Assembly: GCA_000708835.1 (NCBI GenBank)
Contig: DF236984.1
Span: 124,001 to 188,000, forward strand
Source: Klebsormidium nitens
Taxonomy: Eukaryota > Plantae > Klebsormidiophyceae
DNA: 64,000 bases
Reading direction: 5' to 3'
The translations under genes were made by a program, and so were the position numbers. The notes below the pieces were generated by a model, which did not search any database, was not told the origin of the DNA, and saw only the letters and a program-made list of their open reading frames with translations. Of this stretch, positions 1 to 64,000 are shown piece by piece; positions within the stretch are counted from its first letter, which is position 1, and the number at the start of each line of letters is the position of its first letter.

Positions 1-581
1 AGGCCCTCGGAGCTAGACTTAAAAGCATGCGGCTTGCGCCTCTGGCTGCGTTGCAAAAAAATCGAACATTGAACGCCCGGCCCGGTGGTGACTCGTACTC
101 GAATCCGTTTTCCAACAAGGATTGGACCAATGGGAGCGGGACGTTTGTTTTCCCTTCAACGAGGGACCGAACTAGAGCGAAAACACTTGAGAGAATTTCA
201 AGCATACCCACTTCAAACTGGAACCCATCCAAATCTCTTCCGGAAACCAGTTCCTTGGCGCGGTACTCGGAAAAGCCATTGTTGTGATTATGATATCACG
301 ACGCCGCAGCGCCGGGCGTCGAAGACCTGGCTAGAAGAGGAGGTCTCAGTAATTCCTGCGTGTATTCAGATTGGAACGTATGGCAAGCTCATTTACAAAA
401 TCACCTGCTTGCCGAGAGCGCCACGGGGCTTCAAGGACTATCGCTAATGTGTCCGGTGTGCAGTTTGCCAACATTGCAGCGCAAGCGCACGCCGCCTAAC
501 AAGCCGGAAGAATTCTGGAACCCGTGTCGATACTAGAACATCTGCTGAAGTCCGAGAAAACAGATCAATCCGCGTGCGCAC

Positions 582-3500
582 CTGCAGCGCCGCAGGGTTG
601 CTAGAGTCGAGCGTCGTGTTGGTCGTAGGGTCCAGAATACCGCAGCCCGGGAACGTTGCAGGCCCGCCAAAGTACGCGCAGAAGAAGCCCAGCATACGTG
701 GCCCCTGCCGGCTCGACGAGATGGTGTACTTGGTGATGCACGAGTCCGCTGTCCACGTGTCGATCGACCGCGCAATCGCCGTTGCCAGGTTTGAGTAACG
801 CTGCTGGTCGGTCGTCCCAAACTGGTTCCAGTAAAGCGTGGTGGCGTTTCCGTTCGCTGGGAGGTAGGGATTGTCCGCTAGCTGCGAGCATGCCAAAGGC
901 GTTGGTTCAGGTTGCGCGTTTCAGGATCAGCGTCCGAACGTGTGCAATGTCTGAGGTTGATCGCGGCCCAGATGGATGCTCGAATGTGAACAGACTCTAA
1001 AACGAGGTCGCAAACCTTTGCAAAATGCCGAAGCTTCAGGGAGATGTCGATGATGCTCTTCTTTGAACCGTTCTTGCTTGACCTGCATCTTGAACGTAGC
1101 ACAAGCTCGCAAAGCTGCCAGGAAGCTGATGCCAGCAGTGAGCAATACCTGCCAGTAGAAGCTACTGACTACTCAGAAGATAGGGTTTAAAGACTGCAAA
1201 ATACATTGCTAGAGCTAAAGCGCGGTCAGCTTCTTTACCTTGTGGGGCTGTGTGATACATGCGACATCAGATCCACGTGCAACTTCTCGTTCAGAATATA
1301 AGGTGCAAATACCATCTCTTTCATACGCCAACGGAAGAATTCTGTCAGTCTCCTGGCGTGTCCTGGAGACTCAAAATCTGTTTTGATGCCTCTTTCAACA
1401 TAGAGAAGCCACATTCAGGAAAGGCACTGAGAACGACGAACTAACCTGAGACAGGCGTCTACGACCGGGTGGTACTGCGGTAACGGTGAGTCCGCTCGTG
1501 TTGAGCTGACCTCCCGTCGGAGCCGGGGTTCCACGTGCGAGCGACGCGGCTTGGCTGGGGTTCGCAGCAAGGTACGCCGGATTGACTGCGACATGATCAA
1601 CAGCTTAAAGTCAGCCAGCATCGGATCCGTCAGACAAGACCAGGAAAACTATGCATAGCGCCTTCTCTTGCGGCTGAACTGAGAAAGGGATGAAGCCAGA
1701 GAATGTGGATGGGAGACAAAAGTCGCTTCTCGATTGTCCCTTTGAGGAGGGAGTATTTCAAGCGAACGGCTGACGAAGGTGGGCTGGCGGCGACGCTTGA
1801 GGGCCCTTGAACGCGTAGCTCTCTCGTCAACAAGCTCGCTTCCATAACCCCAAAGAAGTCTCAGTATGCTACACAGAAGATCAAAGCCAATCGAGCACCG
1901 CAAGAGTCTGCTACTCAAGAAAGTTGTTTTTGTCGGTCCCATGACCAGACCTCTACCCCTGATGCGGAGTCAAATACTTCTTCGACGGCACCTATGAAAT
2001 GTTGATCTTTCTGTGACGCGGCCAGTAAATTTCAGATTTGAGTGGAACAGTTTTGGTCCTCTCGAAACAAACACTAATCCTTTTTCTATATTAATCCGCA
2101 GTGGACATTGTCGATAATTGGCACTTCGCAATCAGCAAATGACAACAGGACAACATCCTCGATTCTAGCTGGTTCTATCTGCATAGTGCTGCAACACGAC
2201 CATTGATACGCAGTCTACGTGGCTTTCTTTGAGACTTCTCATGCTTGTAGTGGGAAAGTAACAAGGCAGCTCCCAAGTCGCAGAACGATCTTGATCCAAA
2301 CTTGTCGAAGGAAAAGGTGCCAGATTGATATGTGGCCAGAATGGTGTCTTACGGATGCACTTGCGGCCGGTGGTCGCCAAGAAGGATACGGTATCGTCTG
2401 ACGAGTTGGCCAGCTGCCCCACCTGTACAAAAATTGTTCGTTTCAGGCCGTCTTTCTCAAAAGGTTTCCAAAAATGTGTCTCTCGTTCAAGGAGAGCAAT
2501 CCAGGGAGTTTCTAAGGGCACAGTTTCGGAAAAGTCCGGCGGGCAGTGTTTCCAAGGGTTCTGAGGATTTTTTACCAACGCTACTGTGCCATCTCGCGAC
2601 CATTGCCCTGCTGTGCCTTTGGCGATCCTGAGTTCCAAAACGCTAACTTTTGATTAAAACGGGGACGTCCCCTCGAGGCTGCTTTCTAGGTGCATATCGG
2701 GCATGACCGCATGAAAGCCTGAAAGCTGCACTTGATTGGCTGCGGCTCTGCTTAGAAAGTTTCTTAGATTTCAGAACCAGAGCATGCCAGTGACGTCCTT
2801 TGCGGCCGCACCTTTAATGACAGATAGCTTAAGAACGGCCAAGGCTGTGACTCGCAGGATCGGGAGCAGAGGAGCTCAGAGAAAAAGATAAAGCGGATGC
2901 CACGGTGGCAAGGAAAAAAGAAAAAAGCAGGAGACGAAAGAGAGTCTGTAGGGGGAATGGACCGGGAACGGAGAATAGAGAGCAAGAAAAAATTCGGAGT
3001 AACATCGAGGGCCACCGACCTGGACGCAATTGAGGTTCGTGTACGGCTGCATTGAGGTGAAGTTGGAGTTGCACAGCGTGAAGCAGTCGACGAGGACGTC
3101 CGTCAGGCGTTCTGCCGGGATGCTGCTGCACGCGTCGACGATGCACTTGGCGTTCACCGCGCATTGCTGCAAAAAGGGGGACAGGATGACGTTAAAACGG
3201 CGTCAGCGAGTTGCTAAGATGCTGCAATGGCGTCAGCGAGCCTTGGCTTGCGCATGAAAGGTGCGCTTCGATTCACGGTGCATTGCTGCAAGAAGCGGAC
3301 GGAATGACGTCAAACGGGCATCAGCAAGCAGGGTTCCGGTTGTCGCACGCAATGTGGTACCGTTTGGATTCGTGCTTTATATTCAACTCATCGAGAACGG
3401 GAAAGGGCTTTCAGAATCTTTGGGACGCTTCCCCTGTTCCTACACGGATTAAAGACGGACCAAGAAGGGAAACGTTGTTCGAACTGCGAGACTATTCAGC

Positions 3501-6500
3501 ACCTCCATCCTCTTCTCTTTGATTTGCGTCCAAAAGTTGACAAAGAGGAAGAAGGCGAATGTATGCGCGGCTCACCCTGCGGCACAGCGTAAGCGCCGAT
3601 TGGTCTTCCGGCACGCAGGAGCCGAAGCGCGTCAAAGTCTCCTGGACATACTTCTCGGTGGATGCCCCTGAGACGCTGATGGTTGCTGCGCCGGACACTC
3701 CGCCGTTGGGAGCGGTGATTCGGAGCTCCCAGGTCCCGTTAGGCAGAGCCAGCGTCGTCTCGAAGAAGCCGGTCTGGGCCTGAAAGGGCTGATTCGTCTC
3801 AAACCTGCGCAGGGGCAGCAAAGGGTTAGGTTTGATACCTGCGATCGTTTGAGTCAATGTCCAACGACGTTTTGGAGTACCTAGATGAAAGTTACCTCCC
3901 TGGCAGACCAGTAAAGGGGAATCACTTATGAGAGGAAAAGTATGCAGCACAGGTTGCAATAAGAGCGCATCGAAAGCTTTCGGTTGGCAGTTGCAATCAC
4001 CTAAGCACTGGAAACTTGGTGTCGGTAACAAGGAGATTGTCAGTCGTGCACTATACCGCTACTGCACCCGAAGGACGGCACCTTAGTTAGTCGGGATCCG
4101 CAACTCCGCAACTTTGTAGGTGTAAAAGACAGCTTGTAACGATTCGGCATGCGAGCAGAATGGGAGAGATGGATATGCATTCATGCCCTCTTCTGCCAGG
4201 AAGTGCAAAACTCTGATTCCGTCATCCTTATCTCCATCTGTTTTCAGCAGCTAGCCTAGTTTTGCTGAATGCTCAGATTGTGGGACCTTACAGTTCAGAA
4301 CTGAGAGACGCTAGCTTGTAGTGAGGCTGAAACACTCTGTCACCAAGCGGAAGGAATCAAAATCCGACTTTCTGAGCAGCTACCAGATCCACCTCCATAA
4401 CTGGATACATTGACCAGATTCTACAAATCTTGACCTCCACAGACACTGCTACATTTCTGGACCCTGACACCAGCAAAGCAATGAGACCTGTCTGGAGCTA
4501 TGCCTGGGATCCAAAAGCTTGAATCCTTGAAACCCTTAAAACCTTTCAATCTTGCGAAGAGGCCCCAAAAGTCGACGAAAGAAATTCCGCAATTCATCCA
4601 GAACGTCCTCTTACCAGCAGAGGCGATCAGGCTCGATCTCGCAAACGTTCCAGTCGGAAATCGCCAGATCATCAGGGGATCCAAACGTCGTCGTGAACTG
4701 GAATGACACGTCTTCTGTGTCCATATCGCCGCAGTCAATAGAGCAGCCGAAGCGGCCAAAGCCGCTGAACTCCACGGGCCGGTCACAGACGCCGTCCCCG
4801 CATATAGGGTCGGCCCAAACGGTCTGGATGAAGGTGTTGTTGATGTAATCATAGACGTCGTTCGCGTTTCCGAACGTGGTCACTCTGTCGCCCCCATCCT
4901 ACATGGAAAAATGAGCGCCTCGTTTTGCAATCTGAGAATAAGTGTGCAGGGTTTCCTTTCTTTCGTGGTCTCTCATTGTTTGGGCCTGTGTAAGCCGACT
5001 CGCGCAGCCGTCCGCATCTGTCTGAGAACAGGAGTCTGTCCGTAAAGTGCTTCTGAACATGAGATTCTTCATCGCCGCTTTGTCTTTACACGCCAAATCT
5101 GCTTGCACCATGTTCGAGCTGCAGGAGATCAGACTCAGACGGATCAAACCCTAAGACGTTGACGTTGAGAAGGTGGTCACACTGCTGCGTGCACCCTGCA
5201 GGAGGAGTGTCTAGTGACAGGGGCACTTCTTCTGCTTTCAGGGCGAGCACCGAAATCTCGTGCTAGCTGACTGACTCTGTTCGCCTCTCCTGAAAGAACA
5301 CAATTTCGTCTCATTGATTGTCAGGAAGATGCCTGTTGAAGTACAGTGCACGATCCACACCTGGGCAAAGAAGGATCTTGTCGGGTGTTCCTTACTCGTC
5401 TATTCTGACATGCACTGCGTTCAAAAGCTAGACGGAATCGATCTGTTCAAGGGGTTCTTGGATAGTGGGTTCTTGACGAACCTGGTCAAGGTGCTTCCCG
5501 CAAAAGGACAATGGATAACAGCGCAAGGGCTTAGATGATGGGACAGAGGGGATCACTCAAGCAGAAGACATGGCCCCGCTCAAGAAGCCAGGTCAAGAAC
5601 CCGATGCTTTGGAATGCCAAGTCCGGATGTCAGCTTGAGAGAATTTCCAGCCGATGAAAACATAAACGGTGGTCAAGACAGCACATTCGCATTTTGACTG
5701 AGAGGATAGGGGTTAGCATGAGAAGGGTTTTGGAGGGGGGCGGAGAGGAAACTCAAAAGGAGGAGCCAGGTTGAGGAAAGAACATGAGAAAAGCCACCTA
5801 AGACAAATAGCCAAGGCCAGCCATGCAAACAGTTGAGCTGAGTTTACAGGCTCGACCATTGGCTCAAGGTGACCCGATCGAGATCTCAGAAGTTCGTCAA
5901 TTAGACGTTCGGATTGCACACAGAAGTCAGGTGAGCAGTATTTTTTCCACTTACAACAAACAGCTTGAGGTGACCTACAGATGCAGGTGAACGTCTTTCA
6001 AAGACAGCTTCAAAAGTCGTCCAAGGTGAATGAGATTGATTACAACACGGGGAGTGAAAGAAACAATGAAGCGCTTGAGCTGTTTTCACAAGATTGACCA
6101 ATGTCGAAGAGGATATCCAAGAATATGCTAAGCAGACCACGAAACTCGGGGTGGTGAGCAACAGAGAAGGTCACAGAAACAGGACAAAAAGCTGTGGGAG
6201 GATTCGTGGTACAGCTCAAGCAGAACTGAAAAGAAAAGAGGAATTAGCTGGAAACCTGAATTGCAAGAAGGTCAAGGACAAGGATGAGTTTTGACAGGAA
6301 CAGGTCAAGAAGATGGGGGGTAAGGGAGACCTACACCAGGCAGCAGGGCCTGCTGGGAGGTGACCAGCTTGTACAGCTCCGCCACGTTGAATTGGAGGTA
6401 CAGCACGGTGCAATAGAGCGCCGTGAAGATAAGGAATGCAAACAGGTTGCAGTAGTCTGTCTTGCGCGACTTGGTCTCTTTGACCGTCTCGTACAGCCGC

Positions 6501-8098
6501 CGCACCACCGTCCTGTCGTGCCTGGAAAAACAAACTACAGTTTGAGAAGTCGTTAATGATCTGACTGAACTCTTCACGGTGGACTGCCAGGGAAGTTCAG
6601 CACTCGTCCATGTTAGTCGATAATCCCGTTTGGTTCCCTATGACACCCCTGACCTCAATTTGTTGTTTAACGTGCAGCTTAAGGTCTCTTCGTTTGCATT
6701 ACTCCCTGAAGTGATTATGAGCATCTTCACCTCAACTTCAAAATTACAGATTAAACACGATTATTCCTTTGACAATTTGGTACTTGTCAGCACTGAGCTG
6801 TCAAAATTGCAGGTGCGCACTTTCAAGACCTCCTTTATGACAGAACTCTGCCTGTTACACCGCCTGCCATGACTGCCTTGATGCATCCACTTCTAACTTA
6901 CCATGTCCTGCTCTCCAGCAAAGTGACTGGAGCTACAATATCTCTAAACTTCGAAGGATACCTACAACCATGGTTAACTGTTTGCTATACACACTCAAGA
7001 TGTGGCCTATCTCAAGATACTCTCCGAAGCCTTTGATGCTACAAACCCTTTCGAAAGCCAATCCAAAGCCTTCTACTAATAGCAGTCTAGTTCTGCATAG
7101 TCCTCTCTCCTGAACATGTCAGAAAAGCTACAAGGATCCCCCTGACTATCTGCCTTTAGCCCTGCGGAAACAGTGTTCCCTGTGCCACATCATATACCAC
7201 TTGAGAACACAATTGCTCAGCTGCCAATGCAAAAGGGCAATAAAACAGTGACCACCATTTTTGCAAAAAATCACTTTCGAAGGATGTAACTTTGTTGATC
7301 GTTAAGCGTCTTACAGGTAGCGGAATAGGCACAGCCGACGTGTGTCAAGACCAAAGTGTCAAAACCAAAGGTGTGTCATCACCAAAGTCAATGCTAAGAA
7401 CTTCAGCGTTTTCGTCCGGACCGCCATTCACCAAAAAAACCAGAATATCAGGACGACGGGGAGGTCTGCTGGCGATGTGGGGGCTCATCTAGAAATCTCG
7501 AGCTCATCCAAGCATCTGTCGCTGAAGTTTGGTTGGAAATGAAGTCTCTAAATGCCACCACTGCCCAGCTAGCTTTCCATGCTCGCCCCTCCCCTTCCCG
7601 CAAATTCAGACCAATCAACGAACAGGCAGAAGAAAGGAAAACCTCAGGAGCAACCTTTGCTAGTTTGTTACACAAACAAAAAGGCGAAAGGACCTCAACA
7701 GACACTCAGGGCCTTTGCCAAAAACCTCGCAGTCCAAAGTATGTACTTGGCGCACGACATTGACAGAAGGAAAATGGAGAAAGAGGAGAAGTAGGAAACG
7801 GCAAGGAAACTGGTACTGCACAGATACAAAAGACTAGACAACCAACGTTGGGAAACTAGGAAAAGGAAGTAGGAGCATCTTACTCGTTCACAACGCTCAT
7901 GCCGTCCTCCAACCCCACTTTGCCATACGTGGCCCCATCCGGCGCATCAGCGAAACGTGCCTTCTGTTTGCGCTCTTTCGCCTTTGCTTGAGAGGGCTGG
8001 AAAGCGGGGTTGTTGAACGCTACCTTCTGGGGCTTCTTGCCAAGCTCTTCCGCCTCCTTTGCCTTGCGACGCTTGTTGAGGATGATCTGAACTGCCAT
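582..8098 (-). CDS. 5' part of a large multi-exon membrane protein resembling green-algal polycystin (PKD2-like) cation channel proteins; probably continues past the window start
   Basis: Phase-compatible GT-AG exons: 8098-7884 (MAVQIILNKRRK...), 6521-6335 (hydrophobic helix YCNLFAFLIFTALYCTVLYLQF), 4898-4615 (VWADPICGDGVCDRPVEFSGFGRFGCSIDCG), 3804-3576, 3166-~3020 (Cys-rich) and 881-582. Probable small exons near 1510-1585 and 1020-1150 were not resolved. The TM1 + TTF..W.DP.CGDG.C layout matches my recollection of algal polycystin-family proteins; the pore domain is not visible in the window. Confidence 0.55.
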
Positions 8099-8663
8099 AC
8101 TTAGGTCTGCCGAATATGGAGCTTATGTTGTAATTGGACTCAGGGAGAAGACAAAGTGCATCTCGTTCCAGAGAGCTTCAGTCGCTGCAGAGGATATCTG
8201 AGGTCCTCTACCCTTTGCTATGCTTCGCTGTTGCTTACTTCAGCAAGGATTTTAGCCGTCTAAGTTTTATGTCAACTTTCCGCCACTGGTGCGGGAAAGC
8301 AAACGACGAACACGCGTGGCCGCTCAATTTGCCATTCTGATGGACAACGTCCCGAAAGGTTCCCAGCGTCAAGAAGGATGCTCACCCCGATGCTCCCTCA
8401 GAAAGAAAAGCGCAATAGTATAAACTACCCAGTCACAATGTTTCCATGGTGACTGAGTGCTGGTCAAAATTTGCTCTGGGACAGACAATGACGTCGTCAC
8501 CGCGAAAATGGCAGCGCAGATTCGATCTTCTGCAATTACAAAGTACAATTACAAAGACTCAAAGTACAATCTAGATGGCGAATCAAAGAATCACGACCCC
8601 CAGACAAGGTCAGAATGGGGCATATGGCGTGGGCGCCAGCAGTGTTTGCGCATGCTAGGTCTA

Positions 8664-8740
8664 CCTACCGTATTGTCGTACCATATCTGTAAACCTGTTT
8701 TTGAGGAGAGCTGAGGAGGCTCCAGATTTGGTACGGTAGG
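8664..8740. repeat. Short imperfect inverted repeat (MITE-like remnant)
   Basis: cctaccgta(ttgtc)gtaccatatctg at 8664-8689 pairs with cagatttggtacggtagg at 8723-8740. Confidence 0.45.
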
Positions 8741-8768
8741 CACAAGGGATGGACACTGGAGTATGTAC

Positions 8769-8918
8769 TACCGTAGTCCAACGTGATGATTCCGAATAAA
8801 TAAATAATTATCTGCCTTCGGAAAGTCAGAAATCCGGATTTCCCATTCGGAAAGTGAAATTTCGGAAAGGTAAAATAACCCTGAAATGGTCCTCGGAAGC
8901 CGTCAAACCGCCAAAAGC
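8769..8918. mobile_element. Probable end of a non-autonomous DNA transposon (TA + CCGTAG terminus) running into an assembly gap
   Basis: ta|ccgtagtccaacg start followed by repeated (t)tcggaaag subterminal motifs at about 8817, 8847 and 8861, plus a variant at 8893; the other end is presumably inside the N gap. Confidence 0.35.
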
Positions 8919-9536
8919 NNNNNNNNNNNNNNNNNNNNNNNNNNNNNNNNNNNNNNNNNNNNNNNNNNNNNNNNNNNNNNNNNNNNNNNNNNNNNNNNNN
9001 NNNNNNNNNNNNNNNNNNNNNNNNNNNNNNNNNNNNNNNNNNNNNNNNNNNNNNNNNNNNNNNNNNNNNNNNNNNNNNNNNNNNNNNNNNNNNNNNNNNN
9101 NNNNNNNNNNNNNNNNNNNNNNNNNNNNNNNNNNNNNNNNNNNNNNNNNNNNNNNNNNNNNNNNNNNNNNNNNNNNNNNNNNNNNNNNNNNNNNNNNNNN
9201 NNNNNNNNNNNNNNNNNNNNNNNNNNNNNNNNNNNNNNNNNNNNNNNNNNNNNNNNNNNNNNNNNNNNNNNNNNNNNNNNNNNNNNNNNNNNNNNNNNNN
9301 NNNNNNNNNNNNNNNNNNNNNNNNNNNNNNNNNNNNNNNNNNNNNNNNNNNNNNNNNNNNNNNNNNNNNNNNNNNNNNNNNNNNNNNNNNNNNNNNNNNN
9401 NNNNNNNNNNNNNNNNNNNNNNNNNNNNNNNNNNNNNNNNNNNNNNNNNNNNNNNNNNNNNNNNNNNNNNNNNNNNNNNNNNNNNNNNNNNNNNNNNNNN
9501 NNNNNNNNNNNNNNNNNNNNNNNNNNNNNNNNNNNN
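8919..9536. other. Assembly gap (618 N)
   Basis: Run of n; the X-filled ORFs in the track are artefacts of it. Confidence 0.99.
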
Positions 9537-10238
9537 GACAGCATTGGAGTCCGGTTGTTCTCAGAACAGTTCCTGGTACCTACATGAACTCCTACAGCAG
9601 CGTAGTACAGCTACCGTACCTAGCTCCTAGATCCATGAGATTTAGGTACCAGAGACAGACTGGATCCGAGTCCTGAGTCCTGACCAGCAGAATGGGAGAC
9701 TCCAGCTTGGCCGGGTTCAGGAACCGTTGCGGAATGGGGCCAGCTGGCAGGACATAGCTTATTATCATCGAGGACTAGGTACTGCCCAAGCGCCCGGTCG
9801 GATCACCCGATCCCGTAATTTGCGATTCTGTTTTGATAGACCGGTAGCTACTAGCGAGTAATATATCTGCCGAGAATCGACGTACCTACCGGCTGAAAAA
9901 CCCTAGGTCCCTAACTCAAAAATGTCGGGGAATGCGATTAGGGAACAACCCTATGACCGTCAGTCTAACCGGACCCGTCCCCCGGGCTTGACCTAGTAAT
10001 ATTTATACGGCTCAACATCATAAAACTGAGACTTTTCTTCCGGGGAAAACCGGTAGAAGGTACTTCGCAGGTAGTAAGTGCGTAATGATGAGGCACGCTT
10101 TTTCACGAATTTGCCGTGGGAAAACTCAAAAGTACCGAGGTTTCGTACAGCAGGTTTGATTATTTGGTGAGCGTCTCAATTTTATGTTCGACAGTCGCTC
10201 ATTGCTCAAAGGCCATGTTGACTAAGGAGAGTGCCCGG

Positions 10239-10308
10239 GGGACGGGCAGGGTTGGTCCGGAGGTTAGGGTGGGTACGGGCGCGGAGCTTGTCATTTCCTG
10301 GTTTAGGC
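10239..10308 (+). repeat. Dispersed G-rich repeat, copy 1 (inverted copy at 51481-51559)
   Basis: gggacgggcagggttggtccggaggttagggtgggtacgggcgcggagcttgtcattt aligns ungapped at 45/58 identity (hand count) to the reverse complement of 51502-51559. Confidence 0.65.
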
Positions 10309-12732
10309 TATTAAATGCGCAGAGCGGTTACTGTAGGAAAAGCCAACTTCCAATCTTGAGATTACCTACCTAAGCTCTCAAGGTGGCTTGGACTCTTGAA
10401 CTGCAGCATCCGTAGTTTTTGTTTACGAGAAAACCAACCCGGCAAACCCAAGAGGGTTTTGTTTTATTGGTTTTGTTGGTGCCCCCGAGCACTATCCTTA
10501 GTCTACATATGTGAAATCGACAAGTACCGATGACTCATGAACAATGAGCATTGGCAATTTGGCATGCCTCGGACCTCCAAATTCCAGTGGCAATGGCAAC
10601 TTGCAACTCCTCGCGCCTGTTGCAAACCCGCTGTATTGAAGACTCTATCACGGTATGAATAATTGAAAGTACGGTCATGACGTAGGTACCTGCCTTGTAC
10701 CCTGTGACGTAGCTGCTTGCGAAAATGCTGATGTCATGATCAGGGTGAAGTTTTGATGGCGACACACAGTTGGCAGACTGGCGTAGTCTCAATGCCACGT
10801 AATCACATGCTGTCAGCCTTCGGATCGGACGGCGGGCCGGCCGCGGGCGCCAGACTCCAGAGTCACGTCATCCGATGATCCGATGAACGTAACCTGCCGC
10901 CAGCCCGTCCCGTCAGACACAGACATCAACCGTCCGCGGCGTCCATTGCATGGCAGAAGGGCCCGCCGTCCACACTGACTGCACTTGACTGCGAGGTTCA
11001 TACAAGTACTTACGGCTGGCACTTCGGAGTGTTGATTGCCCAGCGTTGAATGACCGGCGTCCTTGGCACTAAACGGATTCGCTGTATTTGAAAAATGTGG
11101 ACCATTGTTGTGAATGCTACCAGTGTTGTGAATGCTACGTTGAAGAGCAGGAGAGGCACTCGCAACCAATGTCTTAGTCCAGCAGATCAGAGACTGTTCA
11201 ACGATAACCGATCGACGAGACCTTAGCTCTGCTGCCAATCATTCTCGCTAGACTGATTGGCATAACACTTAATTTGTTACGGTACTATTTTCTGGTGCAA
11301 CGGGTCACACCGCCGAGTTGAGTGATCGAATATGCGCTCAGATGGCACTCGACAGCGGTCGAGCCATGGAGCCATGTAGCCTCTATAAAAAGATATCACA
11401 AGAGAATTGCATATGTGTGGGTTTTATATACATGTTGTCCGGTAACGTGCGGTACGGCGGCCGTTTCCCATGATCAAGTGAAACATGAATCGAACACACA
11501 CTCCAGTACAATCCGATCGGTCAAAAGCCCATCATTATTGTTGTAAGGATTGTAAGGACCGTGAACAGTCACATGGGCGATGCCACGTACTGCGAAGTAT
11601 GGTTGTTTTGCGAATTCAGCGGGGACTTTTTCAACCGTTTCAATTTAAGTTCAATTTAAGTTCGTCGGTGGGCAACATTATGCAATTACTAGTATCTTTA
11701 ATGACAATATGTTTGAGTGCGAAGATATGCGCACCCGGCCAGGTGAAGGCTGCCGGTTGTGTTCGATTCAAAAGAATGCATGGGTCTGGCTTCTAATTCT
11801 GGCTATGCATCAGTACCCCTTTGTATGGTGCCTGCACACGCAGCGTATCCATTGGAAACTTATAGTATATATGACCAGTTTCAAGTGTCAAAGCAAAGAG
11901 ACTTGACCCGTAAACCTTAGGTACACGACTGATCGAACAGCTTTTAGGTCGTGTACCTGAGATTCCGACGCGGGTCAAATCAAGTGCATAAAAATCGTTT
12001 CGCGGATGATTGACTAGGTATATGCAACTGTTGAATGTCTTGGAAACTGTTTGCTCGGACATGGAGATTGAAGATCATCCACATGTGTGACGTTCCCGTT
12101 TACTCGAAGCAAATCTTGACCATGCTTGAAGTCCGAAGAGGAGGTTCGTGCACGAAGAAACCATGCATTGCTTCTCCGGCTTGAGCGCTGCTCAATTCTT
12201 GTGCGGAACTCCAATCGCAAAATAACAGTGACTTGCTCCCCAGAGAACTGTACGAAATGTCGGCAGCGCAGATTTAAGCGTCCAACCGCGACTCTGCCCA
12301 ATGGAAAAGATTGATAGGAAGAAATGAAATGGGCAATCCGCACTTCCCGATTATGCTTCTTAGAAATCGGTTTTAGACAATCAGAAGAATCCACCATCCT
12401 GTATTTTCCTAGTTCTATGCACAACCTGCCATGCCTAAGCAGATTCCGTCCACTCCTTCGAAGTCAGTACTGGACAATATTCCTAGTTTGTAGCGTCCTC
12501 GACTAAGCCTTCAACTTGCTAATATGTACGTCGCCCTAACCGTCGATTACACTACCCATGTACTATGTGCAGTATTATGCGCTTATCGACCTACACAATC
12601 CTTCCAAACAAACGTACAGCCGTGTTGAACCCGCTTTCCGCCCATTTTGCCAGCCAAGTTCCAGGATAAACGACAAATCCTGCAACTGCAAACTCCAGCT
12701 GGCAAACTCTCACAAGTCCTCGCATTCCGCGC

Positions 12733-15700
12733 TTAATGGGCTGTAACCGCGCGCAACGAAAAGGCCGCGCTCTCTTGCGCCCTCGCGCGCCTAGCCACCA
12801 ACAGCTCCTCACGTCTCTTACCCCCCTCGCTAACCCTCTTCTCCTGCCTCTCCAAGATCCCGTTCTTCACCTCGGCTAACCTAACCCTCTGCTGGTTGAC
12901 CACGTCCAGGTGTCGCGCCACCGACTTCCCGGCCTTGCTCCGCGTCGCCTCGAGCGACACGTGGCGCCGTTTGGCGGCGTTTTCCTGCGAGGCACGTGCC
13001 TTGCCAGCGGCGCGCCACGCTTGGAGCTGCTGCGCCGCGGCCGTGGCCGCGGCTTCCCTGTGGTCGGCTGAGAGGCGGCGAGCACGGAAGAAGGCGTCCC
13101 TGAAGGTACAGAAAGAGATCCTCGTTAACATACGTACCAAAAAAATAACCTACAGTTGAATAGGTCCATGAATACTACTTTGCTGATTCTGGTTTTCCCA
13201 AGAACGATAAATGCTCTTGTAGGAGATGATGTTGGATCCAACTGAAGATGGTCCCCAGAATTTCAAGCCTTGAAATAGAGTAGTCGTCTTCTGCTCAAAT
13301 TTCATGTTTTTTTGCAACCCAGAAAAACGACAACAGGAGAGCTCGCGCAGGGAGGGCGAATCGACGTCCAGATTGAAGAGCGAGACGAAGCAAAATCCTG
13401 AGGTTAAACGGCACCTCGCATATCCAGGAACATTTCTGTCGGGTTCAAATCTCAGGAAAGGTTGGAGTGAACTTTGAGTACAAAGCCGTACCTCTTAGTT
13501 ACGGCAGCCTTCAACTCCGCTTCGATCTTGTTCGCGAGCCCAGCAGCTATTTCAGCTCTAGCCTGGCTGACACGTGTCCTCGTCTCGTGCACCTTCTCAA
13601 GCATTGCGCGCGCTTTCTGCGCACGCGCGTCGCGCAGCGCCTGAGCGCGCGCTCTCGCTTCGCTTCCCAATTTCCGGGAATCTGGGTTTGCATGACGGGT
13701 TTGGAGCTAACCCGGGGTCTGGCAGTCCGTCTGGCGGCCTCCTTGACGCTAGCCACGTGTCTGGCGCGGCTGCGAAAGAGGGAAGTAATTATAAGAAGAA
13801 CGTCTTCAACCAACATATCTGGTAAGCGGAAGATGAACAAAGTTACGACTGACAGGTTGCCGGAAGATATAGATTCAGCTCTTTTGTCAACTGCCTTAAG
13901 CAATGCCAAACTTGGAGGCGACTGGTAGAAGGGGTTCATTCCTTCCCCTTGTAAAGTCTGGGTTTCAAACTTCAACTACGCCTTGAAATTGATGAAGACG
14001 TATGGATGTCCCTACAAATCGAAGTACTAGGGCAAGGAACTTCAAATCGTAGAATTTCAAACGGGACATCGATCGGCACAACGGAGAACAGCAGCTACCG
14101 TGAAGAGCTGTGATCCGGGTTTTGCTTTGGCGATTCATAAAAAGAATGGCCGTCGCGTTAGACGGGAAGGACGGAGTAAGATTCACGTGCAACGAACCGC
14201 TGACGACTTACTTCATTGCAGCCCACATCAAGCGCTGGTCCAGCTCTGCGACTCGCCCTTCCACCGACCCCTCCAAGCGGCGTCCCGAACGGGCAACGTT
14301 CCCAGGTCTGGTCGCCAGAAATACCGCCCGTCTCTCTTCTGCCCGTCTCTTTCTCTTCTCGAGTCCTCGCCTGATCGCGGCACTTTTCAGTACCCCAAAC
14401 CCTCGAGCCCACGCGCGTCGGCGCTCGCTTCGCTTTGCGCGCGCGGCCGCGCGCGCAAGAGTCTCGGACCTCCTGGCGCGCGCGTTCTCCAGCTTCGTCT
14501 CGAGGCGGAACGCCGCGGCCTTCTGGGCGCGTGCGCGCTGTGTGTTGGCGTGCGCCAGGCGCGCTCTGGAGGTTTGGGCGCGCGCTTGGACGCGTGCGAT
14601 GGTTGCTTCGCGCCTCTCGGTGGCCGCCTCAAGGCGGGACTCCAAATTAACCCATATCTGCACGATGAGACTGATATTTAAGCTGTTTGTCGTTGAGATG
14701 ATCGGATGCACGTGTCGGCATGTCGTTCAGAAAGAGGCTTTCATTATTGTGTCAAGGACATCCGTACGGAATTTAGTCCAACCGGTCACTCGGAGAAGGG
14801 ATATTGATCAGACATGAGTCTGGAAGCAAACCATGTTTCTTCCCGGAAGAGAGGGAAGTATTAACTGAGTATTAACTCGGAAAGCCAGAAGACAACGAGA
14901 TTGCAGCGGAGTCTAGAAAGAAACCAAATAGTCCTGCGTCGAGAACCTCATGAAGTCCAAAAGCTCAAATCAAAGATCAAAGCACCAGACCTAGGCGTGG
15001 AGCAGCAGACGACAGAAGCGGAAGCCTGTAGTTTTCCACATCTGAAACGCCATGTTTTCGCAGCGAATCGAACCTACAATTGAAACTCCCACGCGCACGC
15101 ATGCTGCCAACAGAAGACGGCCAACTTCAAACCGGAGCGGAACTGAAACGGAACCCCACCTTTTGCAGCTTCACTGCCAGCCGTTCGCGTCCCTGGATCA
15201 CGGCCCCCGACCCCATCGCGGCCGCGCGCGCGCACGCCGTCCTTTTGTGCGCGAGCCTCCTCGCAGAGGCGTCGACGAGCTTGCCGACGAACCGCTCGAA
15301 AGCCGCCTTCTTCGCGGCGGAATTACGGTCCGCGACGTGCTGACAGCGGACGGAACCCAGCTGGCGGGCGGTGCTGACGCGAGATGACGTCAGGGAGAGG
15401 CGACGGGAGGCGGCGAGGGTTTGGGCGTGAGCGGAGAGGGCTTGGCTGAGGATCGCTCTGGTGCACTTTCTGTACGGGGATGAGGATGAAGGTTCAGTTT
15501 CTGGTCATTTCATGGCCTTTCTTTCGTGAATCTTCGTTCGATTGAAGGGTAGGGCTGGTGATACGAGGCTTCACGATTTTTCCACAAGCATACGCGACTG
15601 GAGAATCAAAACTTTGCATCGTTTCCTCAAAGGAACACACCGCATGCCAGCACGGCTTGTATCTGCCAGTCTTCTGGGACGACCTCAAAATATTTTTCCA

Positions 15701-18495
15701 CTCACCTCCAGGATTCAGAACTTATGTTCGATGTCAATTGGAAGGACCATGTTGTTAGACGGCCTTTCGAATGCCAGGTTCACAGATTCTTTTATCAGTA
15801 CTTCCATCCGTCATTGGATCTCACCTCGCCACAGCCTCTGCGACTCGAACGGTCCCCATAGTTCTCCCCTGCTCCCTCCTCTCAGCAATCCGCTCCTCCC
15901 TCCTTGGTCCATGCACCTGCGCATCCCGGGCAATCCTGGCTGTCAGATCCCCCACCTTCTTCATCCAACGGCCCCACAATGCCGCCCGTTTTGCAGCGCC
16001 CACGAGCCGCCGCGCTGCGACGGTTGTCGATCTCTTTAGCGAGGCCCTGTTTTGGGCGCGATTGACGCGGGCGGCCAGGGCTTTCGCCTTGCTCTGGAGC
16101 CGTGACAGGGCCTCCTGGGCGCGCTTGGCACTGACGTGAGCGTGACGTGTACGCTTTGCCAAGGCGGCTGCGCGGCGTTCGGTGGCTCGCTCTAGTTGCT
16201 GTTGGAGTCTGGCGCGCTTCGAGCCTAGGCGTTCCAGGAAGCGCTGGCGGCTCTCGGCGCGGCGCAGCCTCAGGCCCTGACCTCTGAAGAGCAAAGAAGG
16301 ACGGAGTTCTTTTTTGTCCGGTTCTCGTCTTTTTTCAGTAATCTCATGACGTAAATCTGATGGACATTTTCATAAACCCATCTTTAACGGTAAGCCGTGC
16401 TACATTCTCTGATTACTGGCATAGAAGCGTGGACAGGTGGGGTCTAACCGTGTGGCCAAGAGCAATTGACTACCGCAACTGGCAACCTGGTACTTAAGAA
16501 ATACCTGGAACCTTCTGTACCATGAGGCCCTTTTACCCTAGAGGGCTGGATTTCCTGGAACGGGCACAAGAGTTCACGAAACTCCAGCAGACTTTCCAAA
16601 GCTGTCCATTGAATGTCCAGATGTGACGGTTGGACAGGGTCACACGCTGCCTGTCTACTTCACATGTGCGGAAACCATGCGAAGCTTCTCAGCACGCCTT
16701 NNNNNNNNNNNNNNNNNNNNNNNNNNNNNNNNNNNNNNNNNNNNNNNNNNNNNNNNNNNNNNNNNNNNNNNNNNNNNNNNNNNNNNNNNNNNNNNNNNNN
16801 NNNNNNNNNNNNNNNNNNNNNNNNNNNNNNNNNNNNNNNNNNNNNNNNNTTACTGAAGCCGATCCATCCGGGATATTAAGCCGTCTTGCAGACAGCCACG
16901 CAGTGCGTCGTTAAGACGTAACCACCGCCGTTTCGCTAACTCGCGGTCAACGAAATCCTGTCGAGAACGAGGTTAGGCTTAACCAGTCGTAATCGTTACA
17001 CCAGAATTCGAGAAACGCTTAGCGGTTTTGAGACTCCAGCATAGAAAGCAGATCAGGAGCTCTCAATTCTGCCCGAGATACTTGTGACGGGCAAACAGTG
17101 CGTCCTGCGGTAGCTTAATGTCGCTCTTTTTGCCTGATGTGAAACACAAGGTATGAAAACTCAGCAAAGATGTGAGTAAATACAGAGCTGAAAATTCCCT
17201 ACTTTTCCTCAAGATGCTTGTGACGGGCAAACAGTGCGTCTTGCTGTCGCTGCTTGCTCCGCTCTCGCTTCTTCAGTAGTGCCACCTGGCACGCTTTGCG
17301 AGCACTGGAAACCGCGTGGGTTCCGAACTTGGCCCCCTGAGCGATGGTTGCGAGGCGGGACCGCTCACGGCGTGACTCTGCTGACGTCATCTTCTCCACG
17401 TGGGAGAAGGCGGTCGAGGAGATGCGCATCTTCCGGGTGCTGAGGGCCCTGTAAAAATTGCAGATTGTGGATTTTGTGAGTGCGTTCCAGAGCACTGGTT
17501 AGTTTTGCAAGGCCTTTGGCATAATATTGAGCAAGGACGTCTGCTGACGTCATTTTTGCGCACGAAGAAGGCAGCGAAGGTCAGCAGAGATGCACTTTTT
17601 CACTGGTGCTGAATATCACTGAACTGGGCTTTGACTAGTCATTCGCTGTTTGATGGAGAGTCCATGAAAGCAGCGACAGTACGGTTGTCGGCAAAGAGGC
17701 GTTTTGACTTTGTGGAGTGGGAAGTGGCTGATCAGGAATGAGAGCCTGGCTGTCCAGCTCAACTAACTTCTGTTGCTTCTCTTCGAGAACGACTGCCAAA
17801 ACGCCTGGTCATGTCCTACTTTCAAGGTCCTCTTGCAGTTCCCTCTATGAAGAAGTAAAGAATTATCACATGGGCAGACAGTGGGCCATGCTCTGGACGA
17901 TAGACCAAAACGTTTTGGACAAGACCACCCCAGACACAGCCTCCCTTTTGTATGTAAAGGCTTTTGTATTCATGTACGAGAAAACCAGGGCATGTGCCTC
18001 AGGATAGATGCCCAAAGTACCTACTTGGTTCTTACCAGGGCACGGGGAGGAGTATTTGGCTCCTAGACCGTTTCTCCATTACAGGCCATTGAAGTATGGA
18101 TTAATCACATTACCCTGAGATACAGCATCAAGGAAAAATAGCAACCATCTCAATTTTTAGCTAGCTCCGGGCAGCACCCCTCTTTGGTTCAGAGGAAAGG
18201 CTTACCTGAGCACTTTCTCATTCACGCTCCCTGCTGCCGCCTGCCGCTCCGCCAGCTGGTGCGCTCGCATGGCCCGTGCCCGCTCCATTTTCTCCTCCAT
18301 ACCGAGTTCCTTTCTTCCTCCCCACTTCTTCTTCAAGCGCAGCGCCACTGGCGGCAATTTCTCCCCTGCTGAAGTACCCGCCCTTGAAAGTTTCTCACCT
18401 GTTCTTTCCTGTACGTCATGTCGCCTGCTGAAGACCATCAGGACTGACATGGGCGATGTTATCATGACTGGCGGCCAGCGAAATGTAGTACTCAA
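12733..18495 (-). CDS. Arg/Ala/Lys-rich helical-repeat (coiled-coil) protein of unknown function
   Basis: Exons: up to 18495-18206, 17448-17203, 16283-15825, 15469-15160, 14657-14212, 13769-13492 (needs a 71-nt intron at 13711-13641 or a frameshift), 13099-12733 (stop). Junction phases are otherwise compatible. Repeats such as MEEKMERARAMRAHQL, LESRLEAATERREATI and LETKLENARARRSETL. The start codon is uncertain. Confidence 0.75.
16701..16849. other. Assembly gap (149 N) in an intron
   Basis: Run of n. Confidence 0.99.
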
Positions 18496-18745
18496 GAGAA
18501 ACCGGTTGGGCTAGCTGGCGCAGAGCTGCTCAAGTTGGCGCCTACACTGAAGTTGGTGAACGCGTCACCGTCGACCCTAGTCGGACACAACAAGAGCCCC
18601 CACCAGCTAGCTCAGACAACTGTTTGAAGCGCTTTTAAAGTGAACTTGCATCTGGCTGCTTGGTTGGCTATTTTCCGCTTAAGAGCAGGCACACCAGGCT
18701 TCAAGCTCGTAAGCAGGTGCGATCAGCTCCGGAATGATGCATCAT

Positions 18746-19025
18746 ACTACATTGACCATCCCGTTGTCAAAAAGCGCACTTTAACTAGGTACATTTCGGG
18801 GTCCCGAACTTTCCGCTGGCTGGGGCTGGCACCGTCCGATGAGTGCCACGTATAGGGACCGAGTCCAAGTCTGTCAGAATTGCNNNNNNNNNNNNNNNNN
18901 NNNTGTTTCATTGGCCAGTTCAATTCCGTACATTTGACGTGGCCCCGCTGGATGAACAGCCCCGTATCTTGCGGGCCCCGGGCAAATCGTAGTGCGCTTT
19001 TTGACAACCGGCCGGACAATGTAGT
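18746..19025. mobile_element. MITE-like element of about 280 bp with long terminal inverted repeats
   Basis: Perfect 18-bp inverted repeat gttgtcaaaaagcgcact (18763-18780) / agtgcgctttttgacaac (18991-19008), plus outer actacattg (18746-18754) / caatgtagt (19017-19025). A 20-N gap (18884-18903) lies in the middle. No clean target-site duplication. Confidence 0.65.
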
Positions 19026-19480
19026 TAGTATCAACAGTTAGTGCCAAAGTTGCTGAACATGACAACTTTCAGAAGAACTGGAATGCAGCCTTCACCAGGG
19101 CCCTCAGGTTTGCAATGAATATGGTTCAGGCAAAGTGTTGATCATCAGGCTGCTTTCCTTGGATCTGCTGACACTCTGCTCATCCAAAGCGAAGAAGAAT
19201 GGAGGCCGCCGGGCTGCATCCGCAGGCATGTGCGCACATTCGCCGCATTTTGCGGTTCTGGATGTCCACGCGCAATGGGGATCTGCATCGACGGCTGCAT
19301 CGTAATACAAGTTGATCGAACGGCTGTCAATTGAAAAGACTCCGATCGAGGGGGATCCCTGGTGTACTCGAACAATATCGCGGCCGCTGCGACTTTCCAC
19401 CGGAGCGCGCGCGCCTTGTTTGATGTCCAGCAAGCCTGTGCACTTCAAAGAATCCCCAATTGCATTGTCAGCAACACGCA

Positions 19481-22400
19481 ATGGCGACCAGCATGGCGCT
19501 TGACCTCGCGCAATCTGCTTCAAACCACGCCTGTTGGGTCCCTGGGGAATTCAGGGGACCCCAGTCCCTGCTGCAGAGGCCTTATCTAGCCCCTTGCTGG
19601 CGCTCATTGGAGCGGCATTGCGTTTTACAATGGACGCCGATCGCCGCCGCAAATGCTAGAGATTTTGCACATGGTTTTAAGCGAAGACAAGCTCTGATTT
19701 TTGAGGTCAGCAGAGAAGGTGGTGTAAGAGCTGAGACTAGGGTTAGGGCGGCCAATTTTGACAGTTCCTTGCAGGGGCGTGAAAGAGAGCCCACTTCTGG
19801 TGCTGATGAAGCAGTCACTTGCAGTAGGGTTGATGAAAACCTTGAAGGAGATTTACATGGGACGCCTGCAGGTTCGTCCAGCCAGGACTCGGTGACATAT
19901 TCACGAAGAAAACTGGGGTTGCTGGCAATTCCGCTGGTGTTAATAGCCGCCGAAGCGAGGGCAGAAGAAGCAGATGGTCAGAGCGCACCACCACTCGCCT
20001 CTAGCCAAGAGAGCAGCTCGATTGCAGACAGCAAGGCTAGCGAATCTCCACAAACAAAAGATGAGTTGCTGGACGGGGATAATATTAAGGTGTCTGGAGG
20101 AACCTCCAAAACGGGAAGGCTGGAAGTGGGGCCTGACTTTCGACGATACCGGGCGGAGGACTTCTCGATCTACGTGCCGAGGAGCTACGAGAACGTGACG
20201 GAAGTTGACGTGAGTTGCATTGTCTGGTGAAAGTCCTTTCCACTGGCAGGAGGGAGAACTGCTGCATGTCAGAAGAGTCTGCCATGAGGGGATCATGCTG
20301 ACAGCCATAACTGCAGACAATCTGCCCCGCCAGTCAGGACTGTTTGAAGTGATGAGACAGGAGACTAGGATCATTTGAAAATAAACGTGGCTCATTGTGC
20401 GCGGTGGTTCAAATTTGAGAAAGGAAAGCTTCAAAGGAACCTATAGTACTATTGGAAGCCAATTTGAAAATGATAGCAAGTGCTTTGTCAGGCCCCCCTG
20501 TCATTGCTTAACAAGGTCCAGTTTGCATACGCCAATATTGGTCAGTGAGTTGGGCCTTAGGTGAGAACATCCATTTGACCTCTCCAGAAAGTTTTCAGCA
20601 AACTATTTTCTCCTTACTCCGTACTGCTTGAGCAATGGTTTGTTCTGTCAAGGGGGCTGCAAATAAATTCTCAGTGCAGAAACACGCTGTCTCTGAATCG
20701 GGGCTCTCTACTGACCTTATTGAACCAAGTGCAATAATGTTCATACAAGGAATCTGCCTTGGCTCTATTGCTTATTACTGGAATCCTTTTCAAGCTTTCG
20801 GCCCCGGGAGGCACCAAGGCTTGACTCAAAGTATGACGTATTACGTATTCCCGTTGCTTCAGTGGGTTGGCGTCACCTGAAACAAGCACAATGCCTCCGT
20901 TTGTTGTCTTCGCCTGCTGCCTCAATTTTACCAAGTCGGTCCCTTCAGAACCTTGATAAAATGTTTCTAAGACCGATGGATGCACTAAGACATGCGCTGG
21001 TGAGCATGTCATTAACATATAGGTGCTAACAACCGCTCGGTGAAACTTTTCTGAACGTCGGCTCCAAGTCAACTTGGTTGCCACTTCATCCGCTTCCCGC
21101 TCGTAGCTTGGATAATTGGTCTTCTTTTGGCTTTTGTAGGCCCTGCATTCTGGCGTCTGAAAGAGCCAAGTATTCCTTACTTTGTCAAGTTTCCCGGGGT
21201 CTTTCTGCTGACGAATAGCGAGAAGTTGGCGTGTGGCCCCCTTTACAGCACTCCTTAATGAACAGTCACCTACGGTAGTGCCTGGCAGAAAGGTTGTGGC
21301 TTTCAAAACATATGCTGAGCTCTTCCGCCCCGTTTCCCACTTCTTCCCGGTCGACTAATGCAGGGCTGGAAAACCGTAAAACCATCAACCCACTTGAGGT
21401 CTGCATTGAGTCTGGCAGTCTGGCAGTGGCAGTGTTCTTGAAAACAAACAGGTGCTGAAGGAAGCGAAACCTTTGCAAAAGGCTGCACTGAAAGTTGGGG
21501 TTCTATGCTCTAAACGTTGGGCTTCGCTCACATTTTTCACATTTTCCCCCCAGGACAACCCCCGGTCGACCCTCACTATGGAACAGAAGGCTGCCAACCG
21601 CCCGTACGCCGCCCGGTTTGCCTCTGCCGACCAGGCCGAGGTCATCACGGTCGTCATACGAGACGCCTCGACGTTGCGGCTGTCGTTTCTGCAGACCAAA
21701 GATATCAGCGACTTAGGGTCGCTAGATAAAGCGGCACAACTATTGCTCCCGCGTGAGTCACGGAACTTTCTGACCTGCATATCTCTGGTGGTTTTAACAA
21801 CTGTTTCACTTGTTATGATTATGGCGTTCATCGTCCTGACATTCGGACCCTGTTTGAATCTTTCTTTCATGCAATAGGGCGCTGGCAGTCGAACAGACGA
21901 GAGAAGCGTTACAATACCTGCATAGTTCGCAACCACGAAGCACTGGCAATCTTAACTCAGGAACTTGAAGTAAAGCTGGAATCTTCTGCAAAGGGCCCGA
22001 CGGAAGCAGATACCGACAAATGGAGAACGCGCCTCGAGGACGAATGTTGGTTTGAAAGGCACGACACCGCTTTGTTTGGACAAAGGGACGCCTTTTGACA
22101 AATGAAGTAACTTAGAGGATCACCTGCGGAAAAACGCGCGTGCAACTGTTTTGTACTTCAATGCAATTGTCCAACTTGCCTCCAACAGAAGTCAACAAAG
22201 CGCTACTACTGAAGAATTGCAGGAAAGTTGAAGAGAGCGTCATTGCAACGTCTTTAGAAGGTAATATGCAGCAGCGTCTTGGGCTAGGTAGAGAAGCGCT
22301 GATACCGCTTTTTTGGGTGACAAAAGACCATACTGGCTTGCTTCTCTGGCGCCCTATGACGTCAGGCGTGAAAGAGGGCGTATCACCAGGACGTCGACGT

Positions 22401-23896
22401 CAGCACCGGTCTGCGTTTAGCAGTGTCTCGCAATTGGAGGCACAAACCTGGACACTTGGCTTTCGGCAACGAAAGAGCAGAGCGACTTTTTGAGCCGTCG
22501 CCATGTGCCGTCCTTCAGATGCGACTGATTATACGGCCTCTTAGTGAGGTTCCAGAATGCCCTCAAAGCCTCTGTTAACCTGTTCCAACTAATTCCCTCC
22601 CAAGTTTCTCCCAACTTTCCTTTAAAGGTACCAGCACACCGTCAAAGTCTCTATTAACCTGTTTCAAGTAACCCCGCCCGAGTTCCCTTTTACAGTATCG
22701 TCAAAGTCTCTATTAACCTGTTCTGACTAACCCCTTCCATTTTCCCTTTTGCAGCTGGCGCCAAGATCCTCAAGTCTCGGGTTGTAACCCAGGAGGTTGA
22801 CCGGGGCCAGGAGCTCGAGAAGGTGGTCAAGTCCCTGCCGGTGGACATTGACACCAAACTCAAAAGGTAAGGCGAGTGCCGTGCAACGTGAGGCACTGGT
22901 GTCATGCTTTTGCTAGTTTGGGAACGCTTCGCGGCAACCCTTCCGTAACATAGGTTTACATCGTTGGGATAATGACCGGTGCTGACAAATAAGGGCGACC
23001 CGAAAGCTTAGAGATAGCAGTGATGGCCGCCCTGGAAAGGTAAGCCGCGCCGCCTTGGCGAGTTGCTGTCCTTTACGCAAACTGTCGCCCTAAGACGAGG
23101 GACGCATCCTTTGGCGCAGTTCTTGGATGATGCGTCCCCTCACATCTACTAAATTATTCTAGCCATTTCCATCCTGTCGATCAGAATACTAAACATTTGA
23201 GCGTCCGCGCTTTCACCTCTTTCTTTTTCCCGTACCCTACGGAGTCCGTAAACCTTTTGGTCCTTATTCTGTTCCTTATCCGAGTATTTTACAAGCCCTG
23301 TAACAATAGAAGCACGAGTAACGTGCAGATCAGTTGCACCCGCCCTTGTTTCTAAATTCTTAACACCCTTATCACGTCCTTAATCCTAACTTGAGTCCAT
23401 TCTGAAAGGCTTTTCAACCTGTGTTGCAGAAACTATTACCAGTACGAGTTTTACGCCCGGGGTCAACAAGTGGCGCTGGCTGCCGCCGCACAGAATGGCA
23501 AGGTGAGGTTCCAGGCTTCTGCATTCTCAGTGTCACAGATGCTTAGCGTTCCGGTTTCAGGGTTTAGGATTCGAAGATTTCGGGTGCGCTTGTTCTGGCG
23601 CTCATGTGGCAAAGGTGCTCGCCTTCATGGCGGGTTCGAGCAATCAACAGCCGATCAGAGAAATCTTCGACGTTCGTTCAACTAAAATTTCACAAAGACT
23701 GGCGCTCGTTTTCGGTTCATCGACTCACTCGGGAGGCCATTTGCAACAAGTTGAAGGGATATTGGCTTGTTCTTGACATCAGAATCTGTTGCCCACCTTG
23801 CAGATTTACGTCGTGGGCGCGACTGTTCCAACAAAGAGGTGGAAGGACCTTGCGAAGCAGATGAGGACGATAGCGAACTCGTTTGAGCTTCGATAG
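19481..23896 (+). CDS. PPD5: PsbP domain-containing protein 5, thylakoid lumen (about 401 aa)
   Basis: Exons 19481-20209, 21554-21752, 22755-22866, 23430-23502, 23804-23896 (1206 nt, in frame). Twin-arginine signal SRRKLGLLAIPLVLIAAEARA. YAARFASADQAEVITVVIR...LSFLQTKDISDLGSL, YYQYEF...VALAAAAQNGK and IYVVGAT...RW match the plant PPD5 motif pattern. Confidence 0.88.
20671..21306 (-). mobile_element. Orphan 211-codon open frame nested antisense in PPD5 intron 1, possibly transposase-derived
   Basis: Stop-free 636 nt with no in-frame ATG near its 5' end; weak resemblance of YPSYE...W...RAVVSTYML to CENP-B/pogo-type HTH segments. Confidence 0.25.
22561..22754 (+). repeat. Three tandem copies of a branch point-polypyrimidine-AG cassette in PPD5 intron 2
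   Basis: tcaaag(c/t)ctct(g/a)ttaacctgtt at about 22563, 22643 and 22701, followed by AG acceptor-like ends at 22627, 22695 and 22754 (the last is the one used). Confidence 0.8.
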
Positions 23897-25681
23897 CGGT
23901 GACTCCTTACTGAAGCCCGTCCTGAATCATGTCAAGTGCATTTGCAAAGGTTTTGCTAATTTGATTTGCGTGCGGTCTCATGACTTTCCACTATTTGGTT
24001 TCCGGTCCAACATATCGCTCTGGTAGTACCATCCTTCTGTATCCAAGCCCCTTGATGATTCAAATCTGATAATGCACAGCGGCATGTAACAGGTTACTTA
24101 CATAGTTAATGCATTCGCCGGACCACCATGTAATGTTTGCTCTGACTTCTCTCGCCAGGCTGGTTCAATCAATCAGAATTAAACGACAGACCTGCTGTAG
24201 CTAATGGCTGACGCGGTCCTCAAACACCGCCGAGCTGACCGTCTGCCCCATCGGGGCTCTCCCGGGCGGCCCTCTGACTTGCTTGATCCTAAGATGTATC
24301 GCGGGACATGTTACTGAGTCAGAATGATTGAATCGTCGGATTGATCTGACCCATAGACTGTTCGTGCGAGGACATTGCTCAACATGCATGCCAGCCGCCT
24401 GATTCGTGCGCGTGACCTACGTATATTAGCTCGTGAGAAAGCCCCGCTGCTTCTTCGAGACAGTGACGCGCCGAGTCATGCATAGTGATGGATATAAGTT
24501 CCTTCACGTGCTGCGCTGCAGTGACGGGAATGTGCGCACGCAGAACATATGTAATACAACACGTTAATTGGAACGTATCTGCACAAGGAGAAAACGTCGG
24601 GCTCAGGCTGCCAGCTTGTGATCGAATGATGTTAATTAGACGGTGGATGAATGATTGTATTCAATAATTCTTTGGCCGCGTCGGACAGCCGAGCCAGGCT
24701 CCGGCAAACTGGCCGCCACGCAACTTTGATATGGAGATGTTCCGGGCGCGCACAAACGTACATCCAATACTTATAGATGATGTTAGACGGTGGAATAATT
24801 GAACCTAGCTGTCTGACGGCCGGCCGAGTCGTGATCTAACTGATGTTGCAACCATGTTCGATGAAGCTAGCAATTGCACACGAGGCGGCCGCCATGATCG
24901 AGTCACTCCTAGAAAAAGTTATATTCTACTGCGCTGAGTCCGCGAGAAGATAGCCGAGTGACTCAGCTTACTAGAGTTCAGTGCATCCAATCATCATGTG
25001 CCATACTATACAACGGTCAAATATCATTTCAAAACATGTTGACCGTCGTCAGCGCTTCATAATTAATGAACTTCAGGCGGCCTGCATGAGCGCATGCATA
25101 TATGAAGGTATACGGCGTGGACGGATGAGTGATCGACTGTACGACCAACTTATAACGGCCGCCCAAACTTTGGAGCTAGCCTGCGGCCGCCATCTCGGCA
25201 GTTGCTTGACCGCTATACGCGCGGTGGCCGGATGATTAAGAAACGCGACAATTCAGGGACATAAACCGTGATCGACAGCGGGCCCTGGCCATGCCTGATC
25301 GATTACTGAGGTAAGTTTGACTGCTTTGCTCATCCATATTGAATACTCTTTGAACGAGTTATGAACTGGTGATGCAAACGAGACTGTCCTTCGGTACTCC
25401 TTACTCCTAATTCCTAACTGTGACATGCATGAACTAAGCTACGAGTCATACTTTCAAACTTTAGCTAAGCTATGCATCGTCAGTAAAAAAAACTTTTCAT
25501 TTTACATCCACAAACATCTACATCTACAGCCACCGGCCTAGGCACTGCCAATCACCCCAACAACGCCCGGACAGTTGCTAGAGTTTCAGTGCCAGTTGCT
25601 TCTCTTGTCACGCTAAGCTACCGTAGTAATTGCAAATGATCGCCAACTTAGTTGTTAGTGTTACCTATGCATCTGAAGGAA

Positions 25682-26905
25682 CTAAGCTTGTAGGATGTTG
25701 GCGTTGGGAAAAGAGGTCCCAAGCTGCTTGAACCTGACAAGATTACCAATCTCCAACTTGCTTGTTACCCTAAACCATTGCAAGCGACTGTGAGACACAC
25801 TGCTAGCCTCCGTAAGGTTCAGCAGTTGTAAAAGCCCACTTGAGACTTTCAAAGATGTCAACCTGGGCGGGAGGTGCCCCACGAACACCTCGAATGGCAA
25901 CGTGTCCGACTCGGGCGTAAGCTTTACTTCCCCATCAACAAAGTCAAGCGTCTGGAGCTCTGCACATTGCCTCAAGAGCGGCACCACCTTCACTTGCCAA
26001 TCCCCGAGAGTCTCGACTCCCTTGAAGCACAGATGCTCCAGGCTCAAGGGTTGTGCCCACCGCACCGGGTTTTGAAGCGAGAGGCTTCTCGCATCAATGA
26101 CGACGTTGGCGAGTGCCGGAGTTGCAAGAGCCAAGCGCTCCGATTGATTCTCCAAAGAGACAAGGGACTCAGACTTGATCCGCGCCGCGACTCCAACCTT
26201 GCTGTTAAGTACAAGCTTCTTGAGGGTTCCCGAGCGGATGGAGACAATCTCGGGCTCGTTGCTAGGAGGCCACCGGTTTGCATTCCCTCCTAGTAAGACC
26301 TTGAGCACCTCGATCTTTGAGCATCTCATGAGCAAATGCTCGAGAGCCTCCGGTTGTATGCTGACGCTGTTGAACTGGAGGCTTTTGAGCTGAGAGGGCG
26401 GCCTATTGTGCATGCTGTTGACGGCCGGCACCGCACCCCCCTCGCTAGAGACACTGAGGTGCTCGAGCACCGGGCTTATTAGCACATAGGCTATGAGCAT
26501 CGTGATGTCAAGCTCTGGCTCTCCCATCTTGCCAATAAAGTGGAAGTTGACCCGCTCCGGCAAACCCTCGATCAACTGGGTGGTGAAAAGAACGTGGGAG
26601 GGAACCGCCTTCACCTCGCTCGTTGTCATAACCAGGCTTAACTCTTGAAGGTTAACTTCGGGGTGCTCTAAGAACCTGGCCAGCCCAATGGATTGCTCCA
26701 TATCTCCAAGCTGCCAATTCAGCTTCTTGACCGCCCTTGTTAGCTCCAGAAAACGCTTGCATACACTTTGAGCCCGCACAAAGTCTCTTGCGCTGGTGGT
26801 CACGGCTTGGTCGCCAGTGTTCCGATGCGGGGAGTTGACCTCTGTTAGGACCTTGATGACCAACTCATCAGGCAAGAGCTGGAAGTAGTCTATGTCTGTG
26901 TCCAT
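25682..26905 (-). CDS. Intronless F-box protein with degenerate LRR-like C-terminus
   Basis: Single ORF. F-box motif FQLLPDELVIKVL...RDFVRAQSVCKRF near the start (ATG 26905; an upstream ATG at 27004 is possible), followed by repeated L..L.l segments. Confidence 0.85.
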   Translation of the reverse strand: MDTDIDYFQLLPDELVIKVLTEVNSPHRNTGDQAVTTSARDFVRAQSVCKRFLELTRAVKKLNWQLGDMEQSIGLARFLEHPEVNLQELSLVMTTSEVKAVPSHVLFTTQLIEGLPERVNFHFIGKMGEPELDITMLIAYVLISPVLEHLSVSSEGGAVPAVNSMHNRPPSQLKSLQFNSVSIQPEALEHLLMRCSKIEVLKVLLGGNANRWPPSNEPEIVSIRSGTLKKLVLNSKVGVAARIKSESLVSLENQSERLALATPALANVVIDARSLSLQNPVRWAQPLSLEHLCFKGVETLGDWQVKVVPLLRQCAELQTLDFVDGEVKLTPESDTLPFEVFVGHLPPRLTSLKVSSGLLQLLNLTEASSVSHSRLQWFRVTSKLEIGNLVRFKQLGTSFPNANILQA

Positions 26906-28516
26906 ATCTGCAAAGGGATTGATACATTCAGCTGATTCCGTATTTATTGAAGCTCTCTGAACAAAAATCCGATGAGAGCGCGTTATATTGATGTCTAGCG
27001 CCATGTGATTCTGCGCCAACAATCCTCGCAAGCGCAATCCGCTAACTTGTAGCAAACCCCAGAAAGTGCTGGTGAAGAAAGACACCTCACACAAACTTGA
27101 CAAAGCCTGCTGACTGACATCTGATTTATCTGAACTTCATCAATACAGGAACAGTGACACTTAGGATAGCCTGGGAGTTCAACACCAAGGAGAAGAAAAA
27201 GTTTTTGAGGAGCCTAGGAGAATTCTCATGAGACAGTCAGACCATTCTCTATTCATTTCTAAGGGCAACTGTATTACAAGCTACTCAACATTTACTACAA
27301 GTGTTTGGGGACCTGCGCCCGACAGACTCAGGTCAGGTCTGTCATAGTCCAAGGCAAGCAGGATGCTCCAGACAGAGAGCAATGCAACGCCATTCACTAC
27401 TGTCTACGCTCTATCAATGTTATGTACCATACCCATTGGAAGGTACAACTGACATTGCTTGAAGATATAACCGATTTACAGCATCCTGAGCGAGTTTCTT
27501 GAAAAAGGAAGGCAACAAGCACTGCGGAATTTGAGGAACTCTCACCTGATAATCGGACAATACAGACAATTTTTCTTAAAGAAGGGAGAAACGTTGTCCT
27601 GCTGAAAGCTCTTGCACAGCTCAGGGCTTCAGCTCCCTTTCCCCTTGATGCAGCATGCAGTGCGCCAATGACCTTGCCTTCCAAAAGCCGACCGCCCCCC
27701 CAGCTAGGCCTCTTAATCTGAATCATGCATGAGAAGCAACGAGTCAGGACTCAGGAGCATGATGCAATCGACAAAATGTTTGCCCCGGCTCGCTAGCGAG
27801 TGCGCTGACTCCTTTGTTGATCGTTCCGCTCGCGCAATTTCATATTAGCGAAGGACTAGGCATACCAGTGTAGTCAGGGTAGTCAGGATGCGCGTGAGAT
27901 AAGAGGTAGGTTGTATTGCGCATTCAGAAACAGTTGAGTGCCACGTGGGCCATGTGATCAAAGTCACTGAAGTTGATTGGCCGACGGCCTGACTGCTATT
28001 GTAGGTATCCAGCTCGCAAGTTTCTGCCAGGTACCGGCCAACCAGGCCTTAACAAAAACACATGGAAAGGAATGCTTAGTATCCAACGAACGAATCATAT
28101 AATATCCAATAAATAATTCACATTGTAGCTGAGGGGCAGGCTGCGTGACTGATTTGGCTTCGATCACAAGTTGCAGTAAGTCCGACAGCCCCAAGTAGAT
28201 TGGAGCAAAAGGTGGCTCATGACATAAAGAAGGCTCGACTACGGTCGACTTGACAAAAAATCAGGAAGGCGTTGACAAGGCTAGTTTGGCGATGCACTTG
28301 GAAGCCGCGAACGCTGTCACATTGAGGGACAGAAGGGAGCCCCTCGAGGGGAAGGACACTGTATACGCCTTGACGCAGACATCTTAAAATTGTCGACGTG
28401 ATCTATGCATGCCCTTCGCGCTGGTTGTGAACGAGTTGATAAACTGGCACACCCTGATGGGCCGTCTGTCCTTCAAGTTGACTTGGAATAGGGCACAATA
28501 TGACTGGGATCACAAT

Positions 28517-31500
28517 TTAGACTTTATGCCCCGCTTTCTTGAGCTTCTTTTCCACTTGCGTCAGCCTGGCTTTCATCGTCGCCAAAATGTCCTCAATGTT
28601 CGCGGCCATCTCTTCTTTCTGCGATAACACAAGAGGGAAAGAGGTCAGCGCCCACCAGATAGCCTGAAATTGTTAACTGCTGCACAGGCATCTCAGGCTT
28701 CCAAACTTGAGAGCAAGCCTGTAAGAAGACAAGTTCAGCTTACATTGCTAACGAACGAGGGCGAGGCTCATGCTCCAACGTCTTATGATACGGGCGTTCC
28801 GTTGTCTTTGCATAGGTCTTTTTGGAAGTCATCACACAGGTGATGTCGAGTCGCATCATAAGGGCAGAAAGATGGATGCACTGTATATCAATCAGGCACA
28901 ATAGTTTGTTCAGCAGGGTGTGATATGACTACGGCAAATTTTACTCTAGTAAAACGAACGCCTGATGTCTGCGCGTTCACCTCGAAGACTTTTTCCTGGG
29001 CCTCAATGCTTCTCATCAGTTTTAGATGCCTCTTGCGAAAGCAGCGAGCGAATTGAATGTCATCCTACGCCCGCTCCTGGTCTCAATGTCGCAGATCGAT
29101 TGTCAGCCTGAGCTCGAAGAGCGCAGCTGAAACATTGGACTTCATATAGTAATAATCGGCGTGGGTTGGATATGTTTGCACCGGCGAGTCGACACTAGTG
29201 TCTAGTTGTGACGCTTCGCCCCCACGAGACCACGTATTGTCTTGATGGCGGCGACCATCACGTGCATGTAGAGTGCTAGTCCGTCGCCCAAAGCCGCGTG
29301 ATGCCCAATGCACAAGCACTCCCTCACCTTGGCGTCCTGGATCGTCTGCTCAATCTCCGTCCGGGTCAGCTCCCGGGTGGGGCTGAGCGGAACTTTCCGG
29401 CGGGTGGTCTCGTCCAGTCTAATCTTCGAGATCGTATTCAGCTGCTGGTGGTGCTCCGGAAGGGGGTTCGTCTGCAATGAAAACAATCCAATTCGTTCCA
29501 CGTGTCAATAAGGAAAACACGTACTCACAGGCGGAGAGGTTCACTAGTGTCTTGTGAATCTTATGGCCGTGATCTGAGAGGCCTTGGAACTTGGCATACT
29601 TGGCAAAAGAGAACGCTCAAAGTGGTTTTTATAAACAAACCTTATTGACCATTGATTACCCGTGGCCTGCTTTACAAAATCCGTGTGCATACAATACAGG
29701 CACCGCGCGTTCCTGGAAACGATATGGAAGTGCCTCCTGACCTGAACAAATCATAAGGAAGAATGTTTCAACAAAGACGAGGCCTTTGTACGACACGGCC
29801 TTTGGATAAGAGAAAGCCGAAAATTCGCAGACCATTATGAACGGGAAGCGACGTCCTAATGTCCGGACTACAACGATCAAATTTGCGGGATTATCGAACT
29901 TTGGCCAGTGCATTTCGTCCTTCCGTATTCCCAGGTAGGGAGCGCTTCCTCATGGCAGAAGACCTTGATTGGGCTATTGGAGAAGAGGGCTTGGCCGCTA
30001 ATCTTACGTCTGCGTTACACTTACCTTTACAAGGGGATGCTTCAGGGCGAATTTCAGCGCGAGCACGGCCGCTGACGTGTCATCAATGTGCGGCAAGCCC
30101 CCGGCTGGCGTCGGCGCATTCGCCAACTGGTACAGCTCCCTTTCAGTCACCATCGGTTCGTCATACTCGTCCACCAGCCCCTCTACAGCTTCCGAAGTCC
30201 CCGCTACAGAGCCCTCTTTTCCGTCACCTTGTAAGCTTCCTTCCGGCGACCTGGACAAGCTCTCGCTCGCCAGACTGGTCGCCTCAAACGGCGCTTCGAA
30301 GCGTTTTTGCACCCGCTCCAGCGCGGCAATGATCTGCGTCTCCGGATACGCCGCCGCGAGATCCGCTAGCTGTTCCTTGCCGAGCTCCTCGACGGTCGCG
30401 CCGATCTGCGCGCCGAAGAGCGCGGGTTTGGGGCGCGGTTTGGGCTTGGTTAAGAGCCACCGCTGGCCGCGCGCGGCCGCCTCCGCGACCGCAGCTAAGA
30501 TCGGGACTGCACTTTCAAGGGGCTCTCCGTTTCCGTCGGAGCCGGCTCGAACAGCTAAGGGAGTGTCCCAAAGGGCGATCTGCAAAGAGGGCGATTGGAA
30601 TCAAGAAGTCGACGGGTGGATATGTACCAGACGCTCTGGTTGTGATCATTCGCGTTTCGTGCTTATCATTCTCCGTACTGGAACCATTCTCGTGTGGGGT
30701 GCGGATGGTAAAAGATTCTTTCGCCTTCATCGTTTCAAAGGTCGGGTAAAAAGAGAGTTTGCAAAAGCTTCCGCGGTGAGGCGCTGCGGCCAGATTGAGG
30801 TTTATAAATGACGAGATGGATTCTAGCCTCCCAGAGCACATGTGCTCGACTCGTTGAGAGCTGAGATTACTCACTCGTCGAAGGCTTTTTGAAAGGTGCA
30901 CAAGCCCTGCGGCGGCTTCCGCTTCTTCGATGCGGGTTGCCGCCAGGTCTAGTTCCGTCAGGCTGGAGAAGAGCGTATCGTGCGCAATGCTCTCCCAAGG
31001 AATCCGCCGGATTGGGTTCCGCGCGAGCGAGAGGGAGCGGAGGCAGGGCAACTGTGAGAGTTTCAGGAAGTGTCAGACAAGAGTACTTGAAACGAGTCAT
31101 TGACGTCTTGGCGGAAGTCAACGAGGCATTGATTGTGGAGTGAATGCTGATTACTGCTTCAAGAGGGACAGCAGCCGTGTTGGTGTGTCGGAGCAACGCA
31201 ACGAGGTCTTGTGACGAGAAACGTCGAAGTCCTCGGTCCTTGGCCACCAGATTGCTAAACTTTTCTCAGGAACAAAACATCTTCTCTCTAGTCAACTTAA
31301 GATTCCTTCAGGGCAACAGCTCCAGGGCAAGAGCTCCATGTTACGGCTTGAAACGCGCTGCATTGTCCGCTTGCTCTTCGGAAGCGAATTTCGGCGCAAG
31401 AAATGCTTAACGATTTTTGCCGCGACGTCGACTCTGCGTCCGTACCTTGCTCAGCGTAGTTAGTGAGCTCGAAGGCAGCCCGTTCGCCGACAGCGACAGC

Positions 31501-34500
31501 TTCTGCAACCGGTGGAACCTCCCGGGCAGGGCCACGTCCGCAGGAAGGTGCCCGGAGAGTCGATTGTGGTCAAAGTAGAGCTCGAGCAACCGGGGAAGGG
31601 TGGAGAGGAGGGAGAGGTCGGTGCGCGTTAGGTGGTTGAACGAGACGTCGAGGACCTGCAATGCAATCAGTGAGAGGTTCAAGAACCGAGCGCCTGCCAA
31701 GATTCTTGTGCATTTATCCTTTGCTTCCCCTTTCCCGTTCCTTTTCACGATCAGAATCATCAAAACGGTTCGAGTTGAACGTGGTGATGGAATACTGTAC
31801 TCAAAACACGCTGGAAGATGGAGATACTGTTTTTTTTGGGGGTAGTCAAGAGTTCAGGCTAAAAGGGAATTCAGGGAAGGGGGCTTCGGAACATGGTGTA
31901 AGTCAGGCCTTTTGAAGCACTGTAGACGCATGCAATCTGGTGGTATGATCGAAGCGCGTATGATTTCTCTTCTTTTTCTTTTCTCAGCAGTACTTCTGTA
32001 GTCCGTGTAATTCAGAAGCCGGAATGGATTGCAACAAGAAATGGACGAAAAAAAGTACGAAAGAAGAAAGAAAAGGAAAGAAAACACCAAACTCTCAGTG
32101 AAAACAGCGTCCTTGGGATAGAGTAGGGTAGACGGTATCCAAGACATGCTCACCTCAAGAATTTCAAACTGCCCCGGTTGGAAGCGCAGCTTGTCCAACT
32201 TGTTGCAGGGGAGGAGGAGGCGTGTGAGCGCAGTCAGACCGCCGAAGTTCTCCTGCAAGCAAATTACAACGGAATGGGTTTCAGTTGACGAGATAAGGAA
32301 AAAGAGCCGTACACTGTGCCTGGAGCGGCCAAGTGAAACCGAGACGGTATACGCGTCGCTGGCGCATCGGACATTCAAGGTCGACGTCGAACACGATAAA
32401 CATGCTTTAAAGACGAACCTAGAAATCGAAAATCTGTAGTCTGTCCAAAGAACTGAAGGAAGCTTGTCCGCTTTCCTAAGTTAGTCACAAACGGATTTCG
32501 ATCAATTACGGTGACAGTCGGAATATTGAGTCCGATAGCTGTCTGCTTGTCGTCTCGGTACCTGTCCATGGCATGAATACGCTCGGAGAGGCATAGACTC
32601 CAAGATAATACTATGACTACACGACGAGTCTTTCGCTCACCATCTTGAGAAAGTCGTTGCCCACATCCACGGTGTGGATCGGCTCAAAGAGCAGCGATAG
32701 CACGGCAAAAAACGAAAATCATTTGCTGTGGCCGCACCCAACTTTGTAAATGATTTCACGGCGGAGTCGGCAGAAAGGTGGTGGCCCTTGCTCACCATTT
32801 TGAGATAGTTGTCGGCGGCACTGACAGCCGAGAGCCGCTCGAAGAAGCGCATGTCATCCACCTCGACTGACGTCAGGTGACTGCCGCACAGGTTCACGAC
32901 CTCGGCCTCCTCGGGGAGCTCTACACCGGCCGCATCACACTGCAAGAAAGAAGCCCGGTTGTTTGTTCCGGTCAGATGCACGAAGTCCAAGATCGAAGTG
33001 CCAGTTTTCTGCTACTCGAGTGCTTTCAATTCAGAAAGGGCCGCAATACTCTTTGGTGGGGACTGGATCTTGTTCGAAAGCATGCCAAAGGATGGCAATC
33101 GGAACTTCGATTTAGTCCAATTGTCTACTTGTAATCTCCTATTCGTGTACGAGTACCTTCCAGAAGGACCGTCTTGAAATGTCTAGATACTCTGAGCCGT
33201 CAGGTCTTGCTTTGCGATTTCTAGGTCAGGGAGAATAGAGGGAGACATTTGTCCCGTGTTTCACATAAAGAGCCAGCAAGCCTTGTTACGATTGAATTTA
33301 GTAAACGGCAGAGAAAGACGGCTGATCAACCGAGGTTTAACAACACGACTTGGCCCACTTCTCCCCTTGCCAGTGATTGCAGTACAAAGTCCCCTGTGTA
33401 CCACCATCGATCCGACATACCTGTCCAATCTGCCGTCAGTGCCGAAAAGTTTTGAAGAACTGCAGATTCAATGAACGAGCTTTGCAAAACTCACCAGTAG
33501 GAAGCCATCCAGCAACACCTCCCCCAGTTCGCTCCTCGCAGATGGGGGCCTCCCAAAGCGCCCCTCCTGCACCCCCCGCTGTTTCGCCAGGACCGCTGGG
33601 GGAACCCTCTGCTTATGCAACGGGTTCCGAAACTGGAGTTTTTGGTCTGCAAACCTACTGAGAGCCCCTTCTAGAAAGTCCGCAGACTGGAGGCTGGTTG
33701 GCCCTTGGCCCAGAACGAGCTCGTGCTGGTCTGAGGAGTCCCAGTCTAGAGTCCTGGACATACTGAAATGAGCCTCCGGTAGTTGTAAGGTTTGCGAATG
33801 GGGTGCCTCTCTTGCAAAACGAGAGGCGGGTAAGCCTTTCAGTGGTGGTTTGACTTTACCTACCGGAGTCTTGGTGTTGTTTGCTTTATTTCCAAGGTCC
33901 AGATCGGACACTCCTTGAGATATGCTTGCTACGGACAGTTCGTTTGTATAAGATGTACTCGGGGTTTGAATCTGCTCGCCACCACTGTCCCATCTGGAAG
34001 CCTCGCTGATGCTGGACTCTTCTCTAACAGAGGACTCTACACTTGCACCGCTCGACATCACACCTGGCGTGACAGCCGCTCCCTCGGCATCCCTAGACGT
34101 TTCACTGCTCCTAATGCTATCCTCCGAGAGCACTGAGGTTCCAATCTCCGTTGCTGGCAAACTGCTTTGCGTGCTGACTGCAGATGGCTGACTTTCCGGC
34201 TGCAAACTTTTCTGCGGCACTGTCTTTCCACTTGAAGCTGCCTCCGCATCTTTACCAACCTGTACGGCTCCAAGTTTGGAACCGCTTATGCTTGCCAGCC
34301 CTTTACCCGTAAGCTTGCCAGGTCCACCCAGCTTCTCTTTTGACCCCTTTCCCTCGGCACCCCCAGCTTTGACCTCACTGACCTTTCCTACACCAGCTTC
34401 GCTTTTGCGTCTTTGTCCCTCGTTTACCTGCCCCTCCCTAGGCACCTTTTTGACCCCTTTGAGAGACTTTGAACGCTCCAGATTAGCAGCTGTTTTTGTA

Positions 34501-34616
34501 GCCACTTTGACTGAATCGTCATTCTTCCTGAGCAGGTGCAAGGGAAGTCGTGGCAAAACTGGAGCAGGCGGGACTTTGTTTGCTGGAATGAAGTCGAGGA
34601 CTGTTCCGCCCTCCAT
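28517..34616 (-). CDS. XRRA1: XRRA1-like leucine-rich repeat protein (about 850 aa)
   Basis: Phase-0 exons 34616-33495, 32939-32796, 32252-32154, 31655-31446, 31051-30875, 30579-30025, 29471-29328, 28618-28517; possible extra exon 29064-28981. The motif order LLDGFLL..VNL..D...F..L..V.AADN.L, LEVLDVSFNHL, L..LSLARNPI..IP, L.ELDLAAT.I, ALWDTPL matches XRRA1 as I recall it. Confidence 0.75.
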
Positions 34617-35502
34617 AATTGATTTTTTTAAAGGTCTCAATGAGCGACTCCCTACAAACAGCAAGCTAGCCTGTAGCTTACCCCAACACATATAAGTGAG
34701 CTCAGGCTTGTTGCGTGGAAGGATTGCCAGCTCTATTAGTAGCACGGCGGACTTGCGAACCTGCGTAACGATTACAGAGATTGCAATCTGGACTTCTTGA
34801 CTCGGACCAAGACCAGCTGGCTAACTAGCTCCACCCACCAAGAGCTGGGGGCGAATTTCAAAGCCAAAACTGTTCGCTTCAAGTATCACACAGATGGGTC
34901 CGCTTCCATCCGCTGCCACTGACGTCTTCACCAAGATGACTACTCATTGTCATTGACATGAGCATTGGCTCCGGGTTAAGCTCCTGCTTCTGAATTATTG
35001 TACAGGGCAGGAATCAGGAGAGGAGATTCAATACGGAGGCAACCTAAGTCCACTTCTCACACAACGGAACCATAACTTTAAGGTTTGGAGGCAGCAAATT
35101 AAGAGAATCTCTTGGGTTCTCGAATGCAAAACCCAATTTCATGCGGACCAAGGTGAATCAGAAACGCCCAACTAACTTTACAACCGACGGTTCAGATGTT
35201 GGAATCAAAGGAAGGCCTTCAATCCAACGGCTGGGAGCTGCAACCCAAGCGCTCGAGTCCCTTCGAGTGCATGAAGCTCCAGCTAGAGGCTAGATTCTAA
35301 AGGATAGAGCTTAGAACTCGGACGTTTTCTCTCCTGGCAAAGCTAGACAGCAAATTGCACCAGCAGGTCAGTCTACCTGGAATCCTCTTTCATTAGGTGC
35401 CTAGCTCTGTTTGTAGTCTGGCAGCATCTGTTTGCTGGCGAATAAGCGCTCTTATTCCCCGCACCCCCACTAAAGAGCTGGGAAGCTTGCGAGCTGTCCC
35501 AG

Positions 35503-38500
35503 ATGGCTGACTTTTTTGGTTCCCTGAACGACGGAGGCGCTGCAGAGGGTGGGAACACTTTGAACCTGAGCGAGAAGGAAAGGAGGGAGTTTGATGAGAT
35601 CACGTGAGTCTTCTTATTTCAACAAGCAGAGGGCATGCCTTCACCACCCTGCAGTTGCCTGCTAATCCTGGGGTGAAATTGTGCTGCAATGTGTTGTGAT
35701 GGCTGCTAAGTCTCAGCCTTGCTTGGCTTCATGTGGTAAGATGGGGATTGCTGCTAAATTTGGTCTTTGTACCTCAGACTGATATTCAGAGCCAGTGACT
35801 CCTTGGTTATAGTTCTCGATCAAGACTACCACTAGGGTTCATGCAAGATTTCCGATTGGGTTTACATTGCTCACCTCACCTTTGATCTCCTTATAAAATC
35901 AAGCAATGTCTGCAGAAGATTGTTTCTATCACTCCCCTAAGCAGATTAGACGCCCTGTGCATCATGGTCCTGCTGGTGAATGTCTTAGTTGTTCTTGCCC
36001 ACTGTTTGTGGTGCATGCTTTATTTTCCAAGAACTTTTCAAAATCACAAGCGTCAGCTCTGCTCCCTCCAAATATGATGTATCATCAAAGGCTATAGGGG
36101 GCATACTAAAGAAGACCTGCAGTTCAGCACGGAGGCAAAGGATACTCCAGTGCGCTTGAGCGGACGCCACCCTGCATCAACACTTTGGCAGCAACCATTT
36201 GAGCAACAGTTGGCGGAATTTCTTTTTAGAGCAGGCCCAAACAGAACTGCAGCAGAGCAGAGTAGAACTTGTACCAGAAGTTGATTAAAACTGGATGAAT
36301 ATGGAGCAAACGGACAAGGTGTGAATTCTGAACATCATCAGACCCAACTGCAACCTGCTCAGGGACACTTTTCTTGTGACAGGTTTGACAAGATCCAGGC
36401 CTTGACAGATGTAAACAAGCTCGCCCGTTTAGCGGCGTACATGCGCATAGAGGATTTTCACACCACAGCAGACGTGGCACAGGCACGCCTGCAAAATCTG
36501 CAGGGCTCAGCAGGGAGAGAAGAGAACCCCGTCCTTCCAGCAAGGTAAGCAGGGCCTTACAAGGAAATGTGTCAGAGAGGTGTGCCAATTCACAGTACAT
36601 ACAGCAGATATGTCTAAGAAAAGCTTTCATTTTCATTTGAGAGGGCGCTTTTGACGGCTGGTGGATTAATTCGAGGCCCCCGCGCATGTATGGCAGGATT
36701 TGAAAAGCAAACTGTTTCAGTCGCAGAGCTATGGTGAACTATTGGTGTGACTGCTGAGATGGCGGTATCATGAGAGTCTTTTGGGGGGGGTGGTCCTTTC
36801 AGCGACGGAATTGACCTTCTTCTACATGAGCGACTGTGGGGTTGTTGGGCAGGCTCATGCTCCCGCGGGGCTAGCATGTTGCTGGTGTAGATTACTTAAA
36901 ACCATTTCAACATTCAGAAAAATGAGCATGAGATTGACCTTTTGTATGAGATACATATCAATCTGTCAACCCGGCTCAACATATTTTCTCATATTGGTGA
37001 AAGACAGACAAAATGACGGAACTTTGGCGGGCTCTGAAGTTTGGCACCCTGTTTGAATGCAGAAAAGACGCTGACGCAGAACTAGACAAGGTGCTTCAGG
37101 AGCTAAAAAGCTGGGAGGCATCAGTGAAGGGAGCAGACAAGGCGCTGAAAAGCGATGCACCTCCAACGGAAGAGGACGCCCCTCCGGTCCGGCGCCATAT
37201 AGGGGGAAAGGTAGGTTGCCGTCAGCAAGGAAAATTCAGGACTAAATCTGTGCGGCGACAGGCGCGGCAGAATTGTCCTTTTGTTAGCAAGCGGCAGATG
37301 GTCTCTTTCTGCTTCTGGTTCCGAGTAGCGATTCTGCCTTCCTTCGTGGCTAGCCAACAGCTTTTCTGGACCGTTTCTAAAGGGCCCAGGTGAACCATTA
37401 CTCAGGTGCCAAGTTGGACCCCGAAACCAATCAACGAAAGCACTCACTAAGCAAAAAGAATCCTGTATGGTCTTGGCCCATGTCCGTTTTCCTCGAGGGA
37501 AGAAGGACAACACTTGGCTGGCAAAGTTTTGCCGCCAGCTGACGCTAGTTGATAGTCAATTGTTTACTCCGGAATTGGACGTGCTGTCGTTGTTAGAGTT
37601 TAACAGTAATAGCGATTGCTTATTTACTTCGTTAGTAAACGCGGGGTTCGGTAAACGGGTTTCAAACATGCAGGTTGGCAAGGCGGGCCTGATAGAAGAG
37701 CCCGAGGAAACCAAGCCCAAGAACGCGAAAGAGGTGATGGAGAAGGCCAAGCGGATGAAGGACGCAAAGGACGTGCGGAGCGGGGCCGAGTATTATCAAA
37801 AGTGGGACAAAGTTGCGGAGAATCTTGAGAAGGTGAGGGTTTTGGGTACAAGCGGCAGAAGCCAACTCTTTTTCTGAGCTGTTTCACATTTCCACCCCTG
37901 CTTTTTTGTTTGTTCGGGTGGCCACTCTGCTTGGCAGGATCTCCTCCTTAGCATGCGAAGATCAGTCTGTGCAGTGCCATAAATTCAACCTCAAGTATCT
38001 TCCATCCTGTAGACAAGGACTATGGCGAGGTGACCATACTTTGAAACACCCACGGTCCTGAGCAGACGGAGGTTCCCTGAACGGAAGCCAATACCTTCTT
38101 TTTTGAACAGGGGGTCCGCTTTGAAAACTGCCGGCAAAACTGCCGATTCTGTACCAGTCGTTGCTGCAGGCACCTCGATGGTCGGCTCGGAGATTCAAAA
38201 TCGTTCACACTCACCCGGGTCCTGCTCAGCTCAGAGAATGTGAATACTTCTTCGTGGGACCGGCCAGTAATCGCGATCGGACTAGAGAGCGCGCCGGATG
38301 CCCCCGACTCATTGTGCTCTTAGCTGCTGCAGCCGGCAGATTGAATGTGCCGATTGTCACATGTACTAAAAAGAAAGCTCCAATACAATCGTTCAAACTC
38401 ATACCGTTTCTTCTCACAGGAGGCGGAGGGTTCCCTTAAGAAAGCCAAGCCAGCTGCGAGCAAACCGAAGACCGAGACTGAGGAGATTCCTGAAGAGACT

Positions 38501-41500
38501 TCGGCCCCCGTGCTTTCCGCTGCTGCGGCAGACCGGCTGGTAGACGCCGCATACAAGAAACCAGTCGTCGAGAGGAGATGGCTTGCGAACCGAGAGCGGG
38601 AGAAGGGGAACGAACTCTTCAAGGTGAGCTCCGAATGGCCACGCCTGGGACGGTACAAACTGTGCTGCTTGGTTAGAGGCGATATTGACTGGAGTCTGTG
38701 GCGAATTGGTTTTGGTACCCATTGCAAAGAACATGGTAAGTCTGTGGTGTTGTCTTCCTCCGGTTTTGAGCGCCATTGCTCTATAGGCGCTCTGCTTCCA
38801 ATCCAGGTTTCACCAGCAGTTTCCTTGGCCGCACGTCGAACCAGCACTCTAGATCTCAATAAGCTGATCTATACTGACCGATGTAAGTTAGCAATTTGCT
38901 GCACAACTTGGCCTCTTTGCAATTGTTTCCAGCTGCATTGTTGAACTTCTTTATCAGCTCTGCCTAAGAACCCAGCCATTCACCGAAGTCGGTCCTCAAT
39001 GACAGGCAACAAATAAGGCAGTGCCCACTGTCGACTCTCGATTCCTTCGTGGGAGATTGGTCTCACGTTGCGGAAGAAAATGGTCGAGAACATGCAGAGT
39101 TCCACAAACGAAGCCTTCGCCTTTTCATTTGCAGAGTAAAGAATACCAGGGCAGCATTGCAGCGTACACGCTCGCGATCCGGCTGCTGCCCTCGTTAGAG
39201 TCCGCGTTCTGCAACCGAGCGGCCGCGCACCTCAAACTGAAGCAGTACAAGGAGGCGGAAGCCGACTGTACGGAAGCGCTCAAGATTGATCCAGGGTACT
39301 TGAAGGTATGACTAGTCTTCGGGGTCGTAGCGGTCTCAATCCTTGTAATTCACCAAAGTTGATTAGCATCACATGTGAAGTGGAACGTCGGGCCTTGGAC
39401 AATACCGTTCCAAGTAGAACGGCGAAACTCCAGGCAGGCTTTGCGCACCAGCTTTCTTATCGCCTCTCCCCTTCTAACAATTCAATCATCCTCCACTTTT
39501 TCACCTTTCGGCACTGCAGCTTACCGATCGCTTCGGTGCCTGAGAAACGCACCCTCTTCAAAGTGCTGATCTGCTCTTTCGTCCGCAGGCACTTCGTCGC
39601 CGTGGCATGGCAAGGCTCGAGCTCGGAAACGCGGAGGGAGCGATCGGGGACTTGGAGACCGTTCAGGAATGCGAATACGACAAGGAACTGACGGAGTTGC
39701 TTCGGAAAGCGAGGGCGAAAGTGGGAAAGAAAGCCGGGGCAGAGAAGCCGATGAGACGGATGCAGATCGAAGAGGTAGAAGAGGAGGAGGGTTCGCCAGA
39801 AACGGCTGCAACGGAACCGGAAGTGAGGCCGGAAACGGAACAGGAGGCTGGTAGAGCTGGGAACGGGCACGTGAGTGCTGCAGCGGAACGGACGAAAGCG
39901 GAAGAGCAGCAGAGAGCGGAAAAGGGCGGAACCAACGGGGACAAGAAACGGATGAATGCAGGATCGACGGGGCCGGAGCATTCTCAATCTCGAGAAACAA
40001 ACGGTGGGGCTCGGAAGGACCCTTCTGAGGCAAGTACGGGGAACGCTGCAGAAGTGAAGACTAAACAGAATGAGAGCGACGGGTCAGGGAAGAAGGAGGC
40101 CGGGTCACCAGTCGTGGAAGCTTCGGGAAAAGATGGGACTGCCGCAAATGGAGGGGCTTCCCAGAAGGAGGCCGACGCAGCGCGGCTTGCAGAGGAGTGG
40201 CGGGAGAAAGGAAACGTGCTGTACAAGCGGGGCGACGTCACGGGAGCGGAGGCCTGCTACTCGCAGAGCCTGACGTACAGCGAAAATGCGGCGGCCCTGA
40301 GCAACCGGGCGATGTGCCGGAACCGGTTCGGGCGGTTCCGGGAGGCGGAGGAAGACGCGTCGGCGGCGATCATAGCGGATCCGACGTACGTGAAGGCGTA
40401 CCATAGGCGGGCGGCCGCGAGGCGGGGGCTGCACAAGAAGGAGCAGGCGATGGAGGACTACAAGGTGAGGAACTAGAGTGGCGGTTCCTTCTGTTGAAAA
40501 TGTTGTTTCTACAGGCATTTGCGGGAAAGCCCGTTCGAAAAGACGTGGTTTGTCGCGTCCGGGTGAGCCGATCCAGCGGTCTCAGGCGGCGGTTGTGCCA
40601 AGACGCCTTGAGGACCGGTAGTTACTTGATCATACGTGTACCAGCGCGCACAATGTCTCTTTCTGCTGATGCAATTGCAGGCGTCGACAGACTTGGTTCA
40701 ACGAGCGCGGATGAATCTCGTGACCTCAGGCTTGGTACACCGCATCTTTGCTGCAAAGATTCTTTGCGACAGCGCTCAGGTTTTGTTTTCAACTTCATGT
40801 AATGAAGGGAGACCGGGCCATGCCGCCTTCTGAAAGCTCAAAGCTGGAGAACTTTGTGGAAAGAGTGGTTGCAAAGGGGAGGTGTACAGGAAGCAATCCT
40901 TCGTGAGAACATCTTCTCAAGCAGGGTTCATTCTGAAGGACAGCGGCGATAGAACAAGCTCCCCTTTTGTGTTTTTAAGTCTGCGTTTGGCGTACAAACT
41001 GCGACCACTTGAAGCATTCAATAATCAACGTAGACTAACACGCTCTCTTCGTTTCAGGTGGTTTTGCAGGCGATGCCGAACAACGTCGGCCTGCAAGAGG
41101 AGATCCGGTCGCTGCAAAGCGAGCTCGAAGACTCCATGTACATTCCGCCGAGGAGAGGGGCGCCCGTCATCGAGGAGGTACGTCGTTGCAGGACAGTACA
41201 CGGCGTCGCTGCCTTTCCTTTTCCACTTTGCTGAGTTTACACAATCTTTCCTGTCGTTGTGTAACATCAGACGTCTGCTGAGGGCTGCGCAGTTTACGGC
41301 AAGTTCTTTCCGCTTGCCCCTTCTTCCCTTCGGTTCACGTGTCCTGTAAATTTCTTCTTTCCTCGTTTTTATCGCTTGTTGTTACTTGGTCCCTCTTTGA
41401 GAGCCTCACAATACATCTTCGCATTATTTCTGGTCCTCAAGAGTGCTCATTGTCAAAGATCCGTTCTCCGAATTCCGGAATCGTTTGTTGTGGCGCCTCA

Positions 41501-44500
41501 GCGTCTGGTTGCTACTGACTGTTGGCGCTTAGCACGTATGATTACTTTCTGCTTATGCCTTCACTAAGCTCTGTCTCTGGAAGAGAGAGTTCAGCTTGAT
41601 ATAGACCCGCTGGCATGCTTTGCGGGGCTTCACGGCAATGACGAAACCGCTCCGGGCAAATTGAGTCCACGGCATGATAGCTCCAGAAGCCACAGCCTGT
41701 CTCCTCTTGATATAGCTCAGCCTAATCTTCTCACAACTCGTGTATGTCATAATCTTCTCACAACTCGTGTATGTCAGATGTGGTGCCTCAGGCTAGGGCA
41801 GCGCTTTTATCCATGAAGGTGCTTGTGTGCGTCACACTGTTGGTGAGCCCGTCAGGTCATCTCCACCAGACAAGTATCGAGTATCGTTTCACCACAACGA
41901 ACCTGTATCCGTGAGCGTCTTGATTTGTACTAGTTGGGCGGTCCCTGTCACTATGTGACGTGTACTCTGAAGAAAAATTCAGGGATTCTTGCAGTACTCA
42001 GTAAACGAGCATGCGGCCAATGTGGCTGTTCTGTTGTCCGTTTCAGGGACCTTGTTGCAAGATAGCTGCCTGGATCTGGCCTTATCATAGCAAAATTCAT
42101 GGCCTTCAGTTCAACATGCTGGTTTGGCTTCCGTCATACCACAATCACGCTTCCGCCTCAAGTTGGAAGAACGGCTTAGGAGCTGGCGTCGCTCCAGACA
42201 AAGCTTGAAACCTTATCTTGGGTTTGATCTCCTTGGATGCAACCGTCCTTCTGCGTTGGAGGGAGTTCCCCGCACGGCGGTAATGCAAAAATCAGTTGCG
42301 TATCTGGATAAATAGCAGCGGACTCTGGATGCCGCGGCTTCTCTAAATGTGTTTGCTTCTTTGACTGTCCTTTCTTCATCGCGGTGCCTTACAGTGCGTC
42401 GTGTCACTTCGCCTGCGTTGACGCCATCATTGTGTCCAGCCTTATCCTAAGCTGACTGCTTAGAGCCGGCTCCGCGTTGAATCACGCGTGAATTCTCATC
42501 ATGTGCACTTCGTTTTAATGTATGTAATTGTCCAACGCAGTAGAGGCTCCCTGCGTGGCGGCAATGGAGTTTGATAGATGGCGACGTGGCCATTCCTCTG
42601 TTGAAATATCTGATGCCGCTACCGCTTTGCATGCACTTGCTTCCTTGACTGTCGACCGTACATACCGTGCCCTACGATTGGTTGGTCCGTCGGGCCGCGT
42701 CCTCTATGGTGATACCACAATCCTCTTTCTCCTTTGTTTTGTAAAGATTGCTCAATTGCCAGCTTTGCTCCGGCCAAGTCCGGTCCAGGCTTAGAAGTTC
42801 TACCTTTAGCTCTCACGGTAGATGCAGCTTCCCATTCTCATCTGTACCGCGGTCTCCTACACAGTGGCAATGAGAATTGAACGATGGCTACAAGGCCAAT
42901 TAGGATGTGATTCTGGCTGATGCTCCGGTCTCTTGAGACGCACTTGTTCCTCTGCACTGTCCGTTTCATGCACACAGTCAACGTCAGTTAGTCGGTCATG
43001 TCACGTCGCCTGTGCTGACGCCACAATCCTTTGACGGCCTTGATGTGTGAGAAGTACTCAGAAGCCGGTTTCGCTTCGGCCTTGGCTTGGGAGTACGCTT
43101 TTGGGCTTCTTGTCTTGCGATGCAACTTCCAGCTTTTGTTGGTACCGGCTCTCCTCACTTGGGTAAGAGAGCGGTAGATGGCTGCCTTTCCATTCGGACG
43201 TCGTCTATGTTTGTTACTGCTGGTCTTTCAAGAGGCACTAATATCTTCACCCTGTCCGTATTATGCAAACGCTCACCTACCGCAAATCTTCGTGGGTCAG
43301 TCATCCCTCTGTGGCTTGGTGATGCCTCGATCATGATTTGCCTTGATCGATAAGAAACCCTTTGAAGCCGGCTAGTTTTTGCCCAAGGTTTGAGCGTTTA
43401 TTCTTCGGTTCCGAGCTTTTGAATGCAGCTTTTTATTTGTGTGGTACCGGCTCTCCACACGCTTGCAATGAAGATGGACAGATGGCCACGTGGCCACCTG
43501 TGCCTTCGCTTTCCTGATGCTGCTGGTCTTCAGACGCACTCTTTCTCTCACCTGTCCATATTTTGCACACGCTCACCTTAAAATACATTGAAACGGTCAA
43601 GTCACGTCCCCTGTGCTGATGCGGCAGATCGCGATCCCGCTTCAAAAGTGAAAATTGCTTGGAAGCAGGTCGTTTTCATTCCAGCCAAGGCTTGGACATT
43701 CTACTTGGTGTCTTTTGTTGTATTAGCAACTTTTCACTTATGTTGGTACCAGCTCTCTACACAAGTGGCAATGGAGATTGACAGAAGTGCGACGTGGCCA
43801 GATCAAGGATTCTCGTTTTTGATGCTCCGGGTCTCTTAGATGCACCTGATCTTTCAACTTCTTCCCATTGTTTACACGGTTTAGGGTTTAGGGTTTAGGT
43901 CTGTCACGTCACAGTGTCCACTGTCGTATCAGCCTGCTCGCAACCTGAAGAGATGCAACTTACTGGCGACGCCCACTTTTTGGTGCTTCCTTATCGCAAG
44001 TAAACATGCCTTGGCAAGTTTCAAGCACTCAACTCATACTCTTGGCACGCCTGGCGAACGAGCGGGCCAGCACTTGGTACGTGTACGTTTCCGTCACGTC
44101 TTTGTTTAAGGAGAATAAGAATTTCCTGTGACCTTAAAGGTTCTAATTGGGCTCAGATCTCACACCTGGTGGACCTCGCTGTTCGATCCTTGAATGGTTG
44201 CTTTGAGAAATGTCAGTGCGCCGTTGTTGCGATGGCAAAGACGAGATCAGTTCTGGCATTGGGGCCATTGAGTGATTGTTTCTGAAGCCCTGACCGGGTA
44301 GTCCACCAGTCGTTGATAGCAACTCTTTGGAGTGCCGCCTTGTTTAAGAATGTTTGTCAGCCTGTTAGGCACGAGTAACCTTTTCCATGTCATTTGCAAG
44401 TGCTCAAAAGGGGCGACTGCCGTTCCTGGATAGCATCATTGGCAGGTCTCTGAGAACTTTTGATGAGCAGTATCAGCAGCTTGAGCAGTAAGCTTACCCT

Positions 44501-47500
44501 TATTCCCGACAGCATTACATGCTCGTTGCGGGGACAGCTCTCGTCGACACGTTACCCCGGTTGTTTGGTGGCGTCCCGGAGCCCTTTGATCAGAGGTCGG
44601 GGCTGCCTCTGTTTGTGTAACGATTCATCGGCCCGGCCCACTCACGGTTGGCCGACTAGACGCCAAGCTGGCTAATGTGCATTGAAAGAGCGAGCTTTGG
44701 GACACCGTGTGCTTTCCACGTTGGCGCCCAAACGTCAGGTGTGCATATACCTGCAGCAGTTATGAAGACCACTATTGCTGGCCTTTCTGGCCATGATTCA
44801 TTTCTTGGGGCCTTCCGACGCTGCCTTCTCGAAAAGCTTGGTAGGACCACACCTTGAAAAGCCTGCCTGACATTGCACATTCTGCAGTAGCAGGGATTGA
44901 TCGAGTGGCTTTCTAAATCGTGACCCAACCGTCAATTCAGATGCTCAACTCGTCCAGTCTGTAAGCCCTTCTCTTCGCCCCTTTGCCATCAGTATATCTG
45001 AATGACTCATCAAATCACGTTGCCTTCTCTTGTGCTATGTGTATCCACAGAGCCGCTGGCGAAAGTCCCCTAACAAGGTCTTCGAGGCCAAGCGCAGCTA
45101 CAGAATTGGTTGACGTCACGTGTACTGTTTTGTCTCTCACCGCGATTTCTTTGGCTGAATTCCAGTATATGGGGCAAGGATCTTGTTATTGTTCACGTCC
45201 TTTTTCGAGTAAAGAGGCGGTCACTCTTATGCTTGCACGATCAACCATTATAAGAACGGGTTGTTCGATTCGCATTCTCCAATGCCACTTGCGTTCGATC
45301 GGCATCGACTTCTTAGCGTTCTTCACGTGCATTTGCACATGCGGCGTGTCTGTCTGCACAGCGAGGCGTGTCTATCTGCAAAGTGAGGCGTTTTGTCCGA
45401 AGTCAAGCTTCCAAGGAGACGCTTTAGATCGGAGAAGCAAGTAATTGTGCATCACATTGATGACGGGATGAAGGGCTTTCCTGTTGTTTTGAACTCATTG
45501 AGAGGCAATGAGGACGTCAAATGAACAGACCTTTTGGCCATTTTCCAGTTCAGCAATCCAGATGCCTCCCTTGCGCACCTCCTTTCTCTCCTGGTAAGCT
45601 TCGGGTTTTAACCGGGTGCGATCTTTTCAATGATGACTTTTCAGTAAGCTCTGAGGAGACGCATGTGACATACAAATAGATGCTAGCATTGGTGGGCGCC
45701 GAAAACCTGGAATCTCTCGTAAAAGGAAATTGTGATGTTTGCATATTGCAACTGCAGTAATATTCTGTAGGAAAGTGAGGAGGCGTCACTTTCTCCCACT
45801 TATATGTTGTGCTGTCCAGTCGTCTTGTTTATGAGGGTTCTAAGCGCACGGTTGTACGTCCACATCTCCCGTTTCATATTTTGGGTCCGGACTTGTTCTA
45901 CAGGTTCAAAGTTCCAAGGGGCAATTGCGCGGTACTCGATGATTGTAGCAGGAAAGGCAGGAAGAAAATGACGTGGCACCTATAGCCAGGAATCGATCGT
46001 CTCGTTCTTTCAGATGCTTTCAAAACCTGAAAGATTTTCAGCATTGGCTATTTTAATGTGTCGACCGGACATTTTTATTGCCCTGCCAGATGCTGAAGGC
46101 TGTGCCTTGAAGCTGTTGTCACATGCTGGTGGCCCGTATTTTGGCAAGGGTATTGGAGCTACCTCGCTCTAGTCAACATGCAGTGTTTGCACCGGGTCGG
46201 CTTTGGTGGATCTTTAATGAAGGAGTCTATTTCGGCGTATTCTTGAGTCGGAAGATCCGTGGTCCTTGTGACGCTTTTTTTTCCCGATCGCAACCCCATT
46301 TATCCTTGAATCAAGCGGCTATGTCCCCCAATTTCCATAGTTCCCTTCCGTAAATGGAACGGAATAAAAATGCTAAAGCTTTGTTTATCGGGCCTTGAAT
46401 CTGATGCGTGGTACTTGCTAGATCCTTCATGCGCTCCTTGACAAAACAAGTATTTCAACTTCAGAAATTCAGCTCTAGCAATTTCCTACACCCCTTTCGA
46501 AGCCGCTATTTGACGGCGCACGCCTATCCAGACGGTCGGAAGGCAATCCCAGGAACTGTCAAGCGTACGAAGTCAAGTGTAATCAACAAGACCGTCTGCC
46601 TCTCTTCTCAAGACGTGCTTCTTTCTTTCGCAGGTAGAGGAAGAAGCTCCCGCCGCCACGACACCGGTGCCCCCAAAGCCGGCCCAAAACATGGTTAAGC
46701 CACCCGTTAGCGATGCACGAAAACCTAAACCCAACACCAAGCCAGCGGAACCAGCCAAGACATCTTCTGACGAAAAGCCGGCTTTTGAAGGAGCACAGCC
46801 CAGTCCACGGAAAGCTCAGCGGATTCCGCGGCCCACTGAAAGCATCTCTTCGGACGGAATCCGGCCGGAATCTGACGAGAAGGCGGAGTCCCCGGAAAAG
46901 GTGGAGGAGATGCAAGCGGAAGGGCAGGCTGTGGGTTCGATGTCGAAGGGGCCGGAGCAGGCGGAGGAAGGGGCTTCGTTATCGAAGTCGAAAGAGGGGG
47001 CTGCGCAGGAAACGGAAGAGAACCGGCCGGCAGTTCGGGAGAAGCCAGCACCTAAAGAATCGTTTCCGTCAGTCAGCGCAGAGAAGGAGGTAACGCCAGA
47101 AGAGATTCCTCCCGCCTCGAAGAGTTCCGCAGCGGAATCAGGGCGGAAAGAGGAAGCGGAGCGCGAGAAAGAGGCGGGCAACCGGCTGTTCAAAGCCAGG
47201 GACGTCGCCGGCGCTCTGAAGCACTACTCCCGAGCGATCGAGCTCCAACCGGGCAACGCGGCTTTCTACGGCAACCGGGCGATGTGCTATCTGCAGCTGA
47301 AAGAGTACGAGAAAGTGGTCAAGGACTCCTCCCGGGCACTGGAATTGGACCCGGGATATACGAAGGCGTACTACCGCCGGGCGCTGGCGAGGAAGGGCCT
47401 GGGGCAGTATGAAGCGGCGCTGGAGGATCTGAAGTTCGTGCAAGAGAAGCTGCCCAAAGACAAGCAGGTGAGGAGCAACCTTTGCTGCGAACTGCACTCT

Positions 47501-50500
47501 TCCTTTGGAGTACCTGCGAGTTCCGGGGCGCCTCGGGTGCGACCGTTGAAACTCTGACGAAGTTTGTAAAGGCTTAACGTGGACTTCCCAGCATTCAAAA
47601 GGATTATTTGAGCCTAAGTTTGCCCTTTTGAGTTGCCATGGCGGCAATCTAGCAAGGAGGAGGTCAATCAGCTGGCAGTCGAGCATCGAGTTGCAGATCT
47701 GGCTGCACCGAGAACACTGTCACATGACGAACGGTGAATGAGAATGTTGACACAATTGAGTACTGAGCACGGCTTTGTTTCTTGCTTGGGTTGATCCAAA
47801 GAAGCCAGCAGCTACTTGACTCCTCCTACTCACGACTTCCTCAGCGAAACACTGGCTTCCAGCCGTTTCAGTCACATCCCGCAGATGTTTCGTCTTCGGC
47901 CTAAGCCCGAGACTTTTGAGAGTTCTCAACCCGGTATCGATTTTCCCAAAACACCTTCGCCTAAGTCTTTTGCTATTACATGCCCCAATGAAACGTTTTT
48001 GCAGGTGACGGAGGAGGTCCTCGCTATCACCGACCTCTACATGCGCCGCTTTGAGAACCTGACGTCAGCGCCCCCCGTGTCGTCACCGACTGCTCCGGCC
48101 AGCCGGGAAGCACCGGCAGGGGGCAATAACCCCCAAGGACGTAGCCCCCCGGCGCAAAAGACCACGGAGCCTTCGGTCCCGGCAAAGACGGTTTTGCCCA
48201 CGTGGTTAAAAGAGCAGCTAGCGGAGCAAGTCAAGCAGGGGGCGCTGAAGAAGGACGAGACTAGCGGCGTTCCTGCCCCCCCAAAAAGTTCGTCGGAGAA
48301 CGAGCCTCCCTCGGGGGGGGTGGCGAGAAACGTGGGGTCGCTGACGGACGAGGTGTTCGAAAGCAGGCCGTCCTTCTTCGAATCGAACGGCGGCAAGGCG
48401 CAGTTCAGTGCGGGGAGCTTCGACAAGAAGGCGGTGTCGCCCAAAACCTCCCCCCGGGGTGCTTTGAAGAAGCGGGCATCTCCCCGATCGGTCGTTACCA
48501 CGGCAACGGAAGCGAAGACCCCCCCTAACGAGCCCGAAGAAGAAACACTGGCAGCTACCCCCCCGGAAAAGATTGCCAGAGTACGGGGGGTAGGATCGGT
48601 GGATTCGAAACCGCCGAGTGCGAAACAGGGGGTGGAAACGGCTACTGCTCCCGCCAGCCTGGCAGGGAATGGTGCAAGCCGGGGGGTAGAAAACGGCGGA
48701 CGCGTCGAAGCCGAGGAAGCCCGGCAAGGGGTGGCTGCATCTTCGACGCCGAAAGTTGAAAGGGAGAGTGCGGAAGGGAAGGCTCTGCCAGCGAAGCCGC
48801 GAAGCGCTTTGGAGTTCGAGCGGGCGTGCGCAAGCTTGGGCAAGCCGGAGAGAATAGCTGCCTACCTGCAGGTAAGGTCCGTTCTATCTTTAGACTTGAG
48901 GCCAGGGAGGGTCTGGCTGATGCGCTTTGGAGATTGATTGGTGCTTTAAGGATTAGTCACGCCGTATAGGCCGAGTCTTTGATTACTTAGGGCTGGGTAA
49001 AACCTGGATTGCTTGCCGCGAGAACCGGCCCGGTGTTCAGGTGCCAAGGAAAGCTTCAAGTTTAGTACGTCATATGTTGACCGTTCTGTTTGAAAGTGTC
49101 GCCGAAACCATTCTGAGACACGGGCGGGTTCGAAAACCCTTGAAGTGCCCGGCAACCTTGCCTTGAGCAGCTACGGATATGCCGACCCCTCAGACCCATA
49201 CACGCTTGCAATAGGGCTTTTCCATAACCCGAACACGGACACTCGGTTCTGCCTCTTCTCTCCCCCCCCCCGGGTTGTTGCGGAAGGCGTTTTGCCCGTT
49301 GACGCTGCAAAGATGCAAGCGCTTTTTCCAGCCTACCCAAATCTCTTTTTACTTCGTTGCAATACCGGAACCCGCTCTATATGGCAGTGCCCGTCTGCTC
49401 GACTTTTGGTTTCACTGCTTTCAGTATGTCTGCAGTCTGTCGTTCCAACACTCCCGCCAGGATTGAGAGCTAACCGAATCGGACCCACCCGATCTCAAAA
49501 CTCATTCAGAGGACTCGTCGAAAATCGAAGATGAAAGATCTGTTTGAGCACTGATTCCATTGTGACCTTTCCATGCAGATCGTGGGTCCTGCCAGCTACC
49601 CCTCCATCATCAAAGAGAACTTGAGCGCTGTTCTTATGACCCATATCGGCAGTGCCCTGTCGGCACTCCCGGCCAAGACGTCCGCTGACGTCATGAGCGG
49701 GCTCGCTGACGTCAGCCGCTTCAAGCTGGTCTGGATGCTGCTCCCGCCCGCAACCAAGAAAAGTGAGAGTTCCTGCTTTCCAAATTGAACCATTGTCTTT
49801 TCTGTGATTCTTCTTCTAACACTTCGCGCTTGATCTGCTCATTTCCCTTGGCGTCTTCTAAGTTTTTTCTGTTCCGCTTGTGTTTCTTCCGTCTTCGAGC
49901 GTCCTCGCTTATGGTTTGCACTTTCTTCTCTTCTCATTCGCTGCATGCTCTCAACTCTTGTTTTCCTGATCCTTGGTGTCTAGTGAGGCATTTGAGAGGG
50001 CACTTCTGTGCTCCAGCCGCCAGAAGCGTACGCACCGGATCTCAGCCATTTTTAGTTGTCGAACCCGAAGCTGTAGGCCCTGCACGAATGAATCGTCCCT
50101 CGTTGCCTGCCGCCGCTAGAACCGACAGCTTCGCATTCTCCTCGTCTCTGGAGATCGGACCGTCAGTACCGTGTTTGTTTTGGACTTTCTTTCAAGAATC
50201 TTCTCAGGAGAAGGCAAGGAAGGACGTCTCACGAGAAACCAGGGAAGAACATTTTAATCGACAATTATGAGTCACTGGCCATATCGGAAGGTCCGCTTTC
50301 TTCCTCTACCTGGCTCTACCTGGGTGGCCCACAATCAGAATTCAAACGGTCGGGTTTTTGTTTTTAAAAACATTTTTTTTATTGAATTCAAGTTTCGCTT
50401 TCCAAGTCATTTCCACTTTTTTCCATGTGCAGATTACGCTGCAGCGCTGACGAGGGGACGAACGGAAGACGTGTCTCCGGAGCTTCAGCAAAAAGTGGAG

Positions 50501-50515
50501 AGAGTGTATCGGTAA
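35503..50515 (+). CDS. SPAG1: SPAG1 (DNAAF13)/RPAP3-family co-chaperone with three TPR clusters and an RPAP3_C domain (about 1302 aa)
   Basis: Twelve exons: 35503-35603, 36383-36544, 37063-37210, 37674-37832, 38420-38623, 39135-39305, 39589-40464, 41058-41177, 46634-47467, 48005-48871, 49579-49762, 50433-50515 (3909 nt, in frame). SPAG1-type N-terminus (FDKIQALTDVNKL, LKSWEASVK, PPVR, YYQKWDK); three carboxylate-clamp TPR clusters (EREKGNELFK, WREKGNVLYK, EKEAGNRLFK); C-terminal P.SALEFERA...DVSRF.LVWMLL. Confidence 0.85.
41723..41776. repeat. Perfect 27-bp tandem duplication
   Basis: taatcttctcacaactcgtgtatgtca twice. Confidence 0.9.
42536..43925 (+). repeat. Five diverged tandem units of about 300 bp in SPAG1 intron 8
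   Basis: Anchor gtacc(g/a)gctctc-like motifs at about 42541, 42844, 43142, 43444 and 43746; most units also share gcaatg..gat.gac/tagatgg, tgatgct..ggtct and gtcacgtc..ctgtgctga. Confidence 0.75.
43878..43899 (+). repeat. Interstitial telomeric repeat, about three TTTAGGG units
   Basis: ggtttagggtttagggtttagg. Confidence 0.85.
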
Positions 50516-51480
50516 CAAGAACCGGCAGTATTGGAATGCCGACAGGAAATGCTAGGCCAGGCCGTGTGTAGCGGTTTCTAAGAAGGTTCCGAGAGGACCA
50601 AAGACGTTAGTTGATATCATTGACAAAAGAGAGTCCTTTGTTATATTGGAGAAAACGATCAGGCCATTATTTCTGATTGAATGTCAGCGGGCGCGGCTGA
50701 TGTGCAAGGGATATGAACCACTGGGACTCACAGGCCATCACACTTTCAGCGACTGTCAATTGCACAATAAGACTAAAAACTTCTGTTCTTTCAGCGATGA
50801 GCCGCGTCAGAATGCTGTCACCGTTTGCCCAAAGACGCATCTTCTCAGCTTCTCAGCTTGCATGCTCCTTCAAGACCGCCCCGGGGGTTGTAATGAGATT
50901 GGATCGTCACCGTACTGCATGACGGAACAGCTCCAGGACATACAGCCATACTCACTTCGGCACGCCCAATCGTTAATCGACGGCACTGTCGTTCAGTGGG
51001 TATAAAGCTTGCGCCGGGCTTTAAGCATAGCTTGATATGTAAAGCCCGGCCGCATAGAGGAATCACGGCTTTGGGCGATTATTTGAACTTTGAAAGATCC
51101 GTGTCTGCCACATTGCGTGGTCCACTTTATACGTGTCGATCATGGCATTCAAAGCCAAGGAGTGAAGCAGCCTTCCGGCACGCCGCCATCATTGCTGACA
51201 ATTAGTTCCGAAGTTCAAGTTTGCCATCGCGCGCGGAGCAAAGTGTTGCAAGTTTCTAGCTTTCAACGCGGAACCAGCGTGCGCGCACGGTGGTCGTATC
51301 TTTGGGATTGTGTATATGCCTCCGGCGACCGGCGCCAATCTCAGAACCCTACAATCTAGCTAGATATGACCGTAGCGAAAGCTTAGGTTGGAACAGGTGT
51401 GCATCTCGATCATGGCGCGACAGTTCAGGAATAGCAAGCTCAAGGAATCATTAGTAAGCTCCATCACTATAAACACTGAA

Positions 51481-51559
51481 AACCTAACCAACTAACCCAC
51501 AAAATCACCCGCTCCGTACCCGAACCCACCCTAACCCCTAAACGAACCCCACCCGTCCC
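51481..51559 (-). repeat. Dispersed G-rich repeat, copy 2
   Basis: Reverse complement aligns with 10239-10308. Confidence 0.65.
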
Positions 51560-53763
51560 AGGCTGGTATTATCTTACTATTCCTGAAGTGTTTTTTCTTT
51601 CAATTCTGCATTGCAGACTCCAGAGTTTTTGCCGGTTTCAAGTTTTCAGTAAACTTTACCGGCCTCTGATGGCTGTTGCAGTGTGCACTGTCAGACTTGG
51701 AAGCGTTCCTAGCGACTAGCGTGTAGTACTATTCACCGAGTCAAGCGTGTTTCTGACGGTAGCGTGTTCAACGCAGCAAGAGCGGCGCGATTGGTCGCAC
51801 AACGCAAATACGTGGCCATGCAGGGAATTGTACGGAATTGTTCCTAGGGGGTTCCCACAGCCGCAGGGTTCAGGCCGCACTGTACGGCTGTCCCAACACT
51901 CGCGTATCCAGTCGACACTGCGAACGCTGGGGATCGTCTGCCCTGCATGAAGCATGAGGCGCATGCGAGGAAAGAGCATCATGCAAAAAGATCAAAAAGT
52001 TCTGCCAGTCTGCTGGCATGATTGGCTGCCGACTCCGACAGCGGCCTGGCAATATGGGGTCCTTCATGAAGAACGGCCAAAGTCTGTCCTGAGCTTCGGC
52101 AGCTCTTCTGTCTAATCAGTTGTCTGCGGATTCTCTGCGCATTCTCAGGTGTCACGGATGTCCCTCTAGAGCATCTTTCAGCAAGTCCATCTGCTGCAGG
52201 GGAAAGTGGGGCTGTGCAGGGGAACCCCTTATTGGAACCGCTGCTTACCTGTGGCTCACCACAGTCGAGGAGTTGCAGCATATGATATCGTCCATGGCCC
52301 CGTCCATGGCCTAAATCTGGGTCCTTCTGGTTGGTCATTTTCTGAAGTTTGTGCCTTCTTGATCATACAGTATTTGGGAAACGATGCAACTTTGAAAGAC
52401 TTCGCTTGCTTGCTTGGTAGGTTAGGTCAACAGGAATCAGATTGTTTGCTAAAGAAATAGAAGGAAAATGTCATTCTAGGGGTGTCCTGCCGGTGCCAAT
52501 ATTGGTTAGGGTTGCGATGCCGATAATCAAGAATCGTATCTCGGCAGCTTCAGATTGGTTTGCGCAACAATGTAGAGTTGCATTGTAGCCTTGTGGATGG
52601 CATTGCAGGCTTGCGTCCTGAGGCCCCAAAGACTTTGGCTTCGACTTGTGGACTTGATCACTGGCAAGTGATGATCAGGAAGATTCAGCTACACTCAAAC
52701 TGATGGTACGCTGGTGTTGGGACTCGACAACGACACGTTGTTTATGATTCTTGCAATTGTGGTGACTCATCATGCACCTGTGCTTTTGGTCGCAGGATAC
52801 TCACAGCATACAACAGCCTAGCTGTGCTTAAAGGATTGGCAGCTAGACGTCTATATTAATACAACGTCAGAAGCTGCTCTTGCTTGCGGAGGCATTTGGG
52901 TGGGAGGTGGCATTTGTTTGATTCACAAAGAGGTGAGCTCGGATTTGTGAGGTAGATTCTGAGGATGAAGGAGTCTCATACTTCTCAATTTCATGTTGAC
53001 TAAGCCTCGTTGAGGAAAGGTTCCGTAGCTGTATTGTTGTCCAAAAGCTTGTCGATGTTTGATGCAATCAAGGTGGTGTCCCCCCAGTCATGTGGATGGC
53101 GCGGCGATTTCCTGGGCCCCAACCAGTCCCTGTTTCTTGGCTAGCTTGTTCACTTTGTGGATGGCACTCCTGTCAAAGGCACCCCCTACTTTGCAGGGTC
53201 TCTCTCACATGTCATGGCGTTTCACTGATTGCACGGACTTTGCCTTCATCTAGCTAGCCATGCAACCCCGGAAGATGCCTAGCCGGAAACTAAAGTTCTC
53301 ATCAGGATCAACAGCTCTAGTTTCAACTTGTGCCACTGGCTGGCTGGCTGTCTGCACATCTCAGAAGTTCTCATTAACTTTTCTTTTTTTGGCCTTGAAC
53401 CAAGGGGTGTGCTGCTTTCAAGGGAGTCTGGGCAAATTGGGTCAGGAATATTTCTTGGAACTGCTGCAGATAAGCCAAGAACCTGGCAGGTCGATCGCCT
53501 TTACAATCAATAGGAGCCTAAACTGAAATTGAAGTCTGACATCCACCTGCAATTGATATGCTGTGCACCATTGATATTGTGACACAAAGCTAACTCATAG
53601 TCTGATTAGAATTATAGGCCTTGGTCAGAAATGTAAGTGGAAAATTCCGGGGACTCTAGGGGATTTTCTATGTGTGTTCGAATCCTCAAATTCTTGGTCA
53701 CCTTCAAGTTATTGATGCCCTGAATTGGCTCTTAAACAGGTACAAACCAGTGACCTTTCAAAC

Positions 53764-56700
53764 ATGATGGAGGCGCTATGGACAATGTTCGCAGTCCTAT
53801 TTATCTTGGTGGGCCTATTTGAGGGGAGTTCCTGTCTTACGATGGACCAGGTAGCTAGCCTCGTTCCTGGAGGCTTGGACGCTACGACTGCGCTCAACCT
53901 CAGCTTCCACGGTCTGACCGGGCCCATACCCCCCCAACTAGGTTCCCTGAAAAACCTTCAGCTCTTGGACCTCTCGAACAACCAGCTCTCCGGCCCAATC
54001 CCCCCTGAACTGGGGAATCTGACAAATCTGCGGATCTTGTGGCTACACGTAAATGCCCTGTCGGGGCCCATTCCAGCAGCGCTTGGGGGGCTTGCTTCAC
54101 TAACCACGCTGGCGCTCTTCAACAACAGCCTCTCCGGAGATATTCCCCCCCAGCTGGGAGAGCTGCAGCGGCTCCAGTATTTGGGATTTGCGTCAAACGG
54201 GTTGTCGGGCGTGATTCCTGCGGCTCTGGGGGGTCTTGCCAGCTTGACCTACCTCGACTTAGGTAGAAACTCTCTCATGGGCGCCATTCCCCCCGAGCTT
54301 GGCAATCTAACCAACCTCGAGCACATGTATCTTTCCTCTAATTCCCTATCCGGCCGCATTCCCCCAACGCTTGGCAAACTCACCAAATTGGTCAACCTTT
54401 CCTTGACTGGTGACTACTTCCAGTCGGCCAGTACCAGTCTGAGTGGCCCCATACCCCCCCAATTGGGCGCCCTAGTCAACCTCCGTTCCTTGGGACTTAG
54501 CGGCAACTCGCTTAATGGTACGATTCCGCCAGAATTGGGCCTCTTGCGAAGTTTGGAATACCTGTGGCTGCAAATCAACTACTTATCTGGGGGTATACCG
54601 GACGAGCTTGGTGGCCTTCAAAAGTTGCTCGTTCTCGACATCTCCAAGAACAGGCTGAGAGAGCCTATCGCCCCTGGCATCGGGCATTTTCTGGCACTGC
54701 AGGCTTTAGATCTGTCCAGCAACTACTTTAATGGACCTATCGGGGGGGGAATTGGAAACATCGTCAACCTTGAGCAGCTACGGATTGAGGGTTGCAACAT
54801 TACTGGGGCGATCCCCTCCAGTCTGGGAAAGCTTGTGAAACTAAGAGGGTTGATCTTGCGGTCAAATAGAGAACTCTCCGGACCTATCCCTGCGGAACTG
54901 GGCAACTTAAGATATCTGGAGAATTTGGATCTGGGGACTTGCAATCTAACGGGGACCATTCCGAGGGAGCTCGGTCGCTTTAGTCAACTGACCAGCTTGA
55001 GCCTCATGGAGAACCCGATGCTTTCGGGGCCAATCCCTGAAGAGTTTGCGGCGTCGCCTCGACTCTCTTATGTGCGCCTCAACGGGTGCAACTTGACCGG
55101 GTCGATACCGCAGTGGTTTGGGGAGTTATCCGGGCTAACCCTCTTAGACGTTTCCAACAACCGCCTTTCCGGGCCTATACCGCCCGTTCTCGGCAACCTA
55201 GTCAACCTAACCTCGCTCAGCCTTGCGAAAAACCGGCTGAGCGGTCCCATCCCCCCAGAGATATTCAAACTCGGCCAATTGACGACCTTGGAACTTGGCA
55301 CCAACAATCTTTCCGGCACTATTCCCCCCGGTCTTCGGTCCCTCACCAAGCTACAAACCCTGGCCCTGCAAGTCAATAGCCTCTCGGGGGTGATCCCTTC
55401 GTACCTGGGCAATCTAACCGATCTACGAAAATTGACTCTGGGCGCCAACCGATTGACCGGAACGATACCTCCCGAGCTCGGACGCCTGACCCAGTTGGGC
55501 TATATGGACGTGTCCGACAACAGCTTATCGGGGGGGATCCCTTCGAGCCTGGGTAATCTAAGTGCGCTAGAATATCTGTGGCTGGCCGGCAACCAATTGA
55601 CCGGCACGATACCTCCCGAGCTCGGACGCCTGACCGCACTCATGGTATTGAACTTATACAACAACAGCCTCGTGGGGCAGATCCCACCAGAGCTCGGCGG
55701 GATTGTAGCGTCGGGGTCCTACCGTCGTAATCAACTTCGCCTATCCCTTAGTAACAACCAGCTGTCCGGGCCCATTCCCTCCCAGCTCTTTCCAAAAGGG
55801 GCCTCCTATGACATCTTCGACCTGTCCAACAACAGCTTTTCCGGCCCCATTCCGCCCGAGCTCTCCGATCTCAAATATCTGAGGGACCTAAACGTAGCCC
55901 ATTGCAACCTGACCGGTCCCCTGCCACGGGGCCTTGGCGTCTTCGCAAGCATGATTTTGGAGATCGACGTGTCCCACAACCGCCTCTCCGGTCCCCTGCC
56001 GGACGATTTGGGCGCCCTCAAACGGTGCGGCCGTTTTGACATCTCGAACAACAGCTTCTCGGGGCCTATTCCCACCAGCTACATGGATGGGACGCGCGAT
56101 TCAAGCGGATGGCCGGTAACGGGGCTCGGCAACAAAGTCTTCCACGCCGCCTACAATCGTCTTTCCGGCCCTTTGCCCAGCAACGCATGCGCCTGGGACC
56201 TAGATCTGTCCGGGAACGCTTTGTCGGGGCCCCTTCCCGCTGACCTCGCCACTTGCCTTGCCGCCCGGATGGACCTGAGTGGGAATATGTTCGCTGGCGT
56301 GCCGCCTAAGCCGATTACCTCACCTGAGGTGCTGGGGCTTGACTACCCCCTGCCGGGCTGGTTATCCACCCAGAATATGACCATTATCCGTATGGCTGTC
56401 AACGATCCGCGGGTTTATTCTCTAGACCTGTCGCCACTTTCCGTCAAATGCAAGCTCGTTGAGATCGTTGGCCCCGCCCCCCAGTTGACCAACATCAAAT
56501 TCTGGGACGCTTGCGCGTCCGGTTGCGCGATCAATCTCATTGGCACTGGTGCCAAACTGTCGCGGGAAACGAGGCGCGCAGCTTGCCTTGGCAGGATCTC
56601 GGTCTTTGTGGAGGGAGATGCTCCCAGTGTTGTTGTTCCGTACATCGGCTCCTTCTCGCTTATCCCTTCATATCCACCCTACCTGCAAAATGACCGGGGA

Positions 56701-58223
56701 ACGTACTTCTTTGCGAACGACTCCGACTTCGTCGACAAGATCGACCTGGGTCCGGGCGGCCGCGCATACACGGGCGTCTCCTTTAGCCGCGTCCAGAACG
56801 GAAACCTCTGCCAAAACCCCGAGGCGAGGTACGCGGTCGCTGCCGCTTGGGGAGCCTTTGCGGCTGCGCTGCTCGTTGGCTCCGTTGCTCTTGCGCTCCT
56901 GGCGCGCCGCCCGAAAAAGGAGGGGGGCCCTGGCTGGCTGAGCAAACATTTGCTCTTGGCGAAGTGCGTTGCGGGCGGCTTTTACCTCTGGGGAATTGTA
57001 TCGTCCGTTCTTCCGTACGCCGATTTGTACACGGACGTCGCTGTCTTGAGGGACGTTTGGGGGGCCTGGCCGGCATGGGTTCTTCTCCCGTCGACTATAA
57101 GCCCCTTCGTCATCTCCGGCTATTACGCTGCCAATGCCTGGGCGGCTGGGGGGGGCATTTTCAGCCTGCCAGCGTGCCCCCCATTCCGGTGGGTCTGGCC
57201 TCCCTCCCTCTCCAGCGATAAGTGGGCCTCGAGCATCAGGGCCGCTCCGGTTCAAGGGGTTTCTGCCCGAGCGCTTTTCCTGTGGCCGGTTGCCATGTTG
57301 CGCCTCCCCGGGTTCGACGTGCTAGGTGTTCTGGCCCGGGCCGGGCTGGTCATGCGGTCGGGGGATGCGGTTGCGGGCATGGACGAGTACCTCAGCGCGC
57401 GCGCGCACCTGGACGTGCTGCTCCGCGCGCTCCCCCAGGCGGTCTTTCAGGTGAGTCGTGAATTTGGAAGCTTTGAAGAGTGATTGATTGTGATTGTCCG
57501 GGTTGAGCTATGACGAAGGGATTGAAGGACCGATTTGAAGAGTGTCAAGCGATCGAGGTGCTCTTAAAAGCTGCGGGACGATTGCAATCCTTAATTGTTC
57601 TCCGTTTGACAAGACGCATCGACTGTTTTCGCGTTGAAAGGGTTCTTTCAAATAGGTAGTTAAGGAGGCAAACGAAGCAACAAACTCACTTCGCGTCTTG
57701 TTGAAACGTTGTGCCCATCCTTCGATGCTTAGGTCTTCTGAGTAAGCTACCGAGAGACATTAATTGCAACATATCTCATTCCGAGCCGTTGGAATCATTT
57801 CTCATTCTGCCCTTTGGCCATTGCCATCTCTTTCAATCCTCTAAGGTCTCAAATGCCGGCTAACAGATTCGACGATAAACCTTCTCGAAGCGCCCCCGTT
57901 CTTCCAATGTAAAACCGAGAAGCGACATTCTCCAATATCTGCATTTTTGCTTTGCCAGTCGGTGATCTACTTTCTGGGCAGTTCTCGTGCGACGCGCATC
58001 TACATCGACGTGCGGATCTTCGGCCCCTCCATCGCTCTGTCTCTCGTCTCGCTGGGCGTCTACCTCGGGACCATGTTCTGGGAGTCGCTCAAAAGTGGCG
58101 ACAGGTTCCTGCTCGTCTTCTTGCGCCGGCCGCGCAAGATGCGCGAGATCACGCTCTTCACGGAGGTGGCAGCCCAAGACGGAGGGAGGGAGCTTCTGGC
58201 GTCAGGGAAAGCGACAGGCAGCG
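53764..58223 (+). CDS. Receptor-like protein: signal peptide, about 33 plant-type extracellular LRRs, juxtamembrane domain and multi-pass XK-like membrane module; no kinase
   Basis: Exon 1 53764-57450 (MMEALWTMFAVLFILVGLFEGSSC signal; LxxLxLSxNxLSGxIPxxLG repeats). Exon 2 starts at 57959 and either ends at the GTGAGT donor after 58223 or reads through to the stop at 58462. TM helix starts near 56830, then DLYTD, LRALPQAVFQ|SVIYF and SIALSLVSL. Confidence 0.85.
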
Positions 58224-60364
58224 GTGAGTGGTCGCCTGGAGAAAGCGAAGTTGCAGTCAAACGCTCTTGGATTCCAAGCTGCCATCTTCACTGTGCGCTC
58301 GAAGTTGCTACGTCTTCAAGCGGAAGCCAACACTACATGATGGCGGCAAGCGGTAGGCATGGGCGAGTTAAATTACACGGGGAACTTTGCTCCTTAACCA
58401 CCTGTTTTTTGCGGATGATTGACCGGACGCGAAGTGTGTTACCAGCCCTAATCAGGTTCTGAAGAATGGTGACTTTTCCTGCTGAAGACTTGCTAAGCTC
58501 AAAAGTAACGGTGTGCAGCTCTTGCTATCAAACATGAAGCTGCTCCCTTCAGATTTTAGCAGACGATGGAAGTGCTGTCCTGTCCGGTGAGGCTTCATGT
58601 AGCCAACTTCGATTGTCTGGCATCACTACGCAAGGAGCTATGGGATTGACGCCCAATTCTGAACGGTTCATCATTGTGTCTCTTAGGAAGTGCTGTTCGT
58701 TGGCATGCAATACTGTGGCCCAACACTGACGGCCGAACTCTTCCTAGCTTGTAACAAGGTATTCATAGGAGGATTGAGGCGGCAATGGTTCCCAGCTTAG
58801 TATGAGTCTACCAGCCACGGGTGAAAGGGATGGGTCATCAGAAACCTTTCGCCGGGTTCAATTTCCACTGATTGCCAAAGTTGAAACGAGCTCATGTTCT
58901 GCCTGCAGTCGACATGGCGTAGCCTACTGGTGACCAAGAGAGGAGATCCTGACGCGGTATCCATCTATAATTAAGACCATTCCAAGGTACACCTACAAAC
59001 AACCTATAGCTTTGTCTTCAGTCAACGGCCGCCCAGCCATGCAATTGTTGTCGGTGCATGACTCAGTGATTGCCACTGTCTCTTCAACACACTTCGACGC
59101 CCAATCAGACTTCGAGCCATGCGCTGCTTTCTTATCGATTGGTTGTATTTCGATTCATCCAACGTACTGGAATTCTGTGGCCATGCTTGCGCACACGCCA
59201 GCGATGAGTGCAGTATCCGACCTTTCCGACGTTTGTAATGATCTGCGTCCTATCCTTCAAACAATATGTAACTGCAGTGCTGACAGCACATGCATGAGAC
59301 ACTGATCGATCGATGGCCCTCGTGCCACCTCGCGAGCCTGTCGGGCCATGACGCCCGGGAGCTCGAACCGTCCCGGCGGGCGGGCGGGTGGGCGAGCGGG
59401 CCGCCACCGGGTGACTGGCTCAGTGACTGCAGAGCTTGGCCGGCCCGGGCGCCTGCAAGCTCGTGCTTCAAACTTCCAATGCTTGGTCGTCGGTCCCACG
59501 CACTGCAAAGCTTTAGTATGCAAAACATGCGAAGCGCCCGCTTGGCGTGCGGTGGGTCCAGTCGACCTATAGGGCCCGGGGTGCGGAGTTGGTTGTTTTG
59601 TTTCATGATGCCAGCAGCTAGACAGCGCGTACGGTTCCAGCTCGATCAATGCACTTTTAAATCGAGGGTGGTCTAACTTAAGTTTTACATGATACGCACG
59701 TAACGGTGCAGAGAACATCAAACGTGACGGGCGGGGCGCAACTGAGCTAAGGCCCCCGCCCACATATGGTATATACCGGCAGGCTGGCACGCGTGCCAGA
59801 CGGTGCCAGGCAATAATGTGCATGCGCACCATCATGCATGTTAGAGCACGCCGTGACGATCATACGACTCATCATCAGAAGCCGTTGCCAGAGCTTGATC
59901 AATTGTCGAAAACGGATACATCTACGAACACGTAACAACCTAATATGCATACTATGATTGCCTAGATAGATACGACTTCCTTATGCCGTAGGCAGTGCTA
60001 AGGCTCACACTGTGCTGAAGAAGGCAGGAGCGGATGAAGGCCACTGGCAGGCCAGCGCTGCCGGGCTAGCTGCCCGGAGTGCCACGTTGCAGACCAGAAA
60101 ATCGGCCGACTGGCCCAAGCGGCCAAGTGTCGGGCAAGCAGCAAAGTGCACCTGTTGGCTCGTCTCAATCTACTCCAGCTGCAGGCTAGCCTGTAATCAA
60201 TTGCAGGTCGACAATCTAGCTTTCGTGCTTCAGGCCTCGTGATGACTACGCGGGCGGTAATCTTCTTGGCCACTCTGCACAGGGCTCAACCGTCCGTACC
60301 TTTGTCAAGGAAAAGCATCCAGAACCACCCTACTAAAATCGCCTTGGTGTATCTAACCCCGCAG

Positions 60365-63300
60365 CTAATGATCGAATCTGAAGATGGCAGCGCCTCCCGC
60401 CGGCTTCGAGGCAAAAACTACCGACTCCAAGTCGCCCTCTTTTATGAGACCCCGCTCGACTCTCGACTTGTAGAAGTCCTCCTGCAGAGCAGCATGCGAA
60501 AGACCTGATATCAGCATACGATAAAGACCATCAGTCAACGGAAGACATCGGCGGAAGCAAATATGCACCAGGATTTCTCTGAAATCAGGCGACAGAGTCA
60601 TATCCGCAGATGCGAAGTCACATAGCAACCAAGCACAGCTCTCGGTTGTCTTTTAGTAGACACGTTATTGTCTCGGCTTCTCCAAGTTTTTGGTGATTTG
60701 AGCGGAAGAGCTTCTCCGCTTGAGTAAGAAGCTATCACGGAGGCAAGCAAATGAGAACTTTTTGCTGGGAAGACGACGTTGCGGTTTTGTGTCGCGCGAG
60801 TATTCCGCTCGCAAGACGCAAAATCGCAACGTTGTCGTCCAGGCGACGATCAAGCCCTGATTGTAATAAGGTGACGGCCCCCTTTCACCGGTCAAGAGGG
60901 ACGCTCACCGTCATTAAAAATATTGTTTCACCTGGTATAAAGAAAGCACTTGCTTCTCACTCCAGAAACGCGGTCTCTTACGAAAAGGGAACTTCTTTCT
61001 TGAGGAGCAGAAAGCACACCTCAGGAATCCAGGCTTCATCACAGCTGTCCAATGCTAAAAATGGAAAGAAAAGACGGGCGAATGATCACTGCAAGAAAGA
61101 TCACAAACGAGGCTAGGGGGAAGAGACACAAGAATTCACCTTCAGACTCTCGATGAAACCTGCCACGTGGCCGTCCCTTACGAGCGACACGGTGCAGCCC
61201 CCCCAGCCCGCGCCCGTCAGCCGCGACCCAATCGCGCCGTTCTTCCGACAGACGCCCACCAACTCCTCAAGCTCCTTGCAACTGAAGGGAAGGCAAACGC
61301 GGGTCATTTCTCTGGTTATTGCGGATGATTCTGAGTAGAGCTACGCCTAAAGAGGTGATACCTAGCTTCGTGATGGCGAAAGGGGCTGATTGGAGGTGTT
61401 GGTCGGTGTTTGCGCCGTCCTCCAACAAACGACCACCAACTCCAGCTCCTTGCAACTGGAGGGAAGGCAAAGTGTGAATCCCTACCTTAGAGGTTGCACA
61501 GAATATTCCAACTCAAGCTACGCAATTTAGTGTTTGGTCAGAAGCTTCTTGAAGGTGAAATGAGACGACTGGAAGTGTTGGTCGGTCCTTGCGCCGTCCT
61601 CGGACAAACGCCCACCAGCTCGTTGTGCTTCTTGCAACTGGAGCAAAGCAGAGCATGAGTCCTTTCTTCAAAACTTGCAGATTATGCTGACTCAAACTAC
61701 GCCAACTTGTGTTTGGTCTAAGCTTCGTGAAGGTAAAAGAAGAAGATTGCAAGTGTTGAGTCGGTCCTCTTGCGCTGTTCTTCCGACAGACGCCCTCGAG
61801 TGCCTCAAGCTCTTGGGAATTGACAAGGAGAAGAGTTGAGTTCTGCTGCTTCACATTAGTCTATGTACAGCAGATGCAACCAAGTGAAGTTGTATGAAGC
61901 CCAGCTTAGTAGAGACGGGCAGGGGGCGATGCATGATACATGCTATCTTCTTTCGACTGTCTCTCACCAAACGCCCACCATTTTCTCTAGCTCCTCGTTA
62001 CTGGAGAGAGTACGAAGGACGTAAGTTTTCAACAATTTCCGACTTTTTGAAGAGAAAGTTGACCCCTTTCGGAAGGCAGGGTCCCTGATTGGTGCCTCAA
62101 CTTCTTAAAACTCTCCACGTGGCCAGAGCTCTCGGAGCCGCAGAGTCACCCTATGAGGCCGCTCCGAAAACCGCAACACTGATCTCCAAACACGCCAAAT
62201 CCACTTCATCCGTCGCTTGGCATCCCATATCGCGACTCTCTGACTGCATGCGGCGTCTGTCGAGATGATACAACGTCCGTATGCTACTTCTTGTCTCGAA
62301 AACCTTCCTACAGTAGTCAACGTTTTGAACCCTGAAGTAGCAGCCACGCAAAGATAGGCATTGCAGTGTTCAAACGGCCTGTGAAAGCGGTGGAACCAAG
62401 AGGAGGTTTGTTTACCCACCTGCATTCGTAGAGCTCGCTACAGCTGGCGTGGCTCTCGTTCATAAGCTGTCCCAAGTCCTCCAGAACTTGATCGGACGAA
62501 AAGGACGCCCCGCTGCTGCAAACGGGACACGTGTAAGTTGCTCGGTGTAGAGTCGGTCACATGTGTATGGAAGTAAAGTCCAACACATACAATTGGCGAA
62601 TCCCAGTATTCCAAATTCGCCCTGCCGTTACAGCAAGGTGTGGGCCGGGTAACAAGGCCAGTCAATCGCCGAAACAACTTTTTGGTGCGCCGTACTTTAG
62701 TTGGAGTAATTTGGATCGGTCGTCCAGCCCAGTGCTTGTGCCAACCACTTTTTTCAGGATCGTTGGTAACAACCAGAGTGGGGGAGGGCGTGCCACGTGG
62801 CACTCTCTCGCAGGCTTGACAGATATGATGCAGGGGTAAAGGAGGCTCTACTGAGAAGCGCGTCCTACGAGCTGCCGTTTCAAGTCAGAGAATCCAAAAG
62901 AGCACGGAGACACATGGTTGATACGGGGCAGGAAGCGCGAGTGTAAAACAGCTCTCGCTGACCTGGATTGTGCACGCGCCGCGGTGTCCCGGAAGGCGTA
63001 GACGCGCTCCTTTTCGCTGAAGACGTGCTTGGCCCTCTGCGGAGCGGTCACTTTTCGCGTGATCAGTATTCTTGAGGAATGGTGCAAAATATGCAATCAC
63101 AACGGCGCCGTCCGCTCAGGAAAAGAAACTCAGTCTCTGCGAGTTGGTCACGAGGAGTGGTTGTCTACATGACCAAAGGAGTACACGGGGGAGTGTAAGC
63201 TGTGCAACGGAGCTCTAGATCGAAGCGCAGACAAGGCGCGGACCCCGATGCTGTTAGTTTAATGCGGACGAGTGGCAGATTCTAAAAGCGCAGGAAGCTT

Positions 63301-63919
63301 TTCCGGAAGCACCTCATGCTCGCAGGCCTTTTTAAGAACGCCGATGGACTACCACGCAATTTTAAGTGCTCTTATGGTCGCTTAAAAATCGAAACAACGC
63401 CTGCAAATTCAAGAACACCCGAAGACGGGAACCCAGAAACGAAAGACGGAATCTTCCGTACTGACTCGGAAAATTATCTTTTGATAAGTATTCATCATTT
63501 AAAGATTATTTTGGTTAAGATGGAGATCAGAAACTACATTGGACCCGGCGGGAGAAGAGGAGGATAAACAATATTTTTCGAATTCCAGCCCAGATTGCTG
63601 ACAAAGAAGGCAAATGGAAAAATTGTAAAGTAGTATCTCTCATAGCCGGGTGAAACCTGAGAATTTTCGAAAACGATTATTCACGGTGCTTGCGGGTGAC
63701 CTCTCAAGTCACTGCGGTAATTGGTGGAGAGGGCGTGCCAGAAAGTGGAACAAGGGACCCAAGCGGCAGCGTTTGACGACCCACCTTGTACAGCGCAAAG
63801 TGCTTCGCTGCCGCCAGGACCGCGAGCGAGGTCGGCGAGCTTTTCATGATCGTCTCCAGCTTCTCACCAAGAAGCTCCTCCAACTCCTCCGCAACGTACG
63901 GCTCCGGCTTCAAGTGAGC
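60365..63919 (-). CDS. GAL1: Galactokinase (GHMP kinase), 3' part; the gene starts beyond the window end
   Basis: Exons 63919-63785, 63036-62963, 62515-62420, 61281-61140, 60481-60365 give ...[10 protein letters not shown]...[27 protein letters not shown]...[12 protein letters not shown]...FYKSR...[13 protein letters not shown], the plant GAL1 C-terminus. Confidence 0.93.
61300..61830 (-). pseudogene. Three decayed tandem copies (about 180-bp period) of the acceptor and 5' part of the GAL1 exon 61281-61140
   Basis: gcaactg anchors at 61278 (real), 61452 and 61634, with a more diverged copy near 61815. Copies translate [21 protein letters not shown] and [16 protein letters not shown], versus the real [16 protein letters not shown]. 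Confidence 0.85.
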
Positions 63920-64000
63920 CTGCGGGACGGAGAGCGGAACCGGAACCGGTGAGTACAATAGCAAGCGGAAATGCCAACGGATTTTCAGAAATTAGAGTCT

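Follow-up and report, generated by a model that had tools for sequence, protein, structure and literature searches.

What does a plant-type LRR ectodomain act on when it is followed, in the same polypeptide, by several membrane helices in the place where a kinase is expected? Plant-lineage cell-surface LRR receptors are known to signal through their own kinase or that of a partner. The gene studied here lies in a stretch of 64,000 nucleotides of Klebsormidium DNA (the window), and the original prediction, made from the letters alone, read it as an LRR array fused to an XK-like membrane module.

Gene structure, ectodomain, and absence of a kinase

The gene is intact and expressed, as spliced contigs were found in 4 runs belonging to 4 studies, and the stretch is also present in the transcript data of 18 runs from 6 studies. 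The spliced transcripts of the 4 studies carry an intact open reading frame encoding a protein of 1321 amino acids. The gene and the extracellular part of its product are made up as follows.

52897..52932, + strand: 3' end of a non-coding, spliced 5' leader exon (donor GAG/GTGAGC at 52932/52933)
53740..57450, + strand: exon 1, with the CDS from ATG 53764 and residues 1-1229 (contigs from 53734 to 57447/57450 in 4 runs)
57451..57958, + strand: intron 1 (GT..AG, 508 nt, phase 0, within helix 3; joint in 4/4 runs)
57959..58223, + strand: exon 2, encoding the end of helix 3, a conserved loop, module helix 4, and most of the basic tail
58224..58908, + strand: intron 2 (GT..AG, 685 nt, phase 1; joint in 4/4 runs)
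58909..59055, + strand: exon 3, with the last residues (..VDMA), the stop TAG 58920-58922, and then the 3' UTR
53764..53835, + strand: signal peptide, residues 1-24 (hydrophobic N-terminal segment, Kyte-Doolittle 2.12)
53848..56331, + strand: plant-type LRRs of the extracellular array (some 32 units, each of 24 residues, with two irregular islands)
56332..56820, + strand: juxtamembrane ectodomain, residues 857-1019, 5 Cys (family-specific, from the family sequences)

Transcript contigs extend about 500 nt 5' of exon 1, and the leader exon was placed by the consensus of contig loose ends in 4 runs, which have a unique location at 52897-52926. With the spliced leader taken into account, in-frame stops are present upstream of ATG 53764, and no in-frame ATG follows the last of them. 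Intron 1 (GT..AG), which the original prediction had inferred, was borne out by the spliced contigs of the 4 runs. The position taken for the end of the CDS, 58223, turned out to be the end of exon 2; the CDS continues in exon 3, which contributes the remainder of codon 1318 and three codons before the TAG. Unspliced contigs at low depth span intron 2 as well. When a word-indexed protein collection was queried with the C-terminal region of the window protein, no entry matched at E<=1e-3, and the gene's own product with the C terminus seen here is therefore apparently absent from that collection.

The signal peptide and the LRR array are as predicted, with about 32 units implied by the spacing where about 33 had been counted. 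LRR-like matches run from residue 65 to residue 833 at a spacing of 24 residues (22 by a strict and 27 by a relaxed pattern); a 28th relaxed match, at residue 9, falls inside the signal peptide. Pfam matches are LRR_1 (E=3.4e-85) and LRR_8 (E=2.4e-49), and Tandem Repeats Finder detected a recent tandem duplication of 144 nt, corresponding to two LRRs, at 55374-55685. The juxtamembrane ectodomain had no match in Pfam, PDB, or Atlas. It is 34-61% identical to that of seven other family members, which by per-domain identities is usually equal to or above the conservation of the membrane module, and it ends just outside the membrane with the near-invariant motif AYTGV.F.RVQ.GNLC.NPEA.

No trace of a kinase was found. 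The patterns HRDxKxxN and DFG occur in none of the six frames of the whole 64-kb window, the Pfam matches of the window protein comprise LRR families and no Pkinase, and the transcripts of the 4 studies stop 46 residues past the last helix. The prediction that kinase motifs are missing thus held for both the transcript and the window, and the transcript data fixed the 3' end at TAG 58920-58922, with no splice to a kinase.

The membrane module and its likeness to XK-related proteins

The transmembrane helix expected after the LRRs was found at residues 1024-1047 (TM0), and the roughly 275 residues beyond it contain five more helices. The exon 1 part of the membrane region consists of these elements.

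56833..56904, + strand: TM0, a type-I transmembrane helix, residues 1024-1047 (hydropathy; helix 2-34 of the model, pLDDT 94-96)
56950..57048, + strand: module helix 1, about residues 1063-1095, equivalent of XKR TM1 (model helices, conservation, XKR alignment ranges)
57061..57141, + strand: module helix 2, about residues 1100-1126, equivalent of XKR TM2 (model helices, conservation)
57142..57378, + strand: long loop between helices 2 and 3, with a conserved WxWP, predicted beta-strands, and a hydrophobic helix (DSSP, two models)
57379..57450, + strand: start of module helix 3 (residues 1206-1229, corresponding to XKR TM3; conservation)

A basic cytosolic linker (RRPKK...) directly follows TM0. 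Module helix 1 bears D1087 and D1091, forming a DxxxD motif, and module helix 2 begins with a conserved W-P-x-W-V motif. The hydrophobic helix of the long loop (about residues 1169-1194, with an invariant D1185) is presumably the counterpart of the XKR inner-leaflet helix IH1 in cytosolic loop 2. We infer the topology of this third hydrophobic helix, re-entrant versus spanning, and likewise the sidedness of the helix 2-helix 3 loop. Helix 3 is hydrophilic and was not picked up by the hydropathy scan, as has been described for TM3 of XKR9 (PMC8298096). It bears R1213, D1217 (D or E in 18 of the 21 family sequences), R1221, the invariant P1224, Q1225 (in 20 of 21 sequences), and the invariant Q1229; the residue following PQ in the window protein is not Leu. 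The helix ends at residue 1235 and is followed by the strongly conserved loop G-S-S-R-A-T-R-I-Y-I-D (1236-1246) and by module helix 4 (about residues 1247-1275, the XKR TM4 equivalent), which is encoded in exon 2. A basic tail of 46 amino acids then runs to the transcript stop. The conserved polar or charged intramembrane positions are D1087, D1091, D1185, R1213, P1224, Q1225, and Q1229. The motifs on which the assignment to the XK family had been based, namely, YADLYTDVAVL, WPAWVLLPSTISP, EYLSARAHLDVLLRALPQAVFQ (split by the intron and continued by SVIYF), and FGPSIALSLVSL, all lie where the original prediction placed them.

The module belongs to a conserved multigene family. Among 1.84 billion proteins, 33 clusters at 50% identity were recovered at E<=1e-3, and all members with an organism name are from Klebsormidium. 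The unit of juxtamembrane domain, TM0, and module is common to all 33 representatives, and the LRR arrays vary in length and sequence. Of 54 alignment columns with a conservation of >=75% in the family, the window protein retains 51. The relatives likewise terminate 40-60 residues past the last helix, and they have been automatically named "LRR receptor-like serine/threonine-protein kinase FLS2"; as the relatives lack a kinase, these FLS2-like names are to be corrected.

In XKR proteins the N-terminal domain comprises TM1-TM2, an inner-leaflet helix in the loop, and TM3-TM4, and in XKR9 the hydrophilic TM3 is kinked at a conserved PQL, with acidic residues on TM1 and TM3 (PMC8298096). The proposed XK identity was partly supported: the predicted fold and the language-model neighbours favour it, and the window protein gave no PF09815 match and Foldseek no significant one. 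Neither the window protein nor its C-terminal pieces matched PF09815 at E<=1 in Pfam, and among 21 family modules the sole match was that of the member P0013 (E=3e-4, 20.3 bits, below the gathering score of 24.8). It sets module residues 51-250 against positions 3-174 of the 337-position profile, a register that agrees with the fold match. The family profile found no PDB chain at E<=10 (hmmsearch) and, in the word-indexed protein search, returned only 3 family members and no XK protein; a phmmer search of the PDB sequences with P0013 likewise retrieved no XKR chain.

AlphaFold models were made of two family members, P0013 and P0001; P0001, whose aligned module is 57% identical to that of the window protein, stands in for the window module (pLDDT 82, pTM 0.79). 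When the P0001 model was compared with 48,161 PDB chains, rXKR9 (Z 10.8), hXKR4 (Z 9.5), and hXKR8 (Z 8.7) took ranks 1-3, with Z values of 8-11 being attainable by chance between unrelated helical bundles. With the P0013 model (27% identical to P0001), XKR9, XKR4, and XKR8 again took ranks 1-3 and were the only chains with Z>=8; in a second look, all five XKR entries occupied ranks 1-5. For the P0013 model the alignments span residues 4-190 of rXKR9 and residues 7-180 of hXKR8. Both models aligned to the N-terminal repeat only, and over the two the alignments have Z 8.1-10.8 and cover 148-161 residues (XKR9 range 4-190, XKR8 range 7-180/203). The two models are not fully independent because they derive from overlapping alignments of one family. 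The structural match to Xkr8/9 that had been sought thus appeared at the top of the fold ranking and not in Foldseek, which gave no PDB match at E<=0.001 for either model (E-values >0.1); in the Foldseek list of the P0013 model, XKR4, XKR9, and XKR8 stood at ranks 6, 25, 37, and 40, with the highest TM-scores of the list. An ESM Atlas shape search with both models returned unrelated bacterial enzymes (TM<=0.31). When the window's own module was compared with named Atlas clusters by language-model features, PF09815 was carried by 34 of the 40 nearest (score 0.91, 207/256 features); for P0001 it was carried by 27 of 40. Both models contain the arrangement TM1-TM2, putative inner-leaflet helix in the loop, and TM3-TM4 of the XKR N-terminal domain; of the two repeats of XK-related proteins, a single one follows TM0, as the original prediction had recognized.

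Scrambling by Xkr8 needs D26, D30, K134, E137, E141, and R183, all held by the N-terminal half in its helices alpha1, alpha4, and alpha5 (PMC8500837). The spacing of D1087 and D1091 is that of D26 and D30, and their putative equivalence is based on the spacing and on the Pfam and fold alignment ranges. The position that matches E141 by spacing is Arg in the window protein, and within the family it is Glu in 8 and Arg in 12 of the 21 sequences, the window protein included.

No other membrane family matched better in the fold or profile searches. Pfam matches to PAP2, SID-1, RSN1_TM, and PycTM were isolated and scattered, with weak E-values (0.011-0.089), and they were set aside as noise; in the fold ranking, Piezo repeats, TTYH, pannexin, and soluble four-helix bundles came after the XKR entries and were regarded as generic helical matches. 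The XK reading draws support from three independent lines, Pfam, fold, and language model, which agree on XK and on one half of that family and of which each is subthreshold when taken alone. We therefore consider it likely that the module and the N-terminal domain of XK-related proteins are remotely homologous. The alternative is a convergent fold, in which a lineage-specific four-helix bundle unrelated to XK serves as the anchor or interaction platform of an RLP-like coreceptor or wall sensor that works with partner kinases. Plant LRR-RLPs without kinases do signal through partners, every XK line is subthreshold when considered singly, and helical bundles can reach the Z values seen here. 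Against this, three different kinds of method agree on XK-related proteins and on a particular half of them, and the module conserves polar and charged intramembrane residues that a passive anchor does not need. Convergence thus seems rather unlikely.

Possible modes of action

Taken together, the gene encodes a receptor-like membrane protein composed of a signal peptide, about 32 LRRs, a conserved Cys-containing juxtamembrane domain, TM0, a module whose predicted fold is probably that of half an XK protein, and a basic tail, for which we tentatively propose a role as a kinase-independent sensor-effector. How such a protein might work is more tentative. One possibility, which we put forward with reserve, is that a ligand pairs two half-XK modules and so switches on lipid handling without a kinase. 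Two chains would be drawn together when the ligand binds to the LRR array, and their modules might then pair side by side, like the two repeats of XKR proteins. This pairing could turn on a lipid-handling activity, either scrambling or local remodelling of the bilayer. The signal may be relayed from the outside to the module by the juxtamembrane domain, together with the conserved loop that links helix 3 to helix 4. The covalent series of ectodomain, single-pass helix, and XK-type module would then be a cis version of what Basigin-Xkr8 and Kell-XK form in trans.

It is a more doubtful proposition that the family is a receptor class of its own, with an LRR sensor whose output would be direct lipid scrambling through ligand-paired half-XK modules, changing lipid asymmetry without a kinase, and with a minimal single-repeat XK fold outside animals. 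If true, a scramblase-like module replacing the kinase would mean that, in an alga near the origin of land plants, a receptor has a different kind of output and controls membrane lipids directly. Such a protein would also open testable questions about the minimal scrambling unit and about control by a partner helix and by dimerisation.

A module of XK type could also have a docking role. In XK, a beta-hairpin of the second cytosolic loop is the binding site for the PH domain of VPS13A (PMC9436381). By analogy, the module may be a site for a bridge-like lipid transfer protein of the VPS13 type, with the LRR ectodomain tethering this site to the wall or to a neighbouring cell and with no ligand-gated scrambling. 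In the long loop that joins helices 2 and 3 and carries the conserved WxWP, both models have predicted beta-strands that might correspond, by position and not by sequence, to the XK hairpin, but model confidence in the loop is lower (pLDDT 56-75). We regard this role as improbable. Even less probable is a receptor-channel, in which the module would form a pathway for ions or small solutes instead of lipids. Such a pathway would be compatible with the acidic and polar residues that lie buried in TM1 and TM3, and the acidic cluster of XKR9 distantly resembles a divalent-cation site according to its authors (PMC8298096); however, no channel family ranks above the XKR entries in the fold or profile matches, and no pore is evident in the data obtained. 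Finally, a mis-modelled LRR receptor kinase, spliced to a downstream kinase, or a pseudogene has only the automatic FLS2 kinase names of the relatives in its favour and can practically be dismissed, as the transcripts of 4 studies terminate at TAG 58920-58922, the window contains no kinase motifs in any frame, the protein has no Pkinase match, the ORF is intact with the conserved family residues kept, and the relatives end alike; a downstream kinase exon is excluded by the transcript ends and the motif-free window.

Comparison with known systems

In the literature searched, we found no description of an LRR receptor ending in a half-XK module, in line with the expectation that this architecture had not been described, and no XK-related protein linked with Klebsormidium. 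The co-mention of XK-related proteins and Viridiplantae that did appear was an SLC survey in which the terms are unrelated, and a survey of plant cell-surface receptors mentions neither Klebsormidium nor scramblases.

With LRR-RLPs and LRR-RLKs the window protein shares the signal peptide, the plant-specific 24-residue LRRs (LxxLxLxxNxLsGxIP), the type-I orientation, and the organization as a multigene family in which varying LRR arrays are set on a constant membrane-proximal unit. Whereas LRR-RLKs have a cytoplasmic kinase domain, the window protein has none, and whereas LRR-RLPs end in a single TM helix and a short tail, a conserved multi-helix module follows TM0 here. The juxtamembrane ectodomain also corresponds to no known domain.

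Among the XK-related proteins (XKR8, XKR9, XKR4, XK, and CED-8), XKR9, XKR4, and XKR8 are those whose N-terminal domain gives the best superposition with the module as modelled. The DxxxD motif in TM1 and the hydrophilic TM3 with its conserved PQ resemble features of the XKR proteins, and the module begins on the cytosolic side, as XKR proteins do. However, XK-related proteins have two repeats, with 8 spanning and 2 partly inserted helices, and the module is one repeat of 4 TM helices and one inserted helix that scores below the curated threshold of PF09815. The C-terminal tail of XKR8, XKR9, and XKR4 is under caspase or kinase control; that of the window protein is short and basic, apparently with no caspase-cleavable or phosphorylated regulatory region, and has no second repeat to plug. 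An extra TM helix links the module to a large LRR ectodomain, and the protein occurs in a streptophyte alga.

The combination of a multipass XK-type protein with a single-pass glycoprotein having a large ectodomain is known from Xkr8-Basigin/Neuroplastin, and in the Xkr8-Basigin complex the TM helix of the single-pass partner packs on the XK-type protein (PMC8500837). The window protein presents the same combination, but the Xkr8-Basigin and Kell-XK partners are separate chains with Ig-type or peptidase ectodomains, whereas here the LRR array, TM0, and the XK-like module form one polypeptide. The two partners of Kell-XK are joined by a disulfide. For the XK field, the module would represent a single-repeat version of the fold, containing the half with the residues that Xkr8 scrambling requires, and one that carries in its own chain the sort of single-pass ectodomain partner otherwise recruited in trans.

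Half-size membrane proteins that act as one-repeat dimers are exemplified by the semiSWEETs in relation to the SWEETs. Like the module, a semiSWEET is a single copy of a repeat that is tandemly duplicated in a better-known family, the families themselves being unrelated. The module crosses the membrane an even number of times, so two copies could in principle form a parallel homodimer resembling the fold with two repeats.

Transcript structure of the receptor-like gene

The LRR-receptor-like gene lies where the region has a single long ORF, at 53725-57483, in an intron-containing eukaryotic genome with about 50% G+C. Contigs from four public runs, belonging to four studies and two organism labels, were compared with 5,901 bases, and one spliced RNA form was common to the contigs of all four runs. 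The stretch is present in 18 runs from six studies. The RNA label of the runs is itself only a guess, and we consider the contigs to be RNA derived because they skip GT..AG introns; such ends are found on all three introns of the gene. The exons of the spliced form are as follows.

up to 52932, + strand: 5' leader exon; the final 30 letters have a unique position, 52897-52926
53740-57450, + strand: exon 1 (spliced contigs, four runs)
57959-58223, + strand: exon 2 (spliced contigs, four runs)
from 58909, + strand: exon 3 (spliced contigs, four runs)

Translation of this form gives 1321 residues with the C terminus ..KATGSVDMA and the stop codon at 58920-58922 (the window protein). Upstream of the ATG at 53764, the spliced form has stops in the reading frame and no in-frame ATG. 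The intron in the original prediction was right, as seen in spliced contigs of all four runs, and position 58223, which it gave as the 3' end, turned out to be the end of exon 2, after which the spliced contigs carry the coding sequence on to the stop at 58920-58922. The original prediction also stated that no kinase is present, and this holds at each level: no kinase is spliced on in the transcripts, the HRDxKxxN and DFG patterns are absent from every frame of the 64-kb window, and the Pfam families matched by the window protein are all LRR families.

Other contigs depart from this spliced form. Low-depth contigs run through introns 1 and 2 (57450-57985 and 58194-58937), at a depth of 4 to 10 compared to 48 to 76 for the exons in sequencing run X1, which suggests intron retention, RNA that had not yet been spliced, or carried-over DNA; if intron 2 were retained, the ORF would extend to a stop codon at 58460-58462. 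High-depth contigs of X1 agree with the gene only over short conserved stretches, an LRR and the AYTGV motif, and differ beyond them (55972-56006, 56734-56756, and 54057). These look like transcripts of expressed paralogues and not isoforms of this gene, and one of them mimics a 727-nt joint with the ends TT..TC, which is false.

Elsewhere in the window, two TPR ORFs on the + strand (39607-40476 and 46667-47557; TPR_1, E = 6e-11 and 2.4e-17) lie upstream of the receptor gene and may be exons of a single TPR gene or of two. A 473-amino-acid ORF on the - strand (25682-27103) has a weak match to the F-box-associated LRR family PF24758 (E = 2e-4, 21.5 bits against a cutoff of 27). At 8001-10000, G+C falls sharply to 0.34, compared to about 0.50 elsewhere, and at 8854-9630 long ORFs overlap on both strands, one of them without a Pfam match; the 8001-10000 segment may be an insertion of AT-rich DNA or what is left of a transposon. 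Downstream of the receptor gene, a 179-nt unit is repeated 2.1 times at 76% identity (61391-61768).

A family with Klebsormidium members, sharing a conserved juxtamembrane domain and membrane module

Read from the ATG at 53764, the window protein begins with a hydrophobic signal peptide, followed at residues 65-833 by plant-type 24-residue LRRs (Pfam LRR_1, E = 3.4e-85). The repeat pattern is matched 22 times under strict and 27 times under relaxed criteria, with a 28th relaxed match inside the signal peptide, and the spacing of the matches implies about 32 LRR units. Within the array, 2.2 copies of a 144-nt unit, which encodes two LRRs, stand in tandem at 55374-55685 with 77% identity; this is a recent internal duplication that made the ectodomain longer. 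The array is followed by a juxtamembrane domain of 163 amino acids with five cysteines (56332-56820), which is common to the family, has no match in Pfam, PDB sequences, or the Atlas, and may be a coupling or ligand-proximal element. C-terminal of this domain is a strongly hydrophobic helix, TM0 (residues 1024-1047), and the helices beyond it, which form the membrane module, contain all of the motifs quoted in the original prediction.

HMMER, run with residues 1023-1229 over all of 1.84 billion representative proteins, returned 33 proteins at E ≤ 1e-3, including 19 at E ≤ 1e-10, and the best was 58% identical. All full-length matches have the same order of LRR array, juxtamembrane domain, TM0, module, and a tail of 40 to 60 residues, with LRR arrays that vary in length and sequence. 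The members with a named organism are all from Klebsormidium nitens (seven GAQ accessions) or K. subtile, the remainder come from metagenome or run assemblies, and the window holds one gene copy. Automatic annotation has given two of the K. nitens members the name "LRR receptor-like serine/threonine-protein kinase FLS2," yet neither contains a kinase. Of the 54 module columns conserved at ≥75%, 51 are retained in the window protein. Compared with seven other members, its juxtamembrane domain is 34 to 61% identical and its module 36 to 64%, and the former is usually at least as conserved as the latter. The juxtamembrane domain and the module together make up a single conserved unit, above which the LRR arrays vary. 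The gene of the closest relative, P0001, has an uninterrupted ORF across the position of intron 1 (JGI metagenome contig L002, 61,658 nt, 10001-12343), and therefore this intron is absent there or was lost or gained within the family.

Probable relation of the module to XK-related proteins

The Pfam XK-related profile, PF09815, gave nothing at E ≤ 1 against the window protein. It matched 1 of 21 family modules, that of the most divergent member, P0013, at E = 3e-4 and 20.3 bits, which is under the gathering score of 24.8. The match covers the first half of the PF09815 model, with module residues 51-250 against positions 3-174 of 337. A profile of our family found nothing among PDB sequences at E ≤ 10.

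Two modules were compared by structural alignment with 48,161 representative PDB chains, without the Foldseek prefilter. The first query was an AlphaFold model of residues 478-780 of P0001, the closest complete relative (57% identical in the aligned module), with a pLDDT of 82, a pTM of 0.79, and TM0 plus five more helices. Its best match was rXKR9 (7p16_A; Z 10.8, rmsd 3.5 Å over 157 residues), followed by hXKR4 (9boj_B; Z 9.5) and hXKR8 (8xej_X; Z 8.7, chain residues 7-203), with Piezo repeats and generic helical proteins below the XKR entries; Z values below about 13 can reflect a common helical arrangement. The second query, a model of residues 262-533 of P0013 without TM0 (pLDDT 79), comes from a member only 27% identical to P0001, and here XKR9, XKR4, and XKR8 were the only chains with a Z of ≥8, aligned over residues 4-190 of rXKR9 and 7-180 of hXKR8. 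When the structural comparison was repeated, all five XKR entries took ranks 1 to 5. Foldseek was not significant for either model. Z alone does not carry the fold argument, which is based on one small family having occupied all of the top places in both comparisons. By language-model features, 34 of the 40 named Atlas clusters nearest to residues 1048-1229 of the window protein carry PF09815 (score 0.91, 207 of 256 features shared), as do 27 of 40 for P0001.

A rival reading is that the module is a convergent helical bundle, acting as the anchor in an RLP-like co-receptor. The profile, fold, and language-model evidence converge on the XK-related family and on the same half of it, and the module is probably a remote homologue of these proteins. 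We place the window protein outside PF09815, because both the profile threshold and the two-repeat features were tested, and it falls below the first and lacks the second. The Atlas clusters with PF09815 that lie nearest are short (110 to 203 amino acids), and their sources are Foraminifera, Euglenozoa, Cnidaria, and Mollusca; another close cluster, which has no common Pfam family, is from Haptophyta. XK-like proteins of one repeat, or fragments of such proteins, may be widespread outside vertebrates. The component parts, plant LRRs and the XK fold, are already known, and no paper in the literature searched connects XK-related proteins to either Klebsormidium or LRR receptors. As far as we searched, the LRR and XK-like combination, the single-repeat form, and the presence in a streptophyte alga are new.

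Comparison with XKR proteins and possible mode of action

XKR9 has two related repeats, each with four spanning helices and an inner-leaflet helix in the loop after the second; its TM3, kinked at a conserved PQL motif, is too hydrophilic for hydropathy detection, and the XKR family as a whole conserves acidic residues in TM1 and TM3 (PMC8298096). The algal module, unlike XKR9, has one repeat only. In putative correspondence to XKR proteins, it carries D1087-x-x-x-D1091 in helix 1, and the long loop that joins helices 2 and 3 contains a hydrophobic helix with an invariant D1185, a putative counterpart of the inner-leaflet helix. Helix 3 (residues 1206-1235), like TM3 of XKR9, was missed by the hydropathy scan; it contains R1213, D1217, R1221, invariant P1224, Q1225 (20 of 21 sequences), and invariant Q1229. 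Scrambling by Xkr8 needs D26, D30, K134, E137, E141, and R183, all in α1, α4, and α5 of the N-terminal half (PMC8500837). The spacing of D26/D30 equals that of D1087/D1091, and the spacing of E137/E141/Q145 equals that of positions 1217/1221/1225, where 1221 is Arg in 12 of the 21 sequences, the window protein included, and Glu in 8; these putative equivalences rest on spacing and alignment ranges. Assuming that the loop helix re-enters the membrane as the inner-leaflet helix IH1 does, the ectodomain would be outside, TM0 would run inward, helices 1 to 4 would follow the XKR arrangement, and the basic tail (RRPRKMR) would be cytosolic. With this topology, the highly conserved loop G-S-S-R-A-T-R-I-Y-I-D would lie outside, adjoining the juxtamembrane domain.

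What the data show is the architecture, that it is expressed and conserved, and a resemblance in fold; the mode of action is inferred. A constant unit of juxtamembrane domain, TM0, and module under variable LRR arrays would fit a receptor family whose members share one output. In a rival and less likely reading, the module would serve as a docking site for a lipid-transfer protein of the VPS13 type; XK binds VPS13A through a beta-hairpin in its cytosolic loop 2 (PMC9436381), and the matching loop of the algal module is predicted to contain beta-strands. An ion pathway is a further rival reading.

In the main, tentative reading, the module would be a scramblase-like unit, and two chains could pair in parallel, because it is a single repeat with an even number of spanning helices. 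The two paired chains might then mimic the two-repeat XKR fold, and ligand-induced dimerization, which is the usual mode of LRR ectodomains, could assemble or open a lipid path. XKR8-Basigin and XKR4 change their oligomeric state on activation. In the Basigin-Xkr8 pair, an ectodomain-bearing single-pass helix is combined with an XK-type unit (PMC8500837), and the window protein resembles this pair in cis.
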